From Patescibacteria group bacterium (GTDB taxonomy: Bacteria; Patescibacteriota; Patescibacteriia; SBBC01; CAIJZX01), in contig JBBTRH010000012.1 in assembly GCA_038065275.1 (NCBI GenBank), positions 14,374 through 78,373 on the forward strand: a DNA stretch of 64,000 nt, written 5' to 3'. This document shows positions 1 to 64,000 of the stretch, piece by piece. The position numbers and the translations under genes are program-made. Below the pieces are notes generated by a model. It did no database searches and was not told the DNA's origin. It saw only the letters and a list, made by a program, of their open reading frames with translations. Position 1 is the first letter of the stretch. The number at the start of each line of letters is the position of its first letter.

Positions 1-140
1 AACTCAACGTTTAACGGCCTGGCCATATGGCCTGAACATCCTGATAGCCCTGGTGGTCATGTGCTACTGGGCCCGTCAACCGAAAACGATCGTCGAGTAT
101 CGATACTCGGGATCACCTGATTGAACAACAGTCAGGTTTT

Positions 141-2864
141 TTATACGGACGCCGCTTTCTCGACTCGAATAATACCACCCGGCTCAAGCACCGCCACGTC
201 GCGGCGACCGAGCTTCCCCTGGAGCATGGATTGGGCCAGGGCATTGTCGACGTGCTCTTGGACCGCGCGGCGGAGCGGCCGGGCGCCGAACAGCGGGTCA
301 AAACCGCTGATCGCCAACTCGGCCATCGCTTCCGGCGTCGCCCGGAAGGTGATCCCTTTCCGCCCCAGGCGGTCAGTAATGTCGTTCATCATCAAGCCGA
401 CGATCTTGTTCACCTCGATCGGGCTGAGCGGCGTGAAGACGATAATCGAATCGAAACGGTTGAGGAACTCCGGACGGAAATACTGGCTGAGCTCGCGATT
501 AATCAGCTCATCCTTAATGGTCGAGAGGGCCGCCCCGTCCCGCATCCGGTCTTGAATATGCTGGGTACCGGCGTTCGAAGTGGCAATCAGGATGACATTA
601 GTGAAATCGATCGTCCGGCCGTTGCCGTCGGTCAACCGGCCGTCGTCCATCACCTGAAGAAAGACGTTGAGCACATCGGGGTGGGCTTTTTCGAGTTCAT
701 CGAGCAAGACTAAGGAGAATGGCCGCTGGCGGACCGCTTCAGTCAGGTAGCCGGCGCTCGATCCGGCGTAGCCCGGCGGCGCGCCAATCAGGCGGTGGAT
801 ACTGGCCACGTCTTGATACTCGGACATGTCGAGCCGAATCATAACCTCTTCCGACCCGAAGTACACGGCCGCCACGGTTTTGGCCAGTTCGGTTTTTCCG
901 ACGCCGGTCGGACCGAGAAAAAGCAGGTTAGCGATCGGCCGCTTATTGTCTCTTAGCTCGGCCCGGGCGCGGCGCAAGGCGTTAGCCACCGCTTTGACCG
1001 CTTCGTCCTGGCCGACGACCCGCCGGTGCAGTTCCTCTTCGAGATGAAGCAACTTGCCCTGTTCATCGCTCGTCACGGCGGTGGCTTTAACGTGGCCTTG
1101 CTCGGAAACGATAGTCGCCACGTCCTCGCCGACGACCAGGCCGTTCGGTCCGCGTGACTTCCGGGCCAGGACCGCGGCTTGCTCAAGCACATCGAGGGCC
1201 GAGCCTGGTAGCGGCCGCTCATGCAAGTACCGCCGGGTCAGCTCGACCGCTTTATCAATCGCTTCCAGGGTAAAGTACACCTGATGATGAGCTTCCAATG
1301 GGCCGAGGCGCGATTCGATGACTACTAGCGCCTGCTCCGGCGGCATCTCGTTGACTTCAACTTTCTCGAAGGCCGACAATAACGGCCCGTGTTCTAGGGC
1401 CCGGCGGTAACTGGCTGGATCGGTCGTCCCGATCGCCAGAAAAGCATGTTGTTCCAGCTCCTGGGCGACCATCTGGGCCGCGTCCAGTCCTTGGCCGCCG
1501 GTACTCGAAATCCCGACCAGTTGATCGATGTTCTCGATCACTAGAATGATATTCCCCGAGCGGATGATTTCGTTTAATATTGCTTCCAGGCGCTGTTCGA
1601 GCTGACCCGACCCGGCCACCAACGCCGCGGCCGACAGGGCCACCAGGCGTTTGTCCTGTAGCGGTTCGGGCACGTCTTCGGCGGCCATCCGCTCGGCCAG
1701 CGCATACAACAGGTATGTTTTACCCACCCCGCCATCGCCGACCAGCATCACGCTTCGCCGGCCGCTCTCCATGATCCGGAATATCGTCTGCAACTCCTCG
1801 TCGCGCCCGACCACATAGGGTAGGCGGTTGCGGCTGGCGCGGAGCGTCAAATCAACGCTATATCGATCAAGCGTCGGCGTGGCCGCGGCCACGTAGCCGC
1901 GGTCGATGGCGCCCTGGGGTTTATTTGCGGCCCGCCGGAGGTACGACCGGACGCGCCGGCGAAGGTCTTCCTGCACCAGTAGCCAAGCGGTGGCCTGTTC
2001 CAGGCGGCGGACATCAACGCTGAACTCGTCCAACAACTCGCGAGCCGGATCATCGACCGTGCCCATGGCCGCCAGGAGGTAGGCCGGGGTGAGGCGCGAC
2101 CGGCGGTCCGCGGCGGCCAATCGGAAAGCGCGGGCCAAAAGTTCGCGGCTGGCGGCGGTAAAGACCGGGACTGCCGACATGGCCGGCAACTGTCCGACTA
2201 GCTGGTCGATGTGTTGGCGAAGTTCAGAGGCCGGAACCATCAGCCGGACGAGCATGCTCTCGACCTCCCGGGTGGCGCTCAGGGCGGCCAGGAGATGCAA
2301 GGGGCTCAACCCTTCGCGCCGGTGGCCTTTGGCCATCCGCCAGGCATGTTCGATCACCCGGAGCGTCGCTTCGTTACTAACGGCGGCAATATCGCCCATC
2401 GACTGCTCATTCCAGTCCGGAGCCGGCGGGTCCGCCGGCGTCGCCGTCGGAATGGTCGGGAACATCGTCAGGTCGCGTTCGAGCCGGTAGACGAGGTACA
2501 TGGCGCAGAGCAACCCCAGCCACAGCACGGCCATCGGCCAGCTGGGCGTCAGCAGGACATTCCAGACCTCGCCGTCAGCGATCGCTTCGAACAGACGCCG
2601 GCCGCCGAAGAACAGTCCGGTCAAAGCGAACACGAATATCAGGGCGGACAGCAAGCTTTTGACGGTGCGCTCCAGGTGACGTTCGAGAATCGACTGGGTG
2701 GAGATCGGATGCAACCACGACCACCACCGGCCGGCCCACCAGACCGCTACCCCTACCCCATGGCAGGTCGGGCAACCGACCAGCGCGCCGCGTTGGTTCT
2801 TAAGACCGCCGAATCCCTGGCAGGTCGGGCATTTCTCCACGAGTTCGGCGGGCGGTGCATCCAT
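141..2864 (-). CDS. ClpC/ClpB-family AAA+ ATPase with two nucleotide-binding domains; N-terminal CxxC..CxxC zinc ribbon and two hydrophobic helices precede a Clp_N-like domain
   Basis: Walker A GDGGVGKT (D1) and GPTGVGKTELAKTVA (D2); Clp-type D2 motifs; N-terminus CPTCQGFGG..CPTCHGVG followed by two TM-like segments. Confidence 0.85.
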   Translation of the reverse strand: MDAPPAELVEKCPTCQGFGGLKNQRGALVGCPTCHGVGVAVWWAGRWWSWLHPISTQSILERHLERTVKSLLSALIFVFALTGLFFGGRRLFEAIADGEVWNVLLTPSWPMAVLWLGLLCAMYLVYRLERDLTMFPTIPTATPADPPAPDWNEQSMGDIAAVSNEATLRVIEHAWRMAKGHRREGLSPLHLLAALSATREVESMLVRLMVPASELRQHIDQLVGQLPAMSAVPVFTAASRELLARAFRLAAADRRSRLTPAYLLAAMGTVDDPARELLDEFSVDVRRLEQATAWLLVQEDLRRRVRSYLRRAANKPQGAIDRGYVAAATPTLDRYSVDLTLRASRNRLPYVVGRDEELQTIFRIMESGRRSVMLVGDGGVGKTYLLYALAERMAAEDVPEPLQDKRLVALSAAALVAGSGQLEQRLEAILNEIIRSGNIILVIENIDQLVGISSTGGQGLDAAQMVAQELEQHAFLAIGTTDPASYRRALEHGPLLSAFEKVEVNEMPPEQALVVIESRLGPLEAHHQVYFTLEAIDKAVELTRRYLHERPLPGSALDVLEQAAVLARKSRGPNGLVVGEDVATIVSEQGHVKATAVTSDEQGKLLHLEEELHRRVVGQDEAVKAVANALRRARAELRDNKRPIANLLFLGPTGVGKTELAKTVAAVYFGSEEVMIRLDMSEYQDVASIHRLIGAPPGYAGSSAGYLTEAVRQRPFSLVLLDELEKAHPDVLNVFLQVMDDGRLTDGNGRTIDFTNVILIATSNAGTQHIQDRMRDGAALSTIKDELINRELSQYFRPEFLNRFDSIIVFTPLSPIEVNKIVGLMMNDITDRLGRKGITFRATPEAMAELAISGFDPLFGARPLRRAVQEHVDNALAQSMLQGKLGRRDVAVLEPGGIIRVEKAASV

Positions 2865-2868
2865 ACCG

Positions 2869-3336
2869 TCAGCGCAACGGAACGAGTTGACGAATCAGCA
2901 TGGCGGCGCTGATAATTGGCCCCAGCACCCAGGCCAGCAGGGCCACCAACTCGACCACCGTCCAACACCCAAGGGCAATCAGCCGCGCCGCTAAGATAAA
3001 AATGCGGAAAAAGAAACTGATGGCGCGGCCGCTCCGAGTGTAGTCGCCGTACATGGGCTTGCCCATCGTCCGGAGCAAGATGACAATGCTCAGCCGGTTG
3101 ACCAGGCCGAACCACTGTCGGATCAGCGTCCGTCCGGTTAACGCCAAGCCGTGGGTGTACCACCAGACGGGAAAATACAAAACTTCACCTACCAGCTCGC
3201 GGAGGATGAAGAGCGTGGCACGAGCAGTCGTTGATTGGGCCATGGTTTGTGGGGGTGGTTTGAGCGCCTGTATTCTACCATTTTTTTGGCCGGGCGCAAT
3301 GCGGTTCGAAATGAGAAGCGCCGCCTCGAGTATCAT
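2869..3336 (-). CDS. small polytopic membrane protein (hypothetical); alternative start at 3243
   Basis: ORF with 3-4 hydrophobic helices, immediately upstream of and co-oriented with the Clp ATPase gene. Confidence 0.35.
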   Translation of the reverse strand: MILEAALLISNRIAPGQKNGRIQALKPPPQTMAQSTTARATLFILRELVGEVLYFPVWWYTHGLALTGRTLIRQWFGLVNRLSIVILLRTMGKPMYGDYTRSGRAISFFFRIFILAARLIALGCWTVVELVALLAWVLGPIISAAMLIRQLVPLR

Positions 3337-3390
3337 TCAAGAGGCGGCGCTAATCCAAGGAGCGACCGGAAGCCATCATGGCCTTTCCTT

Positions 3391-3777
3391 TTATGGAGGG
3401 GGCAGGGGGGTAGCGGCGATGATGCAGGCGGGCGGCAATCGGAACTCGTGTTTTTCACCGCCGCCAGTCGGACCGTCGACGATGCCGTACGTCTCGACAC
3501 CATCGAAAACTAGAATTGCCTTGAGCCATCCTGACCGCGGCGGCAGTACAGATTTCCGCAGGTGAGCGGGCAACTGCTGTCGAATCTGTTCCTCCTTCAG
3601 CTCCTGGAGAGTCCGGAACAGCACCGGCGAATTGACCGTCAACCGTCGGATCTTGATTCCACCATTGCCGTTCTCCCGGATCTCCACTGTCTCTCCGCCC
3701 AGGGCGATCCGGTGCTCAGGATGGCCTTTCTGGTACCGCTCCAGCACCTGCCGTAGCTCATCACTAAGATACACCAT
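3391..3777 (-). CDS. hypothetical protein (129 aa, begins MVYLSDELRQ)
   Basis: ATG at 3777 preceded by GGAGGTG Shine-Dalgarno; the longer 181-aa track ORF runs through an intergenic inverted repeat and is not supported. Confidence 0.45.
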   Translation of the reverse strand: MVYLSDELRQVLERYQKGHPEHRIALGGETVEIRENGNGGIKIRRLTVNSPVLFRTLQELKEEQIRQQLPAHLRKSVLPPRSGWLKAILVFDGVETYGIVDGPTGGGEKHEFRLPPACIIAATPLPPP

Positions 3778-3864
3778 GTGGTTCACCTCCCTTCGGGTCG
3801 GGAGCCATGAATGCCGGTTTGGGAAAGAGCGCCGGGTTGGCTCCACGGTACACCCAGGCCAGGC

Positions 3865-3989
3865 GTTGTCAACCCCGTTAGAGGCGAATGCTGGCACTGG
3901 AAAAAACGGTTGATTTCCCAGCACCCTGATTGACATCAGTTAGGCCGGCAAACAAAGCTCGCCTCTAACGGGGTCAAGCTTGACAACCG
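3865..3989. promoter_or_regulatory. long inverted repeat in a divergent intergenic region: arms gttgtcaa..ccccgttagaggcga, 15 bp perfect, ~70-nt spacer
   Basis: left arm 3865-3887 is the reverse complement of right arm 3959-3989 apart from a 6-nt bulge; shares the CCCCGTTAGA core with the repeat at 21100-21232. Confidence 0.5.
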
Positions 3990-4073
3990 ACGGGTGTCAG
4001 CGCAGGATAGCGGCACGTCACTCCCGCCCTTTACATCACCCTCCCGCCAACGGCGAGAAGAAAGGACGCGCTA

Positions 4074-4877
4074 TTGACCTGGCTCAACTCTGGTTCGTGG
4101 GTGACGATCGGCGTCATCCTTTTCCTGTGTTTCATCGTCGCTCGGGCGGCGGCTAAGTTTCTGCCCGGCCTCGTCCGTAGCTTATTGGCCAAGCAAGACT
4201 TGGTCGAACGGTACGGCTGGGCCGGGCGCGCCTTCAAGTATCAACGGCTTGTCCCGTGGGTTGACCGGATTCCTATCTCCGCCGACCAGATGACCTGGTT
4301 GCGACTGGGCCTGGTCGGTGGAAGCCTGCTCTGTTTTCGCTTCCAGCTCGATCCGTACATCCTGCCGTTGTACATCATTGGTTGGTTGACCGACTACACC
4401 GATGGTCTTAAAGCCGGCGCTGAAGAACGGCGCCGCGGGCGTCCGACTCGACATGGGAAGTACCTCGACCCGACGATTGACCTGATCTGCTTCACGCTCA
4501 TGGCGGTCGTCCTGGGGCCGTACTACCCGCGCCGACTGTTGATCGCTTTCGCGGTCGCGATTGGCGCCCGGGTCCTCCTGTTCGCCGTCATCTTGGTCGG
4601 ACGACTGTGCCGGCCAACCTGGCGCCGGCGGCTGTCGTCAAACATCTTGCCGAAGACCATCACCGGCGAGGCCAAAGCCGCATTCATCGCCGTCAGTTTC
4701 GGACTGATCATGTTTAGCCGCACGGACCCGACGAATCTGTTCTGGGCCGGCCGGCTGTTGACCATGGCAATCGTCCTCGAGGGCTTCAGCTTGACTCATT
4801 TGGCGCGCCAAGCCTGGCGATCCATCTACGGTCGGCCTCAGCTGTCCATCGTCCCCGCCGATGATCGAACGGGGTAA
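4074..4877 (+). CDS. polytopic membrane protein with a divergent CDP-alcohol phosphatidyltransferase-like motif (DG..AG..G...D...D)
   Basis: TTG start 10 nt after GAAAGGA; ~6 TM helices; motif DYTDGLKAGAEERRRGRPTRHGKYLDPTIDLI. Confidence 0.4.
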   Translation: MTWLNSGSWVTIGVILFLCFIVARAAAKFLPGLVRSLLAKQDLVERYGWAGRAFKYQRLVPWVDRIPISADQMTWLRLGLVGGSLLCFRFQLDPYILPLYIIGWLTDYTDGLKAGAEERRRGRPTRHGKYLDPTIDLICFTLMAVVLGPYYPRRLLIAFAVAIGARVLLFAVILVGRLCRPTWRRRLSSNILPKTITGEAKAAFIAVSFGLIMFSRTDPTNLFWAGRLLTMAIVLEGFSLTHLARQAWRSIYGRPQLSIVPADDRTG

Positions 4878-4967
4878 TGGTGGAACCCCGCATCCGTCCC
4901 GCCCGTCCGGCGGGGCTGGTGCGTGGGACTGAACCTTCACGACCACGTCATTGACGCGGTCGTTTTC

Positions 4968-6974
4968 TTATGGCGCCGCGATCACCACGCCTTGACCGCT
5001 GACGGTCGGGTCGGACGGCAGGTCAGTCGTCAGCGTGGCCGCCGGGCTGGACAGCGCCTTGGCCGTGAAGCTGTCGGTGGCGGTGGCGGTCGCTGTTTCG
5101 ATTAGGATCGGGACGGTGCCGACCTGTTCGGCGGTTGGCGTAATCGCCAAGTCAAAGCGGGCCGTCAAAGCCGGCAGTCGTCCGCCGGTGCCGGCCGGGA
5201 CGGTGTTTAGCGTCCAACGGACGGTCCGGCTCGTCGGATCGAAGGTTAAATCGCCGGCATCACGGCTGAGGTTCTGACCGGTCCACAGCACGCTGGTCGG
5301 AATCCGGGCGCTGACCACCAGGGTCGCGGCGTCGCTGGTGCTGTCCGTCACCGTCCAGGTGACGCGGTAGGTGGTCGTCTTCCCGACCACCGGCGGCACC
5401 GGCCCGCTACCGACCGCTTGGCCCGGCGCCTCGTAGTACCGCGCGGCGGCGGCCAGTTGGAGCACCGTCGCCAGCTTGGTCACCACCACCGTACTCGGTT
5501 GACCGCCGCGATTAGCGTTGGTCGTCAAGCTCGGGGCGGTCACATCGATGCTAGCTGTCACCTTCGGATCGCGGTCAGCGTCAGTCTTAACCGCCAGATT
5601 CGGCAACGTACCGACGGCAAAGCTCAAGGTCACGGACTGGTTCGGTTTAAGGTTAGCCAGCGCGGCAACTTGGTCCTTGGTCCAAGTCAAAACGTTCGAC
5701 TTGACCGCCGCTTGGCTGTCATTCGCCAACTTGGACAGGTCGAGGGCCGCGCCGTCGAGCTTAACGGTGACCGTGGCTTGAGTGATTTCCAGGTCGCTAG
5801 CGTTGGTCACGCGAATCGAGTAGTTGAGCGTCTCGCCCGGATCAATCACCGCCGGATCGGTACTGCCATTCACCGCCACGGTGGTCGTCACCCCGGTCTT
5901 GACCAGGATGACCAATAGCGATTGCTCGTCTTGGAGATCGACGGTGTTGGTGGCCGTCACCAGCCCGGCACTGACCTTGAGGGGGAACGAGTCGCCGAGG
6001 TTACCATCAATCGATCCGACCACGGTGATACTCCCTTGGACGCCTTTTTTCAGCTCCGGGAATTTCCAGACCGCCGACCGCTCCTGGGCCGCCGGATTCG
6101 TACTGGTGACCGTGAAGCCGTCGGGGTAGGCGGCCGTGATCTGGACGTTCTTCAGGTCGCGATCGGAAGTATTCGCGTACGTTGCCGTCCAAGTACCGGT
6201 CCCGCCGGGAGCCAGCTGGGTCGGGCCGGTGAATTGCAAGCTGAGAATCGAAGCGGTGATGGTCACCTGGCGACTGGCTTTGGTCTGGAAGTCGGAGTTA
6301 AAATTCGCCGGCCGGTACGTTAATGTCGCTCCGAAGTCACGGGCCTCGCCGACGGCGCCGATGATCGTCCCGCTGATCGTCGTCCGGCCCGCTTGACCGC
6401 TGCGGATCGTCCCCAAGGTGAAAGCGTTACGGAACTCGTTGGCCGCGGCCGGCTGCGACGTGGTGTAAGTAAATCCTGCGGGATACTCAACCGTCAATTC
6501 AGCATTCGTTAAGTCGACTGGTTCAAGATTCTGGTACTCGACGGTCACGGTCAAATTGCTCCCGGAAATGGCCGAGGTCACGGGCTGGAACTGCAGTTGG
6601 ACGTTATCGTTGGTAAAACGTTTAGCGCGGTTGAAAAAGAAAAAACCAGCCACGCTGACGACGGCCAAGAGGGCGATGATTCCGATCACCCAGCCCCAGG
6701 GGAAACCCCGTTTTGATTTGGTCAGGTGTTGCATCTCCTCCGACGGTTGGCGTTCAAGGACCCGCGATAAATCAGCTTCGCCTTCGCTCAGCGACGATCG
6801 CCGATGTTTCGGCTCAGTTTCCTCGCGGACCGGTATCCTCCGGCCGGGTACCCCTGATTCAGCCGACGCAACCGGAGCGTCGCCGTCGGTTTCCAGGGCC
6901 GCCACGAACTCCGCGATATCATCCTCGCTGTACTTGCCGGGCGGTTGTTTTGGTTCGCCTTTGTGTTTGGCCAT
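4968..6974 (-). CDS. surface protein: charged cytoplasmic N-terminus, one TM helix, then tandem DUF11-like (conserved repeat domain) beta-repeats
   Basis: TM segment WVIGIIALLAVVSVAGFFFF; repeated T/V/S-rich units such as GTGTWTATYANTSDRDLKNVQITAAYPDGFTVTSTNPA. Confidence 0.6.
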   Translation of the reverse strand: MAKHKGEPKQPPGKYSEDDIAEFVAALETDGDAPVASAESGVPGRRIPVREETEPKHRRSSLSEGEADLSRVLERQPSEEMQHLTKSKRGFPWGWVIGIIALLAVVSVAGFFFFNRAKRFTNDNVQLQFQPVTSAISGSNLTVTVEYQNLEPVDLTNAELTVEYPAGFTYTTSQPAAANEFRNAFTLGTIRSGQAGRTTISGTIIGAVGEARDFGATLTYRPANFNSDFQTKASRQVTITASILSLQFTGPTQLAPGGTGTWTATYANTSDRDLKNVQITAAYPDGFTVTSTNPAAQERSAVWKFPELKKGVQGSITVVGSIDGNLGDSFPLKVSAGLVTATNTVDLQDEQSLLVILVKTGVTTTVAVNGSTDPAVIDPGETLNYSIRVTNASDLEITQATVTVKLDGAALDLSKLANDSQAAVKSNVLTWTKDQVAALANLKPNQSVTLSFAVGTLPNLAVKTDADRDPKVTASIDVTAPSLTTNANRGGQPSTVVVTKLATVLQLAAAARYYEAPGQAVGSGPVPPVVGKTTTYRVTWTVTDSTSDAATLVVSARIPTSVLWTGQNLSRDAGDLTFDPTSRTVRWTLNTVPAGTGGRLPALTARFDLAITPTAEQVGTVPILIETATATATDSFTAKALSSPAATLTTDLPSDPTVSGQGVVIAAP

Positions 6975-6986
6975 ACGAGTGATAGT

Positions 6987-7745
6987 CTACCGCGCGATGC
7001 GGCTGTTTGGCAACTGCGCCAGGCGCACTACCGACCGCAACACCCCTTCGCTTTTCAATGGCCGGTCGAGCGTGTGGTGGAGAATTGATTCGACGAGCCG
7101 GCGCAGCGCGGCGAACATCTGACGGTCGTCAGCGCTGTTTCCGCCGCGAAGATAGGCGACGACTGACGGCTTGACGACTGCCGCCTCGGCCGACGCTTCG
7201 CGACGGTGGACAAACCCGGCCGCGGGATGAAACGCGACGTCGTCTGCGGTCAGCGGCTGGTGACAAACGGCGCACCGCTCAAGCGATGGCGCAAATCCCT
7301 GGTGACCGAGAATCAGCCAGGCCCGGCGGAGCAGCCGGAGCCAGCGTTGTCCGGCCGGCGCGTCGGTTTCTTCCGCCATGTCGGCCAGCATGCCGACGAC
7401 GAGGTCGTACAGCGCCGGATCATGCTGATTCGGTTTCGTCACCCGCTCGACGAGTTCGAGCAGCCATTGGGCCATTATCAAACTGACGACCTCCCGGCGC
7501 AGGCGATTGAAACGATTGAGAATGACGCTACCGGTGACGACATCGGTCACCCGACCGTTAGCCAGGGTGAGATCAACTTCCATCATCGGCTCCAGTGAGC
7601 CGCCCAATTTAGCCGTACTTTTTTTCGTCCCCCGCGCTCGAATGCGCATCTGGCCGTACTGCGGGGTCAAGACGACGATTATCCGATCGTGTTCGCGGTC
7701 GGTAGTATGACGCAGAATAAGTGCTTTGGTTCGAATTACCGACAT
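6987..7745 (-). CDS. recO: DNA repair protein RecO
   Basis: N-terminus MSVIRTKALILRHTTDREHDRIIVVLT.. matches the RecO OB-fold; C-terminal zinc-finger-like CAVCHQ; a TATACT -10 ends 7 nt before the ATG, so it may be leaderless. Confidence 0.85.
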   Translation of the reverse strand: MSVIRTKALILRHTTDREHDRIIVVLTPQYGQMRIRARGTKKSTAKLGGSLEPMMEVDLTLANGRVTDVVTGSVILNRFNRLRREVVSLIMAQWLLELVERVTKPNQHDPALYDLVVGMLADMAEETDAPAGQRWLRLLRRAWLILGHQGFAPSLERCAVCHQPLTADDVAFHPAAGFVHRREASAEAAVVKPSVVAYLRGGNSADDRQMFAALRRLVESILHHTLDRPLKSEGVLRSVVRLAQLPNSRIAR

Positions 7746-7994
7746 AAAAAAAGTATAGCACGAAAGAAGAATCAACCCCGTACCACAATACCAAAAATGT
7801 TGTTATCGATTTGGTTGCGGGTTTTTATCGGCAAATTTTGCATGAAGAAAAAATACCGCACCAATTATTGTGGTGCGGGGTGGAGTGCCGCAGGATGAGC
7901 GCTTTAGTGCGGATGGCGGACATGGGTATAGTTTATCAAAAAGAAAGAGGGGCTATCCATAGTCATGGATAGCCCCCGGTGATTGTGCCAGCCG

Positions 7995-8573
7995 TTAGAC
8001 TGGCTTGCTGACGGCGGCGAAGCGCCAGATATCGGGCCACGTTGTGTTGAATGAGGCCTTGTAGAAGCGCCGATCCGACTCGTCCCCGCTGAGGCACGGG
8101 TGGTGGTGGTGGCCGTAGCCATCCAGGCACAAACACACTGAACCGAAAGCAACGATCGGGAACTGACGCTGGAGGTCGCGGGTCTTTAGATTCGCGCCGA
8201 GCGCGAGCAACTCCTCGATCTTAGCCGGACGGTAACCGTGCCGGAGGTCATTGTACACGTCGTCCTCGTCCATGGGGCGGTTGTAGTGGAACAACTTGAT
8301 GTCCACCTCGACCATGCCCGAGCCTTCCACCTGGAGGATGCGCTCGTCGGTGACGTCCGGGTCGGTCCAGTCGTACTGACCGGCCTCGATCATCGCCTTC
8401 AGGTTCTTGTCCCGATTCACCGTGACGCGGTAGACGGTGATGTCCGGGGCCAAGAGCTTGGCAATGGCCTCACCTACATCTACGCCCCGGAGGATGCCCT
8501 TGACGGCGGTCATACCACCGAGCTTGTTGATGAGAGCTTCGATCTGGCCGAGATTCAGGTCTCCGTACTTCAT
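7995..8573 (-). CDS. hypothetical protein (192 aa, His-rich C-terminal part GYGHHHHPC)
   Basis: ATG at 8573 with GAAGGGAG Shine-Dalgarno 7 nt upstream; perfect hairpin terminator ggggctatccatag/ctatggatagcccc at 7950-7978. Confidence 0.45.
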   Translation of the reverse strand: MKYGDLNLGQIEALINKLGGMTAVKGILRGVDVGEAIAKLLAPDITVYRVTVNRDKNLKAMIEAGQYDWTDPDVTDERILQVEGSGMVEVDIKLFHYNRPMDEDDVYNDLRHGYRPAKIEELLALGANLKTRDLQRQFPIVAFGSVCLCLDGYGHHHHPCLSGDESDRRFYKASFNTTWPDIWRFAAVSKPV

Positions 8574-8738
8574 GACGGGACTCCCTTCTGGCTGTTTGCC
8601 AAAAGCTTTGCCTCTGCCCGAGGTCGAGGGACTCGTCTCGCCTTGAGACAAGCATTCGAGGCGCCACCATGGCGCGCCAAATGCTTGTTTCAAGGTTTCC
8701 GCAAGTTATTGTAAAGAACAAAGGAGCATAGCACCTCT

Positions 8739-11700
8739 CTACGGTTTTGTCAACCCTATCGTTACCACTCCGCCATCCAGCGTAATTTCGACTACTTGAC
8801 TCGCCCCCTCCACCGACGGCGTCACCGCCTTCGCCTTGACCTCTTTCAGGAATTCCTGGCTGTATATCTCGACGACTTTCGCCGCAGTCGTGTTCGGCTG
8901 AACGTGGGCAATAATCTCATCGCTCGGCTTCAACTTGGCGGTTTTGCGCAAGGCGTTGAATTCGCGAATCAAGTCGCGGAGCAGGCCCTCGGCTTTCAGT
9001 TCATCGGTCACGGTGATGTCGAGCGCCATATTATTACTCACCGCCCATTCGCTTCCGGTCGGTAATTTATCCGCCTGATGCAATTCCTTGACGTTCAGTT
9101 CATCGCGCACAATCTCGTCGAGATCGGGTCGCAACTGTTCGGTCGTCACAACTTGCTGTAGCGGTTGCCTGACTTTCAACCCGAACTTGGCGCGCAGGGC
9201 ATGACCCTCCTCAACAACGCGTCGGGCCACAGTCATGTCGCTTAACAAACGATTGTCGACCTCACCGACATTCGGCCAGTCTGCCAAATGCACTGATTCC
9301 AGTTCACCGCCGACCGCATGGTAGACGTGCTCGGCCAGGAACGGCGTGAACGGCGCCATCACAGTTGAAAGTTGTAAAAGAACGTGTTTCAGGGTGACGC
9401 TGGCTAGCGGCGCTTGGTCGGATTTGAAACGGTCGCGCGATCGGCGGACATACCAAGTTGATAAATCCGTCACGAAATCACCGATCGCCCGCGCCGCGCC
9501 GGTGATATCGTACTGCTCCAAACGCTTGGTCACATCGGCCACCAGCGTATTCAACAGTGAGTGAACCCAGCGATCCAGTGGATGAGCGGCTGGCCCCACC
9601 TCGGCCCCCTCCTTCGTGGACCTCTCGGCCTTGAGCTCGAGGTCGAAAGGAGGAGGGGTTAGGGGGTGGTTAGAATTCAGCTTCCAGAAGCTGACCACGT
9701 TCGCCAGGATCAAAAATGTCTTTTTTACGCCCTGATCGACGATCTTGAGATCGAAGTTCTTGCTGTCCCACGGCTGATTGGCCGTATACATGAACCAGCG
9801 CACCGCGTCGGCCCCGTGCGTGGCGAACAACTCATCGAGATCGCCGTAATTCTTCAGCGACTTCGATAATTTTCTGCCCCGGGCGTCGTTCAGGAACCCC
9901 AACACCACGACATTTTTGTACGACGGTTTTTTTACCACCCCGGCCTTTTGCAACAGCGTGCTGATCGCCAACAACGTGTAGAACCAACCGCGCGTTTGAT
10001 CAATCGCTTCGGAAATGTAGTCGGCCGGGTAGGCTTCGCCATGGTCAATCTTGTTTTTATTCTCAAACGGATAATGCCATTGCGCGAACGGCATCGACCC
10101 CGAATCGAACCAGGCGTCAGCCACTTCCGGAATGCGTCTCATCCGGCCCGACTTACAACTTGCACACTGCCAACTTACAACATCAATAAACGGCCGGTGC
10201 GGATCGAACGAGCCGTCGGGCTGGAACAATGACGCCGGAAATTTCAGTTCGATTGGTTGAGCGTTGTCCAATAGCGGCACGTCGTGAAGCACGGATTCCG
10301 GTTGGAGCGACAAGGCCCACCGCACGACGTAAATCGGGTCGCTGTGGGTCACGATTAGGATCGTCTTCCCTTCGTACTTGGCGTCTAGCTGATGAAGTAT
10401 GTTGAACATTCTGGCGCGGATTTGTAGCCACGTCTCGCCGCCCGGTGGCGCTTCATGGAGCCGGACGGCTCGATCACCGAAACCCTGGTGGAATTCCTCA
10501 ATAGTTTTCCCTTCATAGACCAGGCCGATGTGGTACTCATTCACCCGCGACTCGGTCGTGACCGCTAGTTTAATTTCCTGACCAATGATGTCGGCAGTTT
10601 CCTTGGCGCGGGCGAATTGCGATGAGATAATGACGTCAATCTTCTCGGTTTTTAACTTCTGGGCAACCTGCCGCGCTTGTTCGCGCCCCCGCGCCGTGAG
10701 CCCGGCCGTGCCGTCAGACAGCTCGGTATCCAGAGTCTCATTCAGATTGTTCGTCGACTCGCCGTGGCGGATGAAAATGTAGCGATTCCTGGTCGGTATT
10801 CGTTCCCGCAGTTCCTGATAACTCCCCAGGCACTCCTGATGTTTGCACTGATCGCACTGCCAGATGGGAATTGGCGTGCCCCAGTACCGTTCGCGGGAAA
10901 TGGCCCAGTCTTTCACTTCCCGCAACCACTCACCAAACCGACCGTCTTTAATGTGACCTGGGTACCAATTGATCTTTTCGTTGTTCCTGATCAGTTCATC
11001 GCGCAGTTTCGACATCATGATGAACCACGACGTTTTGGCGTAGTACAAGAGCGGGTGCTTACAGCGCCAGCAGAAAGGATAGTCATGTCGGTAGTTCTCA
11101 GCTTTGTAGAGTTTGCCGTGTTCTTGCAGCCACGCCATGATTTTTTTCTGTGTCTCCCCTTTCGGATCTTTCACTTCCAATCCGACCCAGGGTTTGACCA
11201 ACCCGTTAAACCTGCCTGTTTCATCAACCGTGTGGATTTTCGGTAAATCAAGATTCTTTCCCAGTTCGAAATCCTCAACGCCGTACATGACCGCGGTGTG
11301 GACGACGCCGGTGCCGTCTTCGGTCGTGACGAAGTCGGCTGGAACAATGGTGTAGGCGTTTCTGTTCGCACCCGCCGCCCCGCCGTCATTTTTCTCCGTA
11401 GGGGCGGGTTTGAAACCTGCCCCTACGTCGGCGGGGTGGGCCCTCCGCAAATCAACAAAATCAAACAGCGGTTTATATTTTTTTCCAACCAATTCAGATC
11501 CGTGGATAATCTGCAATGAACTTAGTTTTAGCGGTGTGCCAACATCCGCTTGACTTGCTCCGGCCACTTTTTCGGCATCTTTCAAGGCTTCCATTCTTTT
11601 TTGCGCAACAATAAACCGTTCACCCTCAGCGTTCGGAGTGGTTTTTACGTAATTTATTTTCTCGTCAACCGCTAACGCCACATTCCCCGGCAACGTCCAC

Positions 11701-12365
11701 GGCGTCGTGGTCCACGCCAACACGAACGTGCCTGGTTCATCGACGAGTTCGAATTTCACGTAGACCGAATCTTCTTCAATGTTTTGGTATCCTTGCGCGA
11801 CTTCGTGTGACGACAAAGCTGTTCCGCATCGCGGGCAATATGGCACAACTTTGTAATCTTGGGCCAGCAGTTTCTGATCCCAAACCTGTTTGAAAATCCA
11901 CCACAGCGTCTCGATGTACTCCGGTTGATAGGTAATGTAGGGATGGTCAACGTCGAGCCAAAAACCGACGCGCTCCGTCATCTTCTCCCACCGGTCTTTA
12001 AATTTCCAAACCGATTCTTTCGCTTTGGCGTTGAATTTTTCAATGCCGTACTTTTCAATGTCTTTTTTTCCCGACAGACCTAAATCTTTTTCCACCTCGA
12101 GCTCAACCGGTAACCCTTGCGTATCCCAACCGGCTTTCCGCTCGACGCGGTAGCCTTGCATCGTCTTGAAACGCGGGATAATGTCTTTGAAGGCCCGAGT
12201 TTCGACGTGACCGATGTGCGGAATGCCGTTGGCCGTCGGCGGACCGTCGTAGAAGACGAAATTGCCCTGCGGCGAGGGTTTCTGGAGCGTTTTCTTGAAG
12301 ATGTCCCTTTCTTTCCAGTCCTTCAGGATCTGCTCTTCAAGTTCGGGGAATTTGGGGATGGCCAT
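8739..12365 (-). CDS. ileS: isoleucyl-tRNA synthetase, type 2 (eukaryote/archaea-like), with an inserted ~200-aa histidine-phosphatase (PGM-family) domain
   Basis: HIGH motif PHIGHV, KMSKS variant RKLSKSL, editing-domain and tRNA-binding regions; insertion YIFIRHGES...THSD between the WQCDQCK and WQCASCK zinc-knuckle halves (about nt 10200-10800). Confidence 0.95.
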   Translation of the reverse strand: MAIPKFPELEEQILKDWKERDIFKKTLQKPSPQGNFVFYDGPPTANGIPHIGHVETRAFKDIIPRFKTMQGYRVERKAGWDTQGLPVELEVEKDLGLSGKKDIEKYGIEKFNAKAKESVWKFKDRWEKMTERVGFWLDVDHPYITYQPEYIETLWWIFKQVWDQKLLAQDYKVVPYCPRCGTALSSHEVAQGYQNIEEDSVYVKFELVDEPGTFVLAWTTTPWTLPGNVALAVDEKINYVKTTPNAEGERFIVAQKRMEALKDAEKVAGASQADVGTPLKLSSLQIIHGSELVGKKYKPLFDFVDLRRAHPADVGAGFKPAPTEKNDGGAAGANRNAYTIVPADFVTTEDGTGVVHTAVMYGVEDFELGKNLDLPKIHTVDETGRFNGLVKPWVGLEVKDPKGETQKKIMAWLQEHGKLYKAENYRHDYPFCWRCKHPLLYYAKTSWFIMMSKLRDELIRNNEKINWYPGHIKDGRFGEWLREVKDWAISRERYWGTPIPIWQCDQCKHQECLGSYQELRERIPTRNRYIFIRHGESTNNLNETLDTELSDGTAGLTARGREQARQVAQKLKTEKIDVIISSQFARAKETADIIGQEIKLAVTTESRVNEYHIGLVYEGKTIEEFHQGFGDRAVRLHEAPPGGETWLQIRARMFNILHQLDAKYEGKTILIVTHSDPIYVVRWALSLQPESVLHDVPLLDNAQPIELKFPASLFQPDGSFDPHRPFIDVVSWQCASCKSGRMRRIPEVADAWFDSGSMPFAQWHYPFENKNKIDHGEAYPADYISEAIDQTRGWFYTLLAISTLLQKAGVVKKPSYKNVVVLGFLNDARGRKLSKSLKNYGDLDELFATHGADAVRWFMYTANQPWDSKNFDLKIVDQGVKKTFLILANVVSFWKLNSNHPLTPPPFDLELKAERSTKEGAEVGPAAHPLDRWVHSLLNTLVADVTKRLEQYDITGAARAIGDFVTDLSTWYVRRSRDRFKSDQAPLASVTLKHVLLQLSTVMAPFTPFLAEHVYHAVGGELESVHLADWPNVGEVDNRLLSDMTVARRVVEEGHALRAKFGLKVRQPLQQVVTTEQLRPDLDEIVRDELNVKELHQADKLPTGSEWAVSNNMALDITVTDELKAEGLLRDLIREFNALRKTAKLKPSDEIIAHVQPNTTAAKVVEIYSQEFLKEVKAKAVTPSVEGASQVVEITLDGGVVTIGLTKP

Positions 12366-12447
12366 AAAGTCGCGATATATCAGATCGCGTAGTGAGTATA
12401 CGGGTTTACCGTGCGGCGGTCAATTCCGCCTCCCCCAACCCCTCCTG

Positions 12448-12522
12448 AATTCAGGAGAGGGGCGGTACCGAATACCGTCAGTCAATCTTGGTTAAGGTTC
12501 CCCTCCTCAATTGAGGAGGGGT
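12448..12522. terminator. pair of GC-rich hairpins (cccctcctgaattcaggagagggg; cccctcctcaattgaggagggg) downstream of the DUF559 gene
   Basis: perfect or near-perfect palindromes; the same CCCCTCC..GGAGGGG hairpin recurs at 14826-14848, 21796-21816 and 40085-40110. Confidence 0.5.
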
Positions 12523-12883
12523 AAGGGGCGGTGGCAATTTCCTCAATCTTTATTAACACCCCACTAATGTCTCCTATTACTTCCTCATTCCGAAAACGCA
12601 CAATCCGAACATACATAGTCTTCAGCCAATCCGTCCGCATCGCGTCGTGTTGTTGCTGAACCGGAGTATCATGCCCGGCGCCATCAAGCTCTATTCCGAG
12701 CCGAAGTTTCGGACAGTAAAAATCGAGCATGTAGTTCCCAATACTGTACTGTCGCCTAAATTTCAATCCGAGAAATCGCCGGCTACGCAAGTATTCCCAA
12801 AGAGCAACTTCTGGGCGCGTCGAAGCGCGCCGTAAGTATCGGCGTCGTTCGAGATGCAGATTGAGCGTACGAATACGAGGCAT
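12482..12883 (-). CDS. DUF559 (Vsr-like) endonuclease-domain protein
   Basis: motifs LWEYLR..FRRQ..IGNYMLDFYCPKLRLGIELDG..H; ATG at 12883 preceded by GGAGGA. Confidence 0.75.
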   Translation of the reverse strand: MPRIRTLNLHLERRRYLRRASTRPEVALWEYLRSRRFLGLKFRRQYSIGNYMLDFYCPKLRLGIELDGAGHDTPVQQQHDAMRTDWLKTMYVRIVRFRNEEVIGDISGVLIKIEEIATAPYPSSIEEGNLNQD

Positions 12884-12973
12884 GCGTCCTCCGCAAGCCA
12901 CCAATCACCTTCTAAGCTAGATCAAATTGCAAATACCGTCAAGGTCATGAACCAAAAAAACCACCCGAACGTT

Positions 12974-13189
12974 TCAGGTGGCGGATCGCAGACCGCGAAT
13001 GGTGATTTCGATGAAAATTACGACCACGGCGAGGATGCATCCGGTGCCGATGACAATTAGGGCGGTATCAAGCATCGCTGAGATCGTCACTTCCAACCGC
13101 GACCACGGCACCACCAAGAGCATCACTAGAAAAATGAACACGCCGAACCAGGGTTTCATCTCTCCCTCCAATTTCACCAAATCGGGCAC
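12974..13189 (-). CDS. small membrane protein (71 aa, hypothetical)
   Basis: two hydrophobic helices; no other support. Confidence 0.25.
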   Translation of the reverse strand: MPDLVKLEGEMKPWFGVFIFLVMLLVVPWSRLEVTISAMLDTALIVIGTGCILAVVVIFIEITIRGLRSAT

Positions 13190-13233
13190 GCCAAGCAGTC
13201 TGCGGCTACCCTACAGCAGATACCTATCGGCCG

Positions 13234-13345
13234 TCAACCCAGCACCGCTTTTACCATCAGTATTTTGGATTTCGTTTTTGCTACCAGCCGCAAGATCAAA
13301 TGACGCCACCCTGTGATGGTTATCAAAAGTGGTGCTGGGTCAAGT
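13234..13345. mobile_element. MITE/REPIN-like element copy A (diverged) with terminal inverted repeats gtcaacccagcaccgctttt / caaaagtggtgctgggtcaag
   Basis: terminal inverted repeats ~15/20 matched; same family as copies at 30791-30903 and 33229-33342. Confidence 0.5.
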
Positions 13346-13606
13346 GTAGCGAATCAGCTTTAGTCGGCTTCGTTGTCCCCTGACAATTTTCAACGTGGAC
13401 GCCGCAACGTGCAAGTGCCGTGCCAGGATTTCTAAAACGGCGGCATTCGCTTGGCCATCATCCGCTGGCGCAGTCACGCGAACGACAAGACGACCGTCGC
13501 GTTCAACGATCTCGTTGTGCTTGGCGCGGGGAATAACCTTAACCTCGACCCCGTTAGAAGCGGATACAATCCTAGCCGGCTTCAAAGGCATGGCGCGTTG
13601 ATTCAA
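13340..13606 (-). CDS. DUF167/YggU-family protein
   Basis: pattern GVEVKVIPRAKHNEIVE..LVVRVTAPADDGQANAAVLEILA is typical of UPF0235. Confidence 0.7.
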   Translation of the reverse strand: MNQRAMPLKPARIVSASNGVEVKVIPRAKHNEIVERDGRLVVRVTAPADDGQANAAVLEILARHLHVAASTLKIVRGQRSRLKLIRYT

Positions 13607-13639
13607 CGAATAGCTACCGCGTGCGAGATGATATCGCTT

Positions 13640-14791
13640 CTAACGGGACCGGTCCGCCGCACGCTTGTAGACGGCCAGCGTTTCCCTCGCCACCCGTTTC
13701 CAGGAAAAAAGCTTCGCTTGCTGTTTTCCGGCCCGGCTGAGTTTCTTAGCCAGCGCCGGCCGGATCAGGACCTGGCGGATATGTTCCGCGAGCGCGTCAA
13801 CATCGTCCGGCTCAGTCAGTAAGGCGGCCGGACCGGTAATTTCCGGGATTGAAGAGACTTTGGTGGTGATGACCGGCGTCCCGAGTTGCATCGCCTCGAG
13901 CACCGGCAGACCGAACCCTTCGTACCGCGTCGGGAAGACGAAGGCCGCCGCCTCTTGCATCAGTTTCACTTTATGGTTATGCGGCACGTACCCCAAGTAG
14001 CGGACAAACGATTTTTTCAGCGTTTTAATCTGATCAAGTATCTCTTCCCCTCGATAGCCGGCTCCGCCGGCGATGACTAACGCTACGCCCTTCACCGCCG
14101 CTGGCCGCAATTTGACCAGGCGCTGCCAAGCCTGAATGAGGATGGTAAGATTCTTTCGCGGGTCAATCGTTCCGACGTAACAGATATATCGTGGCGGTAA
14201 TTTGTAGACTCGGCGAACATCAGCCGAGCGGTCGCGAAGTTTCAACAGCGCCGTGTCGGCCGCTTCTGGCACCACCGTCACTTTCTTCGCCGACACGTTG
14301 AACAAGTTCAACAAGTCGCGCTTGGTCGCTTTGGAAACAGCGATGATGCCGGCAGCTTTCTTTATGGTTTGCGGTACCAACAGTCGCGTCGAAGCGATCT
14401 GCGACGGGAACCATTCCGGATGTTCGTAAATCGCTAGATCATGGATCGTCACCACTGTCGGTCGGCCGTAGGACAGCGGCATGACATTGGCTGTGGCGTG
14501 GAAAACATCGAGTCGGTCGCGAGTCAGGAAGGCCGCCAGCAGGAGGTGAGAGTAGGCGAAAGGGAGAAATTTCCCGTATCGCGAAAACGGTAAGCGCCGG
14601 ACGGTGACGTTCGATCGTTCCAGGTCGTCGGTCACCGCCGCCGGCATGCGGTGATCGAAGTAGAGGTAGAATTCGTCGGTCCGGTCGATCGCCAACAGCG
14701 CCTTCACTAGGTGGAAAGTGTAATGACCGACGCCGGCCCGTTCACCGGACCCCGGGTTAAGCATTGTTCGACAGTTTATGCCAATTCGCAT
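13640..14791 (-). CDS. glycosyltransferase family 4 (GT-B, group 1)
   Basis: C-terminal EGFGLPVLEAMQLGTPVITT motif; ~380 aa. Confidence 0.85.
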   Translation of the reverse strand: MRIGINCRTMLNPGSGERAGVGHYTFHLVKALLAIDRTDEFYLYFDHRMPAAVTDDLERSNVTVRRLPFSRYGKFLPFAYSHLLLAAFLTRDRLDVFHATANVMPLSYGRPTVVTIHDLAIYEHPEWFPSQIASTRLLVPQTIKKAAGIIAVSKATKRDLLNLFNVSAKKVTVVPEAADTALLKLRDRSADVRRVYKLPPRYICYVGTIDPRKNLTILIQAWQRLVKLRPAAVKGVALVIAGGAGYRGEEILDQIKTLKKSFVRYLGYVPHNHKVKLMQEAAAFVFPTRYEGFGLPVLEAMQLGTPVITTKVSSIPEITGPAALLTEPDDVDALAEHIRQVLIRPALAKKLSRAGKQQAKLFSWKRVARETLAVYKRAADRSR

Positions 14792-14934
14792 AAAGCGATG
14801 TTATTCGTCTACTCGCCTCTTCCCCTCCTTAGTTGAGGAGGGGACCTGCGCGTAGCGCAGGCGGGGGTGGTCAGAGGAGAGAGGAGTTTGGGGTGAGAAG
14901 GGGGGTCCGGCAGTCGATGCCGGTGCGCTTTGGT

Positions 14935-15189
14935 TTATCTCGGTCCATACAATTCTAACCGAACCCCGCGGTAGCCGTAAACGATCAGTACGCCGCCGGC
15001 AAAGGAAGAACCGACCGCCGCCATGAGGACGCGAATAGGTGTCCATCCGAAGACCGGCATGGCGTGGACGTTCCACAGCGCGCCGAGAATGAACACCAAG
15101 CCGAATCCAAGTCCGATGCTGGCTAGAACAAATTGTCGGTGGAGATGCTTCATTTGCCTATAGGATATCACAAACCGCCACTCAATCAA
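14935..15189 (-). CDS. small membrane protein (hypothetical)
   Basis: two TM helices; weak support. Confidence 0.3.
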   Translation of the reverse strand: MIEWRFVISYRQMKHLHRQFVLASIGLGFGLVFILGALWNVHAMPVFGWTPIRVLMAAVGSSFAGGVLIVYGYRGVRLELYGPR

Positions 15190-15243
15190 GCGCCGAAAAA
15201 GATCCCTCGCTGTTGTGCTCGGGATGATCCGATTAAGGCCAGA

Positions 15244-16869
15244 TCACATCTTTTCCGGCGCCGTCACGCCCATCACCTTCAATGCCCGTTGGAGCACCAG
15301 TTGCGTCGCTTTCACCAGGTCGAGCCGGTGTAACCAGACTTTGTCCCCATCAATGACGCGGCAGTTCGTGTAGAACTCATGGAACTTGGTAGCTAGCTCA
15401 ATCGCGTAGAACGGCAGTTTCTGCGTTTCGTAACTCCGGGCCACGTCGTTAATGATGATCGGAAATTGCAACAGCGTTTTGACCAGGTTCAGTTCGGAGG
15501 TGTGCGGCGCCGATTTTGACGGAACCGGCGGGAGTTTCCCCACCTTTTTCAGGATACTACTGATTCGAGCATGCGCATACTGAACGTAGAACACCGGATT
15601 CTTGTCCGACTTTTCCTTGGCCAGCGTCAAATCGAAATCCATGTGCGTGTCTGCGCGGTGCATCAGAAAGAAGAATCGCGCCACATCGAGGCCGACTTCG
15701 TCAACGACTTCTTCGAGCGTCACGTACGTTCCCGCGCGCTTTGACATTTTAACTTCGTGTCCATCTTTCATCAATCGTACGAGTTGTAAAAACTCAATGT
15801 GCAGTTGCTTGGCGTAACCTAAGGCCGACATGGCCGCCTGGAGCCGCGATTCGAAACCATGATGATCGGCGCCAAGAAATAATATTTCCCGGTCGAATCC
15901 GCGCATAGCAAATCGGTAATACCGCAAGGCCACATCCGCCATGATGTAGGCATTGGTACCATCGGATTTAATAATGACTCGATCTTTATCGTCGCCGTAA
16001 GCAGTCGTCCGAAACCAAGTCGCATCATCCTTTTGGTACAACAAATCATGACTCTTCAACACCTCCAGTGCTTTGATATTTAGTTGCTTTGTATAGAGCG
16101 TGCTTTCACAGAACCACGAATCGAAGGTTATCTTGAGTTTTTTGGCCACGACCCTTTGTAATTCCTTAACCATCGTCTCCAAGATTCGCCCCCTGATCCG
16201 GTCGCGGATGTCGGTCATGTCCTTCAGCTTCAACTTGTCGATTTTCAACTTCCGGGCCAGATCGGACACGTACTCGCCTTGATAGCACTGGGCGGGGTAG
16301 TCGGTCGGAATCCCCTGTTGTTGGAAGTAGCGGCGGATGACCGACTCGGCCAGAATGTCGACTTGGCGGCCGATGTCATTCAGATAGAATTCGCGCCAGA
16401 CTTTCCAACCGTTCATGGCCAGCACGTTCGCCAGCGTATCACCGCCGAACGCGCCGCGACCGTTGCCGAGCGTCATCGGTCCGGTCGGATTGGCCGAGAT
16501 GTATTCGACTAACACTTTCTTGCCTTTGCCGTCGAGGTTGGAACCAAACTTTGTATCGGCCAAAATCCCCTTCACCTGTTTCATAATCCACTGCGGCTTG
16601 AGAGTAAAGTTAATAAACCCAGGACCCGCCACTTCCGCCTTCTCTAACATTGATGCTACTAAGCCTAACTGAGCGATCAAGTTGGTAGCAATATCGCGTG
16701 GACCCTGACCAACAACTTTTGCTAATTTCAACGCCACGGTCGAGCTATAATCACCAAACTGCGCTTCAGCCGTCGGCTCGATTGGAATCTCGACATCTTT
16801 CACTGCCGAATAGGCTTTGCCAATTGCCTGGCGCAGGAGTTTTCGTAGCTGTTCGTCGGGAAGAATCAT
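15244..16869 (-). CDS. argS: arginyl-tRNA synthetase
   Basis: class I signature ISANPTGPMTLGNGRGAFGGD and KMSKRAGT; ATG at 16869 (track start 16884 is an upstream GTG). Confidence 0.9.
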   Translation of the reverse strand: MILPDEQLRKLLRQAIGKAYSAVKDVEIPIEPTAEAQFGDYSSTVALKLAKVVGQGPRDIATNLIAQLGLVASMLEKAEVAGPGFINFTLKPQWIMKQVKGILADTKFGSNLDGKGKKVLVEYISANPTGPMTLGNGRGAFGGDTLANVLAMNGWKVWREFYLNDIGRQVDILAESVIRRYFQQQGIPTDYPAQCYQGEYVSDLARKLKIDKLKLKDMTDIRDRIRGRILETMVKELQRVVAKKLKITFDSWFCESTLYTKQLNIKALEVLKSHDLLYQKDDATWFRTTAYGDDKDRVIIKSDGTNAYIMADVALRYYRFAMRGFDREILFLGADHHGFESRLQAAMSALGYAKQLHIEFLQLVRLMKDGHEVKMSKRAGTYVTLEEVVDEVGLDVARFFFLMHRADTHMDFDLTLAKEKSDKNPVFYVQYAHARISSILKKVGKLPPVPSKSAPHTSELNLVKTLLQFPIIINDVARSYETQKLPFYAIELATKFHEFYTNCRVIDGDKVWLHRLDLVKATQLVLQRALKVMGVTAPEKM

Positions 16870-16943
16870 GATTCTAGTATACACTATTTTCCGGAAGAAG
16901 TGCGTGCTATACTGAATGTGTCCCTATCACTGACTACATCGAC

Positions 16944-17312
16944 ATGAAAAAGAGATTCTACCTGGTAATGCTTTCCGTTTTTTTAGTCTTGAGTCTTGGA
17001 GTGACGTATGGCCGAACCGGTTTCTATGACAACCGCTGTCACCAACCGAAACAAACAGTTACCTATGGAACTACCGTGTACACGATTGCCCCGTGTAGCG
17101 GAACAACCATCCAAGAAAAACGTTTTGGATTTCCCGCTTTCTATACATTTGGCCATCAAGCTGAGTTCGGCATAGCACCAAGCTTATTTGACACTGGTTT
17201 GTTTATTCTGAATTTGCTCTGGATCGGCACGGTGAGTTTTCTCGCCGCCGTATTCACGCTACCTCGGAAGAAGCAGTTGCCATCTCCAACACCGACATCT
17301 GATCATACGTAG
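16944..17312 (+). CDS. secreted/anchored hypothetical protein (signal peptide plus C-terminal TM); lower GC than neighbours
   Basis: N-terminal signal MKKRFYLVMLSVFLVLSLGV, Cys pair, C-terminal hydrophobic helix. Confidence 0.4.
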   Translation: MKKRFYLVMLSVFLVLSLGVTYGRTGFYDNRCHQPKQTVTYGTTVYTIAPCSGTTIQEKRFGFPAFYTFGHQAEFGIAPSLFDTGLFILNLLWIGTVSFLAAVFTLPRKKQLPSPTPTSDHT

Positions 17313-17329
17313 TATTCATTTCGTCCGTT

Positions 17330-17776
17330 ATGCCGAACTACGCCACCAACCGCGAAGCTTTCCATAACTACGAAATCCTCGAAAAAATCGAGGCCGGTGT
17401 TGTCTTGACCGGCGCGGAGGTGAAATCGGTCAAGAACGGCAACGTCTCGTTGAAAGGGAGCTACGCCGCCATCCAGCAATCCCAGCTCCAACTCCTGAAC
17501 ATGCACATCGGCCACTACAAACCGGCTGGACCATTAAAAATCGATACCGACCGCTCCCGACGTTTACTCATCCGGCGCACGGACATCGACCGCTTCATCG
17601 GCAAAATCCACTCCACCGGCCTGACCCTCGTTCCTCTTTCCGTTTACAGCAAGAGCGGATTAATTAAGGTCGAACTCGGCCTCGGCCGCGGTAAAAAATC
17701 TTATGACAAACGCGCCAGTATTAAGAAACGGGAAACGAACCGACAGATTGGCAGAGCGATGAGGGTGAAAGCATAA
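17330..17776 (+). CDS. smpB: SsrA-binding protein SmpB
   Basis: N-terminal NREAFHNYEILEKIEAGVVLTGAEVKSVK...GSYA is the SmpB signature. Confidence 0.9.
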   Translation: MPNYATNREAFHNYEILEKIEAGVVLTGAEVKSVKNGNVSLKGSYAAIQQSQLQLLNMHIGHYKPAGPLKIDTDRSRRLLIRRTDIDRFIGKIHSTGLTLVPLSVYSKSGLIKVELGLGRGKKSYDKRASIKKRETNRQIGRAMRVKA

Positions 17777-17808
17777 AGAATCGTGTTCCTACTAAGGCTA
17801 ATGTCGAA

Positions 17809-19476
17809 TTGTTATCTCGCATGAAGCATCGTCGGTATTGGCTACTCGCCGGACTCATTCTCTCCGCCGGTTTGGCGTTCCAAATCGCCGGCGCCTGGCA
17901 GGACGGCATGACCTCGGACGAAGGCAATCACCTGGCCGCGGGCGTGGTCTACTGGCAGACCGGAAATTTTACCTGGAATCCAGCCCACCCACCGTTGGTG
18001 AAATTGATGGCGGCGGTCCCGCTTCAAATCGGCCGAATGGTGTACGTCAATACCGCCTGGAGAGCCTGGCAGATACAATATCTCCCCGGCCTCATTACTA
18101 ACCTGTTCTACGATCAGACCGGCATAGCTCGCCCGCAATTGTTGTTCTTCCTGGGCCGCCTGCCGGTTTTAGCCTTTTGGCTGTTGCTCGGAATTCTTCT
18201 GTTTTGTTGGTCACGATCAAGATGGGGTTTTGGCGCAACGTTTTTGACGTTAGGGGTTTATGTGTTCGATCCGAATTTTCTCGGCCATGGCCATCTGATC
18301 AACACCGACGTGCCGGTGACGGCCATGATTTTTGCCACCCTCTGGGCGGCCGACCGGTATTTCCGTTCTCCAAAGCTGAAACCGTTGCTCCTATTGGCTT
18401 TGTTGTTTGGTCTAACGCAGGTAACAAAATTTTCCGCGGTCATCCTCTGGCCCATCGTGTTGGCCTTGGGAGTGCTCAAGATCTGGACCAGTCGCGGTGA
18501 GTTTCGCTGGCGGCAATGGTTGATGATGGCTGGCGCACTGGTCGCGGTGACGGGCGGAATTATCTGGACGACCTACGGTTTCGAAGCCCGTCGATTGCAT
18601 GTTTCGGGCTCTAGTCCGCGGCGGATCGTCAGAATGGTCAGCGCCATGGCCATCCCCTATCCAGCCGCCAGTTACTGGCGCGGTTTATACGACGTCATCA
18701 TACATAATGAGGGCGGTCACACATCGTACCTGAACGGCCAAACAACGACCAATGGGCAATGGAACTATTTCCCGGAGGCGCTGGCCTTGAAGACGCCGCT
18801 GTTGACCTTGGTGTTGTTCGCGATTTGGATGGCGGCCGGCGGCCGCACGTTGTACGGCGCGCTCCGCCGTCGGCCGTGGCGGCGTCCGTCGTTCGATGTC
18901 TGGGTACTTGGGCTGACGCCGGTGGTGATATTTACCATCAGCATTATCAGCAACCTCAACATCGGTCTCCGCCACATTTTTCCCATTTATCCCTTCATCT
19001 TCCTGGCGATCGGGAGCCTGGCCACGCTGAGCTGGCCGATGTTCCGTCACTACGGTGCCGCGCTCATTTCCGGGCTAACCGTCATCGCTCTGATCATCGC
19101 CTGGCGAGCATGGCCCAACACTATCGGCTACTTTAACGCCTTCGCCGGCGGCACGAACGGCGGCCATCGCTACCTCCTCGATTCGAACGTCGATTGGGGC
19201 CAGGACGTTTGGCGCCTCCGCCGTTTTCTCGATCAACAACAATTTCCGCTGGTGCGGATCCAATTATTCACTTCTGTCCCAACCGGTAAAATATTTCCCG
19301 AGTCGGATCACCTCATCCGCGACGCCGACATCGCCGCTGGAGTTCAACCGTCCGGGGTGATTGTCGTCTCGACCAACATCCTTTATCGGAATGGTTCGAA
19401 ACTGTCCTGGCTGCGGTCGCGGACGTCGAAGTGGCGCATCGGCTCGTCGATTTATGTTTTTGATTTTCGATCTTAA
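17809..19476 (+). CDS. GT-C membrane glycosyltransferase, family 39/ArnT-PMT-like (lipid-carrier dependent)
   Basis: ~12 TM helices; N-terminal loop TSDEGNHLAAGVVYW resembles the DE motif of GT39/PMT enzymes. Confidence 0.6.
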   Translation: MLSRMKHRRYWLLAGLILSAGLAFQIAGAWQDGMTSDEGNHLAAGVVYWQTGNFTWNPAHPPLVKLMAAVPLQIGRMVYVNTAWRAWQIQYLPGLITNLFYDQTGIARPQLLFFLGRLPVLAFWLLLGILLFCWSRSRWGFGATFLTLGVYVFDPNFLGHGHLINTDVPVTAMIFATLWAADRYFRSPKLKPLLLLALLFGLTQVTKFSAVILWPIVLALGVLKIWTSRGEFRWRQWLMMAGALVAVTGGIIWTTYGFEARRLHVSGSSPRRIVRMVSAMAIPYPAASYWRGLYDVIIHNEGGHTSYLNGQTTTNGQWNYFPEALALKTPLLTLVLFAIWMAAGGRTLYGALRRRPWRRPSFDVWVLGLTPVVIFTISIISNLNIGLRHIFPIYPFIFLAIGSLATLSWPMFRHYGAALISGLTVIALIIAWRAWPNTIGYFNAFAGGTNGGHRYLLDSNVDWGQDVWRLRRFLDQQQFPLVRIQLFTSVPTGKIFPESDHLIRDADIAAGVQPSGVIVVSTNILYRNGSKLSWLRSRTSKWRIGSSIYVFDFRS

Positions 19477-19699
19477 ATTCTGGCCGAGGAAGAAATCAAA
19501 CATCACCCCGCACAAAACTGTGAGCGATTCTTGTTATCACTCGGCAAAGTAACGTCGTAACTGCTTTTTCAGAAAACTTTTTCTTTGACCCCTCGTCTTC
19601 GAGAATGTAAACGTAAAACATAGCGTTGAAATAATTAACGCCAAGCCTTACAACATTGGTCACGTAAAGTTGCTTCGCAACCACGTGGCGCACCAACGT

Positions 19700-19725
19700 G
19701 AATTCGCCCGCGGCGAATTTTTTCG
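19700..19725 (+). terminator. hairpin gaattcgcc..ggcgaattc followed by TTTTTT (plus-strand intrinsic terminator)
   Basis: perfect 9-bp stem followed by a T-run. Confidence 0.5.
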
Positions 19726-19726
19726 T

Positions 19727-20129
19727 TGGTGGAGATGGCGGGTCTTGCACCCGCGTGGCGACGAACTTCCCGCTGGTACTGTTCACATGCGTAGTCCGCT
19801 GTTGCGATACGTCACCACGTAGACAACGGACGAGAAACCGTGATGACGTTGTTCAGACAATACCGATTGCTAGGACTGAACGGTCTACCAATCGGTCCGA
19901 CTAAATGACACCCGCGATTCCCCAGCCGGAGTCAGGAGACGGATGCGCCGACGCGTTTAGGCGAAGGCGGGAACAAACGACGGGGTCGCGAAAGCGCGAG
20001 CTACCGCGGTCCGAAGTTTGCTGAGAAGTGTATTGGCACTTATCATGTCCGACATTTTTACGAAGTTGTCGGCGTTTCGGCATGGTACCGAGCAGGTTGT
20101 CAAACATCGTTCGACGATTGAACATCCCC
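19727..20129 (-). ncRNA. ssrA: candidate tmRNA (ssrA), ~403 nt
   Basis: 5' GGGGAUG pairs with 3' CAUCUCC; 3' end CGCGGG-UGCAAGA-CCCGCC-AUCUCC-ACCA parallels the E. coli GCGGGUUCAACUCCCGCCAGCUCCACCA; internal frame ..AVARAFATPSFVPAFA-UAA; smpB lies 2 kb away; the T-loop deviates from TTCRA. Confidence 0.45.
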
Positions 20130-20329
20130 TGAACCAGTCGCTAGGTTCACCCCGCACCTTCTCGGTGCGTGGGCTCCGGTTCAGGGCGACGCCCTGAAAA
20201 CGAATAGCGCCTGCTGTAGGGAAGGTCCAAATCTCAAAGAATGGCTGGATTATAGGGCAAAATGCCGGATTTGTCAAGCTCCAGCGCTTGCTGTATACTT
20301 CCTCGTGCTTTACCAGTAACCAGAAGACC

Positions 20330-20443
20330 ATCAGTACTAAACGATTCCGCGTCAATCATTCGACCTCGCCGACGATGACATTATGGGTCGAATGCCCCGA
20401 GCCATTCAGCCCGACAAACGGGCGAGGGGCCTCTTGTAGGTAA
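20330..20443 (+). other. upstream ORF (38 codons, ATC start) that is a diverged duplicate of the infC 5' end (..TKRFRVNH..), ending 12 nt before the infC ATT start
   Basis: 19-bp exact direct repeat ctaaacgattccgcgtcaa at 20338-20356 and 20462-20480, with the flanking ~40 bp similar. Confidence 0.45.
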
Positions 20444-20454
20444 CCACAAACCAT

Positions 20455-20967
20455 ATTTCCGCTAAACGATTCCGCGTCAACCACTTCATCCGCATCCCGC
20501 AGGTGGCAGTGATCGACGAGACCGGCAAACCCCTCGGCGTCATGGAGACCGGCCCAGCGCTCGCCCTAGCCCAGAGCAAAGGGCTTGACCTGGTTGAGGT
20601 TGCGCCGATGGCCCGGCCGCCGGTCTGCAAGATCTTAGACTTCGGATCTTTCCAGTTCCAGCAGGAGAAAAAAGAACGCAAAGCCAAGGCCCACCAGAAG
20701 AAGGTCAACCTGAAGGGTATCCGCTTGACGTTCAAAATCGGCCAGCACGACAAGGACACCCGTAAACAGCAATCCTTGAAGTTCCTCGATGACGGCCACA
20801 AAGTGATGTTAGAAATGCGCCTCCGCGGCCGGGAAAATGCCCATAAAGACCTGGCCCGTAAGCACATGGAGGATTTCGCCGCTAACCTCGGACCGAGCGT
20901 GGTCGTCGAAACCCCCCTGTCCTTTATGGGAAACCGGTTGACGATGATCGTCGGAAAGAAGAAGTGA
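20455..20967 (+). CDS. infC: translation initiation factor IF-3 with a likely ATT start codon
   Basis: N-terminus ISAKRFRVNHFIRIPQVAVIDETGKPLGVM matches the IF3 N-domain; frame opens at 20440; ATT at 20455 is the first candidate start (AUU starts are typical for infC autoregulation); track start was GTG 20503. Confidence 0.85.
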   Translation: MSAKRFRVNHFIRIPQVAVIDETGKPLGVMETGPALALAQSKGLDLVEVAPMARPPVCKILDFGSFQFQQEKKERKAKAHQKKVNLKGIRLTFKIGQHDKDTRKQQSLKFLDDGHKVMLEMRLRGRENAHKDLARKHMEDFAANLGPSVVVETPLSFMGNRLTMIVGKKK

Positions 20968-21099
20968 CCATCCAGGGGTCACCCCGAGCCTCTCGCCGAG
21001 GGGTCTAACTGAACGGAGGTCAGGTCATTCCGAGCCAGGCGGCGAGAAATCAGCTCTTGACGATTTTCCCGTACCCTAGTATCCTATCCCAGCATTATG

Positions 21100-21232
21100 C
21101 CCCGTTAGAAATGAATCTGATGGACACCGCATAACGTTACCTCAGGTTTATCACTCTAATGGCTAGTCTTCTCCAACATTTCAACCCGGGACACAGTAAG
21201 ACTTTGACTAATTTCCTTCATTTCTAACGGGG
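21100..21232 (+). promoter_or_regulatory. long-range perfect 16-bp inverted repeat (ccccgttagaaatgaa ... ttcatttctaacgggg) enclosing ~100 nt and ending 2 nt before the rpmI ATG; candidate translational operator
   Basis: arms at 21100-21115 and 21217-21232 are exact reverse complements; the 3' arm covers the rpmI ribosome-binding region. Confidence 0.55.
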
Positions 21233-21233
21233 T

Positions 21234-21437
21234 ATGGCTAAGAAACTCAAGACTCACCAAGCCACCGCTAAGCGTTTCCGAAAAACCGGCCCTAAGAGAT
21301 TCCTGAAGCGCAAAGCCGGCCAGGACCACTTCAATTCGCGCGACCGCGGGGTTAATACCATGGGCAAGCGCCGTGACGTCAGCGTCAACGCGGTTGATAC
21401 CCCGGCTATTCAGCGTCTTTTACCAAACGCCCGATAA
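21234..21437 (+). CDS. rpmI: 50S ribosomal protein L35
   Basis: MAKKLKTHQATAKRFRKTGPKRFLKRKAG resembles the L35 N-terminus. Confidence 0.9.
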   Translation: MAKKLKTHQATAKRFRKTGPKRFLKRKAGQDHFNSRDRGVNTMGKRRDVSVNAVDTPAIQRLLPNAR

Positions 21438-21449
21438 CTTTTTGATCCC

Positions 21450-21794
21450 ATGAGAGTCAAGCGCGGAGTCGCCCACGTTAAACACCGCCGTTATATTCTG
21501 AAGGCCGCTAAAGGGTACAAGTGGGGCCGGAAGAATCAAATCCGCAAAGCCAAAACGGCCATCACCCGCGCCGGCCGTCATGCCTATAAGCACCGCCGAC
21601 TGAAGAAACGAGAGTTCCGGGCGCTCTGGCAGGTCCGCATCAACGCCGCCGCCCGCTTGAACGGTTTGACCTACGGCCAGTTCATCCATAAGCTGAAAGT
21701 CGCTCAGGTGGAACTCGACCGCAAAGTACTGTCCCAGATCGCGGCCGAACATCCGAAACTCTTCGCTTCGATCGTCGCCAAGGTTAACAAATAG
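21450..21794 (+). CDS. rplT: 50S ribosomal protein L20
   Basis: MRVKRGVAHVKHRRYILKAAKGYKWGRKN...FRALWQVRINAAARLNGLTYGQFIHKLK matches L20. Confidence 0.95.
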   Translation: MRVKRGVAHVKHRRYILKAAKGYKWGRKNQIRKAKTAITRAGRHAYKHRRLKKREFRALWQVRINAAARLNGLTYGQFIHKLKVAQVELDRKVLSQIAAEHPKLFASIVAKVNK

Positions 21795-21795
21795 C

Positions 21796-21830
21796 CCCCT
21801 CCTCATCTGAGGGGGTGGTGGGAAGTTTTC
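21796..21830. terminator. bidirectional hairpin ccccctcctcatctgagggggtgg plus T-rich tail, between rplT (+) and the YfhO gene (-)
   Basis: GC-rich palindrome followed by ttttcgttactttatttt. Confidence 0.5.
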
Positions 21831-21831
21831 G

Positions 21832-23946
21832 TTACTTTATTTTCGGCACCAGCCAACCCACAATTAGAAGTAACAGTAACGAGGCGAGGCTAATGACCAG
21901 ACCGATGATCATACTTTGCGGCGCATAACGGAACGTCAGCGTGTGCGTTCCTTTGTCAACGGTGGCGCCGAGAAAGGCGTGATTGACGTTGAGTTGCGCG
22001 GCGCCGGCGTCATGGCCGTCAATCGACAGGCGCCATCCGGGATACGATTGAAGATTGGTCACGACCGCGGTTGATCCGGAGCTGGTGATGTGTAGTTGAA
22101 GTTTAGTAGCCGTGCGCTGAATGACGGCAACTGCGGTAGTCGCGTTGACATCAACCGCCGGCAGATCACCGGCTACTAATGCCGTCGTTGACGGATCAAT
22201 AGCGGATAGTTGCGACGGGTTCTGTTCGGGTATGAGTTTTTGTACGGCGTGAATTGCCGGCTGAGCATCAATTTTCTTCGCTAGCTTCCAGTCCCCGCTG
22301 GTAGTGATTGTTTCCCAACCGCTTGGCGCCGGATCCGACGTCAGCATCAGGTTCGCGCCGGCCACCGCTAACAGTTGCGGCGACGGATCTTTAACATGAA
22401 GTTGATTGCGTTGGCGAAGTTCCGCATTGGTCGACCACAGTTCGAGATACTGCTTCGGATAAACCGAATCATAACCCATCGCCACTGGAATATCATAAGG
22501 CATGAATTGATCGAGCGTACCGTTCGGCGTCCAGAGCGTCGTCCCGTCGCGCGTTTCCGCATACGCCCGGGTCAATAAATCGTTTTGCGGAAACAGTGTC
22601 GCCCGCGGCGCAAACGGCAGTATCCCCCACCACTGCCAGAGCATCGTTACGACAGTCATCCCCACCAGCGGCCACGCCCAGCGGCTCAAGCGCCGCCGGA
22701 AAAGTTCATTCGCGCCAATTCCAGTGAGCAGAGATAAAACGAAAATAAACATGAACGACGTCCGCCAGACCGGCGTGACGGTGATCCACGGCGCGATTTT
22801 ACCGACTACGTCCCACCAGCCGGGAAAAACGTATAATCCACCGATCAGGATCGCGGTCGCGGTCAGCCATCGCCACCACCATTTCCGCCAAGCTAAACAA
22901 GAGGCGGCGATAAATAATAAAGCCAACGGCCCGATGTACAGGTTGCCCTCGAGGTAATTGCCCGGCCCGCGATAATGCGCTTCGTTACCAAGCACGTTCT
23001 GGTCGACTATGGTCGCCAGCGACGCCGCTTGCTTAATGTTCGGTTTAAACAGTCGTTTCGGATTGAGCACCGTGCTCCACGTCCGGTGCGAGGGTTGGCG
23101 GTAGGCTTGGTCAAGCGCTTCCTTGACAGGCATCATCTGCACGGCGGTTAAACCTAAGCCGAGACTGAAGGCCAGCGTGAAGAGGAGCAGGCGACGCCGC
23201 CACTGATCGCATCGCCACCAGATGAGCGTCCAACCAACGGCCAACCCAAACGAAAACGCCGCGAGTTGAACATGGCCGGCGAAAATCATGACGGCGATGA
23301 GCGCGGATACCGTCGTGGTCGCCGACCAGGTCAGGCGTTCATGGAGCCGCAACACCGCCCACAACGCCCAGGGCAGGACAGCGATCACCGCGCTCATGGT
23401 CGTGACCGTCAGCCGCATCACGAACGGGGCGCTTAATGTCAGCGTCAGTCCGGCGATGATCCCGGCCGCCGGTTTCCACCCCAGCTGGCGCCCCAGAACG
23501 TATATCCCCAGGCCGCCGACAACTGATTGAAGCAACGTGACGATCGTAAAGCTCAGCCACGGCGCCAACCACCAGAACGGCAGTTTGAACAACGACCACA
23601 CGCCGGCTTGGCCGTTAGCAAAAAAAGTCGTGCCGTTAAAAATCAGATTGTTCCAGAGCGGTAAATGCCCCGACTGGATAGCCTTGGCGGCAAATAAATG
23701 ATACGGATAGGCCTGAACGATCCGGTCGCGGAAAATGCTCGACTGGGCCGGCTTATTCGGCGCTCCCCACATCAGACCGGGTATGGACCGGGTTGGCAGC
23801 GGCACATCGCCGCGGAATATTGGACCGAATAAAAAAAACGCTGCTCCCGCGATAATGAGAATCGCAATGGATAGCGGTGACCGGATTATCTTGGGTAGTG
23901 TTGCATACTTCGGCGGTTGCATGAATACAGTATACAACAATGTCAA
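21832..23946 (-). CDS. YfhO-family polytopic membrane protein (GT-C-like glycosyltransferase)
   Basis: signature HLPLWNNLIFNGTTFFANGQAGVWS resembles the YfhO LPLWNPY.FSG.P..AN.Q motif; >12 TM helices plus a C-terminal extracytoplasmic domain. Confidence 0.6.
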   Translation of the reverse strand: MTLLYTVFMQPPKYATLPKIIRSPLSIAILIIAGAAFFLFGPIFRGDVPLPTRSIPGLMWGAPNKPAQSSIFRDRIVQAYPYHLFAAKAIQSGHLPLWNNLIFNGTTFFANGQAGVWSLFKLPFWWLAPWLSFTIVTLLQSVVGGLGIYVLGRQLGWKPAAGIIAGLTLTLSAPFVMRLTVTTMSAVIAVLPWALWAVLRLHERLTWSATTTVSALIAVMIFAGHVQLAAFSFGLAVGWTLIWWRCDQWRRRLLLFTLAFSLGLGLTAVQMMPVKEALDQAYRQPSHRTWSTVLNPKRLFKPNIKQAASLATIVDQNVLGNEAHYRGPGNYLEGNLYIGPLALLFIAASCLAWRKWWWRWLTATAILIGGLYVFPGWWDVVGKIAPWITVTPVWRTSFMFIFVLSLLTGIGANELFRRRLSRWAWPLVGMTVVTMLWQWWGILPFAPRATLFPQNDLLTRAYAETRDGTTLWTPNGTLDQFMPYDIPVAMGYDSVYPKQYLELWSTNAELRQRNQLHVKDPSPQLLAVAGANLMLTSDPAPSGWETITTSGDWKLAKKIDAQPAIHAVQKLIPEQNPSQLSAIDPSTTALVAGDLPAVDVNATTAVAVIQRTATKLQLHITSSGSTAVVTNLQSYPGWRLSIDGHDAGAAQLNVNHAFLGATVDKGTHTLTFRYAPQSMIIGLVISLASLLLLLIVGWLVPKIK

Positions 23947-24034
23947 TTATCCCGCCCGGTTCAATAGGACGAATCGAATGACGGACCCAGGGGGATTTGT
24001 CCGGCAGAGCCGGATCCGGCCTGTCCCGCACACT

Positions 24035-24110
24035 GCGGACCGTACGGGAGTCGAACCCGTGGTCTCCTCCGTGACAGGGAGGCGTGTTAACCACTACACT
24101 AACGGTCCGC
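24035..24110 (-). tRNA. tRNA-Asp (anticodon GTC) with an atypical 9-bp acceptor helix (or a 2-nt bulge); no encoded CCA
   Basis: GCGGACCGT-TA-GTGT..ACAC-G-CCTCC-CTGTCAC-GGAGG-AGACC-ACGGG-TTCGACT-CCCGT-ACGGTCCGC-A; anticodon and T arms are close to E. coli tRNA-Asp. Confidence 0.7.
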
Positions 24111-24254
24111 ACTATGCGGGGCAGGCAGGGAGACGTGTTAACCGCTACACTATGAGCCCGCTCGGCGAATAAATGTTGTGACGTGCTATCCCCCGCAGAG
24201 TCGTAGCGAAGCGGAGACTTGTGCGGGGTTAACCACTGCACTTTGAGCCCATGT
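24111..24254 (-). repeat. two tandem partial copies of a tRNA 5' half (acceptor plus D-arm) immediately 5' of tRNA-Asp
   Basis: GGGCTCATAGTGTAGCGGTTAACACGTCTCCCTG and GGGCTCAAAGTGCAGTGGTTAACCCCGCA resemble GCGGACCGTTAGTGTAGTGGTTAACACGCCTCCCTG; neither folds into a complete cloverleaf. Confidence 0.5.
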
Positions 24255-24510
24255 AAAACACAAACTTGCGTCGGCGGGAGTTTATCATTGTGAGAGGATT
24301 TTGTCTACGGTAATGACCGGTCAACTGTTGGGTCAGACAACCTCAAGGTAATTTTGGCGCGCGGACGATCGGCCCACCCGCAACGGCGGGAGAGAATGAG
24401 ATACATCGTGCGCTTCGCCAACTTTTGCCGTTTCGGGTACGCCGGGATGCACTAAACCGTAAGAAAAACCGCCTCACCATCTCCCGAAGGAAACGATGAG
24501 ACGGGTGAGC

Positions 24511-24945
24511 TTACGCGATCTGAATCTCACGCAGGAACTTGACCTGGTCGCGGACTCCGGTGGTCCTGGCCGCCAAGGCGTTGAGAACCTTGTGCAGATT
24601 GTGACGGACCGGACCCACGAACGCTGATGGCAAAGAGTTGAAGCCCCCTCGCCATCCCAGGTACTGGTGCCGTAGCGCCCCGAAGTAGACGTCGATTGCG
24701 ACGTAGCACCCTGCTCTGCAGACATCCTCGTAGTTCCATCGAAACACGATTTGCGTCGGCACCGGGGCGTCGAACAGCCGCACGTCAAGAACGCGTTCAT
24801 CCTCTGGGACGTTCCACGACTTGAACATCTGCTCCAACGTCGGCAAGAGCGTCGACACGACCTGGCGGATTTCCCGCTGCTGACGGTCGAGCGCTTCAGA
24901 CGCGCGGAGTATCATCTCAACGTCGTTCATGGTGTACTCGGGCAT
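24511..24945 (-). CDS. hypothetical protein (144 aa)
   Basis: ORF only; last gene of the accessory module downstream of the 368-aa membrane protein. Confidence 0.4.
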   Translation of the reverse strand: MPEYTMNDVEMILRASEALDRQQREIRQVVSTLLPTLEQMFKSWNVPEDERVLDVRLFDAPVPTQIVFRWNYEDVCRAGCYVAIDVYFGALRHQYLGWRGGFNSLPSAFVGPVRHNLHKVLNALAARTTGVRDQVKFLREIQIA

Positions 24946-25344
24946 AGTCCTCTCCTTTGTCCTGTCTCCAGGACGACCCTCTCGGGTTATGGAGTGTGTG
25001 AAAGTGCTTCGACCGGTTTGGTCGGTGGGTTCTTATCATGTTGACGAGTTTTTGTCAATGCCCACCCTCTCCGCGTCGCACACTTCGCAAAGTTTATCCC
25101 GCACCCTTGTGGTGCGGGGCTCGTCTGCTTGCTCCCGTTCCAAAGAGTACTGGGGCGGCGTATGAAGCTCCGCCAGTCGCCGCTCAAGCGGGATCCCCCG
25201 CCTTTGGCGGGGTGACAGGAGCTGGCGATATCTATGGTTACACGGCGCGGAGCCACGTAGAAGCGGAGCACTTTACGTGGCGGAGCGGAATCCCGCATCC
25301 TTCCCGAACCTGTCCCGACCTGTCCTGAGCGAAGCCGAGGGAGC

Positions 25345-25420
25345 CGTGCAGGAGGACTGGTGTGTAGATAAAAAACACCGTCCAGCTCCATCTCCTCGAA
25401 AAGAGAAGTGGCGCTGGACG
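25345..25420 (-). terminator. intrinsic terminator (hairpin ccgtccagc..gctggacgg plus TGTTTTTTAT) followed by conserved CACACACCAG
   Basis: stem-loop plus U-run ~20 nt after the stop of the 368-aa membrane protein gene; near-identical 3' flank to the terminator at 28268-28340. Confidence 0.6.
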
Positions 25421-25437
25421 GGCTAGAGAAAGAACGG

Positions 25438-26544
25438 CTACTTACCCAGGATCCACCGGTAGGGGATCATGGGCTCATGGGACGGGTCCATGAAGTAGAG
25501 CCCGACCCACAAACCAGCGGCGATAAGGAGCACGATGACGACCGGGTGCATCCGTCGCGGCGATTTGATAAATCGCTGGCTCGGGAACATGTAGCCGGCG
25601 ACGGCGGTCGGCTGGGGTTCTGGCTTCTGGCTCTTGGTGGCGAGCTTGATCGCGTAGATCACTTCGATCCCCACGACTCCCACCATGATGACCCGCGCCC
25701 AGAAATTACCATCCATGATCGGATCGTAGAGCTCTTCACGGAAGATAGCCAGGAGAGCGATGTCGATCAGGTAGAAGACCCCGGCCCAGAGAATCCAGGT
25801 ATATTGAGTTCCCCGCTTCAGCCATGGTTCCGCCAGCGGAATCATGAAGAACAGCGGAATGACCGGCAGGGCCATGGGGATCAGCCCCGGTGTCTGGTGC
25901 AACGGTACGAGGATGACGTACAGCACCCCGACCGCGTACCAGATGCAGATCATGGCCATCCACTTCCAAAAGTTGAGCACCCAGCTGATGCTGGGCGGAA
26001 CCTGCTTGATTCCCCCAAAGACAATCTGGAAAGGATTACGCAGGTTCTCCGTCGCTGACTTGGCCGCGGCCGCATCGATTGCGCCGATGGCCGCGCCGAT
26101 GCCGATGATAACCGGAATCCAGCGCACCCACAGGTCGTGCGTGATGTAGACGACCAGGACAATCCCGGCCGTCCCCACCAAGCCGCGAACCCCTCCCCAC
26201 GGGACATAGGCCACCGTTAGAAGCGACAGCGCGGCCGCCAATACAATCAGTCCGATGGCTCGGAGGATCGCTCGTCGGAACTGTTCGTAGGCGTGGACCG
26301 ACCATCCCGTAACATCCCTGGCGATCGGACCGCCTTCAATGCCGATCCGCTCGAAGGCATGGCCGGTCAGTCCAGCCAGATGCCCGACTATCTGACGACC
26401 CTGCTCCTCGCGGAGGAAGACCGTCACGATCGTGCCGACCAGACCGAGCTTACCAAGTTGCCAGACGTCATTGAACGCCTGGCCGATAGCTTGACTGAAC
26501 GTCAGTCGATCGGCCTTCGGGTCTTTCTGCTTGTCATCGGCCAT
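25438..26544 (-). CDS. polytopic membrane protein (368 aa), paralog of 28350..29198 (shared C-terminal P..MIP..WI.GK motif)
   Basis: ~9 TM helices; C-terminus PSHEPMIPYRWILGK compared with PGKPSSMIPSSWIMGKK in the paralog; start overlaps the stop of the upstream gene. Confidence 0.5.
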   Translation of the reverse strand: MADDKQKDPKADRLTFSQAIGQAFNDVWQLGKLGLVGTIVTVFLREEQGRQIVGHLAGLTGHAFERIGIEGGPIARDVTGWSVHAYEQFRRAILRAIGLIVLAAALSLLTVAYVPWGGVRGLVGTAGIVLVVYITHDLWVRWIPVIIGIGAAIGAIDAAAAKSATENLRNPFQIVFGGIKQVPPSISWVLNFWKWMAMICIWYAVGVLYVILVPLHQTPGLIPMALPVIPLFFMIPLAEPWLKRGTQYTWILWAGVFYLIDIALLAIFREELYDPIMDGNFWARVIMVGVVGIEVIYAIKLATKSQKPEPQPTAVAGYMFPSQRFIKSPRRMHPVVIVLLIAAGLWVGLYFMDPSHEPMIPYRWILGK

Positions 26545-26545
26545 G

Positions 26546-27929
26546 TTACCTCACCTCCTCAACGGTAGAAGACGCGTATCGCACCCGGATATCCGTGGTG
26601 CCGCGTCGACCTTGCCGGTCGCGGACCTCGACTCGAATGGTGTTCCATTCGGGCTTGAGACCCTTGACCTCGGTCGTCCATTCGACGGTTGACCCCGACG
26701 CCATGAAAACATTCCGCGGCATCTGGTCGTTCAGCCTGACCGTCAGCCTGCTCACTCGACGATCATCAGTCGCTTGACCGATCAGACGGATAGACGGCGT
26801 TGAGACCACGACCCCATCGTCCGGGGAAATGATCATCACGTGGGGAACCTCGTTCTGGCACCCGGTGGCGAACAGTCCAGCCGCGAGTGAAATCCCTACC
26901 AGTCCCACGAACACGACGGTTATCACCCAGCCGAGCCAGGGGCCTCGCGGGCGCGGAACCTCCCGACGCTCTTCCGGACATTCCGGCTCACGCTTGCGCC
27001 AAGGGTAACGCTCGAGATTCTCGGGCGTGTACCGATCCTCTTCAATCGCCGCCTCGCGCTCGGCATTGCACTCGACCATCCATTCGTTAGCGTCCCCGAG
27101 TCCCTGGTTGATGTCGCGCAGGACGCGACGTCCGTACCGAGCCACCTGCCGACGCCAGCGCCGGAACTCCTCTTCCTTACCTGGAGACATCAGCCGCAAT
27201 TTGTTGGCCTCCGTCATCTCCAGGAAAATCTGCCGCTCTCTCGGCGTCATCTTCAGAAAGTGGATCAGCGTTTCCGGTGTAGGGAAGAACTTGTCCAGAC
27301 GAATGAACTCATGCTTCTGCTGAGGAGTCCACCGGCCCCACATCTTGACCAAGGTCTTCCAGTCCTCGTCCTCGAGCCCGAGAATCGAACCGATGATCTG
27401 GTCAGACTGACCGAGACCAAGGGTGTCGATCACCCGAGCGAGGTTGAATCGCGAAGCCAGCCTGGCCAGCGCTGAGTTCGAGATCCGCTTGGCCATGAAA
27501 TCCCCGACTTCCCGGAAAATGTGCTTGACATCATCCACACCCGGTGGCGTGAAGCCTTCCGGATATTCATCCGGGTACTTCGGCTTGACCTTCATGGTCT
27601 CGAAGTAGTTGTTGATCTCGTTGGCGGCATCTGCCATGAGAGCAATACCGAGATCTTGGAAGATCTTCAGGGCCGGGGAGGCCTTGATCGCGATCTCGAT
27701 CGGCAGGAGCATGAAGCGCAAACCTGCGTCGACCGCGTCCTTGACACGATTTTCGGCCTCCAGGTAGAGGTAGGCCACCTTGTGCCACAGCATTGAGTGC
27801 TTGCGACGCAAGTAGTCGAGCGTACCGATGATGGTGGCGCGACTGATCTTCAGCGCGTAGCCAGTCCAGATCGACGAGGTCCGTTCGATGATCCCCGCGA
27901 CTCCTTCGTTATCGCGTTTCTTTGCCACG
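26546..27929 (-). CDS. membrane-anchored hypothetical protein: ~330-aa cytoplasmic domain, one TM helix, ~110-aa beta-rich extracytoplasmic C-terminal domain
   Basis: GTG at 27929 preceded by AAGGAAAGGAG; TM WLGWVITVVFVGLVGISLAAGLFA; the longer track ORF reads through the promoter region and is not supported. Confidence 0.5.
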
Positions 27930-28030
27930 ACCGACTCCTTTCCTTGCGACCAGGACGCTCCCGGCCTAGGAAACTGCCGTCCATGGACAACTCCGCCCTT
28001 CATCCGTGAAGGGCTGTTGATACATCGCAT

Positions 28031-28093
28031 GTTGTCAATCTGCGATCCTTTGCAGTTACCCGCAACACTACCAGATAATTCGATTTTGTCAAC
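28031..28093 (-). promoter_or_regulatory. conserved promoter/leader motif copy 1: -35 TTGACA (28087-28092), 16-nt spacer, -10 TAGTGT (28065-28070), then conserved leader GCGGGTAACTGCAAAGGATCGCAGATTGACAAC
   Basis: ~60 bp, ~85% identical to 30733-30796; sigma70-like spacing. Confidence 0.6.
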
Positions 28094-28267
28094 TATAGTT
28101 TTCCGAGTGAAGCTCCACGACTTTGCGGCCGTGCCATTTTGGAATACGGAGTTTTGGGGAGCGAAACTTTCCCCGCCACGAAGGGTGCAGGACAAGAACC
28201 CCGAACCAGTTATGGTTCGGGGCCGCACCGTCCCACCCGTTACTCCGAAACTATACGGCGGAGGCGG

Positions 28268-28340
28268 AACTGGTGTGTGAATAAAAAAACACCGCCCGCG
28301 AACGAAGTCCGAGATTCGGACCACGTTCGGGGCGGGTTGG
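28268..28340 (-). terminator. intrinsic terminator (stem ccgccccgaacg..cgttcgcgggcgg enclosing gtccgagattcggac, then TGTTTTTTTAT) followed by CACACACCAG
   Basis: hairpin plus U-run ~15 nt after the stop of the 282-aa membrane protein gene. Confidence 0.6.
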
Positions 28341-28349
28341 TGAAAGAGC

Positions 28350-29198
28350 TTACTTCTTCCCCATAATCCACGAGGAGGGAATCATGGAGGATGGTTTTCC
28401 AGGGGCGGGGTGGGTGACGTTGTTCATCACCCACATCCCGACGATGATGATGACGGCGCCGAATAACGCCACCGGTAGCAGGTTTTTGATCGGCGATGGG
28501 GCGCCGACCGGCACGTTCCGGAACAGCACCCACTGCGCGGCCGTCACCAATACCAGTCCGCCAAACAGGACATAGAGAGGCAGGATTGGCGGTCGCTGTG
28601 AAAGAAACACAGCGATAATCCAGACCAGCAACCCAACGCTGAGGCAGATCCAGATCAGGCCCTCGACGGTGTTGAAGAAGCCCTGCCAGACGCCGCCGGT
28701 CTTTGGGATGACCGGCTTCGGCTGGGTACTGCTGGAGGTACCTGTCGATTTGACTTTGCGGCGTTGGCGGAACCAGACAACTAGGGTCACCAGCGCTACA
28801 CTACCACCGATCCACGCCCCCCAGAACAGCATGTCGTGCGAGGAAAGGCGCGGCCAGTTGAAATGCAGTAACGTGATTTGCGTACTCGCATTCTTCAGTT
28901 TCGTCGCCAGGATCACGGCGACGATGATGGTCAGCGGGAAGGTCTTTTGCCATCCCGACGAATGTTGCCACCATCCTTGGAGTCTCTTGACCACGGACGG
29001 TGACGGCCGCCACATCCACAGTCCGTAGCCGATGGCTGACAGGCCGAGCGCTGAGCCAACAATCCGCACTACCGGATTGTTGAAGTGGGTCAAGATCGAC
29101 CAGAGAGCACCGATGATCAGCGCCACGACGATCGTTCCCACCACAATGATGTTGAGGGCGGCGGCGACTGGTCGCCACCCTGGAAACTTGAGAGCCAT
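28350..29198 (-). CDS. polytopic membrane protein (282 aa), paralog of 25438..26544
   Basis: ~8 TM helices; shared C-terminal motif; 19 nt downstream of the flotillin gene, so co-operonic. Confidence 0.5.
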   Translation of the reverse strand: MALKFPGWRPVAAALNIIVVGTIVVALIIGALWSILTHFNNPVVRIVGSALGLSAIGYGLWMWRPSPSVVKRLQGWWQHSSGWQKTFPLTIIVAVILATKLKNASTQITLLHFNWPRLSSHDMLFWGAWIGGSVALVTLVVWFRQRRKVKSTGTSSSTQPKPVIPKTGGVWQGFFNTVEGLIWICLSVGLLVWIIAVFLSQRPPILPLYVLFGGLVLVTAAQWVLFRNVPVGAPSPIKNLLPVALFGAVIIIVGMWVMNNVTHPAPGKPSSMIPSSWIMGKK

Positions 29199-29216
29199 GC
29201 TCCCCTCCTCTCGAGG

Positions 29217-30662
29217 TTACGAGGTCGGGGGAGACTCGGCGCCACCCACGACCTTCTTGAGTTTTGCCGCCAAGTCCTTCGGATCCCTCTCGCCCAGCTG
29301 TCGAAGCTCTTCGAACAGCGGGGCAAACGGAGTGAACTGCGCCGGCAACTGCAGATAGACGGTCCGACCCTCGGTAGTCAGACCCGTACGGTAGGCTTCG
29401 GTGGCGAACCACCGCAGAAACGCGTCGCGTCCGGCTTCATCCGGTTGCTCACCGATCGAGAAGCCGGTGATCCGTGATACCGCTGCCACCTGGTCGGCCG
29501 CCGCCACAACTTTGATGCGTTCAGCATCCGCACCGGCAATCTTCTTGATTCGATCAGCTTCGGCGACAGCCACTTTCTCGATGGCCGCCGCTTTGCCTTC
29601 GGCTTCCAAGATGGCCTGGTTCCTGCTGGTCTGCGCCTCGACCAAGCGTCCAGCCTGTTCGGCTTTCTTCTTGGCGAACGCCTCGGCCGCCCGTTCGATC
29701 TCGCCGCTGACTTCCTGGGCGTCCTTGACGACCGCATTGGCGATGAAGATGCCCCAATCACGGAGTACCCGACTCCGGATTATGCTCTTACCAGGGTCGT
29801 CATCACTACAAAAAAGCTTGTAATCATTGTACTTAACAATCCGGTCCCTAGGATTCACGCCCAGATCGTCTTGAAGTTCCTGCTGAATCTTATCCAGCAG
29901 ACCGCTTCGCTCGAACCTGACGATGTCGGCGACCTGGCCGCCCTCGACGGAAACGACATTGACCAGCTCCAGCTCGGCTGTCTTGGCGCGTATCACCGGG
30001 TCGATCAGGCCCTTCAGGTCGTCCTGGAAGTTCCGGGCCCGGGCAATCATGTCATCAGGCACGATAATCTGAACATACAGCGTGACGTGCAAGTTTATCT
30101 CGATTTGGTCCTTCGACCGCATCGATGGCATGTACGCCAGCTTGTCTGCCTCGTCCGGGGTGAGGTAGGCCACCCCCTCGTCCTTTCTCGCATCTCGCGC
30201 CGTAAAAGACGCTCGCGCTTCCTCCGCCTTCTTGCGCAAGGCCTGTAGTTCTGCTTCCGGGGGCTGAAACGGAAATTCCAACCGCAGGATCTGCATCGGC
30301 ACGGCGTGCCGAGTGCCGCCACGCACGTACTCGTGGTACTGCGTGGGAGTCCAGGCCGCCAAACGGAATCGGTTGGTCGGAAAGCCGACCCGGACCAAAC
30401 CGGGGTGGCCCTTACGAACCCGATAGTGCGATCTGCCATTCGCCGCCAGGTCATCGTAAAACTTTCGCCACGAATCATCGAGCGGATTGACCTCCACCCG
30501 ACAAATGTTGTCGCCATCGACGACGAGGTAAGCGAAGTTCGTCTTCATCCTCGCCACCCAAAATCCTCGATCGGCCCACTTGTACAGCACCCAGTCAATG
30601 AGCAGGCGCGCCGCCCAGCCCACGACCAGGATGAAGCCGAACCACAACAACCACGTGATCAT
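29217..30662 (-). CDS. SPFH/band-7 flotillin-like protein (YqiK/FloT-type): N-terminal TM anchor, SPFH domain, Ala/Glu-rich coiled-coil repeats
   Basis: ATG 30662 preceded by GAGGAG; TM MITWLLWFGFILVVGWAARLL; coiled-coil EAEGKAAAIEKVAVAEADRIKKIAGADAERIKVVAAADQ typical of flotillins. Confidence 0.75.
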   Translation of the reverse strand: MITWLLWFGFILVVGWAARLLIDWVLYKWADRGFWVARMKTNFAYLVVDGDNICRVEVNPLDDSWRKFYDDLAANGRSHYRVRKGHPGLVRVGFPTNRFRLAAWTPTQYHEYVRGGTRHAVPMQILRLEFPFQPPEAELQALRKKAEEARASFTARDARKDEGVAYLTPDEADKLAYMPSMRSKDQIEINLHVTLYVQIIVPDDMIARARNFQDDLKGLIDPVIRAKTAELELVNVVSVEGGQVADIVRFERSGLLDKIQQELQDDLGVNPRDRIVKYNDYKLFCSDDDPGKSIIRSRVLRDWGIFIANAVVKDAQEVSGEIERAAEAFAKKKAEQAGRLVEAQTSRNQAILEAEGKAAAIEKVAVAEADRIKKIAGADAERIKVVAAADQVAAVSRITGFSIGEQPDEAGRDAFLRWFATEAYRTGLTTEGRTVYLQLPAQFTPFAPLFEELRQLGERDPKDLAAKLKKVVGGAESPPTS

Positions 30663-30732
30663 ATCGGACTCCTCTCGCGCGTTTGGAGAAACCCCAAAGC
30701 CCGCGCTATTTGCGCGTGCTCGTTTATATTCA

Positions 30733-30796
30733 ATTGTCAATTTACTATCCCTTACAGTAACCCGCGACACTACCAGATAATTCGATTTTTGTCAAC
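30733..30796 (-). promoter_or_regulatory. conserved promoter/leader motif copy 2: -35 TTGACA (30790-30795), 17-nt spacer, -10 TAGTGT (30767-30772); the -35 overlaps the terminal repeat of MITE copy B
   Basis: aligns with 28031-28093 over ~60 bp. Confidence 0.6.
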
Positions 30797-30903
30797 CCAG
30801 CACCACTTTGGCTAAAACAGTGCTTTTTTTGACCAAAGTTTTCTATGTGGATAAGCAAGTTTTTCCATCTATCTGAGAATCAACCAAAGTAGTGCTGGGT
30901 CAA
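30791..30903. mobile_element. MITE/REPIN-like element copy B: 21-bp terminal inverted repeats gtcaacccagcaccactttgg / ccaaagtagtgctgggtcaac, ~70-bp AT-rich core
   Basis: 20/21 terminal-repeat match; the core is weakly similar to the reverse complement of copy C. Confidence 0.6.
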
Positions 30904-31775
30904 CCACCGCCTTTTTCCCACCCGCCGTGTCCGTCCGTCTTCAATTGTACATCACCCCGCTCATCCGTGCGCCAGATAGTCAAACCCGCTTGCTTCAGCC
31001 GCAACAGCGCCGTCGGATGCGGATGATAATATCGGTTTCCCGCGCCGACGGAGATCACCGCCCAGGTCGCATTCACCGCCTGCAACCAGCGCACGCTGGA
31101 AGAAAATCGCGAGCCGTGGTGACCGACTTTCAGCAGGCCGGCCCGGACATCGGCGCCGCCATCAAGAATCCGGTCCTCAATGTCGCTCGACGCGTCGCCC
31201 ATCAGCATGGCCGAACTGCCGCCGCAGGAGAGCTTCAGAACAACTGAGGCGTCATTGACTCCCCCGCCTTCCGCCGCATTGTCACCGACGATATTTTTCT
31301 TGGTCAGGTCCTGGGCTGGCCAGAGAACATCGAACGTGGCCGCGCCAACAACGTATCGCTGACCGGCCAGTGCGTTGGTAACCGGAACATGTTGTTCGCC
31401 GAGCAAGGCGTGCCAAGTTTCGTACGCCCGTTGCTGGTACGGCAGGCTCGTGGCGAGCACGCGGCGGACCGTAAACCGCTCGGCCACCGCCACCAGTCCA
31501 TTCACATGATCGGCGTGCGGGTGAGTCAGCACCATCAATTCGATATCGCGGTCGCCGGCCGGCAACGCTTGGCTTAATCGATCGACCACGGTGTCATCCG
31601 GACCGCCATCGATTAGAATATCCTGATGGTCGCTCGTTTGGATGAGAATGGCATCACCTTGGCCGACATCAAGCGCCGTGAACGTGCATGCCTGATATAC
31701 CCCCCGGGGGTATATCCAAACCACCGCCAGCAGAACAGCGGCGGCACTAAGTAGAAGAAGTTTTTTGCGCATCAC
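30900..31775 (-). CDS. MBL-fold metallo-hydrolase matching the ComEC/Rec2 C-terminal lactamase domain, as a separate ORF with its own N-terminal TM/signal helix
   Basis: LDVGQGDAILIQT.., LTHPHADHVNGL, HHGS motifs; overlaps the upstream ComEC membrane ORF by 29 nt in a different frame. Confidence 0.7.
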   Translation of the reverse strand: MMRKKLLLLSAAAVLLAVVWIYPRGVYQACTFTALDVGQGDAILIQTSDHQDILIDGGPDDTVVDRLSQALPAGDRDIELMVLTHPHADHVNGLVAVAERFTVRRVLATSLPYQQRAYETWHALLGEQHVPVTNALAGQRYVVGAATFDVLWPAQDLTKKNIVGDNAAEGGGVNDASVVLKLSCGGSSAMLMGDASSDIEDRILDGGADVRAGLLKVGHHGSRFSSSVRWLQAVNATWAVISVGAGNRYYHPHPTALLRLKQAGLTIWRTDERGDVQLKTDGHGGWEKGGG

Positions 31776-33186
31776 GAGTAATTAATTTAATTGCCAGGGC
31801 GACAAAGACCAGACCGCTAAAAATTGTTACGGCCGGGGCCAAGTAGATCAAGGCGTTCGGTAGCGACGCGCCGGTAGTAATCAACCACACAATTAACCGT
31901 AACAAGGCGTCACTCACCGGTACAGTCACCGGCGCCAGCCAGGGAATCCACAGCCCCAGCAAACTGACCGCCCCGACGGCCATTGACAGCGGAATCAACG
32001 GCAGGACCAGGGTGTTCACCAGGGGCGCCACTAGCGACAATCGCCCGAACCGCCACAGCAACAACGGTTCGGTCATGACGATGGCGGCCAGGGTGGTGGC
32101 GAGATTATCGCGCAACCCGAACTTGGCGGATACCCACGGCAAAACCGCCGTCATTGGTTTCGACAGCGCCACCAACCCGACCGTTGCCAGGAACGATAAC
32201 TGAAAACCAAGGTCGTGCCAGACGATCAACGGATTCACGATCGCCATCAATAGCGCCGTGTAGGCCAACAATCGCCCGACGTTGATCGGGCGGCCGATGA
32301 ACAGCCCGACTTGCACCACTACGGCCATGATCGCCGCTCGCACGACTGACGCCGAAGCGCCGCTCATGACCACAAACGCAATCAGTAATCCCAGCGCCGG
32401 TATCCACGCCCAGCGCCGACCAATTAACTTAACTAACCAATTGACTGCCATCGCCATGATGATCGTCACATTAAATCCCGACAATGCCACAATATGCGTT
32501 GTCCCCGTTGCCTGAAATGCCGTGTTCAGCCGATCCGGCATGCCGTCCGTGTTGCCGACCAGGATGCCGTTGAGCAACGACGCTTGCGGTTCGTTGTACT
32601 GCTGGCGGACGTAGGTCAGCAGGCGTTCCTGCCACCGCCCGAGCGTCGCCCGCCATGATACGAGATGGCGCCGGACAACATCAACCGTCAAAGTGGCGCA
32701 ACGGGCATGAACGCCGTGCGACCACCGCCGGCGTTGCGATATCTCGGTCAGCGCCGTTATTTCACACGTCACCCGAACTTGCGTTCCCGCGCGAATGGTC
32801 GGGATCGCCGGAACTGACACAAGAATTTTCCCAACCATAGGCTTGCCGCTGGCAGTGACATCAGTCAGTTCAAACCGTTGCGCCGTCCCGTCAATCGTCG
32901 ACGGCAGAACCACTTCGCCCTCGGCCGTCATCGTTTGTCCGACGTAGCGGCTGATGTCATTCGCCGCGACGGTCAAAGCGCCGCCCATCCGCCAAACACC
33001 GAGCATCGCGCCAAGCAACGCTACGCTCACCCACCGCCCGCGGCGGACGCTCAACAGCGCCACGGCGATACTGCCCGCCGCCACAGTCAGCGGTGTCGGC
33101 GCGCGCCAAACCTCACCGGCGGCTAATCCGGCGCAAAATGAAGTTAAGAATACAAACAACAGCGGCCTGGACATAATGTTGGCCAC
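31747..33186 (-). CDS. comEC: ComEC/Rec2-like competence membrane channel (DUF4131 plus Competence domains) lacking the fused lactamase domain
   Basis: N-terminal TM then OB-like region, then ~8 TM helices with ComEC-typical spacing. Confidence 0.65.
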   Translation of the reverse strand: MANIMSRPLLFVFLTSFCAGLAAGEVWRAPTPLTVAAGSIAVALLSVRRGRWVSVALLGAMLGVWRMGGALTVAANDISRYVGQTMTAEGEVVLPSTIDGTAQRFELTDVTASGKPMVGKILVSVPAIPTIRAGTQVRVTCEITALTEISQRRRWSHGVHARCATLTVDVVRRHLVSWRATLGRWQERLLTYVRQQYNEPQASLLNGILVGNTDGMPDRLNTAFQATGTTHIVALSGFNVTIIMAMAVNWLVKLIGRRWAWIPALGLLIAFVVMSGASASVVRAAIMAVVVQVGLFIGRPINVGRLLAYTALLMAIVNPLIVWHDLGFQLSFLATVGLVALSKPMTAVLPWVSAKFGLRDNLATTLAAIVMTEPLLLWRFGRLSLVAPLVNTLVLPLIPLSMAVGAVSLLGLWIPWLAPVTVPVSDALLRLIVWLITTGASLPNALIYLAPAVTIFSGLVFVALAIKLITRDAQKTSST

Positions 33187-33228
33187 CGAATCTGTCTAAA
33201 ATTAGACTATAACGTTTCTTACTTTTGT

Positions 33229-33342
33229 GTCAACCCAGCACCACTTTGGTTGAATTGTCGTTATTTCCTCAAATGCTCATTTTAGAACCAAAAACATTTC
33301 TTTGTCAGAACACCATTTGAGCCAAAGTGGTGCTGGGTCAAC
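33229..33342. mobile_element. MITE/REPIN-like element copy C: perfect 21-bp terminal inverted repeats gtcaacccagcaccactttgg / ccaaagtggtgctgggtcaac
   Basis: 21/21 terminal-repeat match; 72-bp AT-rich core. Confidence 0.65.
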
Positions 33343-33582
33343 ATTCACAATACAGTTACGGACTTTGCGAGATTTACCGGCTGGTCTACGTTCATTCCTC
33401 TACATTCCGCCGCCGCTAGGGCCAGGATCTGCAACGGGATCATGGCCGTGATGGCCGATAAGACGCCGTAGTGCACCGCCGGGACGGCGATGGCGCAGGG
33501 GATGCAGGTAAAGACCTGGTGGCCCGGGAAGCCGCCGCCCGCTGGCCGATGTACCCGACGATGCCGCACATAGAGAAAGAGT

Positions 33583-34723
33583 TTACCCGTTTTCGCCGCC
33601 ACCTTCAATTCTCGGCCGTCCGGCTTTGATCCAACGTAAATACGCTTCCATGAACGGCAGGAGGTCGCCGTTGAGCACCTGATCGACTTGCGACGTTTCC
33701 TGTTTGGTACGGTGGTCTTTGACCATCCGATACGGCTGGAGAACGTAGGAACGTATCTGGTTCCCCCAGGCGGCTTCGTGATATTCGCCTCGCAATTGAG
33801 ATTTCTCTTCCGCGCGTTTGGCTAGGCTCAGCTGGTGAAGTTTTGCTTTCAGAATTTTCATCGCCGTCTCCTTGTTTTGCGTCTGCGACCGTTCGTTCTG
33901 TACTGACACCATAATCTTCGTCGGCAAATGGACAACGCGGACCGCCGAATAGGTTGTTTGCACGCTCTGGCCGCCATGACCTGACGATAAGAACGTATCA
34001 ATGCGCAGATCTTTCGGGTCAAGTTTCACTTCCTCAACGTCCTCCAGTTCCGGAATCACTTCAACCAAGGCGAACGAGGTGTGGCGCATTTTTTCCGCGT
34101 CGAACGGCGATATCCGAACTAAGCGGTGGACACCGGCTTCACTTTTCAAGTAGCCAAACGCATACCGACCCTCCACTTCGAAGGTCATGCTCTTGATCCC
34201 CGCTTCGCCGCCTTTAGATTCGTCGAGGATTCTTATTTTCCAGCCCTGCCCGTCCGGCAGGCGGGCGCGTTGTTCGCAAAATCTGAGCAACATCCGCGCC
34301 AGCATCTCCGCCCAGTCCATGGCGTCGGTGCCGCCGGTGCCGGCGTGGACGCTGATGATGGCGTTCGATTGGTCGTGCTCGTCGTTCAGGAGCAAGGTGA
34401 ATTCCAGTTGCCGATATTGCTCCTCAAGTGTACCGATGTGACCTTCGACTTCTTTCCGCTGGCTCTCTTCAGCCATCGCCGCTAGTTCGATCCACGATTG
34501 GACCTCTTGTTCGATCGTCTGCCAGTCGTCAACTTCGTCTTTCAGCGTTTTCAACTGGCGGCTTTTGGCCTCGGCATTTTTCCGGTCCGCCCAAAACTCC
34601 GACGCGTTCATCGCCTCCTCAAGTTCACCGATCTGTTGACGTTTCTGATCGAGGTCAAAGCAAGCCCCGGGCAGAAAGCAGTTTCTGCCGGAGGCTCTCC
34701 AGTCGTCGAATAAGGTCGTTCAT
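33583..34723 (-). CDS. prfB: peptide chain release factor 2 with programmed +1 ribosomal frameshift (CTT TGA C, internal Shine-Dalgarno-like GGGGC 3 nt upstream)
   Basis: frame 0 MNDLIRRLESLRQKLLSARGLL-TGA; +1 frame continues DLDQKRQQIGELEEAMNASEFW..; SPF motif (VRISPFD) and GGQ (SGHGGQSVQ); shift site at 34654-34660 (minus). Confidence 0.85.
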
Positions 34724-34727
34724 GGTG

Positions 34728-34847
34728 TTATATGTGGGCGCAGTCCCGCACCGGAGCGACTGGAGGGAGTGACTGGTGCGTGGGCAAGCCCCGAGCAGAA
34801 GTGATCTTCTGCCGGAGGCTCTCCAGTTTACGTACTAAATCTTGCAT
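34728..34847 (-). other. uORF-2: 40-codon ORF whose first 21 codons duplicate the prfB N-terminus (MQDLVRKLESLRQKITSARGL) but lack the UGA shift site; stop 5 nt before the prfB ATG
   Basis: ~75% nucleotide identity to the first 66 nt of prfB, including the GGGGCTTGC element. Confidence 0.45.
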
Positions 34848-34852
34848 GCGAA

Positions 34853-34933
34853 TTAATAATTGTTGTGGCTTGCCCCGAACCCGAGCGAAGCGAGTGGTTT
34901 GGGGTGCTCCAGGCGTTTAACGAGATCGTTCAT
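34853..34933 (-). other. uORF-3: 27-codon ORF, a third more diverged copy of the prfB 5' end (MNDLVKRLEHPKPLASLGFGASHNNY)
   Basis: begins ATGAACGATCTCGTTAAACGCCTGGAG, compared with ATGAACGACCTTATTCGACGACTGGAG in prfB. Confidence 0.4.
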
Positions 34934-34956
34934 AGTCACAACACCTTACCCTATTT

Positions 34957-35382
34957 CTAATAACGACGCAAACATTGCACCAACTCGGCCGTCATTGTCC
35001 AGCCGCAAATCCCATTCAGCTGTCGTTCACACCTGGCCGATATGTAACAGGCATACTCCGGTCGCGCTTCGCAGGTGGTGATGACTTCGTGGTCGTCGCA
35101 GATTTGCCCGCTACAACCGGTAATGATACACCCGTTACTGGTTCGGCTGTTTGTATTTGTTACAGCCTTCGGGCAAACCGCAAACTCGCAGTTCGGTCCG
35201 GTCCGGACGACCGCGCTACCATCGGGACAAATCTTGGCTTCCGCGGTACAAGCGCGATTAACATGAGAATTATTCGTGACTTTTTGCGGAACTAATGAAA
35301 GGCTCCCCCAGATCAATCCCACCGTCAACAGTGAGAAAACTCCGACAAGGATCAGAAGCCGAGTATTGCCTTGATGATGCAT
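34957..35382 (-). CDS. secreted cysteine-rich small protein (14 Cys; signal anchor then C-rich domain)
   Basis: MHHQGNTRLLILVGVFSLLTVGLIWG signal; patterns CPDGS..NCEF.VCPK, GCIITGCSGQICDD. Confidence 0.4.
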   Translation of the reverse strand: MHHQGNTRLLILVGVFSLLTVGLIWGSLSLVPQKVTNNSHVNRACTAEAKICPDGSAVVRTGPNCEFAVCPKAVTNTNSRTSNGCIITGCSGQICDDHEVITTCEARPEYACYISARCERQLNGICGWTMTAELVQCLRRY

Positions 35383-35417
35383 GCAGGTATTATAGCGAAG
35401 TTTCAACAGAAAAAGAA

Positions 35418-35600
35418 ACCACCCGCGGGCTTTTCTATACCGCGGGTTCAGCCCTCCTGCCCAGCCGGCCCTGAGTTTATCGAAGGGAGGAGGGCGCGGG
35501 GTGGTGGGAGAAACCCGCGGTGTAGCAACAGAGATTGTGAACCGGCTATTTTCGTTCTTCGAGAACTTAAACACCGCGGGTTTCGAAACCCGCGGTGTTT
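35418..35600. terminator. cluster of CCGCGG-containing hairpins, including a perfect 32-nt palindrome aaacaccgcgggtttcgaaacccgcggtgttt (35569-35600) 27 nt downstream of htrA
   Basis: perfect palindrome; two further hairpins (acccgcgg..ccgcgggt at 35420-35446; aaacccgcggtgt repeat at ~35512). Confidence 0.5.
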
Positions 35601-35627
35601 AATATGGTGGTTTGACAGATGGTAGGT

Positions 35628-36824
35628 CTATTTTCTTTCCTCCAGTACGACTTTAACCTCTTTCGTCTCGCCCTTGTGATAAATTGTGAGCGTGACCGTA
35701 TCGCCGGGATTGAACTTGCTCAGCAGGCCAGACAACGATCGATCGGTGTTGATGTCGGCTCCGTTGACCGACAAGATGATATCATTTTCCACAATTCCCG
35801 CTTTATCGGCCGGCGAACCAGGCACCACGGCGACGCTGTTGTCATTCGCCGGTTTGATCAGGGCGCCGTTCTCGACCGGGAGTTTGTCCCGCTCGGCCAT
35901 GGTTTTGGTGATTAAGACGTAGCGGACGCCGAGATAGGCGCGGGTGATTTTACCGTCCTTGGCCACGCTGTCGAGGTCGCGCTTGACGACGTTGGCCGGG
36001 ATGGCGAACCCGATCAGTTGTCCTTGCGAATTAACCGCCGTGTTAATGGCGATGACGCGACCGGTCAGATCGAGGAGCGGGCCGCCGGAGTTTCCGGGGT
36101 TGATGGCGGCGTCCGTCTGAAAGACGTCTTCCAACGTTTCCGATTGTCCGGAATTGTCGCCAGCCGTAATGGTCCGCGCTTTACCGGAGATGATGCCTTT
36201 GGTCACCGTATTCCGGTACTGGCCGAGGGCGTTGCCGATGGCGATGACCGTCTGGCCGCTTTGAACATCATCCGAATTCGATAAGCTCAGCGTCGGCAAA
36301 TCTTTCGCGTCGATTTTTACCACCGCCACGTCGTTGGTCGGATCCTTAGCCACCACCTTGGCATCGTACTTCTTCCCGTCGTTCATGACCACCGTGTAAT
36401 CGGCTTGGTCATCGTCAACCACGTGCTTGTTCGTGACGATCAGCCCGCCGGCGCCGACGACGAAACCGCTCCCGCCGCCGATTTCCTGTTTACCCTGCGG
36501 GACTTGCTGCTGTCCGAACGGCCAACCAAAAAAGTTGTCGAACGGCGAGGTCGGCTGGTTGCTGAAAATCTTCGAATAGTCTTTGGTGATGACGATGCTG
36601 ACGACCGACGGGCTGGCTTTCTTCACCACCTCGACGGTGGCCGAATCTTCTTGGACGGAGAGCGATTGCTTGGCCGTCGGTGAACTGGTCGCCGATCCGC
36701 TGGTGGTGTTGAGCATCCCGGCGCTGACCAGGCCGCCGGCCAGACCGCCGATAGTCAGACTGATCAGGATCGTCAGCCACGGAGTTGGCGTTGACGGGGG
36801 TGGAGAGAAGGTTGGTTTGTCCAT
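35628..36824 (-). CDS. htrA: HtrA/DegP-family serine protease with N-terminal TM anchor and C-terminal PDZ domain
   Basis: catalytic-triad contexts TNKHVV, D..VVKID, GNSGGPLLD; PDZ-like C-terminus. Confidence 0.85.
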   Translation of the reverse strand: MDKPTFSPPPSTPTPWLTILISLTIGGLAGGLVSAGMLNTTSGSATSSPTAKQSLSVQEDSATVEVVKKASPSVVSIVITKDYSKIFSNQPTSPFDNFFGWPFGQQQVPQGKQEIGGGSGFVVGAGGLIVTNKHVVDDDQADYTVVMNDGKKYDAKVVAKDPTNDVAVVKIDAKDLPTLSLSNSDDVQSGQTVIAIGNALGQYRNTVTKGIISGKARTITAGDNSGQSETLEDVFQTDAAINPGNSGGPLLDLTGRVIAINTAVNSQGQLIGFAIPANVVKRDLDSVAKDGKITRAYLGVRYVLITKTMAERDKLPVENGALIKPANDNSVAVVPGSPADKAGIVENDIILSVNGADINTDRSLSGLLSKFNPGDTVTLTIYHKGETKEVKVVLEERK

Positions 36825-36896
36825 AGGTTGAATAGGTTGAGTCGATGGATAATATCTACTACAGTATGTAGTAGAATGATGATTCCGTCAAGCCCC

Positions 36897-37466
36897 TCAG
36901 AGAATGGAGAACTGCGGCGACGTGGCCCGCTCAATGCCGGTGGCCGGCCAACTGCCGGCGGTGACGTTCTTCCCTTTCAGGTAGGGCACGGCGATGCGAT
37001 AGGTGCCGGCGGGGGCGCCGATGAGGATATCGCCGATTTGCGGTCCGGGGACTAGGGCCGTCCACTGATCGGTTTTCAAGCTGTGGTTCGGAAAACGGAC
37101 CAAACCAACCGCCGGGCAGCTCTGCTTAGTGATCGCCACCGGTGACCAGCTTTCGCCGTCGGATGCCAGTCGTTCCACTGTCCACCACCGGGCGGCACAG
37201 CCGTCGCCGGGAAGCTGGATCCAGATCGGCGGGCGGCTGTCGTTGCGGACGGCCAAGAGCAGGGTCTCACCGCCGCGGTAAACGCGCTTATCAACCTGGA
37301 CGTTGACGCGAACGCCTGGCGGCGGAGCCAAGACGCGGTTGTCTTGAGCCTGCTGTGCTTCCAGCAACGTATTCGACGAAGCGAGGAAGAGCAGGAAGAA
37401 AATCCCCCAGCCGACGGTCAGGGCGATGACTATGGAGAAGTTGACGCGGCGTGAGACGTTGAACAC
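36897..37466 (-). CDS. secreted/anchored hypothetical protein (189 aa)
   Basis: N-terminal TM/signal; no recognisable motif. Confidence 0.4.
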   Translation of the reverse strand: MFNVSRRVNFSIVIALTVGWGIFFLLFLASSNTLLEAQQAQDNRVLAPPPGVRVNVQVDKRVYRGGETLLLAVRNDSRPPIWIQLPGDGCAARWWTVERLASDGESWSPVAITKQSCPAVGLVRFPNHSLKTDQWTALVPGPQIGDILIGAPAGTYRIAVPYLKGKNVTAGSWPATGIERATSPQFSIL

Positions 37467-37470
37467 AGGG

Positions 37471-38397
37471 TTACCCGTTCAAGAGCGTGGCTAAGGTGAC
37501 GATGGCCAACCCTTTGGCCTTCAGGGCGGCTACCAAGTCAGTGATCAATTGAGGCGTGATGTCGTACCCGGCGTGGAGACTAACAATGGCGCCGCCGGAC
37601 TGCTTGTCCAGGGCGGTCAGCACCCGTTCCTGGGCCTGCGCGGCGGTTATACCGTCCTGCCAGTCATAAGCGTCGACTGTCCACAGCACGGCGCAGTACC
37701 CCTGTTGGTTGAGTAGCTTAACCGTTTGGGCGGTGTAGTTGCCGCTAGGGGGGCGAAAAATTGGTTTCGGGCTGATGGCGGTAGCGCTGACGATGGCTGA
37801 TTCGGCTGTACTAATGGCGCTCAGGACGTCAGCGTCACTCATGGCGGCCAGGTTGGCGCTGTTATAGCTTTGGCTGTAAACGGCGTGGCCCGCCTGAGCA
37901 ATGGATTTGACCAGCGCCGAATTCTTGGCGGCGAACGACCCGGAGACGAAGATGTCGGCTGGCAGGCCTGCTTGCTTGAGCGCATCAAGCGCTTGCTGGG
38001 CCTGGTCATTGGCGGCCGACATGGCCACGGTCAGGACTACTTGCTTGGTCGTCCCGAAGCTGGAAATGGCGTTAGGACATTGCTTGACTGAAAAACCTTT
38101 CCAGTTGCCGCTGGTGATGACCATCTCCGGGGATGACAAGTTGGTATTCGTCGAACCGTTGGTATCGGTCGTTGAGGCGTTGGTGTTGGCGTTATCGGTC
38201 AGCAACGAAATAGCGGCGGTATCATTGCCGCCTGTTTTAGTCGTCGACTTTTTGCCTCCGAAAATGAGCCGGCCGATCAGGACCAGCACCACCACGACTA
38301 CCCCAACGACCAGCCACCGACCCCAGCTCCCTAAGGAGGAACTGCTCCGGTGCGGTTGGTAACGATGATAATCAGCCATGGGTCGTTGACGTCGCAA
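37471..38397 (-). CDS. polysaccharide deacetylase (NodB-homology domain), membrane anchored
   Basis: LWTVDAYDWQD and HAGYD.T motifs; N-terminal TM plus Thr/Asn-rich linker. Confidence 0.75.
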   Translation of the reverse strand: MRRQRPMADYHRYQPHRSSSSLGSWGRWLVVGVVVVVLVLIGRLIFGGKKSTTKTGGNDTAAISLLTDNANTNASTTDTNGSTNTNLSSPEMVITSGNWKGFSVKQCPNAISSFGTTKQVVLTVAMSAANDQAQQALDALKQAGLPADIFVSGSFAAKNSALVKSIAQAGHAVYSQSYNSANLAAMSDADVLSAISTAESAIVSATAISPKPIFRPPSGNYTAQTVKLLNQQGYCAVLWTVDAYDWQDGITAAQAQERVLTALDKQSGGAIVSLHAGYDITPQLITDLVAALKAKGLAIVTLATLLNG

Positions 38398-39025
38398 GGG
38401 CCTGACGCCACGTTAAGTATACCACCACCGCCCGGTATAAGCCAAAGAACAGCCCAACGAACCCGAGATCGCCTAGAACTGTATTGCGGAAGAATGGCAG
38501 ACCGGCCGCGTATGCCTGCATCAGTCCGGCGCCAGTGTGTGGATACATCGACTGGAACGCCCAGACCGCTGCATTGGTCACCAGGAAAAATACGATCGAT
38601 CCGGCCAAGCTGAACATTAGTAGGCGCCGCACGGCCAAGCGCTGTCGGAGCTGACGGCCGAATAAATTACTGGACGCAAACGAGGCATACACAGCGACCA
38701 TGACCGGTAAGGTGTAAAATCCGATGATTAGATCGCTGGCCAGCATGGCGGATAGCGGCACGACGAATGTCCACCGCCGCGGCAAGTACGCGCCGCTGAA
38801 GAGTGCCATGGCACTAATCGGGGCCACGTTGGGCGGGAGCGGCAACCAACCGGCGTCGCGGACAACGCGGATAACGGCGCCCAGGACAACTAGGCCGACC
38901 ACCATCACCGTGGTGAATGAAGCTCCGCGGGCTTCCATCCGCGGTATATTTAGGTTCTTCGGCAGAACGGAATCCGCCGAAGTCCCGCCGAGCGGGACGA
39001 AGGCGGATGAAACGCGGCGGGTCAT
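38372..39025 (-). CDS. ECF-transporter S-component-like membrane protein (possible cobalamin-specific CbrT-like)
   Basis: ~6 TM helices; lies downstream of the DUF4430 genes and the structured leader. Confidence 0.4.
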   Translation of the reverse strand: MTRRVSSAFVPLGGTSADSVLPKNLNIPRMEARGASFTTVMVVGLVVLGAVIRVVRDAGWLPLPPNVAPISAMALFSGAYLPRRWTFVVPLSAMLASDLIIGFYTLPVMVAVYASFASSNLFGRQLRQRLAVRRLLMFSLAGSIVFFLVTNAAVWAFQSMYPHTGAGLMQAYAAGLPFFRNTVLGDLGFVGLFFGLYRAVVVYLTWRQALATSTTHG

Positions 39026-39408
39026 GGCGATTGGCGCTCGACCGCGATCTGATCGCCTTGTTCCAGCGATCGGAGGCTGAGATCGGCGACCAGCACGCCG
39101 TTGACCCGGACCTGCCAGCCACCAGTGACGTCGTTAGACAGGTTGAGGAAACGGCGCAGGTAGATCGACGAGCCGCGGCTGGTGTACTCGAATGACGACC
39201 CAGCGGCCGCCTGTCCGAGCGCTTCCGCGATCGTCCCGTACTGCGGACGCGATATCAGCCGCCTCACCTGGTCACCGGACCGAACCGTGACCGGCACGGT
39301 CAGCGACGCGGCTGTCGCCGCGCCGAGGATTCGGTCCGGAGCAGTGGTCATGCTTCGATTCGCGGAGAGGAACGGCGACAGAAAGACCATTGACAAACCG
39401 CTGACCAT
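39022..39408 (-). CDS. DUF4430-like protein (second copy; start uncertain)
   Basis: C-terminus SIYLRRFLNLSNDVTGGWQVRVNGVLVADLSLRSLEQGDQIAVE resembles a DUF4430 beta-grasp; the longer track ORF would overlap 39551..39910. Confidence 0.35.
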   Translation of the reverse strand: MVSGLSMVFLSPFLSANRSMTTAPDRILGAATAASLTVPVTVRSGDQVRRLISRPQYGTIAEALGQAAAGSSFEYTSRGSSIYLRRFLNLSNDVTGGWQVRVNGVLVADLSLRSLEQGDQIAVERQSP

Positions 39409-39550
39409 TACCAGCGTCAATCCGATATCGCGCCATAGCACCCGGCGGGACAAAGACGGATGAAGATGATTCGCCGCCCGCGAGTTCAATCTCAACGGCG
39501 CCAAGCTTTTTCCAGGCTTGGTGACCGTCTTCCTGCCACTGGTGGGCATC

Positions 39551-39910
39551 TTAATAGCTTTCAAGCTTCCACTCAATCTTGTCGCCATTGGTCGTTTGGT
39601 AATCTTTCGCGCCGACTTCAGCTTGTTTACAGTTGACATAGAAAGCCCAGAATTGGCGATCACCCGGTTTCTTGCCATCAATGGCGTTGACGAACCCCTG
39701 GGTGGAGACGTCAACTTGGTGAGTAGACTGGAGCAATTCTAGAGCATTTTTCCCGTCTTGACCAGCGTAAGTTACGCTGTCAGCCGCGGCGACGCAGACG
39801 ACGGTGTTGGCATTCTTTACCGGAACCTTGACGGTCGTTGTTAAACCACAACCGGCACCGACCAAAGCCAGGCTAAGGACGATAATGAGAATTGATGAGA
39901 AACGTTTCAT
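39551..39910 (-). CDS. DUF4430 (BtuG-like) lipoprotein, putative extracellular corrinoid-binding protein
   Basis: lipobox ..LVGAGCG; FWAFYVNCKQAEVGAKDYQTTNGDKIEWK is the DUF4430 hallmark. Confidence 0.65.
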   Translation of the reverse strand: MKRFSSILIIVLSLALVGAGCGLTTTVKVPVKNANTVVCVAAADSVTYAGQDGKNALELLQSTHQVDVSTQGFVNAIDGKKPGDRQFWAFYVNCKQAEVGAKDYQTTNGDKIEWKLESY

Positions 39911-40299
39911 ACTGTTGGTGGGCTTGCCTGGTCCCGGAACGAAGTGACTGGTACCGGGCTAATGATAAATACCCCGCCAACGCGAGTCAGCAGACGAAGT
40001 CCCGAGTAAAACGAGGGATCTAACGTATGCCTTTCCACGAAGGTCTTGTCTTCGACTGAGGTTCGACGGCCTCGATCAGGCGTCCGACTTCCTCCCCCTC
40101 TCCTCTTCGAGGAGAGGGGTGCCCGAAGGGCGGGGTGAGGTCACGGTTGCGGGACAGTTCCGGACTGTGCCCCGTACCTGAGTCCCGTTAGGGACGCAAT
40201 GGCTCGGGGATTCACCGGATTGCCTTCTACTTTCGTATTTAGCTGTCTGGGTCGCTAGGGTCTAAATGCATCATGACGGAATGCTACCAGAACCCCCTA
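39911..40299 (-). ncRNA. 390-nt structured leader; candidate cobalamin riboswitch
   Basis: minus strand contains GGUGAAUCC, ..CUGUCCCGCAACCGUGA.. (compare CCCGCnACUGUnA) and AAGUCGGACGCCUGAUC (B12-box-like), plus several GC hairpins; genomic context (DUF4430, ECF-S, btuR, nrdJ) is B12-related. Confidence 0.3.
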
Positions 40300-40791
40300 C
40301 TAAGAGTCAACCGGCTTATGCACCTGCCGATGCGCCGTCGTCAAAAGCCACCGTGACAGCCAGAACACCGCCAGCACGGTCACCAAGCCGTACCCGAGCA
40401 AGGGAAAAACGAGAGCGGCTCCGACATCGCGCCATATAATGTTCAACGAAACTCCATGCACCACGTTCAAAATAATCTGTGAGATCGTGAACCACAGGAT
40501 AGTGAGTATGAAACTCAGGCCAACGGCCAACCACCGCACCCGCGGCGGCCGGCCCCACGACCATTGATTGAGCGCCGTCACCGCCAGCACCGCCGGTCCG
40601 AAGAAGCCGAGCATCGCGAACATCGCCATCAACCACGCCACAAACGGATTGGCCCCGTAGACCGACCACGGCACGAACAGCTGGAGAATATAGACGACCA
40701 TGAAAACCGCGATGCCGACCGCCGCCACGCGCCGAAAACGATGGTGGAGATTGGGTCCGGTCATGTTAGTAGTCAATTCCTTTCGTCGCAA
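40300..40791 (-). CDS. 4-TM membrane protein (hypothetical)
   Basis: hydrophobicity pattern; overlaps the 3' end of btuR by 26 nt. Confidence 0.45.
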   Translation of the reverse strand: MRRKELTTNMTGPNLHHRFRRVAAVGIAVFMVVYILQLFVPWSVYGANPFVAWLMAMFAMLGFFGPAVLAVTALNQWSWGRPPRVRWLAVGLSFILTILWFTISQIILNVVHGVSLNIIWRDVGAALVFPLLGYGLVTVLAVFWLSRWLLTTAHRQVHKPVDS

Positions 40792-41341
40792 TAATCCCTT
40801 TGTCGTAGGGGTGTTTCACTTTTTTCATCTCCGTCACCAAGTCGGCATACTTTAACATCCAGTCGAGTTTTTTATGTCCGGTCCAAATCAGGTGCGTCTG
40901 CCGGGCGGTCTTGTCTTTGACCCGGTCCTTCAGCGCCTGCTCAACCGGCTTTCGCTCCAAAAGTCCCTCCTCCACCGCCGTCCCGAGTTCATCGAGCACC
41001 ACCAGCTGATAGGCGCCGGATAAAAGTTTTTTCCGGCTTAGTTCAAGCGCTTTCTCCGCTGCGACTTTGTGCTGGTCTTCCGATTTTACATCGTTCAGTA
41101 TTTTATAAAACCCTTCGCCCATCACAAAAATTTCAATTCCGAGCTTACGCAAACTCGTGCGCTCGCCGCTCGGCCACTTGGCCTCCTTCATGAACTGGAT
41201 AAAAATTATTTTCCAGCCATACCCCGCGGCGCGGACGACAGTGCCAACCGCGGCGGTGGTTTTGCCTTTACCGTTGCCGATATAGGCGTGCACCAACCCT
41301 CGGTCAGCCGTGCATAATTTTTTTTCGTTGGACAGCGACAT
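40766..41341 (-). CDS. btuR: ATP:cob(I)alamin adenosyltransferase (CobA/BtuR/CobO family)
   Basis: HAYIGNGKGKTTAAVGTVVRAAGYGWKIIFIQFMK...SGE (P-loop GNGKGKTTAA), ..DLVTEM.K.KHPYDKGIIATKGIDY. Confidence 0.8.
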   Translation of the reverse strand: MSLSNEKKLCTADRGLVHAYIGNGKGKTTAAVGTVVRAAGYGWKIIFIQFMKEAKWPSGERTSLRKLGIEIFVMGEGFYKILNDVKSEDQHKVAAEKALELSRKKLLSGAYQLVVLDELGTAVEEGLLERKPVEQALKDRVKDKTARQTHLIWTGHKKLDWMLKYADLVTEMKKVKHPYDKGIIATKGIDY

Positions 41342-41409
41342 ACAACACCGCCACAGCGCGGGTTTTCCGGCGGAGCCGGACAAACGAAACCCGCGCTGTG
41401 GTCTGGAAA

Positions 41410-41733
41410 TTACAGATTAATCTTCTGCGACCAGCCGTAGATCAGCGGGATTTGATACTCTTTCCCCTGCCAGGCATTGATGAATCCGATGACCATGCCG
41501 ATAAAAGCAACGAACCCAATCAACCAGCCGATGACCGGAATAAAGGTGACTAAGCTGATGATCAACAGCACGACCGCTTGTTTCGCATGAAATTGGACGA
41601 ACTTATCGTCGCGCTTGACAAAGAGCATGACAATGGCCAACAACCAGACGTAGCTGACAGCGGCCATCAGATGGCTGTCGCTCTTCGGTTGGATGTTCGA
41701 TGGGGTATTTTTCTGTTCTGGGGGTGTGTCCAT
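41410..41733 (-). CDS. DUF4870-family small membrane protein
   Basis: KRDDKFVQFHAKQAVVLLIISLV..NAWQGKEYQIPLIYGW pattern. Confidence 0.55.
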   Translation of the reverse strand: MDTPPEQKNTPSNIQPKSDSHLMAAVSYVWLLAIVMLFVKRDDKFVQFHAKQAVVLLIISLVTFIPVIGWLIGFVAFIGMVIGFINAWQGKEYQIPLIYGWSQKINL

Positions 41734-41903
41734 AACGTGATGGATAGTAAATAAACGATACAGCGTTAGAGTAAACGACTATTACGCTAACATTGGCAGT
41801 ATAGCACAAGCCAACCCCGACCGCGAGTGGCCAGGGTTGGCGTTTTGTTTTGGTCCTTTTCCCAACTAATTAACTAATTAACCAATCAACTAATCAACCA
41901 ACC

Positions 41904-45416
<3,513 letters not shown>

Positions 45417-45444
45417 GGTCGTGATACTTCAGCTGAGAAAAAGA

Positions 45445-45912
45445 TTATCGTGGCGCGCGTTTGCCTTTGGCCAAGGCATTCAGTTCCCGCTTGAATGAAG
45501 CCGCATCCTGGAATTGGCGATAGACGGAAGCGAAACGGATGTAAGCCACCTGGTCGACCCGTTGCAGGCGTCGCATGGCCAGTTCGCCGATCTGTAACGA
45601 AGTGACTTCCACCCGGCCGCGAACCTGAATATCCCGTTCGACCTGGCCGATTAGGCGTTTGAAGGATTGGGCAGTGATCGGCCGCTTTTCCAGGGCTTTC
45701 CGCAACCCGTTTTCGAGCTTGTCGCGATTGTACGGTTCGCGTCGGCCGTCGCGCTTGATGACCGTTAAGTTGAGGATTTCCACCTCTTCCACCGTCGAAA
45801 AACGGTACCCGCAGCGGTCGCATTCGCGGCGGCGGCGGATGGCCAGCCCTTCGTCAGTCACCCGGGAATCCATGACGCTGGTATCGTGATGATGACAGGA
45901 CGGACACTTCAT
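45445..45912 (-). CDS. nrdR: transcriptional repressor NrdR
   Basis: MKCPSCHHHDTSVMDSRVTDEGLAIRRRRECDRCGYRFSTVE (zinc ribbon plus ATP-cone); TATAAT overlaps the ATG, so it may be leaderless. Confidence 0.9.
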   Translation of the reverse strand: MKCPSCHHHDTSVMDSRVTDEGLAIRRRRECDRCGYRFSTVEEVEILNLTVIKRDGRREPYNRDKLENGLRKALEKRPITAQSFKRLIGQVERDIQVRGRVEVTSLQIGELAMRRLQRVDQVAYIRFASVYRQFQDAASFKRELNALAKGKRAPR

Positions 45913-46158
45913 TATAGACACGGTGGGTTATCATATGACCCTTGGCGACCCGCGCAACTCCCCGGTTTGTGGTAAAACAGGCATTTTGTGGAGCATGGCG
46001 GGTTAGAATATAATCGGCCTCAACCCCGCCCCTCCGGAATATCAGGAGAACGTAGCCTATGCCGGACGGCCCGCGGGCGACACCAATCGGCGATCACAGG
46101 CAAATTATGTGTAAATGTTCTTTTATTTGGTTTTTTGCTTGATCAGCTACTGCCGGAA

Positions 46159-46207
46159 CCACTACATCTTGTGTCTGTAAAGAGCATTGTACCACTACAT
46201 CTAGGGT
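46159..46207 (-). promoter_or_regulatory. tandem NrdR boxes (CCACTACATCTTGTGT and CCACTACATCTAGGGT, 33-bp phasing) with an extended -10 TGgTACAAT between them
   Basis: 13/16 and 12/16 matches to the NrdR-box consensus acaCwAtATaTwGtgt; ~250 nt upstream of nrdR. Confidence 0.5.
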
Positions 46208-46405
46208 CAGTCAAACCCCATGCATTTCCTTATTTTTCGACCCTTTCCCGTGTTTAAGTGTCCGATTCACAATTTTTTTCCGACGCCATCAGGCCGGCGG
46301 CTTGTGGATAATCCCCTTGGCGACAGGTCACTCGCCTCCCCCACAACGAAGAACACCCGCCGGCAGGCGGGCGCACTGGGATCAATCGGGTCGACAAACA
46401 CTGCC

Positions 46406-47584
46406 CTAAAGCATCTTCTTCCGGATGAAAGCCGGAATTTCCAGGTCGTCCTCAGGTGCTGGTTTAGGAGCCGGACGCGATACCGGCGGGGTGAAGGTCG
46501 ACGCCTGAGCGGATGGGGCCGATGACACCGCCGGTTTTGAGCGTTCGACCGGCAAACTCGTATCAAATGACGCGCTACCGGCCGCCATGACCTTTTTCGG
46601 CGCCCGGGCGCCGCCGCCTTTGCCGAAGCCGGTGGCGATGACCGTCACCTTGAGCTCGTCTTTCAGCGCTTCGTCGATCACCGCACCGAAGATGATTTTG
46701 GCGTTCTGATCGGCTGATTGGGTGATGACGCGGGCCGCTTCGTTGACTTCGTACATGCTCATGTTCTGGCCGCCGGTGATGGTAAATAGGATGCCGCGCG
46801 CGCCGTCGATCGGCACTTCCAGCAACGGCGAGTCGATGGCCGCCTTGGCGGCGTCGACCGCGCGGGTTTCACCGGTGGCGCGGCCAATGCCCATCAGCGC
46901 CGTCCCCTGGTCTTTCATGATTGCCTTGACATCGGCGAAGTCGACGTTAATCAGGCCGGGAACGGTGATCAGTTCGGCGATACCCTGGATCCCCTGGCGC
47001 AACACGTCATCCACCACCTGGAACGATTCCAACAACGAGGTCTTCTTGTCGATGATCTGCAACAGACGGTCGTTGGGAATAGAGATGATGGTGTCGACTT
47101 GGCCGGCTAGCTCGTTATAGCCGTGGTCGGCGATCGCCCGACGTTGGACGCCCTCGAAGGAGAAGGGTTTGGTCACCACCGCCACCGTCAGCGCGCCGAG
47201 GTCTTTAGCGATCTCCGCAATCAACGGCGCCGCGCCGGTGCCGGTGCCGCCGCCCAGACCGCAGGTGATGAAGACCATGTCCGAATCTTTCAGCAGTTCG
47301 CGGATTTCGTCCTGGTCCTCTTCCGCCGCTTTCCGGCCGATGTCCGGATCCATGCCCGCCCCCAGACCGCGGGTGGTGGTCTTGCCGATATGAAGCTTGA
47401 CCGGCGCCACATTGTGGTGCAGGGCTTGAGCGTCGGTGTTGACCGCCACAAACTCAATCCCCCGGATTTTCTGTTGCATCATCCGGTTGATGGCCGAACC
47501 GCCGGATCCGCCGATGCCAAGAACTTTGATCTTGGCGAACGTTTCGATGTCGGGTTTCACTTCCATGGGCGATCGGGGAGGCAT
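46406..47584 (-). CDS. ftsZ: cell division GTPase FtsZ
   Basis: GGGTGTGAAPLIAEIAKDLGALTVAVVTKPFSFEG tubulin signature. Confidence 0.95.
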   Translation of the reverse strand: MPPRSPMEVKPDIETFAKIKVLGIGGSGGSAINRMMQQKIRGIEFVAVNTDAQALHHNVAPVKLHIGKTTTRGLGAGMDPDIGRKAAEEDQDEIRELLKDSDMVFITCGLGGGTGTGAAPLIAEIAKDLGALTVAVVTKPFSFEGVQRRAIADHGYNELAGQVDTIISIPNDRLLQIIDKKTSLLESFQVVDDVLRQGIQGIAELITVPGLINVDFADVKAIMKDQGTALMGIGRATGETRAVDAAKAAIDSPLLEVPIDGARGILFTITGGQNMSMYEVNEAARVITQSADQNAKIIFGAVIDEALKDELKVTVIATGFGKGGGARAPKKVMAAGSASFDTSLPVERSKPAVSSAPSAQASTFTPPVSRPAPKPAPEDDLEIPAFIRKKML

Positions 47585-47669
47585 GGCGTTAGTCTATCAA
47601 AGTTATGGCTAAAGGGGCAATGGCGGCCGGAACCGAGGGTGAACACCTCAAGTGTTCAGTCGGGATACG

Positions 47670-48935
47670 TTACGGCAACAGGCCTTTGAACCAGCGGCGT
47701 ATCCCGTCAACCGTGTCATTGACCGAGCCGAGGGCCGGGAGTTTACTGAACAGTCCGCGGTCGGCATTGGCGTCGGCGGCCCAGCTGGCTAAACCCAGCG
47801 CCGTGGTAAAGGCCGGGTCTTGGATTTTATCGATCGCGCTGGTGTAGCCCTGGGGAAAACCGACGCTGACCGGCAACCGAAAGTCGCGCTTGCCGATATC
47901 GACGAAGCCGGGAAGTTTGGCTCCCCCGCCGGTCAGGACGACGCCGGCCGGGAGCAACCCCGAGCGATCAATGGACTGGAGTTCACGGTCAACCATCTTG
48001 TCGATTTCTTCCGCTCGAGCTTCGATGATTTCAGCGATCTGACGCCGCGAAATCGCCAGGTCGTCACCGCCCAGGTCGTGCAGGTTAATCTCGTCGTGTT
48101 TGCCGACTTCGTTCGGGTTGGCCGTGCCCGCTTCAAGTTTCACCTTTTCGGCCAGGTCAATGGAAATGCGCAGGCCGATGGCGATGTCGTTGGTGATGTG
48201 ACTGCCGCCAATCGGCAAGATCTTGGTGTGCAGGACGTCGCCCTCTTCGAAGACCATCAGGCTGGTGGTGCTGGCGCCGACGTTCAGAACGGCCACGCCC
48301 AGGTCTTTCTGCCGTTTTGAAGTACAGGCTAGCGATGAGGCCAGCACCGCTAGGACCAGATCGTCAATGCTGACGCCGGTCCGGTAGATCGCTTTCTGCA
48401 AATTCTTAATTTGCGCCGTTTGACCCTCGATAATCTGGGCGTCAACTTCGAGGCGCATGGCCGACATGCCTACCGGATCTTTCACCCCGTGCTGGTTGTC
48501 AACCGTGTATGATCGCGGGATGACGTGGAGAATTTCGTAGTTCGGCGGCGCGGCCACCGCTTGCGCCGCTTCGATCACGCGGTCGACGTCATTCGGCTTA
48601 ATCTCGCCGTCCGCCTTGGCGACGGCCACGATGCCGTGGCTCTCGATGGAAGTGATGTGCGTGCCGTTGATGGCCACCGTGGCGTGTTCGGCCGGGACGC
48701 CGGTCATCCGCTCGGCTTTCTCCAGGGTCGCCGAAATCGACGACACCGCATCTTCGATGCTGGTGATCGTGCCCTTGGAAATGCCGTCCGCCGATCCTTC
48801 GGCCGCGCCGAGGATGTGCAATCCGTCCACTCCCGCTTGGCGCTGAGCCACGACCACGCGGATGGCCGAGGAGCCGACGTCGAGTCCGGTGTAGAGTTCA
48901 ATTTTTGCCATCGCCGCGACCACAATTTTGGTCAA
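47670..48935 (-). CDS. ftsA: cell division protein FtsA
   Basis: actin-fold motifs LDVGSSAIRVVVA, VLNVGASTTSLMVF, VVLTGGGAKLPG. Confidence 0.9.
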   Translation of the reverse strand: MTKIVVAAMAKIELYTGLDVGSSAIRVVVAQRQAGVDGLHILGAAEGSADGISKGTITSIEDAVSSISATLEKAERMTGVPAEHATVAINGTHITSIESHGIVAVAKADGEIKPNDVDRVIEAAQAVAAPPNYEILHVIPRSYTVDNQHGVKDPVGMSAMRLEVDAQIIEGQTAQIKNLQKAIYRTGVSIDDLVLAVLASSLACTSKRQKDLGVAVLNVGASTTSLMVFEEGDVLHTKILPIGGSHITNDIAIGLRISIDLAEKVKLEAGTANPNEVGKHDEINLHDLGGDDLAISRRQIAEIIEARAEEIDKMVDRELQSIDRSGLLPAGVVLTGGGAKLPGFVDIGKRDFRLPVSVGFPQGYTSAIDKIQDPAFTTALGLASWAADANADRGLFSKLPALGSVNDTVDGIRRWFKGLLP

Positions 48936-49022
48936 GCATACGTACCGGCAGTATATACCAACTTCCAGGAAAGGCGAAGGCTGTGGATAACATCAACTGT
49001 ACACAAAAAGTGTTCAATCCCT

Positions 49023-49403
49023 TCATCCTGGCCTGAACCAGTCTGCCAGGTACGGCCAGAACACCAGCCCGCCGACGCCGATCGCCGCCAGGGCGGCGAT
49101 GACCACGGTCGCGGCCATGATGTCTTTAATGATATGGACGTAAGGGTGCACGCGCGGCTCAAGCAGGTCGGCGAAGCGCTCGACGATGGTGTTGACCAGT
49201 TCCAGAATGAGCATGGAAGCGATGACTAGGATGATCATCGCCGCATCCGAGCGGGAGATGCGAAGGACGACGGCCAAGCCCGCCACTGCCAGGGCGATGA
49301 CGGTGTGGATGCGAAAGTTATTCTCGGTGGTAAAAGCGTGCGCCAAACCATGCATGGCGTGGCGGGTGCTCCGGGCGAAGCGCGGAAAGCTGATGGTAGT
49401 CAT
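49023..49403 (-). CDS. dgkA: diacylglycerol/undecaprenol kinase DgkA family
   Basis: 3-TM DgkA fold, ..ELVNTIVERFADLLEPRVHPYVHIIKD..; ATGA overlap with the ybeY stop. Confidence 0.75.
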   Translation of the reverse strand: MTTISFPRFARSTRHAMHGLAHAFTTENNFRIHTVIALAVAGLAVVLRISRSDAAMIILVIASMLILELVNTIVERFADLLEPRVHPYVHIIKDIMAATVVIAALAAIGVGGLVFWPYLADWFRPG

Positions 49404-49837
49404 GTCAATCGTTGTTCGTAGCGTTCCCAGCGACGCTGGTCGGCGGCCGTGGCGTGGTCGAAACCGAGCAGATGAATCAGGCCGTGTTCCAAGAGCATTC
49501 GCAGTCGACCGCGGTACGGCGTTCCGCTGTGCTGAGCTTCCCGCCGGATGACGGCCGGACACAGGAGTACTTCACCAGCCAGCGGATCGGCCGATCGGGC
49601 CCGCGGGTCGTGAGCGTAATCAAAGGTCAGGACGTTGGTCGCCCGGCGGCGGCGGCGATACCGTCGATTCAGTCGCTGGCTGATGGACGGCGTGATAGCA
49701 TTGATGACGATCCGGCCCGGGAGCCGCAGGCGTCGCCGGGCGCGGAGCGTCCAGCGGCGCAAGGTATCTCGGCTGACTCCCGCCGGAGTCAACAGCATGA
49801 TGATCGTGGCGGAACGGCGACTAGCTAGTCGCGACAA
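49400..49837 (-). CDS. ybeY: rRNA maturation endoribonuclease YbeY
   Basis: HGLIHLLGFDH zinc-binding motif, NVLTFDY. Confidence 0.8.
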   Translation of the reverse strand: MSRLASRRSATIIMLLTPAGVSRDTLRRWTLRARRRLRLPGRIVINAITPSISQRLNRRYRRRRRATNVLTFDYAHDPRARSADPLAGEVLLCPAVIRREAQHSGTPYRGRLRMLLEHGLIHLLGFDHATAADQRRWERYEQRLT

Positions 49838-50969
49838 GCTTAAAGCTCTTCATCATCATCTCGAAAGTCGTCCAGTAGTTGAGCTGGCTGAGCCCGGTGG
49901 CGGTGTAAGTCAGGCCGTATATTTTGGTTCCCTTGAATAGGTAGACCGATGAACCGTCAGGACTAACCAGGCCTTCGAGGCCATTGACGGCGACGGATTT
50001 AGTCAGGCTGAGTTGATCCGTCGGGTAATTAGCCTGATACCACTGGGACGGCGTCTGGCTGGCGGCGTTGTCGTAGACGCGGACCTGGAAAAATTCACCG
50101 GTTTGCGTAGTCGGCGTGACTACTAACAGACCGCTTGATTCGTTGGTCGTCCAGCTGGTCGGGACTAATAGGCTGAAAGCTTTAGTCGCGTTTTCCACGC
50201 GCTTCACCAATCCCGATCCTTCCAGTTGACCGACGCCTCTGGGGTTGTATAGATTAGCCAGTTCACCGATGACCGTCCCGTCCGGACGGATTTGCTTCCC
50301 GTCGATGAACGTATCGCCGTCGCTGTCGGCGTTCGCGACATCGGTGCCATACACCGCTTCCTCGGTATTGGTCAATCCGTCGCTGTCGGCGTCGGCACTC
50401 GACGGCAACGGGCCGGTGGCGATCGCGGTGTTGGTGTTCGCGGCGGTGTTCGTATTGCTCGCCGCATTCGTATTGGCGGCATTAATGTTCTGGTTGGCGT
50501 TGGCGGCGCTGTTGACGTTAGCGGCGGTATTCACGTTTTCGTTCGCGTTTCCGGCGGAGCCGGACCCGGCTCCGCCGGGTGCATTGACATTGGCGTTGTC
50601 ATTAACCGCGCTATTCGTCACCGCGGTATTGTTATTGACCGGCGCGACATTCGTGTTGCCGGTATTGGCCGTGTTCCCGTTCGTCTTCACCACCCGGTTG
50701 AAGATAAATAGCCCGGCCACGCCCAGTCCCGCTACGACCACTACTACGACCAGAATGATGATCAGTTTCTTGGTCGTATGCGATCCCGGCGGACCGCCCG
50801 GCGTGGAACCGGCGCTCCGAAAACGCTCGGGCATGGTGTGCACCGGCGGCTGCGGCGCGACGAAGGGCGGTGGTACCGTCGGGCCTTGCGAACTCGACAT
50901 GCCCGGCGCCGGCATGACCGGATTTAACGGATTCATCGGCGGCGTTTGGGGGGTGGTGTTTTCAAACAT
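49821..50969 (-). CDS. membrane-anchored surface protein with N/T/A-rich low-complexity linker and thrombospondin-type-3-like Ca-binding repeats (DADSDG..DSDGD)
   Basis: Pro-rich N-terminus, TM LIIILVVVVVVAGLGVAGLFIF, ~80-aa NTANTGNTNVAPVNNN.. linker, globular C-terminal domain. Confidence 0.5.
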   Translation of the reverse strand: MFENTTPQTPPMNPLNPVMPAPGMSSSQGPTVPPPFVAPQPPVHTMPERFRSAGSTPGGPPGSHTTKKLIIILVVVVVVAGLGVAGLFIFNRVVKTNGNTANTGNTNVAPVNNNTAVTNSAVNDNANVNAPGGAGSGSAGNANENVNTAANVNSAANANQNINAANTNAASNTNTAANTNTAIATGPLPSSADADSDGLTNTEEAVYGTDVANADSDGDTFIDGKQIRPDGTVIGELANLYNPRGVGQLEGSGLVKRVENATKAFSLLVPTSWTTNESSGLLVVTPTTQTGEFFQVRVYDNAASQTPSQWYQANYPTDQLSLTKSVAVNGLEGLVSPDGSSVYLFKGTKIYGLTYTATGLSQLNYWTTFEMMMKSFKLVATS

Positions 50970-51010
50970 AGGCGGGTGGATTGGTTGATAATGACTGCGG
51001 GCGGAAAAAA

Positions 51011-51352
51011 TTATTTGGTGGAATTAGTATTTTTGAGTTGATCGATGGCCTGGCGCAAGTCTTGCTGAGTCGGCGGGCGATAGGCCGGCGGGAGCGTGGT
51101 CGGCGTGTTGGTGACGGTTGACCGTTGGAAAGTCGGGCGGTCGTAATTCGCGGCTGAAGCGGGAGCGTTCGTTGCTGGCGTTGCGCCCGGGGCGGGGCGG
51201 TTGGCCGGCGTCCGGCGCGGGATAATGGCCGTGATTACCGCGGTCGCGCCGAGCAGGGCGGCTAGTCCTACCAGTATAGCGAGTTTCCGGTTACGCGCCA
51301 ACCAGGGGGTCGGTTCGTCGGCGGGGAGCGCTGGCAGTTGATCGTCCGGCAT
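51011..51352 (-). CDS. small membrane-anchored Pro/Thr-rich protein (113 aa)
   Basis: TM LAILVGLAALLGATAVITAII; 3 nt downstream of the giant gene. Confidence 0.4.
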   Translation of the reverse strand: MPDDQLPALPADEPTPWLARNRKLAILVGLAALLGATAVITAIIPRRTPANRPAPGATPATNAPASAANYDRPTFQRSTVTNTPTTLPPAYRPPTQQDLRQAIDQLKNTNSTK

Positions 51353-51355
51353 AGA

Positions 51356-54300
51356 CTAGGGACCGACGCGGAGCGTATAATTGAAACAGTCGCAACTATT
51401 GGGCGCGGTACAGATGTTGCTGGGCCGCGAGCTGGGAACGAAACTTCCCGGACCGGTGTATTCCATGGTGGTGTACAGGTCGACGCCGTTCCCCTGGGCG
51501 CGGTAGCCATAGAGATGAGAATCCGGCGGATTCGGGGGAATGGGGCAGGTAAACGTCTTGGTCGATTCCGCCCAGCAAGTCGCCGCTTCGTACGGCGCCT
51601 GGCACTCGGCGCTGAAGGTATTGGTCGGGTCGAGCGGCAGTGTTTTGCCCAGCTCGGCGCCGAGCGTCGCCTGCCAGGACGGCCACTTCGAAGTAGAGAA
51701 GCCGGGCAGGTACGAACCGCTAGCCAGGGCCGGGTAGGTACCGTTCTTTGTTTGGTAGACGTCTAACAGCAACTTCAACGAGGTCAGATCCTGACGGCGT
51801 TTGGTGTCGCGGATGACCTGGTCTTTAACGTCGGCGTTCGGGAAGTTAGTGTTGAAGGCGATGGCGGACAGCATCTGATCGGCGATGTTGACCGTCTCCG
51901 GACTGGCGTTATTCGAGTTGTAGTCAAAGACGAACATCAGTCCGCGCATCACCGCGCCGTCATAATCAGTTACGCCGACGTAGGTGGTGGTGCCCGATTT
52001 GACTGCCGGATATCCGGCTACAGTTGTTGACGAAGCGCCGGTATCGAGCGGGAAGCGCTTAGTAAACCAGTCGCTGGGCGATAAGAATTCGTCGTTCTTG
52101 AAGATCAGCAACCCGATTGTATCGCGGCTAGTCTGCGACTCCTTGAAGAAAAAACTTTTTAGGCGCGTCGGATCGGTGGTATTGACGCCCTCGATTGATC
52201 CGAGCGTGTCGGGCGCCGCTGAGGTTGCTGATCCGGTGTAGCTGAAATCCGGCAATGGCGTCGCGCCGTTATCGCGGCAGTAGAACATATCAAAATTGAA
52301 ATTCTGGCAACCATTAGCAGTCAGATCGCAATTAGTCGAAGCGTCGGTAAACTGCCATGGACTGACGCAGAACTTGACGCGGACCCGGCTCTGGCCGTAA
52401 TACTCGCGGCCGGCGGTGTTATTCAGCGTATCCTTTGTCACTTTCGCCTTGGCTTTAATCATGGTGGTGCCGTTGGCCCGAGCCGTGACGGCGGCCAGCG
52501 AAGGGTTGGCAACCGCCGGCGGCGTCATGGCGACCAACGCGATCGTGCTCGTCTCGGACGACCAGTCCCAGGCCCACTCGTATTTACCGGTCACCGGCAT
52601 AATCGGCGCCGCTGACCCGGCCGGATATGCTTCAGCTTTGAAATCGCTATGGACCTCGCCGAGAGCGGTAAAGATGTCATCGGTCGGCTCGACCGCCACC
52701 GTATTGATGGCGCAGATGTTCTGGCCGGTATTGAATGTCAGCGGCGTGCCGGTCACGTCGGCCAGGACGCCGTTCTGGCCGCGAATGCTGGTTGGGGCCG
52801 CCGGAATTTTCGTCAGCGTCAAGTCATCGCACCACACTTTCGCTTTCGGATTGGCGAAGCAGTTGACATGGAGAACGGCGGCCGGATTGGCCGACTTGGT
52901 CACGATGGCGTCGATCTTCTTCCAGCCGTTTGAATTGCCGGTGGACAGCCCCGGCGCATCGTTCGACAGGTCATATCCGCAATTATTGAAGTTCGGATTC
53001 ATGCATTGGGTAATCAGCCCGGATTGCACGCCGTCAGGTTGTTCGACTTTTATCCAGCCGGTGAGACGGTAGCGGCTGCCGACCGGTTCGGCCGGAGCGA
53101 TGTCTTGCGCGGCAAACGCCTGACCGGCGGTGCAGGTCGAACAGTCAACCAGCACGGACGAACCAGTATGTCCCGGGGGCAGATCGGTCGACTTCTTCGC
53201 CCGGGCCGCGTCCCAACCGACCGGCTGGGTATCCGACGACCAGGTTTCGAAATCAGGATCCTGCAAGCCGGAGACCGCTTGTTCGACGAAGGTGTCGAGA
53301 ATGAGCGACTGCGGCCGGTTGGCGGTGAGCAGTCCGGGCTGGTAGACGATCGTGCCCGATACCGCATCATTCCGCACCGCCATGGCGCCGTCCACCGGCG
53401 AGTAGCCGTTGAGGTAGTGCACGGTCGTCCGATTCACGGTTGACGGGTCGAGAGGCTGGTTGAATTCAACCTCGGCGGTGGTATTGCGGCAGACGTTGGT
53501 TGCTCCCGCCAGCGGAGCGGTGCTTTTCACCGTCGGCCGCGGACCACAGCACCCCAGCCCATTAGCGCCGGGATAGCCGCATCCCTGACCGGCTGGACAA
53601 GCCGCATCATTGCCGAACTGGCACGAAGTGGCACAGGCCGACGCGGCGGTCACGATGTACGGCAAGGAATTGCTTGATTGAATCCCCTTCACTACTCGCA
53701 CTTCATTCGGAGCGATGGCTGCCGCGTCTGGGACACGAATGGCGATTTTCTGATCAGTCCAGGCCGGCTGTGGGTCTGGGTAGAAGGAAACCGGCAGCGC
53801 CGTCAAGCTACCGATTTCGGTGAAGGTGACTTGATCGCCGACGGCCTTGGTCGTGAAAGTGTGACCGGTCACTGTCGCCGGATCATCCCGCTGACCGGTG
53901 GCGGGAAATATTTTGCATATCCCCGGTTCAACTGCGTTATTGTTAACCGTAAAACCAGCCGCGAAAGTAGCCGTCGCCTCGTCATTGCGGACAACTTTCA
54001 CCGGCACCTTGCCCGGACTTAGGCCGGCCGGCACTTCCCGCACGATTCGTTCGTTCCACCAGGAATTTCCGCATTGCGCTTGGTCGGGCACCAGGCCATT
54101 CAACGGTGGTTGAGCGTCGAAAACGACGTTGCTTTTGGCTGGATCATAGGCGCCGAACCAACACCCCTTGATGGTCGTCCAGTTGCCGACCGGGCCGTTG
54201 TCTTTGTCGAGCGCGTTAATAACCGGCGTGCAGTTCCCATTGACGCAAGCGGACGCGCCGCAGGACTCTCCCAGGGCATTCTTTGCGCACTGGCTGGAGA

Positions 54301-57300
54301 CGGTGCAAGCGGTTGGACTGTAGGTCAGTGTAAATTTCGGTGACATATATGATTGGGCCGAGACGGTCACGTCGGTGATGCCCTTAGACGCATCCGGAAC
54401 ACCCGTCTTAGCACCGCTGGCCGGTGGAGACAATGTTTTATCATCCGTGGTATCGCTGAGCGGCGGGTTGACGATGCCCACGTCACCGTTAGTCGAATTC
54501 CAGTTAAACTTGAGGCCGGTATGGGTCAACGTATGGCAAGCGTTATCCATCGGCCACGCTTTCAAGCTGATCGGCGAATAATTAGGGTCATTGACGGTCC
54601 TTAAACCGTTCGGGTTGAGGCCGACGTTATCGATTACACACAGCTCAGCCCCGGCCTTGGTGGTGAACTGCCAGGTATACGGCGCCGCCATCTGCCGGCC
54701 CGATCCTGGCGTAAAGCCGGGCGGCACGGCGGCCGCTCTGATGCCGGTGGTCAGACGGACCTGGTACATAGTATCGGGATCCAAATTAACCGGTACCGCC
54801 CGCGTGCCGGGGGTGATGGACAACAGCGCGCCGCTCGTTTCAACTACCGCGGCGATGGGACTGAGGTTGCAGGTCCCCGCCGGGCAGGCGAATAAACTGA
54901 CCGTCGAATTATAGACGACCGTCGTCGGATCGAGCGGGATATTGAAACGCACCGTCACCTGGGTGTTCAAACAAGCCGCCGTATCGTTCTTGTATGGATT
55001 CGGGCTGGGGTACGCGCCGGCCGCGATGTTACAAGTACTATCCTCCACCACGGCCGGAACGCCGGTCTCTCCGCCGGGGGTGGGGCTTGGCTTTTCGACG
55101 TCGAATGGCAGGGGGTTGCTCTCGTCACCGTCCTTATTGACCACGCGAACTTGAGTTCGATAAGGATTCCGGGCGGTAAGCGGAACTGTGATGCCGGCGA
55201 TCGTATCGGGGTTTCCTTGAGTCCAGGCGCCGCTTGACCATGGCGAATCGTTATCGGTGGCGATACTCGCTTGGCCCGTCTTGGTTCCGAAGTTATCCCC
55301 GCTGGCCGAGAATTGCGATCCCGGGATGCCATGGTTCGGATCGAGTGAGTAGAGGCACGGTCGAGTGCCGGCTAATCCGTCGTCGAGCCGGAACTGGCTG
55401 GCCACGCTGGGTGGCGTTCTTAACGGACCAATCGGGCTGGGATAACTAACCGTGACCTGATAGTTGTAAGTCTGGTTAGGGGCAAGCGCGCCCGGATCAC
55501 TGGCGTTTAGTTTATTGACGATTGAAGTATTCTGCCAATTTTTTATTTCGGCGTCGCTCTGCACTTTCGGGCCGAGTCTCAGTTCATCGCCAGTTTCCGG
55601 CCGCCCATCCGAGGGGTTCTCAGTCGGCTTTTCAAAATAATTACCCTGCACCGAAACGCAGGCTCCGTTCGCGTCTTGACCCGGGTCGACGCGGGAAATG
55701 TATGGCGCTTGGTAACACTGGTCGGCCGGCTTGACGGTAAAGTGCCACGGCGGCGTGCCGGGCGGCGGGGTGAAACCGGGGACGGCATCGCCGTAGACCA
55801 GCGTCTCCCCGCTTTGGTTCACCACCCGGTCAGATTTCAAGCCGATGGAGTACTGGTGGTCAACCGGCAGGCCGGCCGTGGTCGGATCGAAAGCCAGATG
55901 TTTACAGTATGGATTAGGATCGAGCGTAGCGCTGGCCGGCTGATCGGTAAAACCGAAGGTGCGAATGACGACCGGGTTGCCGGCGGTTTGGTCAAAAACT
56001 AACGCCTTGGTGTTGTAAGAATCCGCTTGACCGAGTTCGCAGGTCGCGCCTTTGGTGATATCCCACATCGATGTTTTGAACTGCGCGAAAACTTCGCTTG
56101 TCGGGCAGGCGGCCGGAAATTCATTGGCCGGATAGACGTAGTCCACGCCGGGGGTGACGTCGTTCGTCTCGAATACCCACTGGTACCTATCCGCCGCGGT
56201 GCCGCACAGATCACGAAAATTCTCCACGATCACCTGGTACCAAGTAAACGGCTCGAACCATTGGTTATTCTTTAATTGCAGCCAGGCGCCGGTGCCGTCG
56301 CCGTTGACGCGCAGGTCGAAATTATTCGGATCGAGTTGTGCCCCGCTGCATTCGCCGCCGCCGCAGGTCCCGCGGTCCGGATTGTCCGGGACGCCGGTGA
56401 TTTTATATACGCGGAAGTTAGCCGTGGTGGCGGAGACCGGATCAAGACCGCGGGAAAAGTTGATACCGAGGATGGCCGAGCGGGGCACGCTCCGATCGGG
56501 TTTTAACAGCGGTTTAGTCAGGTAGTCCGATGATGGAGCGGTGCTGCGCACCTGCAACGGCTGGCCGGAGTTGAGGTCGACGCCGGTGGTGAAAGTATAG
56601 AGAATTTTACCGGGCACCGAGGCATCGTCGCAGTGCGGGATGGCGCCGCCGATATCCGGCGATGAACGGCAGTACGACAGGACGCGGTCACGGACGTCGC
56701 GGATGGCCCGACTGTTCGATTCCTTGGGGACGCTGATGCGGTAGGTAGTGGTCGGTTCGAAGTAGCGGTTGTCGGCCGGCGTATCGCTGAAGGACAAGTG
56801 GTAGAAGGTCAGGGTGTTGTTGATGGCCAGCCACTCCGCTTTCGGTGCCGCCGCCGTGCCAGCCGTGGTCGCGCCGGGCGTGTACGCTTGGCTGTCAATC
56901 GGCCGCGGGTTCGGGCTGATGACGCTGGTACAGTCCGGATCAACGCACTTCTGGATTTGCAACTCGCCCGAGGTGACCGCCAAGTAGATCGGGTCGTTCG
57001 GCAAGTCGTCGACCTTGGTCTGGAGATCCGTGTTGAAAGCGAACGACACGGCGCTCAATCGCGGCACGTTTTTCCAGCTGTCCGGCGGCGGCGTACAGGT
57101 GTTGACGGCGGTGATGTCGAACGTTGAGGTTTGACCCGGAGGACAGTCGTCGATGTTAACGCAACCGCCGCCCGGCCCGCCGCCGCCGGAATCGGTCGTG
57201 ACGTTGGCAAACGTCTTAGCTACGAAGAACACGATCGCCCAGGCCAGGAGGATAATCACCAGGCCGATGGCCGCTTGGAGGATGATCTGTTTGGCCTTCT

Positions 57301-57586
57301 CGATACGCGCCTCATTGCCGCCCGAAGTCATCCAGACGATCCCGCCGTAAATCATGTACGACACCGCCGCCAAGGTCAGAATGCCGAGCGCCCAGCGGAT
57401 GATGTTCAGCACCACCTGCTTCAGGTCGGCGTTACCGAGACCGACCTGGCCGCCGATGGATTCAACGCTAAACGACGTCGGCGTAGCCGCCTGGGAGGTT
57501 GAACCAGATACCAACAACGATCCGCCTATAACTAGGATGGCGGCGAGGATGATGGTGCGTTGTTTCAGCATGGTCGAACGACGCAT
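51356..57586 (-). CDS. giant (2076 aa) Cys-rich extracellular protein with N-terminal signal peptide and TrbC/VirB2-like pilin module (two hydrophobic helices around an MTSGGN loop)
   Basis: N-terminus LNIIRWALGILTLAAVSYMIYGGIVWMTSGGNEARIEKAKQIILQAAIGLVIILLAWAIVFFV matches the conjugative-pilin/T4SS pilin pattern; remainder Gly/Thr/Pro/Cys-rich, beta-rich. Confidence 0.7.
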   Translation of the reverse strand: MRRSTMLKQRTIILAAILVIGGSLLVSGSTSQAATPTSFSVESIGGQVGLGNADLKQVVLNIIRWALGILTLAAVSYMIYGGIVWMTSGGNEARIEKAKQIILQAAIGLVIILLAWAIVFFVAKTFANVTTDSGGGGPGGGCVNIDDCPPGQTSTFDITAVNTCTPPPDSWKNVPRLSAVSFAFNTDLQTKVDDLPNDPIYLAVTSGELQIQKCVDPDCTSVISPNPRPIDSQAYTPGATTAGTAAAPKAEWLAINNTLTFYHLSFSDTPADNRYFEPTTTYRISVPKESNSRAIRDVRDRVLSYCRSSPDIGGAIPHCDDASVPGKILYTFTTGVDLNSGQPLQVRSTAPSSDYLTKPLLKPDRSVPRSAILGINFSRGLDPVSATTANFRVYKITGVPDNPDRGTCGGGECSGAQLDPNNFDLRVNGDGTGAWLQLKNNQWFEPFTWYQVIVENFRDLCGTAADRYQWVFETNDVTPGVDYVYPANEFPAACPTSEVFAQFKTSMWDITKGATCELGQADSYNTKALVFDQTAGNPVVIRTFGFTDQPASATLDPNPYCKHLAFDPTTAGLPVDHQYSIGLKSDRVVNQSGETLVYGDAVPGFTPPPGTPPWHFTVKPADQCYQAPYISRVDPGQDANGACVSVQGNYFEKPTENPSDGRPETGDELRLGPKVQSDAEIKNWQNTSIVNKLNASDPGALAPNQTYNYQVTVSYPSPIGPLRTPPSVASQFRLDDGLAGTRPCLYSLDPNHGIPGSQFSASGDNFGTKTGQASIATDNDSPWSSGAWTQGNPDTIAGITVPLTARNPYRTQVRVVNKDGDESNPLPFDVEKPSPTPGGETGVPAVVEDSTCNIAAGAYPSPNPYKNDTAACLNTQVTVRFNIPLDPTTVVYNSTVSLFACPAGTCNLSPIAAVVETSGALLSITPGTRAVPVNLDPDTMYQVRLTTGIRAAAVPPGFTPGSGRQMAAPYTWQFTTKAGAELCVIDNVGLNPNGLRTVNDPNYSPISLKAWPMDNACHTLTHTGLKFNWNSTNGDVGIVNPPLSDTTDDKTLSPPASGAKTGVPDASKGITDVTVSAQSYMSPKFTLTYSPTACTVSSQCAKNALGESCGASACVNGNCTPVINALDKDNGPVGNWTTIKGCWFGAYDPAKSNVVFDAQPPLNGLVPDQAQCGNSWWNERIVREVPAGLSPGKVPVKVVRNDEATATFAAGFTVNNNAVEPGICKIFPATGQRDDPATVTGHTFTTKAVGDQVTFTEIGSLTALPVSFYPDPQPAWTDQKIAIRVPDAAAIAPNEVRVVKGIQSSNSLPYIVTAASACATSCQFGNDAACPAGQGCGYPGANGLGCCGPRPTVKSTAPLAGATNVCRNTTAEVEFNQPLDPSTVNRTTVHYLNGYSPVDGAMAVRNDAVSGTIVYQPGLLTANRPQSLILDTFVEQAVSGLQDPDFETWSSDTQPVGWDAARAKKSTDLPPGHTGSSVLVDCSTCTAGQAFAAQDIAPAEPVGSRYRLTGWIKVEQPDGVQSGLITQCMNPNFNNCGYDLSNDAPGLSTGNSNGWKKIDAIVTKSANPAAVLHVNCFANPKAKVWCDDLTLTKIPAAPTSIRGQNGVLADVTGTPLTFNTGQNICAINTVAVEPTDDIFTALGEVHSDFKAEAYPAGSAAPIMPVTGKYEWAWDWSSETSTIALVAMTPPAVANPSLAAVTARANGTTMIKAKAKVTKDTLNNTAGREYYGQSRVRVKFCVSPWQFTDASTNCDLTANGCQNFNFDMFYCRDNGATPLPDFSYTGSATSAAPDTLGSIEGVNTTDPTRLKSFFFKESQTSRDTIGLLIFKNDEFLSPSDWFTKRFPLDTGASSTTVAGYPAVKSGTTTYVGVTDYDGAVMRGLMFVFDYNSNNASPETVNIADQMLSAIAFNTNFPNADVKDQVIRDTKRRQDLTSLKLLLDVYQTKNGTYPALASGSYLPGFSTSKWPSWQATLGAELGKTLPLDPTNTFSAECQAPYEAATCWAESTKTFTCPIPPNPPDSHLYGYRAQGNGVDLYTTMEYTGPGSFVPSSRPSNICTAPNSCDCFNYTLRVGP

Positions 57587-57625
57587 CGAGAAGCGGGTTG
57601 TAAGATTAAAGTTTAAAGCGCTTGA

Positions 57626-58069
57626 TTATTTAAGCAATTGTTTGACCGCGGCCGCGACGCGGTTGCCGTCGGCTTGGCCTTTGATCTTGGCCATCACGGC
57701 CGACATCACGCGGCCGAAATCTTTTGGCGTCGGTTTAAGTTCGGCCACGGCGGCGCCGACGGCCATTGCGATCTCCTCGTCGCTTATCTGCGTCGGCAAG
57801 TAAGAGCTGATGGCCGTCAGTTCGGCCTCTTCAGCCGCCGCCAGCTCGGGCCGATTCCCCTGCCGGTACATGGCGATTGATTCTTTGCGTTTTTTCGCTT
57901 CTTTCATCAGCACCGTCGTCGCCTCCGCGTCGGTCAATTCATGTTTGCGTAAATCAATTTCCGCGTTCTTAATCGCCGCCTTGACCAAGCGCAAGACGTC
58001 AACCCGCGCCTGGTCATGAGCTTTAAAAGCGGTCAGGTAGTCCTGTTCAATCTGCTGATGGATCAGCAT
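57626..58069 (-). CDS. yqeY: GatB/YqeY-domain protein
   Basis: LTAFKAHDQARVDVLRLVKAAIKNAEID..KDFGRVMSAVMAKIKGQADG pattern. Confidence 0.85.
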   Translation of the reverse strand: MLIHQQIEQDYLTAFKAHDQARVDVLRLVKAAIKNAEIDLRKHELTDAEATTVLMKEAKKRKESIAMYRQGNRPELAAAEEAELTAISSYLPTQISDEEIAMAVGAAVAELKPTPKDFGRVMSAVMAKIKGQADGNRVAAAVKQLLK

Positions 58070-58075
58070 GGTGTC

Positions 58076-58354
58076 TTAGAGTGTTGAGGGAATGCGCGGC
58101 AACGGTTTGCGGCGCGGTCCGCGCTTCTTCAGGTCGTACTCTTCGAGTTTGCCTTGGCGGCGCAGAAGTTCGCGTTGTTCGCGGATGGCCTGGCGGCGCA
58201 GGGCGTCTTCGCGGACGGCCCGTTTATTCTTCGGATTCTCGTAAAAACGCCGTTTTTTAGCGCGGATTAGGACGCCGCTTTGCTGGACACGCTTGGTGAA
58301 CCGCCGGACGAGGCTCTCCGACGATTCATTCTCCCGTTTCTTGACTTCAATCAT
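58076..58354 (-). CDS. rpsU: 30S ribosomal protein S21 with basic C-terminal extension
   Basis: MIEVKKRENESSESLVRRFTKRVQQSGVLIRAKKRRFYE matches S21; ATG 58354 preceded by AAGGAGGTG. Confidence 0.8.
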   Translation of the reverse strand: MIEVKKRENESSESLVRRFTKRVQQSGVLIRAKKRRFYENPKNKRAVREDALRRQAIREQRELLRRQGKLEEYDLKKRGPRRKPLPRIPSTL

Positions 58355-58775
58355 GGCGTCACACCTCCTTTCAGTAGTGTCGGTGCGGACGAGGAAAAGA
58401 CAGGAAACATACCCCGAGACTGTACCAACTTTTCGATGGTCTGTCAAACTTGGACGTCGGCGCGCCAGAAGCGAAGAATGTTATACCCCGCCCCTAAGCA
58501 AGCGGCCCAAGCGGCTGGCTGTGAAACATTGGGGGTCTAGTTCCTACTCCACAGCCAATGCTCATTCAGCGCCTCTTGCCCTATCTTGTGCGTATCGCCG
58601 TGTTTCACTAAACCTACGTATGACTGCACCGTTTTGTCTGTAGTATGTTCGCGAACCCACCGCATCACTCTCCGCCTCGTCGCCGTACGCGAGATACGGC
58701 GGGTTGGAAAATGAACCCGACCGGGAAAATCGACGCCGGAATAAGCTAAAAGTTCCTTGATATATTCTGGTCACC

Positions 58776-58806
58776 TTGACATAGCCGCCTTCCTTCTATA
58801 CATTGA
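58776..58806 (+). promoter_or_regulatory. sigma70-like promoter TTGACA-17-TACATT upstream of the HUH transposase gene
   Basis: ccTTGACAtagccgccttccttctaTACATTgatg. Confidence 0.4.
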
Positions 58807-58834
58807 TGTCCATTCGGTGGCTAGCAGGAACTTC

Positions 58835-59410
58835 ATGACCCAACGCGCCATCGACGGGGAGTATATCTATTTCGTGACCACTAACGTCCAGGATCGGCGG
58901 TGGTTTTTCGTTACACCAGAAAAGGCAACGCAACTAGGACAAACAATCCGGACGTGTTGCCGGATGAAGAAGTTTGAGCTCTTAGCCTACTGCATCTTAC
59001 CGAATCACATTCATCTGTTGGTCAGGAAGCTTCCGGCTGACGAAGGCTTGAGAGGCGCACCAGCGGCACAACGCACGCTGGGGAGCGTGCGTTGTGAAAC
59101 TGAAGATGACGCTTTTCTCTTCTCACATCGCCGGCTCCCCAGCCGGCGATCGCTGGAGAAGCGCCCGACGCTGTCCCACTTGATGCATTCGATCAAGAGT
59201 GCCTTCTCTCAACATCTTCACCATGGAAAGTTCTGGCAACACCGCTCCAACTTCCGGATTATCGAAACCGAGGAGTACTTGTCTAACGTAGTCGAGTACA
59301 TCCAGTACAATTATCAGAAAATGGATCTTCCTGAACACTACGGAGAAACGCCGTTTGTCTTTGTTGATCAAGCCGCGATTGATCGTGCTTTTGGATTCTC
59401 GTTGTCCTAA
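58835..59410 (+). CDS. IS200/IS605-type HUH (Y1) transposase-like protein; REP-associated tyrosine transposase (RAYT)-like
   Basis: YIYFVTTNVQDRRWFF (Y1_Tnp N-terminal motif) and HUH motif LPNHIHLLV; the only plus-strand gene in a 20-kb minus-strand block. Confidence 0.6.
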   Translation: MTQRAIDGEYIYFVTTNVQDRRWFFVTPEKATQLGQTIRTCCRMKKFELLAYCILPNHIHLLVRKLPADEGLRGAPAAQRTLGSVRCETEDDAFLFSHRRLPSRRSLEKRPTLSHLMHSIKSAFSQHLHHGKFWQHRSNFRIIETEEYLSNVVEYIQYNYQKMDLPEHYGETPFVFVDQAAIDRAFGFSLS

Positions 59411-59471
59411 AGTTCAACCGTCTCGAGTCGTAGCCAGGGACCGTATCGTTTACTATCCAAAACCCTCCCAA

Positions 59472-59834
59472 CTATCCCAATGGTCCTAATGGCCAGCCAC
59501 CCAGCAGATGCAGATGGACATGATCCACCTCCTGACCGCCGTGGCGGCGGACGTTAAAGACGAGGCGATAGCCGTCGGCGGCAATACCCTGCTCTTCGGC
59601 CAGGAGTTTTGCCCGTAACAGCATCCGCCCGAGCAGTCCGGTTTCCGCCGCGGACATCTCCGCGACCGAGCGAAGAATATGCTCTTTCGGAATAATCAAC
59701 AAATGCACCGGCGCCTTGGGGCGGATGTCGGGGAAAGCGTACAGTTCGTCGTCTTCATACGCGACCGTGCTCGGTACGGCCCGGGCCACGATCCGGCAGA
59801 AAATACAAGCGGGGTCTTTGCCGGCCGAAGTCAT
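59472..59834 (-). CDS. HIT-family (histidine triad) nucleotide hydrolase
   Basis: CIFCRI..; HVHLHLLGG triad. Confidence 0.8.
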   Translation of the reverse strand: MTSAGKDPACIFCRIVARAVPSTVAYEDDELYAFPDIRPKAPVHLLIIPKEHILRSVAEMSAAETGLLGRMLLRAKLLAEEQGIAADGYRLVFNVRRHGGQEVDHVHLHLLGGWPLGPLG

Positions 59835-59849
59835 GCGTAGACCGGAGCT

Positions 59850-61253
59850 TTAAACATCGGCGTCGATGTTGCGGGGAACCGTCGCTTCTTCCTCGGCCGG
59901 CGCTTCGTCGCGGTACTTATCGAGCCGCTCGGGGACGACTTGGCCGGTGACCGGCGTGACGCCGTTGGCGCGGTTCTTATCCAGCCGCTTCTTGATTTCC
60001 GATTCGACTTTGGCGAACGGGACCACTTCCTGAATGCCGTTTTCCATGTCTCGGATTAGGATGGTATCATCCATCATTTCTTTCTGGCCGACGATCAGCG
60101 TATAGTGGGCGCCGAGCCGGTTGGCGACTTCGAGCTGTTGTTTGATGCCGTCTTTAGTCATACTCTCGGCGACGCGAATGCCTTGGATCCGAAGCTGTTC
60201 AAAGAGTTTCAGCATTTTCCGCCGCGCCGGGTCGCCAAGCTGAGCGACAAAAATTTCCGGGGTAGCCGACGGACGAGGCGGAATCTGTTTCTCCTTGAGC
60301 TTCAAGATGATCCGTTCGATCCCGCCGGCAAAGCCGAGCGCCGGGGTCGGACGACCGCCGAGCTTTTCAATCAGCGTATCATACCGGCCGCCGCCGCCGA
60401 GGCTGACCTGACCGGCCTCGTCGTCAGCCGCCCAGAACTCGAAGACGGTGCGGTTGTAGTAGTCGAGCCCGCGGACCAGGCGCGGATTGAGAACAAACGG
60501 CACATCGAGTTCATCCAAGTACCCGAGAACCCCCTGGAAGTGTTGTTGCGAGTCCGGATCGAGCGCGTCGAGGATTTGCGGCGCATCAGCCAGAAGTTCT
60601 TGCACCGGCGGGTCTTTGCTGTCCAGCAGTCGGAGCGGATTCTTCTGGAGCGTCAAGCGTTGCTCTTCGTTCAGTTCGGACTTCTTCGTCTTCAGGTATC
60701 CTTGCAACGTCTTGGCGTATTGGGCGCGCGTCGCCTGGTCGCCGATGCTGTTCACCTGGAGCGTCGTCTCCAGGCCGACCGACTGGTAGATGGCGCGGAC
60801 CATCATGATCAGTTGGGCTTCGAGGATGGCCGACTGGCCGCCGAAGATCTCGAAACCGAATTGCCAGAACTGGCGGTAGCGGCCGGCTTGAGGCCGGTCA
60901 TGGCGGAAAAACGGACTGAAGTACCACAGTTTCACCGGTTGGGGCAGGTTGAGCATGCCGTGTTCGATGAAGGCCCGGGCCACGCCGGCCGTTCCTTCCG
61001 GACGGAGGCTGACATGGTCGCCGCTATTGTCGGCGAAGGTGTACATTTCCTTGCCGACGATATCGGTTCCCTCCCCGACCGAACGGGTAAACAGGCTGGT
61101 CGCTTCGAGCACCGGCGTTTCGATCCGTTCAAACCCGTAACAATCGGCCAGGTGGCGGGTGGTATCGAACAACCACCACCAGTACGGCTGGTCGACGGGG
61201 AGGATGTCTTTCATGCCGCGGAGGAGTTGCGGCGGCTGGAGCTCGCGGGGCAT
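59850..61253 (-). CDS. hisS: histidyl-tRNA synthetase
   Basis: class II motifs, GGGRYDTL, anticodon-binding C-terminal domain. Confidence 0.9.
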   Translation of the reverse strand: MPRELQPPQLLRGMKDILPVDQPYWWWLFDTTRHLADCYGFERIETPVLEATSLFTRSVGEGTDIVGKEMYTFADNSGDHVSLRPEGTAGVARAFIEHGMLNLPQPVKLWYFSPFFRHDRPQAGRYRQFWQFGFEIFGGQSAILEAQLIMMVRAIYQSVGLETTLQVNSIGDQATRAQYAKTLQGYLKTKKSELNEEQRLTLQKNPLRLLDSKDPPVQELLADAPQILDALDPDSQQHFQGVLGYLDELDVPFVLNPRLVRGLDYYNRTVFEFWAADDEAGQVSLGGGGRYDTLIEKLGGRPTPALGFAGGIERIILKLKEKQIPPRPSATPEIFVAQLGDPARRKMLKLFEQLRIQGIRVAESMTKDGIKQQLEVANRLGAHYTLIVGQKEMMDDTILIRDMENGIQEVVPFAKVESEIKKRLDKNRANGVTPVTGQVVPERLDKYRDEAPAEEEATVPRNIDADV

Positions 61254-61256
61254 GGG

Positions 61257-61967
61257 CTAGGGCGAGGTCAGATCGATCTTCGGGGTCGAAAAACCGGTGG
61301 CTCGTGACAACGGCCAGGCCCGAAAAGCAGTCCGGCCGATGATATCCCGGCGGGTGACCGGACCGAAACTCCGCGAGTCAAGGCTGGCCGGCCGGTTGTC
61401 ACCCAGCACGAAGTACTGACCATCGCCGAGGGTCAAGTCAAGATTGCCGAAGGTGATGACGCTACCGGCCAAGTAGGTGCGCTCATCGAGGACGACGCCG
61501 GCGGGGTAGGCGGCGTTGGCGATAGTGATTTTACCGTCGTTGATCGTCAGCCGCTCACCCGGCAAGCCGATCAGCCGTTTGATCAAGAATTCGCCCAGCG
61601 ACGGGTTGCGAAGCACCACCACGTCTCCCCGTTGAGGCTGATGCAGGCGGTACGACAGTTCGTCGATGATCAGGTATTCATTATCGCGAAAGGTCGGTTC
61701 CATCGACGCCCCTTTGACGTAGAACGGCTGGAGAATGAACGTCCGGATGGGGACGATAATGGCCAGGGCGATGACCACGATTTTCACCAGCTCGACCAAG
61801 AAACCGCCGAACGAGCTGTTGAATGACGGCAGGAAATCCGACCGCTTGGCCGGCGCCGCTAATTTTTTAAAATTGGTCGACATCCCCCGGAATGATCGCG
61901 GGTCGCCGAGCGGGTTGGACGCGGGTGCGCTGTTTTTTGGTTTGGGGTTGGGTTTCGTGATAGGCAT
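61257..61967 (-). CDS. lepB: signal peptidase I
   Basis: SMEPTF (Ser box), KRLIGLPGE, GDNRPASLDSRSFG boxes. Confidence 0.8.
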   Translation of the reverse strand: MPITKPNPKPKNSAPASNPLGDPRSFRGMSTNFKKLAAPAKRSDFLPSFNSSFGGFLVELVKIVVIALAIIVPIRTFILQPFYVKGASMEPTFRDNEYLIIDELSYRLHQPQRGDVVVLRNPSLGEFLIKRLIGLPGERLTINDGKITIANAAYPAGVVLDERTYLAGSVITFGNLDLTLGDGQYFVLGDNRPASLDSRSFGPVTRRDIIGRTAFRAWPLSRATGFSTPKIDLTSP

Positions 61968-61989
61968 GAAGAATAGAAGTCGAAATAAT

Positions 61990-62345
61990 GTTTCTTGGCG
62001 GCCTAACTCCGCTGCACCATCTATCCACTGGTGGTCGCACCCCGCAGAACACTCACTTTGTTCGTGTCTACGGGGCAGGCCTGGGCTCGAACCAGGGACC
62101 TTACGGATGTGACGGCGCGCTCCCCGGCCCGCTTCGCCTGCGGTTAAAATTAGTAAATAGTTTCTGGTGGGGATGAGAGGATTCGGACCTCTGACCTTTC
62201 CGACCCCGCTGGTGGTCGCACCTGGGCTCGAACCAGGGACCTTACGGATGTGAACCGTACGCTCTGACCAACTGAGTCCCGACGTTCCGTGCGACGGAAG
62301 TCGGGATCCCGACTCTCGCTTAGCGAGACGTCGGGACTACTGTCA
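61990..62345 (-). other. three tandem tRNA-like modules ending ..ACCA (T-arm GGTTCGAGCCC/GGTCCGAATCC plus acceptor 3' strand), one with a TTCACAT anticodon-like loop; none folds into a canonical cloverleaf
   Basis: minus strand: ..GUACGG-UUCACAU-CCGUA-AGGUC-CCUGG-UUCGAGC-CCAGG-GUGCGACCACCA; mini GGGGUCGGAAAGGUCAGAGGUCCGAAUCCUCUCAUCCCCACCA; third copy has a 40-nt hairpin between T-arm and 3' acceptor. Confidence 0.45.
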
Positions 62346-62580
62346 ATAATGAGTTTAATTACTTTTCGACTCTTTTTCGTTTTAAGGGCCCGTTCTCTTT
62401 TCCGAGCCTCCGACAACGTTGGATACCGTTCTACTCGCACCAGCTTCCAGGGTCGATAGGGCTTCGTGGAAAAACTCTTTCCAGTGTTATGCTCGCGTAG
62501 CCTCTTTCGTACATTACCGGTCGTACCAATGTAGTAGCGTCCATTCTTCTCACTCTCTAGGAAATATACGTGCCACATTA
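62150..62580 (-). CDS. GIY-YIG nuclease-domain protein (~85-aa domain; C-terminal extension overlaps the tRNA-like modules and may not be real)
   Basis: MWHVYFLESEKNGRYYIGTTGNVRKRLREHN...EARKRERALK is a canonical GIY-YIG motif; no Shine-Dalgarno seen; stop position uncertain. Confidence 0.5.
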
Positions 62581-62608
62581 TACAGGAGGGTTTACATTTT
62601 AGCCTTAT

Positions 62609-62685
62609 TGGTGGCCACTGCTGGATTCGGACCAGCGACCTCACCGATGTGAACGGTGCGCTCTAACCGACTGAGCTAAGTGGCC
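62609..62685 (-). tRNA. tRNA-Val (anticodon CAC) with encoded CCA
   Basis: GGCCACT-TA-GCTCAGTCGGTTAGAGC-G-CACCG-TTCACAT-CGGTG-AGGTC-GCTGG-TCCGAAT-CCAGC-AGTGGCC-A-CCA; all stems are Watson-Crick paired. Confidence 0.85.
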
Positions 62686-62763
62686 GTGGCGGGCAGGTAT
62701 GTCCGGCGCTTTCACTGAGGCGACCAGAAACCGCTAAAATAACGCCAGAATAGCCACAGGATA

Positions 62764-63480
62764 TCACCTTTTTCCATTCGATGCAAGGGTGCGGCGTCGG
62801 GCGAGTTGCCAAGCCAGCCGGACATCCTCGGCCGCAATCCGCCAGGAAAATTTCGACCGGCCGCCGCGGCGCTCGCGGAAAATCAGCGGGACTTCGCCGA
62901 TCCGGCCTCGCCGGCGCCGGGCCAACCAGGTCATCTCCATTAACCAGGCGTAGCCGACGCCGGTCATTGGTTCAGACATCACCTGCCGCAGAAAATCAGC
63001 TCGCCAGCCCTTGTATCCCGTACTCCAGTCGCGCACCGTCCATCCGAGCAGGGACCGGATGTAGATATTGCCCAGGGTGCTGACCCAGCGACGATACCAG
63101 ACGATCGGGAATCGGCCGCCGCGCACGTAGCGTGAAGCCAACACCAGGTCGAGATCGCGCAAGCGTTCCAGGAGCACCGGGATAAGAGCCGGATCGTGGG
63201 ACCCGTCGGCGTCCATTTGCACCACCAACGTCGCTCCCTGCCGAAGCGCGTATCGAAATCCGTCCCGGTAGGCCGATCCCAGCCCGAGCTTGCCGGCCCG
63301 ATGGAGGACGTGGAGGTGGGTGTCTTGAACCTGGAGTCGGTCAGCGATACGACCGGTTCCGTCCGGCGAGTTGTCGTCGACAATCAGCAACTCAGCTGTC
63401 GTCCGCCGACGAATGTCGCGGAGGAGCGCCTCCAGGTTTTCCGCTTCGTTGTAGGTGGGCAGGACGATCCAGGTCGACAT
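62764..63480 (-). CDS. GT2 glycosyltransferase, polyprenol-phosphate mannose/glucose synthase (DPM1-like)
   Basis: VLPTYNEAENL, VDDNSPDGT, MDADGSHDP motifs. Confidence 0.85.
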   Translation of the reverse strand: MSTWIVLPTYNEAENLEALLRDIRRRTTAELLIVDDNSPDGTGRIADRLQVQDTHLHVLHRAGKLGLGSAYRDGFRYALRQGATLVVQMDADGSHDPALIPVLLERLRDLDLVLASRYVRGGRFPIVWYRRWVSTLGNIYIRSLLGWTVRDWSTGYKGWRADFLRQVMSEPMTGVGYAWLMEMTWLARRRRGRIGEVPLIFRERRGGRSKFSWRIAAEDVRLAWQLARRRTLASNGKR

Positions 63481-63557
63481 AGTTCAAGCCTCGGTCTACG
63501 CCTGGGCCGACCTTAAGTCGCCCGCTGTTTCCTCATCGACGAGTAGCACCCGGCGGG

Positions 63558-63941
63558 TCATGGAAACGGCGGGGTCGGCGGCTGATAGCGATAGGGAGAC
63601 GGCGACACCGGCGGCGGGGCGGACGCCGGATTGCTTGGTGACGGCGGAATTGCGACGGGCGGCGGTGAGCTGACCGGCGGAGCCAGATCTTGCTGGACCA
63701 GTTGCTGGGCCTGGCGCAGTTCCTCGAGTTCACGTTGGAGCACCTCTGACTTATGCCGGGCATCACGTTCCAGGGTCGCTAAGTCATGGTGAAAGGTGCT
63801 CCGAATGCGGACCCGGCGGAGGACGGCCAGTCCGATGCTGGCCAGTACGCCGCCCCCCAGGACGATGATGGCGCCGTTGGCCACGGCCGGATTACGAAGC
63901 AGCGGGACGCGGGCCAGGAACGGCAAACCGCCGGCGACCAC
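63558..63941 (-). CDS. membrane-anchored Pro-rich hypothetical protein
   Basis: TM plus coiled-coil plus PPPV repeats; weak support; may be edge-truncated. Confidence 0.3.
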   Translation of the reverse strand: MVAGGLPFLARVPLLRNPAVANGAIIVLGGGVLASIGLAVLRRVRIRSTFHHDLATLERDARHKSEVLQRELEELRQAQQLVQQDLAPPVSSPPPVAIPPSPSNPASAPPPVSPSPYRYQPPTPPFP

Positions 63942-64000
63942 GGTTAGTTTCGCTGAGCTGTCGGTGAAATTGCCGGCCCGGTCGAACGCCCGGACGATGT

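Follow-up and report, generated by a model that had tools for sequence, protein, structure and literature searches.

Autoregulation by programmed frameshifting is classically exemplified by prfB, the gene for release factor 2 (RF2), whose leader has so far been regarded as one short ORF. In an uncultured, Kerfeldbacteria-like groundwater member of the Patescibacteria, the gene follows two further ORFs that resemble its own 5' end, which raises the question of whether these units work as part of the leader, are decaying duplications, or result from a fault of assembly. The window considered here is the whole stretch of 64,000 nucleotides that was analysed; prfB and the whole leader array lie on its minus strand, as do all their features described below. 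As related genomes carry the same arrangement, the array probably functions as a leader that hands ribosomes on to prfB, rather than being junk or a mis-assembly.

The frameshift site and the upstream units

The body of prfB in the +1 frame (33583..34656) runs from GAC, the first codon past the shift, to the stop codon and contains the Pfam PCRF and RF-1 domains; the longest ORF with an ATG start covers 33583-34611. It is preceded by the genuine ORF0 (unit A, 34655..34723), which comprises 22 codons and UGA (product MNDLIRRLESLRQKLLSARGLL-stop) and ends in the +1 frameshift site CUU UGA C (CTTTGAC, 34654..34660). A Shine-Dalgarno-like GGGG, assigned from the sequence, is located 4 nt 5' of CUU (34665..34668), and the canonical shift site with such an element, already named in the preliminary description, is thereby confirmed. 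Joining ORF0 to the +1 frame yields a 379-aa protein with both the SPF and GGQ motifs; compared with solved RF2 structures, the product aligns from residue 2-4 to residue 363 and the alignment spans the junction (E = 8e-95). Of 162 related loci, 74 have this heptamer, with the same spacing to the RF2 body. Unit A fits all the sequence criteria of a prfB +1 programmed frameshift site, and actual shifting and its response to RF2 are predicted.

The arrangement shares with the E. coli-type prfB leader a short ORF0 ending in CUU UGA C, a Shine-Dalgarno-like element 3-4 nt upstream, and RF2 encoded in the +1 frame. It differs in the presence of one to three extra ORF0-derived mini-ORFs, in which a conserved hairpin replaces the shift site, and in that other ORFs precede ORF0 on the message of an array, where ORF0 lacks a Shine-Dalgarno sequence. 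A survey from 2025, which covered prfB frameshifting in over 12,000 genomes, makes no mention of duplication, of a hairpin or of Patescibacteria, and the word "upstream" is never used there of an upstream ORF (PMC12421855).

Within unit A, a hairpin of 14-15 bp with a 4-nt loop (HP1, 34663..34696; inverted repeat I2, folding energy -21.1 kcal/mol) includes the Shine-Dalgarno-like GGGG in its 3' arm. It ends 2 nt before CUU, beside the E-site codon, its end being the first base of that codon when CUU occupies the P site. Unit B has the same hairpin (34787..34820; inverted repeat I3, folding energy -21.5 kcal/mol), retained through changes to both pairing partners (A-U to G-C at the pair that closes the loop). 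HP1-type hairpins are present in 66 unique Patescibacteria ORF0s, with a mean folding z of -2.2. A single structure in a fixed register across 75 sequences was rejected, since the register varies (best i+j = 90, 63% paired); folding z-scores of the individual sequences were used instead. An upstream hairpin juxtaposed to the E site is known to stimulate +1 shifting at CUUUGA (PMC6321510). HP1 resembles that refolding-hairpin stimulator in its stability, its length and loop size, and its position at the E-site codon of CUUUGA, whereas the hairpins of that study were designed and used in vitro; HP1 is natural, contains the Shine-Dalgarno-like element in its 3' arm, and occurs also in non-shifting upstream units (PMC6321510).

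The description of two self-derived upstream ORFs, each started by ATG and devoid of the UGA shift site, holds: the ATGs at 34847 and 34933 repeat the 5' end of ORF0. The uORF of unit B (34728..34847, 39 codons, ATG at 34847, MQDLVRKLESLRQKITSARGLPTHQSLPPVAPVRDCAHI-stop) consists of a 63-nt copy of ORF0 followed by a second stem-loop, HP2, an AU-rich end and UAA. The uORF of unit C (34853..34933, 26 codons, ATG at 34933, stop at 34853-34855, MNDLVKRLEHPKPLASLGFGASHNNY-stop) has HP1 deleted; its first 29 nt are ORF0-like (25/29 identical to the first unit of the related genome L004), and HP2 and an AU-rich end with UAA follow. Units A and B are 75% identical across 65 nt and have in common an exact 20-mer with only two occurrences in the 64-kb window (0 expected from shuffles), while units C and A are 77% identical across 30 nt. 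Some details of the preliminary description require correction. The repeat periods are 124 and 86 nt, instead of about 110 bp, and the nearer uORF ends 4 nt before the prfB ATG (CACC, 34724..34727, from the UAA of uORF B to the AUG of ORF0, the proposed restart junction); the reported 5 nt correspond to the gap between the UAA of uORF C and the AUG of unit B (UUCGC, 34848..34852). The term "decayed copies" is apt for unit C insofar as it is truncated, yet the unit is not simply decayed, as the first hairpin is lost and a recognisable HP2 is kept. Tandem Repeats Finder did not detect the array, the copies being too diverged and unequal in length.

Several simpler accounts of the upstream units were rejected. 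A protein-database search with five uORF peptides gave no called homologues, and conservation of a peptide was dismissed because the conserved "APVRD" corresponds to one reading frame of the HP2 3' arm, which is read in others elsewhere. The tail of the units is not a decayed copy of the region 3' of the shift site (local alignments against dinucleotide shuffles, z from -1.6 to +1.2); the tail of L003, alike by eye to the region past the shift site, is likewise unsupported by this comparison. A second +1 shift at a pseudo-site CCC codon was also discarded: in the window and L004, the uORF has an open +1 frame that matches the frame of ORF0, which does not hold in the second clade, and the open frame in the former two is treated as a coincidence.

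Start signals, junctions and a possible relay

All ten upstream units among the array genomes retain their ATG. A stop codon in the uORF frame is located at -15 to +1 of the next ATG in nine of the ten tails, compared with 8/20 for the other two frames, a modest signal given that the AU-rich ends hold stops in other frames too and that the units are not independent; if about five independent cases are assumed, we estimate from these counts a p of ~0.01. Four junctions, in L014 and L029, are ATGA overlaps, and the gaps from stop to ATG amount to 5 and 4 nt in the window, 4 nt in L004, 12 nt in L003 and 29 nt in L195. In the second clade, the uORFs terminate in the RF2-specific UGA.

Among 60 single-copy loci, 29 carry a TANNNT box that ends 5-10 nt ahead of the ORF0 ATG, compared with 3 in a control window, and its position peaks at 6 and 9 nt; a Shine-Dalgarno core is found in only 2/60. 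This -10-like box, in conjunction with the missing Shine-Dalgarno sequence, suggests that prfB is probably leaderless in single-copy relatives. In the arrays, a well-placed box precedes the first unit (TATAAT in L004, TGTGATAAT in L003, and TAAGGT in the window). The sole initiation signal in the window's array is TAAGGTG (34942..34948), 8-9 nt 5' of the unit C ATG. It was not called by a strict promoter scan and may represent either a -10-like box (TAAGGT) at the leaderless-type distance or a weak Shine-Dalgarno sequence (AAGGTG). As the stop codon of the upstream gene lies only 23 nt from the unit C ATG, co-transcription with a start led by AAGGTG is as possible as a leaderless start. No Shine-Dalgarno core is present 5' of the ATG of unit B or unit A; more generally, the ORF0 of an array has neither a Shine-Dalgarno sequence nor the -10 box of the single-copy relatives, with the ORF0 of L014 as a possible exception. 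The same exception applies to internal promoters that would provide each unit with its own leaderless start, which were rejected as no well-placed -10 box precedes the other internal ATGs.

Translation of the uORFs and leaderless transcription, both of which we infer from sequence, lead to the reading that we favour, tentatively and with slightly less than even confidence: a relay of translated uORFs with reinitiation at ORF0, whose copy number is changed by recombination. The array would be a set of copy-number-variable tandem prfB leader modules. Each module would comprise an AUG, an ORF0-like mini-ORF with HP1, HP2 in place of CUU UGA C, and an unstructured AU-rich end, its stop codon lying 4-12 nt before, or overlapping, the AUG of the next module; the last module would be the genuine ORF0 bearing the +1 frameshift site. 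In related genomes, ribosomes would enter leaderless prfB at the 5'-terminal AUG, and in the array genomes this entry point would be that of the first module. Ribosomes would then translate the uORFs in turn, terminating and reinitiating at the adjacent AUG until they reach ORF0, where the usual competition between RF2-dependent termination and +1 frameshifting would take place, so that the number and quality of the modules would set the count of ribosomes arriving at the autoregulatory site. In folds of whole units, HP1 and HP2 are formed and the last 15-20 nt are unpaired; the two hairpins might hold each restart region single-stranded, and HP2 may also hold or direct the post-termination ribosome. 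The array could have arisen and changed by duplication, by unequal recombination or gene conversion, and by deletion of hairpins.

Coupling by termination and reinitiation requires overlaps or very short gaps (PMC6728339, PMC10666635). The arrays agree with such systems in their co-directional ORFs, in the ATGA junctions of L014 and L029, in the 4-5 nt gaps of the window and L004, and in a downstream start that lacks a Shine-Dalgarno sequence; they differ in being tandem paralogues of one regulatory mini-ORF instead of genes for subunits of a complex, and the coupling is putative here (PMC6728339, PMC10666635). The distance of 29 nt between the stop of the upstream ORF and ORF0 in L195 speaks against the relay, and a nonsense codon 84 nt before the next ATG in unit u1 of L014 would break it. 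Also against it, seven close lineages thrive with one ORF0, which makes the array dispensable. Two possibilities had been offered for the uORFs at the outset, namely that they couple or tune initiation, or that they are decaying duplications. The former is favoured, because the array ORF0 lacks both start signals, the relatives keep the units, and the ATGs are kept with stops at the next ATG; the latter applies in part, to the truncated unit C and the nonsense codon of L014, and is disfavoured as the whole explanation.

In an extended version, which we consider improbable, the uORF modules with HP2 would form a second, so far undescribed layer of control on RF2 synthesis. Reinitiation at ORF0 would be gated by termination at each uORF stop, which in one clade is the RF2-specific UGA of an AUGA overlap, and HP2, present also in the pre-tmRNA leader, would mark a small regulon of termination and ribosome rescue with a common factor.

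The HP2 stem-loop

HP2 (CCCGCACC...GGTGCGGG) takes the place of the shift site in each upstream unit of the window. In unit B (34745..34784; CCCACGCACC, a 22-nt loop and GGUGCGGG; covariance-model match of 74.7 bits), it begins exactly at the position of the CUU codon of the real ORF0. In unit C (34873..34904; CCCCAAACC, a 13-nt loop and GGGUUCGGGG; 54 bits), one pair is altered on both sides with respect to the consensus. The best-conserved part of the array is this RNA-like stem-loop rather than a peptide, a feature absent from the preliminary description. The covariance model recovers HP2 in eight upstream units and in none of ~190 other loci, and a role as an upstream element of single-copy genes was rejected on these grounds. 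A weak match of the model at 39908-39966, upstream of a DUF4430 gene, is not regarded as another HP2 module: it is located just 3' of a probable cobalamin riboswitch aptamer (40070-40219), in a shared 5' UTR, and adjoins the start codon.

Within the aligned units, 96% of the cells of the stem are paired, compared with 23-46% in slid controls, and the stem is also predicted independently by RNAalifold, with two pairs changed on both sides. The covariation comprises two both-side changes, each in single sequences, and with arms that vary so little, 82 of 500 shuffles score as high as the real alignment. Between the two clades, the HP2 arms are 86-87% identical, whereas the RF2 coding DNA reaches 66-70%; within the units, identity is 66% in the ORF0-like part, 44% in the spacer and 47% in the loop. 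The two clades read the 5' arm in different frames, and unit u1 of L014 reads the 3' arm in yet another frame; the conservation therefore acts at the level of nucleotides (RNA or DNA), and not of the peptide.

In a rival reading, the structured RNA matters and translation of the uORFs is incidental. HP2, with or without HP1, would then be a cis-acting RNA element (a site bound by a protein or by the ribosome, an element for processing or stability, or an attenuator devoid of a U tract), the same hairpin family would serve in other leaders such as that of pre-tmRNA, and the ORF0-like pieces would be carried along by block duplication. We regard this as rather unlikely. In its favour, the arms are conserved in sequence as well as in pairing while loop and spacer vary freely, G-U pairs are tolerated on the sense strand, and HP2 survives even where HP1 and most of the ORF0 part are gone (unit C of the window and u0 of L014). 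Beyond prfB, the 64-kb window contains four related hairpins, of which two share a site in nested form, and a bulged one, with HP2-like arms at 20125-20188, 25095-25121, 28197-28224 and 4868-4938. Hairpins with identical arms are located in the ~110-nt leader that separates the tmRNA gene from a consensus promoter, and also at 25095-25121 and 28197-28224. The strict HP2 pattern has four matches in the window against 0.33 expected from shuffles, while the relaxed pattern occurs six times per 64 kb here and five times per 947 kb in other loci, where three of the five are prfB arrays.

The same reading leaves unexplained the universal retention of ATG and the stops at the next ATG. An Rfam E-value scan of 34300-35300 gave no family match, only a chance-level match to a miRNA, and no terminator-like site is present in 34500-35700, the HP2 loop being 13-25 nt long with no U tract following. 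The outer copy in the tmRNA leader fits the extended HP2 motif on the strand opposite the tmRNA gene, and the flanks of the other array genomes, which are short, contain no HP2-like hairpin outside prfB. With related hairpins at three to four other sites of the window, the conservation of HP2 may reflect a generic hairpin family instead of a role specific to prfB. HP2 is proposed as a candidate new RNA motif.

Two known types of element invite comparison. REP/BIME elements are likewise short, GC-rich, imperfect palindromes at several intergenic sites of one genome; however, only a handful of copies occur in 64 kb, no RAYT-type gene was seen, and the prfB copies lie inside ORFs, at a fixed spot of a repeated module common to two distant clades. 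In leader-peptide attenuators and RF2-sensitive leader peptides such as tnaC, the translation or termination of a short upstream ORF controls the downstream gene. A similar control would be conceivable here, and the second-clade uORFs end in UGA, whereas no terminator or pair of alternative hairpins, no run of regulatory codons and no conserved arrest peptide is found, and the frames differ between the clades.

Distribution and evolution of the arrays

When orthologous loci were checked for conservation of the uORFs, four other Patescibacteria genomes were found to keep such units, with one to three upstream ORF0 copies each. Among the 74 frameshift-type loci of the 162 surveyed, upstream copies are present in five lineages (the window, L003, L004, L014 and L029) and are seen only at prfB; the same test gave no matches on the other strand or downstream. 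L195 constitutes a sixth, partial case.

The distribution also suits a neutral origin, according to which the units were left behind as duplication and recombination recurred at a site rich in palindromes, and are in decay but tolerated since ribosomes still reach ORF0; the conservation of HP2 would be that of a genome-wide REP-like repeat kept uniform for other reasons, as the HP2-like hairpins elsewhere in the window might suggest. Arrays are patchy, being found in three of the ten sampled lineages of the window's clade. Between 1 and 4 copies are present, their number differing even between close relatives, and units may be recombinant or truncated: unit B is a composite of an ORF0-type 5' part and an L004-type tail, HP1 is missing from unit C and u0 of L014, and u1 of L014 carries the nonsense codon. 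The spacers belong to at least three types (HP2, the L003 type and the TAGGGT/ACCCTA hairpin of L195), which points to repeated independent duplication. We nevertheless consider neutrality unlikely as a full account. It does not readily explain why the HP2 arms exceed the coding sequence of the essential RF2 in conservation between clades when the loop and spacer beside them come close to randomness, nor the ATG in every unit and the uORF-frame stops at the next one. Both members of the second clade, whose RF2 is 80% identical, keep multi-unit arrays; direct repeats are easily lost by recombination, and their persistence would suggest selection.

Another potential origin is the scar of site-specific integration, left by a mobile element that targets the prfB 5' end and supplies a replacement, as SXT/R391 elements do at prfC. 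In three genome pairs (L004/L163, L003/L164 and L195/L196), the upstream copy in the first genome is closer to the single ORF0 of the second than the functional downstream copy is, and the gene content of the htrA-prfB interval differs among relatives. Such a scar is very improbable, as the window's neighbours are HtrA, a conserved secreted protein with a Cys motif, and ComEC, with no integrase or mobile-element gene nearby, and the inserts are only 65-124 nt long and tandem instead of flanking a multi-kb element. A viral origin was rejected: the 18 pattern matches in viral contigs are close to the number estimated for chance and cover only the hairpin core that the pattern forces.

An assembly artefact, for which only the general risk of tandem repeats in metagenome assemblies could be adduced, is effectively refuted and, as far as sequence can show, excluded, because two other assemblies from different pipelines (one Logan contig and one ENA contig) are 100% identical over the array region and the copies, 75-77% identical and of different lengths, are too diverged to be collapsed or expanded, with homologous arrays in four or five unrelated MAGs.

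In some Patescibacteria, the prfB leader is thus modular and repeated, and the hairpin of its extra modules is conserved above the gene itself. HP1 provides a natural example of an E-site-adjacent hairpin at +1 shift sites. Even if the array were neutral, it would still clearly illustrate how a regulatory leader evolves by birth and death. As prfB is probably leaderless, the delivery of ribosomes to the frameshift site would have to pass the upstream mini-ORFs. If the relay is true, the arrays would be a natural example of copy number tuning what feeds into an autoregulatory frameshift, and would offer a test bed for reinitiation on leaderless messages.

The prfB gene and its upstream units

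All features of the array (prfB, ORF0 and the two units upstream) lie on the minus strand. The RF2 body is a 342-codon ORF (33583-34611) with PCRF and RF-1 domains, and the short first ORF, ORF0 or unit A (MNDLIRRLESLRQKLLSARGLL, 22 codons, 34655-34723), ends in the +1 shift site CTT TGA C (34654-34660), with GGGG 4 nt before CTT. ORF0 joined to the +1 frame gives a 379-aa protein in which the SPF and GGQ motifs are both found. Because this protein aligns with solved RF2 structures through the junction (from residue 2-4 to 363, E = 8e-95), the frameshift site is, judged by its sequence, canonical, as the preliminary description held.

Directly upstream of ORF0 lies unit B (39 codons, 34728-34847), and upstream of it unit C (26 codons, ATG at 34933, stop at 34853-34855). 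Units A and B are 75% identical over 65 nt and have in common an exact 20-mer that occurs twice in the window (shuffles expect none), while unit C is 77% identical to unit A over 30 nt. The two ORF0-related units of the preliminary description are thus present, but not its unit length of ~110 bp, the periods being 124 and 86 nt. Both units stop with TAA, unit C 5 nt before the ATG of B and unit B 4 nt before that of A; the 5-nt gap had been assigned to the nearer uORF. Over the array region the window matches one Logan and one ENA contig from Hainich groundwater at 100% identity, and copies that are 75% alike and unequal in length are unlike assembly errors; these comparisons argue firmly that the tandem units are not the artefact considered earlier.

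Elsewhere in the window, the 390-nt 5' region of a DUF4430 gene (ORF 39551-39910) contains a sub-threshold cobalamin riboswitch match (40070-40219, minus strand; 20.8 bits against a gathering score of 31.5), probably a divergent B12 riboswitch. A weak Rfam tRNA match at 62213-62279 (minus strand; 32.4 bits, gathering score 29) has no counterpart reported by ARAGORN.

Distribution and history of the array

By RF2 similarity, the source organism falls among Kerfeldbacteria- and Magasanikbacteria-like Patescibacteria. CTTTGA is found at the expected place in 74 of 162 prfB loci surveyed in genome and metagenome collections, and among these loci ORF0-like ORFs lie upstream only in L003, L004, L014, L029 and the genome of the window; searched in the same way, the opposite strand and the downstream side gave no match in the surveyed loci. 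In L004 (RF2 89% identical to that of the window) a single upstream unit shares its tail with unit B, and in L003 (81%) there is one whose tail differs. L014 and L029 (80% identity between the two, 63% between each and the window) have three and two upstream units, respectively, and a covariance search adds a fourth, truncated unit in L014. A single ORF0 is present in seven other lineages of the window's clade (L163, L164, L166, L167, L170, L174 and L176) as well as in L083, L084 and L196. In L195, from the second clade, a long TAGGGT/ACCCTA hairpin comes after an 18-nt fragment of the ORF0 5' end. On these sequences the arrangement is conserved in places, yet patchy and of varying copy number; the tandem self-derived uORFs noted before prfB are confirmed and recur in relatives, though many of these are single-copy.

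Unit B is of hybrid make-up, with the window's type of ORF0 in its 5' 63 nt and a tail orthologous to that of L004. In unit C, orthology with the first unit of L004 covers the upstream flank and the first 29 nt. For three genome pairs, the single ORF0 of the relatives is closer to the upstream copy than to the functional one, and two ORF0 'alleles' (EHLRDRI... and ESLRQKI...) are spread over single-copy and two-copy genomes. These resemblances fit a history in which units were duplicated, exchanged by unequal recombination or gene conversion, and differentially lost, and in which the HP1 palindrome described below was deleted.

No mobile-element genes were found near the array. The prfB leader of the second clade is preceded by a long inverted repeat of TAGGGT and ACCCTA motifs of telomere-like appearance (L014 ~2480-2570, L195 ~1600-1820, L196 ~1790-1840), which occurs twice in L195 with the 18-nt ORF0 fragment between, and in L196 only as its C-rich half. 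The product of the gene between htrA and prfB (34957-35574, minus strand) is secreted or membrane-anchored, has no Pfam match and shares the motif C..(A/E)AK.CPDGS.V.R..P.CEFA.CP with upstream genes of L003, L014 and L029; gene content from htrA to prfB otherwise differs among relatives.

Two hairpins of the units

The 5' 63 nt of a unit are an ORF0 copy with a 14-15 bp hairpin, HP1 (34663-34696 in unit A), whose 3' arm includes the SD-like element and which ends 2 nt before the CUU position. It is maintained between units A and B via paired changes. HP1 is general: nt 19-66 of 66 unique Patescibacteria ORF0s have a mean folding z of -2.2 against dinucleotide shuffles (below -1.5 in 59%), the SD-like element pairing with a CCUCC-like segment ~25 nt 5' and the hairpin ending beside the E-site codon. 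In a bacterial in vitro system, +1 shifting at CUUUGA is stimulated by hairpins designed to sit at this position (PMC6321510). The prfB literature examined mentions no HP1- or HP2-type leader hairpin and describes neither uORFs nor leader duplication.

In the upstream units a second stem-loop, HP2, sits exactly at the CTT TGA C position. Its form is CCCGCACC(AGTC), a loop of 13-25 nt and (CTCC)GGTGCGGG, and it is present in eight units, including the HP1-less unit C and L014 u0. RNAalifold recovers the stem unaided, with both-side changes at two pairs; the near-invariance of the arms leaves formal covariation weak. Between clades the arms are 86-87% identical, compared with 66-70% for RF2 coding DNA, 66% for the ORF0-like part, 47% for the loop and 44% for the spacer, and the 5' arm is read in different frames (and the 3' arm of L014 u1 in another). 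This combination indicates that the conserved object is nucleotide sequence and structure rather than the 'APVRD' peptide. In whole-unit folds both hairpins form, and the final 15-20 nt with the stop and next AUG are unpaired. HP2 matches no Rfam family, and the similarity of its tail to the region downstream of the shift site is not significant.

A function centred on HP2 as an RNA element is a main rival to the relay proposed below, and the claim that HP2 is specific to prfB is weakened by its likes elsewhere in the window. Two nested HP2-like hairpins (20125-20188) lie within the ~110 nt between a consensus promoter (TTGACA-17-TATAAT; promoter and leader, 20125-20290) and the tmRNA gene (19727-20129, minus strand, Rfam 81.9 bits): the inner, GCCCACGCACC-GAGAA-GGTGCGGGG, has arms identical to those of unit B HP2, and the 3' arm of the outer extends into the first four tmRNA bases. 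Further GC-rich hairpins with HP2-like arms, apparently intergenic, lie at 25095-25121, 28197-28224 and 4868-4938 (bulged); the first (minus strand, CCCCGCACC-5 nt-GGTGCGGGATAAAC) is a near-identical match to the arms and flank of HP2 in the distant L029. The strict HP2 pattern occurs four times in the window (0.33 expected from shuffles), and a relaxed one is ~18-fold denser there than in 947 kb of other Patescibacteria loci, where three of five matches are prfB arrays themselves. The window's hairpins may constitute a small REP-like family, and HP2 may belong to a hairpin family with a more general role.

Ribosome entry and possible function

Of 60 single-copy frameshift-type prfB loci (within L005-L176), 29 have a TANNNT box whose end lies 5-10 nt upstream of the ORF0 ATG (3/60 in a control window), with distance peaks at 6 and 9 nt, and only two have an SD core before ORF0; these genes are therefore most likely transcribed as leaderless mRNA. 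In arrays it is the first unit that has a well-placed box before it (TGGTATAAT in L004, TGTGATAAT in L003 and TAAGGT in the window, at the same 9-nt distance), while the window's internal ATGs (units B and A) have neither SD nor well-placed box. With just 23 nt between the end of the upstream gene and unit C, the window's array might also be entered at an SD-led start on a longer transcript.

ORF0 in arrays would thus be an internal start devoid of a signal, for which reinitiation after the preceding uORF would be the obvious source of ribosomes. In keeping with this, the ATG is retained in 10/10 upstream units, ATGA overlaps occur at four unit junctions, and the uORF frame reaches its stop within -15 to +1 of the next ATG in 9/10 tails (8/20 for the other two frames), a modest statistic from units that are not independent of one another; L014 u1 has a nonsense codon. 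Termination-reinitiation coupling requires such stop-start geometry (PMC6728339, PMC10666635).

The other main rival is that the duplications undergo largely neutral birth-and-death; the array is probably under selection. The locus is a real, recurrent prfB leader variant, with tandem ORF0-derived mini-ORFs and a conserved stem-loop replacing the shift site. Its most likely function, held at a little under even confidence, would be a uORF relay that delivers ribosomes to the signal-less ORF0 and so tunes the input to RF2 autoregulation, with copy number shifting by recombination.

Follow-up and report, generated by a model that had tools for sequence, protein, structure and literature searches.

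To our knowledge, Patescibacteria are thought to be attached to other cells, with the contact machinery largely unknown outside the Saccharibacteria. Pilins that carry a functional module grafted on the pilin moiety are established among the modular type IV pilins, for instance PilB and PilC of Streptococcus sanguinis, which bear a vWA or a lectin module. In the conjugative pilin superfamily, VirB2/TrbC propilins insert into the membrane with both ends outside, and the solved F-type pili have the two ends of each pilin turned to the outside and tolerate fusions at the C-terminus. The small VirB2-like pilins of Patescibacteria (PF18895), with arrays reported essential in Ca. Southlakia epibionticum, have been surveyed (PMC12102498); PF18895 genes adjoin virB4 in 1135 of 1948 assemblies of other Patescibacteria (PMC12102498), and reviews consider that these pilins may build pili (PMC12857230; PMC12102498). 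No pilin fusion is reported in the PMC12102498 survey, the text of which contains neither ‘giant’ nor ‘Ig-like’, and no discussion of a VirB2-like pilin fused to a giant ectodomain was found in the literature searched. Here we describe a protein of this kind encoded by an uncultivated, ultra-small (Patescibacteria/CPR) monoderm bacterium.

A giant protein with a VirB2-like pilin module

All three open reading frames named in the original prediction were present in the window (the whole stretch of 64,000 nucleotides that was analysed), and their features are as follows.

51356..57586, (-): giant gene; 2076 aa, 220.5 kDa, pI 4.9 (open reading frame and translation)
57488..57586, (-): Sec-type signal peptide, aa 1-33 (hydrophobic segment 7-31)
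57197..57487, (-): VirB2-like pilin module, aa 34-130 (PF18895 match, free-pilin alignment)
52790..57196, (-): extracellular stalk, aa 131-1599 (Pfam, invariant Cys)
52775..53314, (-): variable domain, aa 1425-1604 (gap fraction 0.30-0.34)
52367..52714, (-): Ig-like domain at the head base, aa ~1625-1740 (AF2 model, pLDDT 87.5; Foldseek)
51863..52201, (-): PsbP/Mog1/DcrB-like alpha/beta domain, aa ~1796-1908
51359..51835, (-): type IV pilin/pseudopilin-like head domain, aa ~1918-2076
51011..51352, (-): 113-aa single-pass membrane protein, one transmembrane helix by hydropathy, starting 3 nt past the giant stop
49821..50969, (-): 382-aa single-pass membrane protein, one transmembrane helix by hydropathy

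The computed mass of the giant does not bear out its earlier description as ‘megadalton-scale’. Hydropathy analysis revealed three hydrophobic segments only, the signal peptide (7-31), TM1 (~57-86) and TM2 (~97-130), with nothing hydrophobic after aa 130 and hence no C-terminal hydrophobic segment. The presumed N-out/C-out topology would place 1946 residues outside the cell, in agreement with the approximately 1900 predicted. This ectodomain of ~207 kDa (aa 131-2076) is acidic and Cys-rich, with 10% Thr, 9.6% Ala, 9% Pro, 8% Gly and 54 Cys, 37 of which are invariant across 17 full-length orthologues; most Cys are kept in at least 94% of 35 aligned sequences. A total of 72 giant homologues were retrieved, each carrying both PF18895 and PF13205, and the distal head module was found in at least 1326 sequence clusters (E<=1e-30), so that the architecture is well beyond chance. 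Conservation along the giant is highest in two stretches, aa 41-120 and 1801-2000. No recognisable wall anchor was present, Pfam gave no match to SLH or another lattice-forming domain, neither Pfam nor NCBIfam matched an RTX, type I secretion or LPXTG signal, and phmmer of the whole giant against the PDB returned noise only.

A putative signal peptidase site would follow S-Q-A, a small-x-small sequence just ahead of the conserved mature N-terminus. The pilin module then consists of a conserved N-terminal tail (SFSVESIGGQVGLGNADLK), TM1, a polar/basic loop (TSGGNEARIEKAKQ) and TM2, and the N-terminal motif quoted in the original prediction lies at aa 78-124 (MIYGGIVWMTSGGNEARIEKAKQIILQAAIGLVIILLAWAIVFFVAK). 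It is the best-conserved part of the giant (74-77% mean identity), with conserved polar motifs W-x-T-x-x-G and K-A-K. The PF18895 (T4SS_pilin) model matched the whole giant at aa 55-120 with 32.3 bits against a cutoff of 26.6, the alignment spanning 65 of 71 model positions, whilst the isolated module scored 39.7 bits. All 29 orthologous N-terminal modules matched this family (best 4.8e-14) as well as the NCBIfam model NF045849, a ‘pilin-like conjugal transfer protein’ of a Mycoplasma ICE (best 1.4e-12), although the giant's own NF045849 score was under that model's cutoff. The outcome with respect to the HMM check of the N-terminus was split: PF18895 exceeded its threshold, whereas PF04956 (TrbC/VirB2) had no match in this giant itself and was reached by 9 of the 29 orthologous modules (best 9.5e-6). 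Placement of the N-terminus within the VirB2/TrbC-related pilin superfamily nonetheless holds, on the strength of the PF18895 matches and of an end-to-end alignment with free pilins. A profile of the 29 modules retrieved no solved VirB2/TraA chain among PDB sequences; its matches to the ‘Pizza’ repeat protein were spurious, being summed from six stretches of ~3 bits.

These results bear on the possibility that the two helices are a generic anchor with no link to conjugative pilins, the ‘T4SS_pilin’ match arising from hydrophobic composition or an over-named Pfam family. The giant's missing PF04956 match and the failure to find a solved VirB2 by sequence are in keeping with such an anchor, as is the lack of T4SS genes around both the giant gene and the free pilins closest to it, and the occurrence of PF18895 fused to PG_binding_1 would suit a reusable anchor. 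We nevertheless consider it very unlikely, given the extent of the PF18895 match above its curated cutoff, the orthologous modules that reach PF04956 and the Mycoplasma model, the two polar motifs, which are no composition effect, and the position of PF18895 genes beside virB4 in other Patescibacteria (PMC12102498).

Relationship to free-standing small pilins

The pilin module aligned over its full length with four free-standing pilins of 118-127 aa from two related genomes, at 51-67% identity, and its best 120 profile matches were proteins of 106-177 aa. In one instance, a giant orthologue (P0023) and a free pilin (P0077) were encoded on the same 822-kb contig, the two sharing 65% identity. 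As giants share 67-82% among themselves, giants cluster with giants over the same-genome pilin and there is no sign of concerted evolution, which is thus unsupported. Two apparent small pilins, P0073 and P0074, share 83-87% identity with a giant of Uhrbacteria; lying on contigs of 1.2-2.0 kb, they are probably truncated giants and were left out of the evidence on pilin-giant co-evolution. The free-pilin locus adjoins envelope glycosyltransferases, and one PF18895 member carries a PG_binding_1 domain. T4SS machinery was not found beside related small-pilin arrays in any of four genomes. Likewise, VirB4, VirB6 and VirD4 were absent from the 37 open reading frames of the window scanned with Pfam (~18 others, mostly <400 aa, lay outside the scan) and from the vicinity of the giant in 11 distinct related loci, and genes of these types were missing from the gene tables of L001-L005 and L013-L016.

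The giant could accordingly be read as a modular VirB2-type pilin, the module of which co-polymerises with free pilins or caps a conjugative-type filament to display the 207-kDa ectodomain, much as modular type IV pilins display theirs. It holds a complete, highly conserved copy of a free pilin, with mature N-terminal tail and loop both retained, free pilins share a genome with a giant orthologue, and the outward termini and tolerated C-terminal fusions of F-type pili would permit such cargo. We know of no PF18895 filament that has been observed, which counts against this reading even though reviews allow for pili made of the VirB2-like pilins of Patescibacteria (PMC12857230; PMC12102498). The missing VirB4, VirB6 and VirD4, near giants and small-pilin arrays alike, and the lack of concerted evolution with the same-genome pilin also weigh against it, and a tight helical pilus has no steric room for 207 kDa of cargo on every subunit, save at very low stoichiometry or at the tip. 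Overall, we regard it as possible but rather unlikely. A fuller version, in which giants would be the first case of cargo carried by pilins of the conjugative superfamily, the hairpin joining a polymer built without a neighbouring T4SS locus, and the arm with its PsbP-like (hydrophobic-ligand-binding) and pseudopilin-like head capturing host envelope components, is in our estimation unlikely. On that fuller version, ABY1 Patescibacteria would have in the giants a core organelle for host contact, linked to cell division.

The ectodomain and its co-encoded membrane proteins

The stalk begins with a Gly-rich linker, followed by Cys-rich, beta-rich domains. Pfam matches within it included Big_5 (8.4e-17, best stretch aa 1350-1400) and TIG (3.4e-4, aa 743-828). 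The variable domain is absent from approximately one third of orthologues; PF02018 (CBM_4_9) matched it in 4 of 14 members (best 7.7e-4), the giant itself being without a match, and a profile of the domain found nothing significant in the PDB. We tentatively suggest that it may be a CBM4/9-like carbohydrate-binding jelly roll.

The distal head, which comprises in order the Ig-like, PsbP/Mog1-like and type IV pilin/pseudopilin-like domains, is the most conserved extracellular part of the giant, was modelled at a pLDDT of about 88-90 and is kept even in relatives of 3000-3600 aa. Foldseek with the Ig-like domain returned Ig-like matches, the top one being domains 4-6 of the S-layer protein SbsC (2.4e-5), though this likeness is generic. 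The pseudopilin-like domain has a long helix (RDTKRRQDLTSLKLLLDVYQTKNGTYP) followed by a beta-sheet, with three invariant Cys (1995, 2004 and 2014); it follows the PsbP-like domain, and a prepilin leader, N-methylation site and hydrophobic alpha1N helix are all absent from it. Sequence support for T2SSG in the head, as for CBM_4_9, is weak. Foldseek of the pseudopilin-like domain against the PDB gave no significant match, nor did the head profile, and a homologue search with the pilin-head profile retrieved three fragments only, with no link to genuine type IV pilins.

As originally described, two anchored proteins follow the giant, one of which, the 382-aa protein, has repeats of a Ca-binding type. 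It is composed of a Pro-rich cytoplasmic N-terminus, a transmembrane helix (~aa 68-92), an Asn-rich linker, two TSP3-type DxDxDG repeats (aa ~190-225, SSADADSDGLTNTEE..NADSDGDTFIDG) and a C-terminal domain paralogous to the PsbP-like domain of the giant (hhalign probability 95%, E 3.8e-8). Pfam TSP3_bac was found in its relatives. Counterparts of the 113-aa protein in L002, L003 and L004 have TSP3-type Ca-binding repeats, which are absent from the copy described here and from those of L001 and L005.

Genomic neighbourhood and proposed role

The flanking genes, assigned by Pfam, confirmed that rpsU-yqeY lie upstream, and ybeY-dgkA downstream, of the giant and the small pair.

58076..58354, (-): rpsU, upstream of yqeY with a gap of 6 nt
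57626..58069, (-): yqeY, directly upstream of the giant with a gap of 39 nt
49400..49837, (-): ybeY, directly downstream of the membrane-protein pair
within 49023..49562, (-): dgkA
46406..49837, (-): block of ybeY, dgkA, ftsA and ftsZ, on the same strand as the giant

Pfam also identified nrdR after ftsA and ftsZ. Successive gaps between genes from rpsU to ybeY are 6, 39, 3, 41 and -17 nt, a promoter-like site lies ahead of rpsU at 58447-58419(-), and terminator-like sites in the block are no commoner than in shuffled sequence. A locus search with alignment A6 gave only seven loci. The order lepB-hisS-(HIT)-rpsU-yqeY-giant-small proteins-ybeY-dgkA-ftsA-ftsZ was found in 8 of 9 related loci with both flanks, and syntenic loci include those of Kerfeldbacteria and Uhrbacteria. 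The giant sits between yqeY and ybeY in all 8 fully syntenic loci and in the partial loci L006 and L009, down to 24-39% identity, whilst L003 keeps rpsU-yqeY-giant with mreC and a PBP downstream instead. The trio had been thought a lineage-specific insertion; in the narrow sense this fails, since the gene order is common to these loci, the same gene lying between yqeY and ybeY across Kerfeldbacteria, Uhrbacteria and further Patescibacteria, which is the finding that the original prediction had named as its refutation. Firmicutes lack the cluster, so that its specificity goes no further than a deep clade of CPR. The giant gene is therefore an old and conserved part of a housekeeping operon by cell-division genes and not a recent insertion.

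This position by ftsA and ftsZ (in L003, by mreC and a PBP) could equally indicate an envelope-building role instead of host contact. The giant would then be an envelope or surface-layer scaffold, serving the cell as a coat or spacer, co-expressed with genes for the ribosome and for division and without direct host recognition, as might befit its deep synteny with rpsU, ybeY, dgkA, ftsA and ftsZ and the glycosyltransferase neighbours and PG_binding_1 fusion seen among free pilins. The Ig-like domain is closest to S-layer SbsC/SbsB domains, but its matches are generic and the giant showed neither SLH nor any further domain of a lattice-forming type. Amongst the closest relatives, moreover, the ectodomain shares 57-63% identity compared with 83-92% for rpsU, ftsA and ftsZ, and it gains and loses domains, in the manner of exposed recognition proteins. 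A scaffold of this type therefore seems to us quite unlikely.

We favour instead a core, membrane-tethered protein for contact with a host or substrate, anchored or assembled by way of its pilin module, a reading in which our confidence is evenly balanced. It would represent the Kerfeldbacteria type within a large family of giant surface proteins, passed on vertically in ABY1-type Patescibacteria; this too has, in our view, an even chance of being correct. Following Sec export and signal-peptide cleavage, the hairpin would insert in the manner of VirB2/TrbC propilins, leaving both ends outside, so that the whole ectodomain would be tethered through it to the cytoplasmic membrane of the monoderm cell. 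The stalk would push the head out past the wall or S-layer, where it would bind a partner on a host cell or substrate; to judge from the CBM-like and PsbP-like domains, the ligands may be glycans or hydrophobic, and the co-encoded membrane proteins may be Ca-dependent partners. An attachment role is plausible. Conservation of the pilin module is stricter than a passive anchor would need, which speaks against this reading; because its tail and loop are as strictly kept as those of free pilins, it probably shares their insertion or assembly machinery, and it may contact them in the membrane.

A giant, core-genome surface protein is thereby defined whose anchor is a complete VirB2-like pilin, and the PF18895 ‘pilin’ fold gains a further role, that of a handle for ectodomains of very large size. 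As T4SS genes are found in this clade beside neither the giant nor the free pilins most like it, the assumption that such pilins are all T4SS parts is questioned. Metaproteomics, cryo-ET and binding studies have concrete targets here in the pilin module, in the head with its PsbP-like and pseudopilin-like domains, and in the partner with Ca repeats.

Amongst known systems, the CPR donor-strand-exchange ‘Pam’ pilus (bioRxiv 10.64898/2026.03.03.709456) is unrelated, its text being without mention of VirB2 or T4SS, and the transmembrane helices in that system being C-terminal chaperone anchors. The small VirB2-like pilins of Patescibacteria belong to the same HMM family and share the signal peptide, conserved tail, TM1, basic loop and TM2, but are the hairpin alone (106-177 aa), to which the giant adds 1946 extracellular residues; unlike PF18895 small pilins, it lies in a housekeeping operon and not beside virB4. 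With TrbC/VirB2/TraA (PF04956) of Gram-negative T4SS it has in common a helical-hairpin propilin, a long signal peptide and a presumed N-out/C-out topology, and some orthologues cross-match weakly; it differs in having no PF04956 match, no T4SS neighbours and a monoderm organism, and cyclisation or a small mature size is impossible for it. The modular type IV pilins follow the same design, a pilin moiety with a bulky C-terminal functional module for adhesion, yet are of another pilin superfamily with a class III signal peptide, a single helix and type IV pilus machinery; they carry one or two domains and their filament incorporation is proven, whereas the module grafted here is of 200 kDa and the giant may or may not enter a filament. 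In comparison with GspG/EpsG and type IV pilin heads, the giant's domain has no leader or alpha1N and is placed at aa 1918-2076, and sequence identity of the head to these and to the PsbP/Mog1/DcrB/LpqN fold is at most 25%. Bap, SiiE and LapA resemble the giant in being very large, acidic and beta-rich, with bacterial Ig-like domains and Ca motifs (here in the partner proteins), but they use type I secretion export or a sortase anchor and have long tandem repeats, whereas the giant would be Sec-exported and held by an N-terminal pilin-hairpin anchor, with conserved Cys that probably form disulfides and with non-identical domains.

The giant gene and its putative operon

The original prediction had described a giant surface protein followed by two small anchored proteins, and all three genes were present in the six-frame ORF list:

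51356..57586 (-), giant, 2076 aa, ATG start
51011..51352 (-), small membrane protein, 113 aa
49821..50969 (-), TSP3-type-repeat protein, 382 aa

The translated giant begins with MRRSTMLKQRTIILAAILVIGGSLLVSGSTSQA followed directly by ATPTSFSVESIGGQVGLGNADLKQVVLNIIRWALGILTLAAVSYMIYGGIVWMTSGGNEARIEKAKQIILQAAIGLVIILLAWAIVFFVAKT, and the predicted pilin-like motif is present in its N-terminus. The computed mass is 220.5 kDa (pI 4.9), hence the proposed 'megadalton' scale was an overstatement. Only three hydrophobic segments were located by hydropathy scan (aa 7-31, 57-86 and 97-130), and the other 1946 residues are rich in Thr, Ala, Pro, Gly and Ser, with 54 Cys.

Pfam searches confirmed the predicted neighbours rpsU, yqeY, ybeY and dgkA, with S21 (rpsU, true start 58354), YqeY, then HIT, HisS and signal peptidase I upstream, and YbeY, DAGK_prokar, FtsA, FtsZ and NrdR downstream. 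A flotillin-type gene, also expected near yqeY, was instead found as an SPFH/Band_7 ORF (517 aa) approximately 27 kb away, one of four same-strand ORFs at 25438-30770 (-) that include a Big_7 Ig-like ORF (592 aa) and two without a Pfam match (282 and 368 aa). The gaps across rpsU/yqeY/giant/113-aa gene/382-aa gene/ybeY are 6, 39, 3, 41 and -17 nt, a sigma-70-like site lies 5' of rpsU, and terminator-like sites did not exceed their frequency in shuffled sequence. Given these features, the rpsU to ybeY block, including the giant, fits a single transcription unit, though short of proof.

The HIT-rpsU gap carries an ORF for an IS200-like Y1 transposase on the other strand (58757-59410(+); PF01797, 1.6e-8); the corresponding gap holds an FHA-domain gene in the related giant locus L001 and no called gene in L002. 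Elsewhere in the window, a GIY-YIG nuclease ORF (62150-62644 (-)) runs into tRNA-Val (62609-62685), and a weak tRNA-like match lies within it (62213-62279, 32.4 bits by Rfam). The arrangement could reflect insertion of a mobile endonuclease at a tRNA gene. ComEC is divided between two overlapping ORFs (-), DUF4131+Competence (31747-33186) and a metallo-beta-lactamase part (30900-31775). A tmRNA gene at 19727-20129 (-) (RF00023, 81.9 bits by Rfam; not reported by ARAGORN) lies near an smpB-like ORF (17330-17776).

Conservation of the locus

Homologue searches retrieved 72 proteins, all with PF18895 and PF13205, of which about 30 were of similar length (1867-2181 aa) and 36-59% identical to the giant. 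Their sole name was 'Ig-like domain-containing protein', and their sources were Candidatus Kerfeldbacteria, Uhrbacteria (both of the GTDB class ABY1) and 'Patescibacteria group'. Synteny was assessed from the gene tables of five loci and tblastn of the window flanking proteins on twelve loci (eleven distinct). The common order was lepB-hisS-(HIT)-rpsU-yqeY-GIANT-(small TM)-TSP3 protein-ybeY-dgkA-ftsA-ftsZ-(nrdR), kept from lepB to ftsZ in 8 of the 9 loci flanked on both sides, and in L006 and L009 as far as their contigs reach; L003 retained the rpsU-yqeY-giant-TSP3 genes, then mreC and a PBP. In its narrow sense, the proposed lineage-specific insertion is refuted by the relatives with the common order, which hold the same gene between yqeY and ybeY, and the conserved order indicates from sequence that the cluster is ancestral within a deep CPR clade. 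In the closest relatives, rpsU, ftsA and ftsZ were 83-92% identical, versus 57-63% for the giant overall and 72-80% for its two terminal modules.

Two tandem pilin-Big_5 genes stand between yqeY and ybeY in a pair of more distant Patescibacteria that includes one Uhrbacteria (L004, 8065-19987; L005, 8153-20569), encoding 611-644 aa then 3328-3522 aa, the longer with VWA, Big_7 and DUF4215 domains past the conserved C-terminal head module. Three MAG contigs titled 'uncultured Gammaproteobacteria bacterium' (L007, L010, L011), probably mislabelled, carry a complete Kerfeldbacteria-type locus, with the giant 36-42% and its neighbours 70-80% identical.

The pilin module and its secretion context

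PF18895 (T4SS_pilin), aligned over positions 5-69 of its 71, matched giant aa 55-120 with 32.3 bits, above the gathering score of 26.6; the NCBIfam Mycoplasma-ICE 'pilin-like conjugal transfer protein' model scored 23 bits, under its cutoff of 40. Scanned singly, 29/29 orthologous modules matched PF18895 (best 4.8e-14), all 29 matched NF045849 (best 1.4e-12) and nine matched PF04956 TrbC/VirB2 (best 9.5e-6). A search with a profile of the N-terminal modules brought up 2753 proteins, of which the 120 best-scoring were each 106-177 aa with PF18895, some also with PF04956, and showed 36-70% BLASTP identity to the giant's module; several of these 120 were on contigs <2 kb or labelled partial, hence not all are complete genes. 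One carries the source annotation 'type IV secretory pathway VirB2 component (pilin)'. Solved VirB2/TraA structures were not found when PDB sequences were searched with the module profile.

Alignment with four complete free-standing pilins (118-127 aa) revealed a common conserved mature tail (TFSVESVGxQIGLGxADLK), the same two helices and intervening loop, and shared residues past TM2, where the free pilins end. As these match the module end to end and then stop, the giant is, as aligned, a pilin plus 1946 residues. A free pilin (P0077) and a giant orthologue (P0023) also occur on one 822-kb contig. That the hairpin is a generic anchor misnamed as a pilin is, beside these matches, very unlikely. 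The N-terminus can be placed in the VirB2-related PF18895 family by HMM and architecture, in line with the predicted pilin-like layout; the small size and T4SS neighbourhood of that family do not extend to the giant.

The free pilins closest to the giant's module sit in a second conserved locus in 4/4 genomes examined:

L013:8219-10804, free-pilin locus
L014:8465-10766, free-pilin locus
L015:8556-11340, free-pilin locus
L016:8455-10755, free-pilin locus

The locus combines NTP_transferase and SBP_bac_1 genes with a gene fusing T4SS_pilin to PG_binding_1 (269-418 aa), three or four small pilin-domain genes (115-219 aa), a DUF2079 gene and glycosyltransferases of the MptA/GT87 type. T4SS genes were absent from the ORFs and loci examined, with no VirB4, VirB6 or VirD4 among 37 Pfam-scanned window ORFs (~18 others, mostly <400 aa, were outside the scan), no further pilin ORF detected across the window by pilin-module HMM, and no VirB4 within 10 kb of the free-pilin locus in any of the four genomes. 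PF18895 proteins have been treated as VirB2-like pilins, occurring in arrays described as essential in Ca. Southlakia and proposed to form a pilus that has not been seen (PMC12102498; PMC12857230), and their genes lie near virB4 in 1135/1948 assemblies (PMC12102498). According to the literature, ABY1 does contain T4SS genes. Co-polymerisation of the giant into a pilin filament is unlikely.

The ectodomain, the two downstream proteins and a proposed role

Conservation among 35 aligned proteins peaked at aa 41-120 (74-77%) and aa 1801-2000 (59-71%). Of the 54 Cys, 37 showed no variation across 17 full-length orthologues, and the majority were retained in at least 94% of the 35 sequences. Pfam identified Big_5 (8.4e-17) and TIG in the ectodomain. 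A variable domain (aa ~1440-1600), missing in about a third of members, is only tentatively CBM_4_9-like, since matches were weak and confined to 4/14 members.

The head module (aa 1600-2076) persists even in relatives of 3000-3600 aa, there as an internal segment. When 1.84 billion representatives were searched exhaustively by HMM, 1717 proteins contained it; 1326 of these reached E<=1e-30, mostly of 1500-4100 aa, and shorter ones are probably fragments. AlphaFold2, given a 27-sequence alignment, produced confident models with pLDDT 87.5 and pTM 0.85 (aa 1600-2076), and 89.8 and 0.88 (aa 1790-2076). The first domain is Ig-like as modelled, and Foldseek matched it to S-layer domains of SbsC and to further Ig folds. 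The last domain, putatively type IV pilin/pseudopilin-like, matched PF08334 T2SSG weakly in 9/27 members (best 7.2e-4), and hhalign against an approximate PulG sequence gave 77.6% over a DL..L...L..Y...NG.YP motif, which is weak support; its model gave no Foldseek match at E<=1e-3.

Both downstream proteins are single-pass by hydropathy, in agreement with their predicted anchoring. The predicted Ca-binding-type repeats of the 382-aa protein were found as DxDxDG-L-T/S-D-x-EE repeats common to its counterparts (TSP3_bac by Pfam in relatives), as is a conserved C-terminal domain. In a profile-profile comparison, this domain proved homologous to the PsbP-like domain of the giant (probability 95%, E 3.8e-8, 88 columns). 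The 113-aa protein (51011-51352(-)) is, by sequence, a reduced form of the TSP3-repeat protein of L002-L004; it keeps just its TM segment plus a short motif at the C-terminus, and lacks TSP3-type repeats, likewise in L001 and L005. Its positional counterparts L002:15809-16258, L003:18967-19572 and L004:21012-21701 all have such Ca-binding repeats.

The analysis shows the architecture, conservation and synteny of the giant, and its paralogy with the partner protein. A role as an envelope scaffold is unlikely. We consider it about an even prospect that the giant is a membrane-tethered, core host- or substrate-contact protein, the pilin module serving as anchor or assembly handle. The protein would be exported via Sec and cleaved after A33, and the hairpin, by analogy with VirB2/TrbC propilins, would insert with both ends outside, tethering a 207-kDa arm that bears a putative ligand-binding head.

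Neither giant pilin fusions nor an rpsU...ftsZ operon with a giant came up in the literature searched. VirB2-like pilins, giant surface proteins of the Ig-like type, and the folds of PsbP and of pilins are all known kinds; relative to that literature, what is new is their combination, the fusion of a pilin with a 200-kDa ectodomain in a family of >1300 clusters, together with its fixation in the rpsU...ftsZ block and its paralogous partner protein.

Follow-up and report, generated by a model that had tools for sequence, protein, structure and literature searches.

Selfish DNA is known to reside in essential tRNA genes without killing its host in two ways, by splicing and by site-specific integration. 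Integration at tRNA genes has a classical signature, namely tandem 3′ tRNA fragments beside an intact tRNA, and archaeal tRNA introns sit at loops and domain junctions. In organelles, some mobile endonuclease ORFs bring a partial copy of the target gene with them and displace the resident part. An atp6/GIY-YIG ORF of Allomyces macrogynus and the "double hairpin elements" of its mtDNA were reportedly described by Paquin, Laforest and Lang in 1994 and 2000. Among GIY-YIG enzymes, SLX1 works with SLX4 on branched DNA in eukaryotes. SegB is a free-standing GIY-YIG homing endonuclease encoded in the tRNA gene cluster of phage T4 (PMC2330249). The tRNA genes of the candidate phyla radiation carry introns at position 35/36 (PMC13011429).

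The DNA analysed here is a 64-kb stretch of a Patescibacteria contig, referred to as the window. It contains a cluster whose features all lie on the minus strand: a tRNA-Val(CAC) gene, a GIY-YIG ORF, two tandem hairpins, and three 5′-truncated pieces of tRNA-Val, each with an ACCA end. Most probably, a miniature cassette, mobile and selfish, has settled at the tRNA-Val(CAC) gene and left tRNA debris behind.

Organization of the tRNA-Val cluster

Table 1. Features of the tRNA-Val cluster, in window coordinates.
Feature	Position	Strand	Evidence or sequence
Intact tRNA-Val(CAC), "Val1" allele	62609..62685	-	ARAGORN; Rfam tRNA 67.7 bits
tRNA-to-ORF spacer, belongs to cassette	62579..62608	-	homologous to L084 cassette spacer (alignment)
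GIY-YIG ORF, 142 aa	62150..62578	-	Pfam PF01541, E 1.2e-16
GIY-YIG catalytic domain, coding part	62578..62366	-	
Double hairpin, 60 nt	62277..62336	-	DNA fold -26.7 kcal/mol, z -7.55
hp1	62336..62307	-	TCCCGAC[GTCTCGC-TAA-GCGAGA]GTCGGGA
hp2	62306..62277	-	TCCCGAC[TTCCG-TCGCA-CGGAA-C]GTCGGGA
psiVal2 (unit 1), "Val2" allele positions 11-76 + CCA	62210..62276	-	Rfam, own model
CAG codon replacing TAG (D-loop GGT-TAG-AGC)	62264..62266	-	TAG in related cassettes and intact allele
Mod2 (unit 2), positions 38-76 + CCA of a third tRNA-Val-like allele	62165..62203	-	repeat family D3
Mod3 part 1 (unit 3), Val2 positions 33-65	62080..62112	-	repeat family D1
40-nt hairpin (CCTG CCCCGTAGACAC - 11 nt - GTGTTCTGCGGGG) at 65/66 of Mod3	62040..62079	-	fold
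Mod3 part 2, 3′ acceptor strand TGCGACC + ACCA = TGCGACCACCA	62029..62039	-	repeat family D4

Val1 folds into a cloverleaf with a paired 7-bp acceptor stem (GGCCACT/AGTGGCC) and is the sole functional tRNA in the cluster. Its 3′ end runs CCACCAA, as opposed to CCACCAG at most empty sites and in most fragments. The original prediction, which was made from the letters of the DNA, had called a clean tRNA-Val(CAC) here and, beside it, three tRNA-like units with ACCA ends and incomplete 5′ halves. Both descriptions agree with the results: Val1 is called by ARAGORN and Rfam, and none of the three units forms a canonical cloverleaf or is called as a tRNA by ARAGORN.

The alignments identify the three modules as truncated copies of alternative tRNA-Val alleles. 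Positions 1-10 are missing from psiVal2, 1-37 from Mod2, and 1-32 from Mod3, which puts the breakpoints at 10/11, 37/38, and 32/33, respectively. psiVal2 extends from the D-arm to the ACCA end and scores 32.4 bits with the Rfam tRNA model (cut-off 29) and 43.5 bits with our own tRNA model; for want of a 5′ acceptor strand it goes uncalled by ARAGORN. Its TTCACAT loop had been noted correctly, while the "10-nt insert before the D-arm" that had been proposed for this unit turned out to be the 60-nt double hairpin. An alternative drawing of unit 1, with a 6-bp acceptor stem plus a 12-nt insert, relied on a GTCGCA match that lies in the hp2 loop and is not conserved in L084 and L087, and it was rejected. 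Directly after Mod2 the native 3′ flank appears in copy (CCAG AAAC.ATTT). Its TCGGAAAGGTC matches L079/L080, and L083 and L081 have a fragment at the same place. A tmRNA-like identity for Mod2 was also discarded, the Rfam matches having E = 3. The first part of Mod3 is 100% identical to psiVal2 over 33 nt. Repetition of the modules exceeds chance, as seen in the direct repeats of families D1, D3, and D4 and in the recurrence of the architecture in independent assemblies. A search for the first 10 nt of Val2 came up empty, which makes any exact account of the event conjectural.

The double hairpin abuts position 10/11 of psiVal2 and is the only hairpin pair in the 64-kb window. L084, L088, and L087 have it at the identical tRNA position, although their inner stems differ. 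In the window and in L087, the first hairpin is preceded by a GTAG motif. The insert in Mod3 measures exactly 40 nt, as originally proposed. It is present in L081 (96% LepB identity) with two substitutions and absent from the intact allele of L083. Its arms resemble inverted repeats found around the GIY-YIG ORFs of L010 and L024.

The GIY-YIG ORF begins with an ATG at 62578 rather than at 62580, the start given in the original prediction, and it is indeed open to 62150 (first stop 62152..62150). A PF01541 match over aa 1-71 (61.2 bits against a cut-off of 22.6) places the product in the GIY-YIG superfamily, and residues Y5, Y16-I-G18, R26, H30, and E62 are invariant in protein alignments. The nearest solved structures in a phmmer search of the PDB were UPF0213 proteins 1zg2 (3e-6) and 1ywl (8e-6) and SLX1 7wme (6e-5). 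These matches and the single small domain assign the protein to the SLX1/UPF0213 (YhbQ-like) branch; it is a minimal domain of this type without a DNA-binding domain. It does not qualify as an I-TevI/Seg-type homing endonuclease, because a DNA-binding domain would have no room and the group I intron endonuclease model TIGR01453 gave 17.2 bits, under its cut-off of 56. Matches in PHROGs covered the N-terminal motif alone. In PADLOC, known defence proteins were unmatched at full length, with only motif matches of ~35 residues to PDC-S14 and UzuA. The composition of the ORF is foreign (45-50% GC against 60-65% in the flanking genes). No inverted repeat brackets it, the score of 6 being equal to that of controls.

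At 142 aa the window protein is longer than its homologues, which have 80-104 aa. The hairpins and tRNA fragments encode the last ~60 codons of the window ORF by read-through. In this sub-lineage the ORF normally crosses the hairpins and ends on a TAG within the D-loop of the truncated copy, where the L087 ORF does terminate. The window ORF reads through to 62150 because this TAG has become CAG: the intact allele of L083 has GGTTAGAGC, whereas the window has GGTCAGAGC at the same place.

The site in relatives and the nuclease subfamily

The locus was compared with those of Kerfeldbacteria-like relatives in the candidate phyla radiation. In L077, L078, and L079 the site is empty; in other words, the glycosyltransferase and lepB genes are separated by ~170 nt containing a single tRNA-Val. 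The same interval measures 796 nt in the window, an excess of ~620 nt in total, and besides the GIY-YIG gene it holds no ORF with a domain. The site is also empty in L083 and apparently in L082 and L086, and it is occupied by a homologous cassette in L084, L085, and L088, which are one relative in three independent assemblies. The tRNA-Val site thus displays the presence/absence polymorphism of a mobile element. The spacer, ORF, and hairpins of L084 align with those of the window, and its ORF product is 71% identical to the window protein. L087 encodes a protein 75% identical to the window protein and repeats the design next to different tRNA-Val isoacceptors. L081 goes back to run SRR22387783 and L084 to ERZ27253378. 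Fragments equivalent to the window modules are degenerate and different in L081 and L083, and the contigs of L080, L081, L082, and L086 end inside tRNA-Val.

The tRNA-Val genes of the relatives are of two allele types, and the window has one intact and the other truncated. Val1 is identical to the single tRNA-Val of L077 at 76/77 positions and to that of L078 at 74/77, and psiVal2 matches the intact tRNA-Val of L083 at 66/68. Val1 and psiVal2 agree with each other at 53/68 positions and have no long identical core in common. The allele type is incongruent with HisS, LepB, and glycosyltransferase identity; the upstream flank of the window resembles L077, and the lepB-side flank resembles L083 and L079. 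The original prediction had considered tRNA genes disrupted by a GIY-YIG homing endonuclease. The disruption is borne out, since alleles found here as broken copies occur intact and single at the same site in relatives, and a homologous cassette occupies that site in another genome. The label "homing endonuclease" is not, given the missing DNA-binding domain and the 17 bits scored against 56.

The survey covered 79 metagenomic loci that encode the nuclease subfamily of the window. A same-strand tRNA lies within 300 nt in 69 of them, compared to ~9% implied by background density. The tRNA link had looked weak in an early word-indexed protein search, which returned four proteins, two of them without a tRNA neighbour, and scans of genome and metagenome collections overturned that impression. 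Partial copies of the neighbouring tRNA, mostly 100% identical to it, were present in 48/80 loci (one record counted twice). They were found by querying every locus with its intact tRNA in blastn-short; our tRNA covariance model and an nhmmer profile missed most of the hairpin-interrupted copies. The duplicates directly abut the nuclease ORF. They may represent a 5′ portion (1-26 or 1-55) as well as a 3′ portion of the tRNA, with anticodon-loop breakpoints at 32/33, 35/36, 37/38, and 38/39. Often they span either positions 44/47-76, comprising the T-arm and the 3′ acceptor strand, or positions 1-26, which lends some weight to another suggestion of the original prediction, that tRNA-like minihelices are recombination targets. 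In 21 loci the stop codon of the ORF is T8-A9-G10 of the tRNA.

The hairpin is likewise linked to the nuclease. The motif TCCCGAY…RTCGGGA occurs at 1.73/kb in the flanks of related ORFs and at 0.14/kb elsewhere, a 12-fold difference. It is present in 41/79 loci and often substitutes for the anticodon arm of the copy. This motif-specific count was used because an unspecific one, of any perfect 7-bp hairpin near 63 ORFs of the first set, gave merely 1.4-fold enrichment against a background dominated by a single repeat-rich locus. The hairpins show 100% pairing and three covarying pairs, a count biased by their having been chosen with a hairpin-requiring pattern.

Near-identical elements occur in multiple copies and at different sites, as expected of mobile DNA. 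Proteins 80-90% identical adjoin different tRNA species, two copies (L040 and L043) reside in a single MAG, and a tandem array of units is found in Cyclobacterium xiamenense ac3, a bacterium that is cultured and fully sequenced. This 337-nt array lies at about 249.6-250.9 kb of NZ_CP159481.1. The ORFs are truncated in L025, L044, L046, L062, and L065. The nuclease family as a whole comprises 750 clusters at 50% identity (E up to 1e-10). The arrangement was unreported in the literature searched, which took in few subscription journals, and it matches no Rfam family; a cassette design recurring at many tRNA genes does not seem to have been described.

Origin of the cluster

The reading favoured here, drawn from metagenome assemblies, is that of a mobile cassette composed of a spacer, a nuclease gene of ~80-104 codons, and a TCCCGAC/GTCGGGA double hairpin fused to a truncated tRNA copy. 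Such a cassette would insert at tRNA genes, retain one working copy, and leave debris. At the present locus Val1 would be the copy kept. The non-functional debris would comprise the other allele, severed at 10/11, and a pair of older 3′ remnants broken in the anticodon loop, one of them with an additional hairpin at 65/66. How would the cassette move? The nuclease may cut at the loops and domain junctions of hairpins or of tRNA genes, in either case as DNA. Homology for the ensuing repair or recombination may come from tRNA-identical segments or copies of the hairpin, so that the cassette would arrive along with an intact tRNA while parts of the resident gene are displaced. The arrangement in the window could be derived by recombination between two hairpins, one following the ORF and one already in place at 10/11 of a Val2 copy; L084 has hairpins of both kinds. 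An 80-aa GIY-YIG domain would offer no obvious way to recognise sequence. If the target lay inside the tRNA, the adjacent intact copy should stay cleavable, which a simple homing model leaves unexplained. Fragments bracketed by inverted repeats also occur without a nearby nuclease gene, in L083 and at the tRNA-Ala of L087, and for this reason the nuclease may act in trans or may not be the agent.

A broader proposal, which we hold tentatively and rate at somewhat less than even, is that the cassette represents an undescribed class of 0.3-0.4 kb mobile elements whose sole gene encodes an SLX1-like structure-specific nuclease, a class with a wide distribution that takes in the candidate phyla radiation, Bacteroidota, and other phyla. 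These elements would insert into DNA hairpin loops and domain junctions; their own palindromes would be natural targets, as would tRNA genes at the D-, anticodon-, and T-arms. By using tRNA-identical segments as portable homology they could invade any tRNA gene and always regenerate one functional copy. In a bolder variant, the nuclease would be guided to the cognate tRNA gene by the hairpin-bearing pseudo-tRNA, acting as its RNA partner.

A different view is that the nuclease and the hairpin-bearing pseudo-tRNA serve the host or act at the RNA level. The module would be, for example, a tRNA-mimic leader controlling the nuclease, a system of tRNA-gene repair or defence, or a tRNA-derived RNA directing the nuclease. 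It would account for a hairpin that keeps its sequence next to many kinds of tRNA and takes the exact place of the anticodon arm, and for pseudo-tRNA segments 100% identical to the adjoining tRNA. It would also give meaning to the ORF stop codon embedded in the tRNA, because RNase P processing would then strip the mRNA of its stop, which could serve as a control point. However, such a role is unlikely for a unit that is patchy among close relatives, foreign in composition, and found in multiple copies and tandem arrays, with near-identical proteins beside different tRNA partners. The ORFs also decay, by loss of the stop in the window and by truncation in the five loci listed above, and known defence families are unmatched beyond the GIY-YIG motif.

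It is improbable that the fragments are attachment-site scars of integrase islands or prophages at tRNA-Val, with the GIY-YIG gene an unrelated passenger. Tandem 3′ fragments do adjoin the intact tRNA, and the native 3′ flank is copied in them. The 796-nt interval, however, contains no recombinase gene, and its ~620 nt of extra DNA leave no room for an integrase. The three breakpoints do not define a single core, and a long identical core is also lacking between Val1 and psiVal2. Nor does the GIY-YIG gene behave as a passenger, because it is tRNA-linked in 69/79 loci and the duplicates directly abut it.

It is very improbable that the modules are functional split or permuted tRNAs, a possibility raised in the original prediction, or tRNAs from whose transcripts hairpin "introns" at 10/11 and 65/66 are excised. 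Each module does keep the T-arm, the 3′ acceptor strand, and ACCA. The 65/66 hairpin is kept in the relative with 96% LepB identity, the insertion points, like those of archaeal tRNA introns, fall in loops and at domain junctions, and there is the precedent of the introns at 35/36 in the candidate phyla radiation. Against this, the matching 5′ half GGTCGCATAGCTCAG has no meaningful match with up to three mismatches in the 64-kb window, and an intact tRNA-Val(CAC) exists. No group I intron or other Rfam intron family was detected in 61800-62900 (E up to 10) or in 20 related loci (E up to 0.1), and ARAGORN finds nothing. The pieces differ and decay between close relatives, as in the divergent counterparts in L081/L083, and copies in the family are often entirely without an anticodon arm. 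No bacterial enzyme is known to excise such hairpins. Finally, a chimeric contig joining two strain variants of the locus has a negligible chance of being the answer: both allele types do stand in tandem on a metagenome-assembled contig, and four related contigs break inside tRNA, but the junctions cross the ORF and hairpins instead of running from allele to allele, they are found again in L087 and in a relative assembled three times independently, and the architecture recurs in dozens of unrelated contigs and in the complete genome of a cultured bacterium.

If the mobile-cassette reading is true, it would provide a biological context for thousands of genes annotated as "GIY-YIG nuclease family protein" or UPF0213-like. 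Annotation noise around bacterial tRNA genes would also find an explanation, be it fragments of tRNAs, nuclease ORFs that are over-long or extended at the N terminus, or contigs broken within a tRNA. Partial duplication of a tRNA, with the anticodon arm of the spare copy replaced by a hairpin, would be a third strategy for living in tRNA genes. The data further suggest horizontal exchange of tRNA alleles between related candidate-phyla-radiation genomes, and the C. xiamenense ac3 array opens the mechanism to experiment in a cultured host.

Comparison with known systems

The UPF0213 proteins (YhbQ/BH0048/EF2693) share a small single-domain size with the window protein; tRNA linkage or mobility of UPF0213/SLX1 was not reported in the literature searched. 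REP/REPIN sequences with their RAYT, as described in PMC3116915 and PMC3733652, are likewise short GC-rich palindromes, often paired, that are tied to one small enzyme gene. In those descriptions the RAYT enzyme is an HUH/Y1 transposase and REP hairpins lie in general extragenic space, whereas the cassette enzyme is a GIY-YIG protein and its hairpins lie inside tRNA copies.

The tRNA introns of Patescibacteria occur in the same host group and share with the cassette the anticodon loop as a hot spot for selfish insertions. The cassette differs in having no ribozyme and in rescuing the tRNA by duplication, not splicing; the endonucleases reported for the introns are HNH, not GIY-YIG. Tyrosine-integrase islands and prophages resemble the cassette in that their inserts are flanked by a partly duplicated tRNA and an intact copy is restored. 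The cassette, in contrast, has no recombinase and an insert of merely 0.3-0.4 kb, duplicates either the 5′ or the 3′ portion of the tRNA, and alters the copy with a hairpin.

Like the cassette, SegB is a GIY-YIG gene amid tRNA genes that is inherited with the flanking tRNA region and missing from related genomes. Seg proteins, however, are larger and have a DNA-binding domain, compared to the bare 80-aa SLX1/UPF0213-type domain here. SegB loci have neither partial tRNA duplicates nor a conserved hairpin, and their context is phage, whereas the cassette sits in a bacterial chromosome. The Allomyces case is similar in that a GIY-YIG ORF lies in an essential gene, a duplicated or foreign portion keeps the gene functional, the displaced native portion is left as a pseudogene, and GC-rich double hairpins are associated. 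Its target is a mitochondrial protein-coding gene; the cassette targets many different bacterial tRNA genes, carries a hairpin of conserved sequence that often replaces the anticodon arm, and encodes a nuclease of the SLX1/UPF0213 branch.

The tRNA-Val cluster and its counterparts

Every feature of the tRNA-Val cluster in the window lies on the minus strand, from the glycosyltransferase gene to lepB. The original prediction had described a tRNA-Val(CAC) followed by three incomplete tRNA-like units, into which a GIY-YIG nuclease ORF reads. ARAGORN, Rfam, Pfam, repeat and fold checks found this description accurate, except that its "10-nt insert before the D-arm" was the double hairpin misread. 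The DNA fold of the double hairpin has a free energy of -26.7 kcal/mol (z -7.55), which 0 shuffles equalled. ARAGORN made no call on psiVal2, a truncated copy of a second tRNA-Val allele type (Val2), and no 5' half able to complete it was present within the 64-kb window. Mod3, one of two further 3' fragments, shares 33 nt (positions 33-65) with psiVal2 at 100% identity.

Features of the tRNA-Val cluster and of a tandem array in Cyclobacterium xiamenense ac3
Feature	Coordinates	Strand	Description
Glycosyltransferase gene	63480..62764	-	one border of the cluster
Intact tRNA-Val(CAC) (Val1)	62685..62609	-	ARAGORN; Rfam 67.7 bits
Spacer		-	30 nt, between intact tRNA and ORF
GIY-YIG ORF	ATG 62578, no stop before 62150	-	Pfam E 1.2e-16, first 71 residues
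Two tandem hairpins	62336..62277	-	common outer stem TCCCGAC/GTCGGGA, nested inner hairpin in each
psiVal2	62276..62210	-	tRNA-Val(CAC) copy, position 11 to CCA; Rfam tRNA 32.4 bits, our own tRNA model 43.5 bits
Mod2	62203..62165	-	positions 38-76 + CCA, after 6-nt linker GCGGGG
Mod3		-	positions 33-65, exactly 40-nt hairpin at 65/66, then TGCGACCACCA
lepB	61967..61257	-	other border of the cluster
Cyclobacterium array	L026:1900-2993 = NZ_CP159481.1, about 249.8-250.9 kb

The window also holds a standard tmRNA (19727-20129, minus strand; Rfam 81.9 bits) and a tRNA-Asp(GTC) (24035-24108, minus strand), with no fragments, such hairpins or nuclease gene near either.

The cassette, which consists of the spacer, the small nuclease ORF and the double hairpin fused to a partial tRNA copy, was also found at the corresponding site of another genome (L084) and in a further locus, L087. 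L084, whose LepB is 80% identical to that of the window, is represented by independent NCBI and JGI assemblies (L085, L088/L089). Upstream of lepB it carries at least two copies of a unit made of GGTCGCATAG, the double hairpin, CTCAGTTGGTTAGAGCGTTCCGTTCACAT and 17 nt; then an intact tRNA-Val(CAC), a 27-nt spacer and an 88-aa GIY-YIG ORF; and then the double hairpin and a copy of tRNA positions 47-76. Spacer, ORF and hairpins can all be aligned with those of the window, with 71% identity between the proteins. The two loci are nearly the same in hairpin 1; hairpin 2 keeps its outer stem and has a different inner stem that still pairs. The 5' copies of L084 have the double hairpin simply inserted between G10 and C11, at precisely the point where hairpins and psiVal2 join in the window. 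L087 (protein 75% identical) consists of tRNA-Val(GAC), spacer, ORF, AACAGTAG, double hairpin and, starting at position 11, a copy of tRNA-Val(TAC) whose T-loop has an additional hairpin. GTAG stands directly 5' of the first hairpin in the window (62337-62340, minus strand) and in L087 (317-320), as in GTAG-tagged REP elements, and the hairpin half-site includes TCNGA, which the GIY-YIG restriction enzyme Hpy188I recognizes; either may be coincidence.

The 104-aa ORF of L087 runs through both hairpins to the TAG of the D-loop (GGT TAG AGC). The window codon at that position is CAG (62266..62264), and the intact allele of L083, a locus of a more distant relative, has T there. Thus, one T-to-C change (TAG to CAG) accounts for the read-through of the window ORF to 62150. 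The L084 ORF, unlike that of the window, has an extra 26 nt that provide its own stop.

What type of nuclease is encoded? Among solved structures, BH0048 and EF2693 (UPF0213 proteins) match best, and SLX1 comes next. PADLOC and PHROGs matched the N-terminal motif only. An I-TevI/Seg-type homing enzyme was rejected because the window protein scored far below the cut-off of the group I intron endonuclease model. Taken with the UPF0213/SLX1 matches, this poor score identifies the protein as a bare catalytic domain of the structure-specific branch.

Two tRNA-Val alleles and turnover of the site

The window ORF is 100% identical to an NCBI protein from a "Patescibacteria group bacterium" MAG, and LepB homologues place the organism near Candidatus Kerfeldbacteria. 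Relatives with 74-81% LepB identity retain the order glycosyltransferase gene, lepB, hisS. In three of them (L077, L078, L079), ~170 nt separate the glycosyltransferase gene from lepB and hold a single tRNA-Val(CAC) without a nuclease gene; the window has 796 nt. The single tRNA is of the Val1 type (GGCCACT.../AGTGGCC) in L077, L078 and L082, and of the Val2 type (GGTCGCA.../TGCGACC) in L079, L080, L086 and L083. The intact tRNA of the window matches that of L077 at 76/77 positions and psiVal2 matches the intact tRNA of L083 at 66/68, whereas only 53/68 positions agree between the two window copies.

Allele type does not track protein distances. L079, L080 and L082 are equidistant from the window (HisS 84-86%), and their alleles nonetheless differ. 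Likewise, L083 is the most distant (HisS 78%, glycosyltransferase 56%), yet its Val2 is near-identical to psiVal2. The upstream flank of the window resembles that of L077 and the lepB-proximal flank those of L083 and L079, so the locus combines two lineages in a mosaic whose joint holds the nuclease cassette. Five relatives' contigs start within this tRNA-Val, at the acceptor/D-arm region (L080:1, L082:1, L085:1, L086:1) or the anticodon arm (L081:1), suggesting that repeats at this locus often break short-read assemblies.

In L083, an intact Val2 lies between inverted repeat arms, CCTGCTCG and CGAGCAGG, nested in an older decayed Val1-like copy split at 37/38. In L081 (96% LepB identity), a Val2-like piece carries the window's 40-nt hairpin at 65/66. 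The CGGGG linker of the window comes next, then a decayed fragment of Val1 type that begins at position 38; the lepB-adjacent sequence of L081 differs from that of the window. These differing, decayed fragments indicate rapid turnover of the site. Anticodon-loop breakpoints (32/33, 37/38, 38/39) predominate in the debris, and its hairpins are at 10/11 and 65/66. An intact tRNA nested in an older copy of itself was seen in L083:2240-2440 (Val), L087:786-1010 (Ala-TGC) and L006:2088-2269 (Met), where the old copy is broken at 37/38, about 23/24 and 35/36, respectively; the brackets are 8-14-nt inverted repeats, and no nuclease gene lies between the pieces.

A nuclease family beside tRNA genes

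A GIY-YIG alignment searched against one genome per species gave 63 loci. A same-strand tRNA adjoined the ORF in 14-15 of these, among them 8 of the 10 loci that most resemble the window, and several had 100% identical, palindrome-interrupted partial copies of the neighboring tRNA. In the complete genome of Cyclobacterium xiamenense ac3, at least four tandem 337-nt units end in an intact tRNA-Arg(CCT). Each unit comprises tRNA-Arg(CCT) positions 1-9, a 20-nt palindrome (CCTGCCTACCGGCAGGCAGG), positions 10-26, a second palindrome, positions 27-36 and an 81-aa GIY-YIG ORF. This strain is cultured, which opens the array to experiment.

In a second scan, metagenomes were searched with patterns that single out the subfamily of the window; this found 80 loci (79 distinct records). 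A same-strand tRNA lay within 300 nt in 69 of the 79 and an opposite-strand one in 5, against ~9% expected from tRNA density in distant parts of the same loci. The neighboring tRNA was partly duplicated in 48 of the 80 loci, mostly as 100% identical copies. Hairpins with a CCGAY/RTCGG stem (41 loci) occurred at 1.73 per kb in ORF flanks vs 0.14 per kb elsewhere. Two layouts recurred. In type A, a copy with tRNA 1-26, the hairpin TCCCGAT-NNNN-ATCGGGA replacing the anticodon arm, and 44-~54 is followed by the ORF and the intact tRNA. In type B (window, L084, L087), the intact tRNA and the ORF precede a partial copy (~18, 44 or 47 to 76) that often contains this hairpin too. At 21 loci (L093, L096, L101, L110, L114, L119, L134 and L136-L138 among them), the ORF runs through the tRNA 5' acceptor strand and stops at the conserved T8-A9-G10, so RNase P cleavage of a co-transcript would remove the stop codon.

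Targets include tRNAs for Ala, Gly, Ser, Thr, Asp, Ile, Val, Leu, Pro, Arg, Asn and Met. The rRNA-operon spacer tRNAs (tRNA-Ala-TGC, tRNA-Ile-GAT) also hold the cassette (L130:1-1624, L092, L099, L091, L123); L130 begins with the 3' part of 16S rRNA, and L099 has tRNA positions 45-77 in five tandem copies. Different tRNA species adjoin proteins 80-90% identical, one MAG has two cassette copies, and cassette GC is 45-50% vs 60-65% for the genome; these appear to be signs of mobility. The family numbers 750 clusters at 50% identity (E up to 1e-10). Many of its database proteins (P0125-P0274) have 20-40 extra N-terminal residues or two nuclease domains, probably because gene callers crossed pseudo-tRNA and hairpin DNA or tandem units. 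A tRNA-Asn gene pair adjoins a truncated GIY-YIG ORF in L162:168-353 and L164:193-377, with partial copies downstream; one tRNA of the pair is 83-84 nt, with a 4-nt ARAGORN anticodon in L164.

Possible mechanism and known systems

How might such loci arise? Most likely, the cassette enters tRNA genes at loops and inter-domain junctions, and each entry would leave a single intact tRNA plus an altered partial copy. The direct duplications are compatible with three routes, and sequence alone does not rank them. A cassette-bearing allele could serve as repair template for nuclease-induced breaks (homing with incomplete conversion); tRNA-identical segments could provide the homology by which a small unit, possibly circular, integrates, and the 337-nt head-to-tail array would be consistent with this; or widely staggered cuts could be filled in. 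The conserved stem stays constant whatever its loop, from 3 to about 30 nt and nested hairpins included, suggesting that it may be recognized as a hairpin or cruciform, in line with an SLX1-like enzyme.

Inverted repeats of 14-23 nt enclose the ORF itself in more distant relatives (score 12-20 vs control maxima of 7-10). Together with the bracketed whole tRNAs of L083, L087 and L006, this suggests that insertion into hairpin loops is a shared theme. The 40-nt window hairpin has arms (CCCCGTAGA.../...TCTgCGGGG) that resemble the L010 and L024 brackets, a post hoc likeness that is only suggestive. Bracketed ORFs with no tRNA neighbor occur in L029, L016, L010, L024, L037, L039, L030, L018, L035, L050, L052, L045 and L006; the left arm often includes the ATG of the ORF, while the right arm lies directly against the start codon (ATG) of the host gene that follows.

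The cassette could instead be an RNA-protein module serving its host, but its patchy distribution, foreign composition, arrays and decayed ORFs speak for selfish DNA. Integrase scars at tRNA-Val are a poorer explanation, as the insert is tiny, a recombinase is absent and the breakpoints share no core. Were the modules functional tRNAs, split or intron-bearing, they would need the missing 5' half; moreover, no Rfam intron matches, the modules decay between relatives, and copies in the family lack the anticodon arm. An assembly chimera is contradicted by the independent assemblies and a complete genome.

The arrangement is undescribed in the full text searched, a body thin in subscription journals, and Rfam has no family for a hairpin-bearing pseudo-tRNA. 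The nearest literature concerns T4 SegB, group I introns in Patescibacteria tRNAs (where GIY-YIG is unmentioned), REPINs and tRNA gene fragments, the subject of one paper. Thus, we place the finding with a known kind of system, the free-standing endonuclease gene that duplicates its target and thereby rescues it, rather than calling it categorically new.
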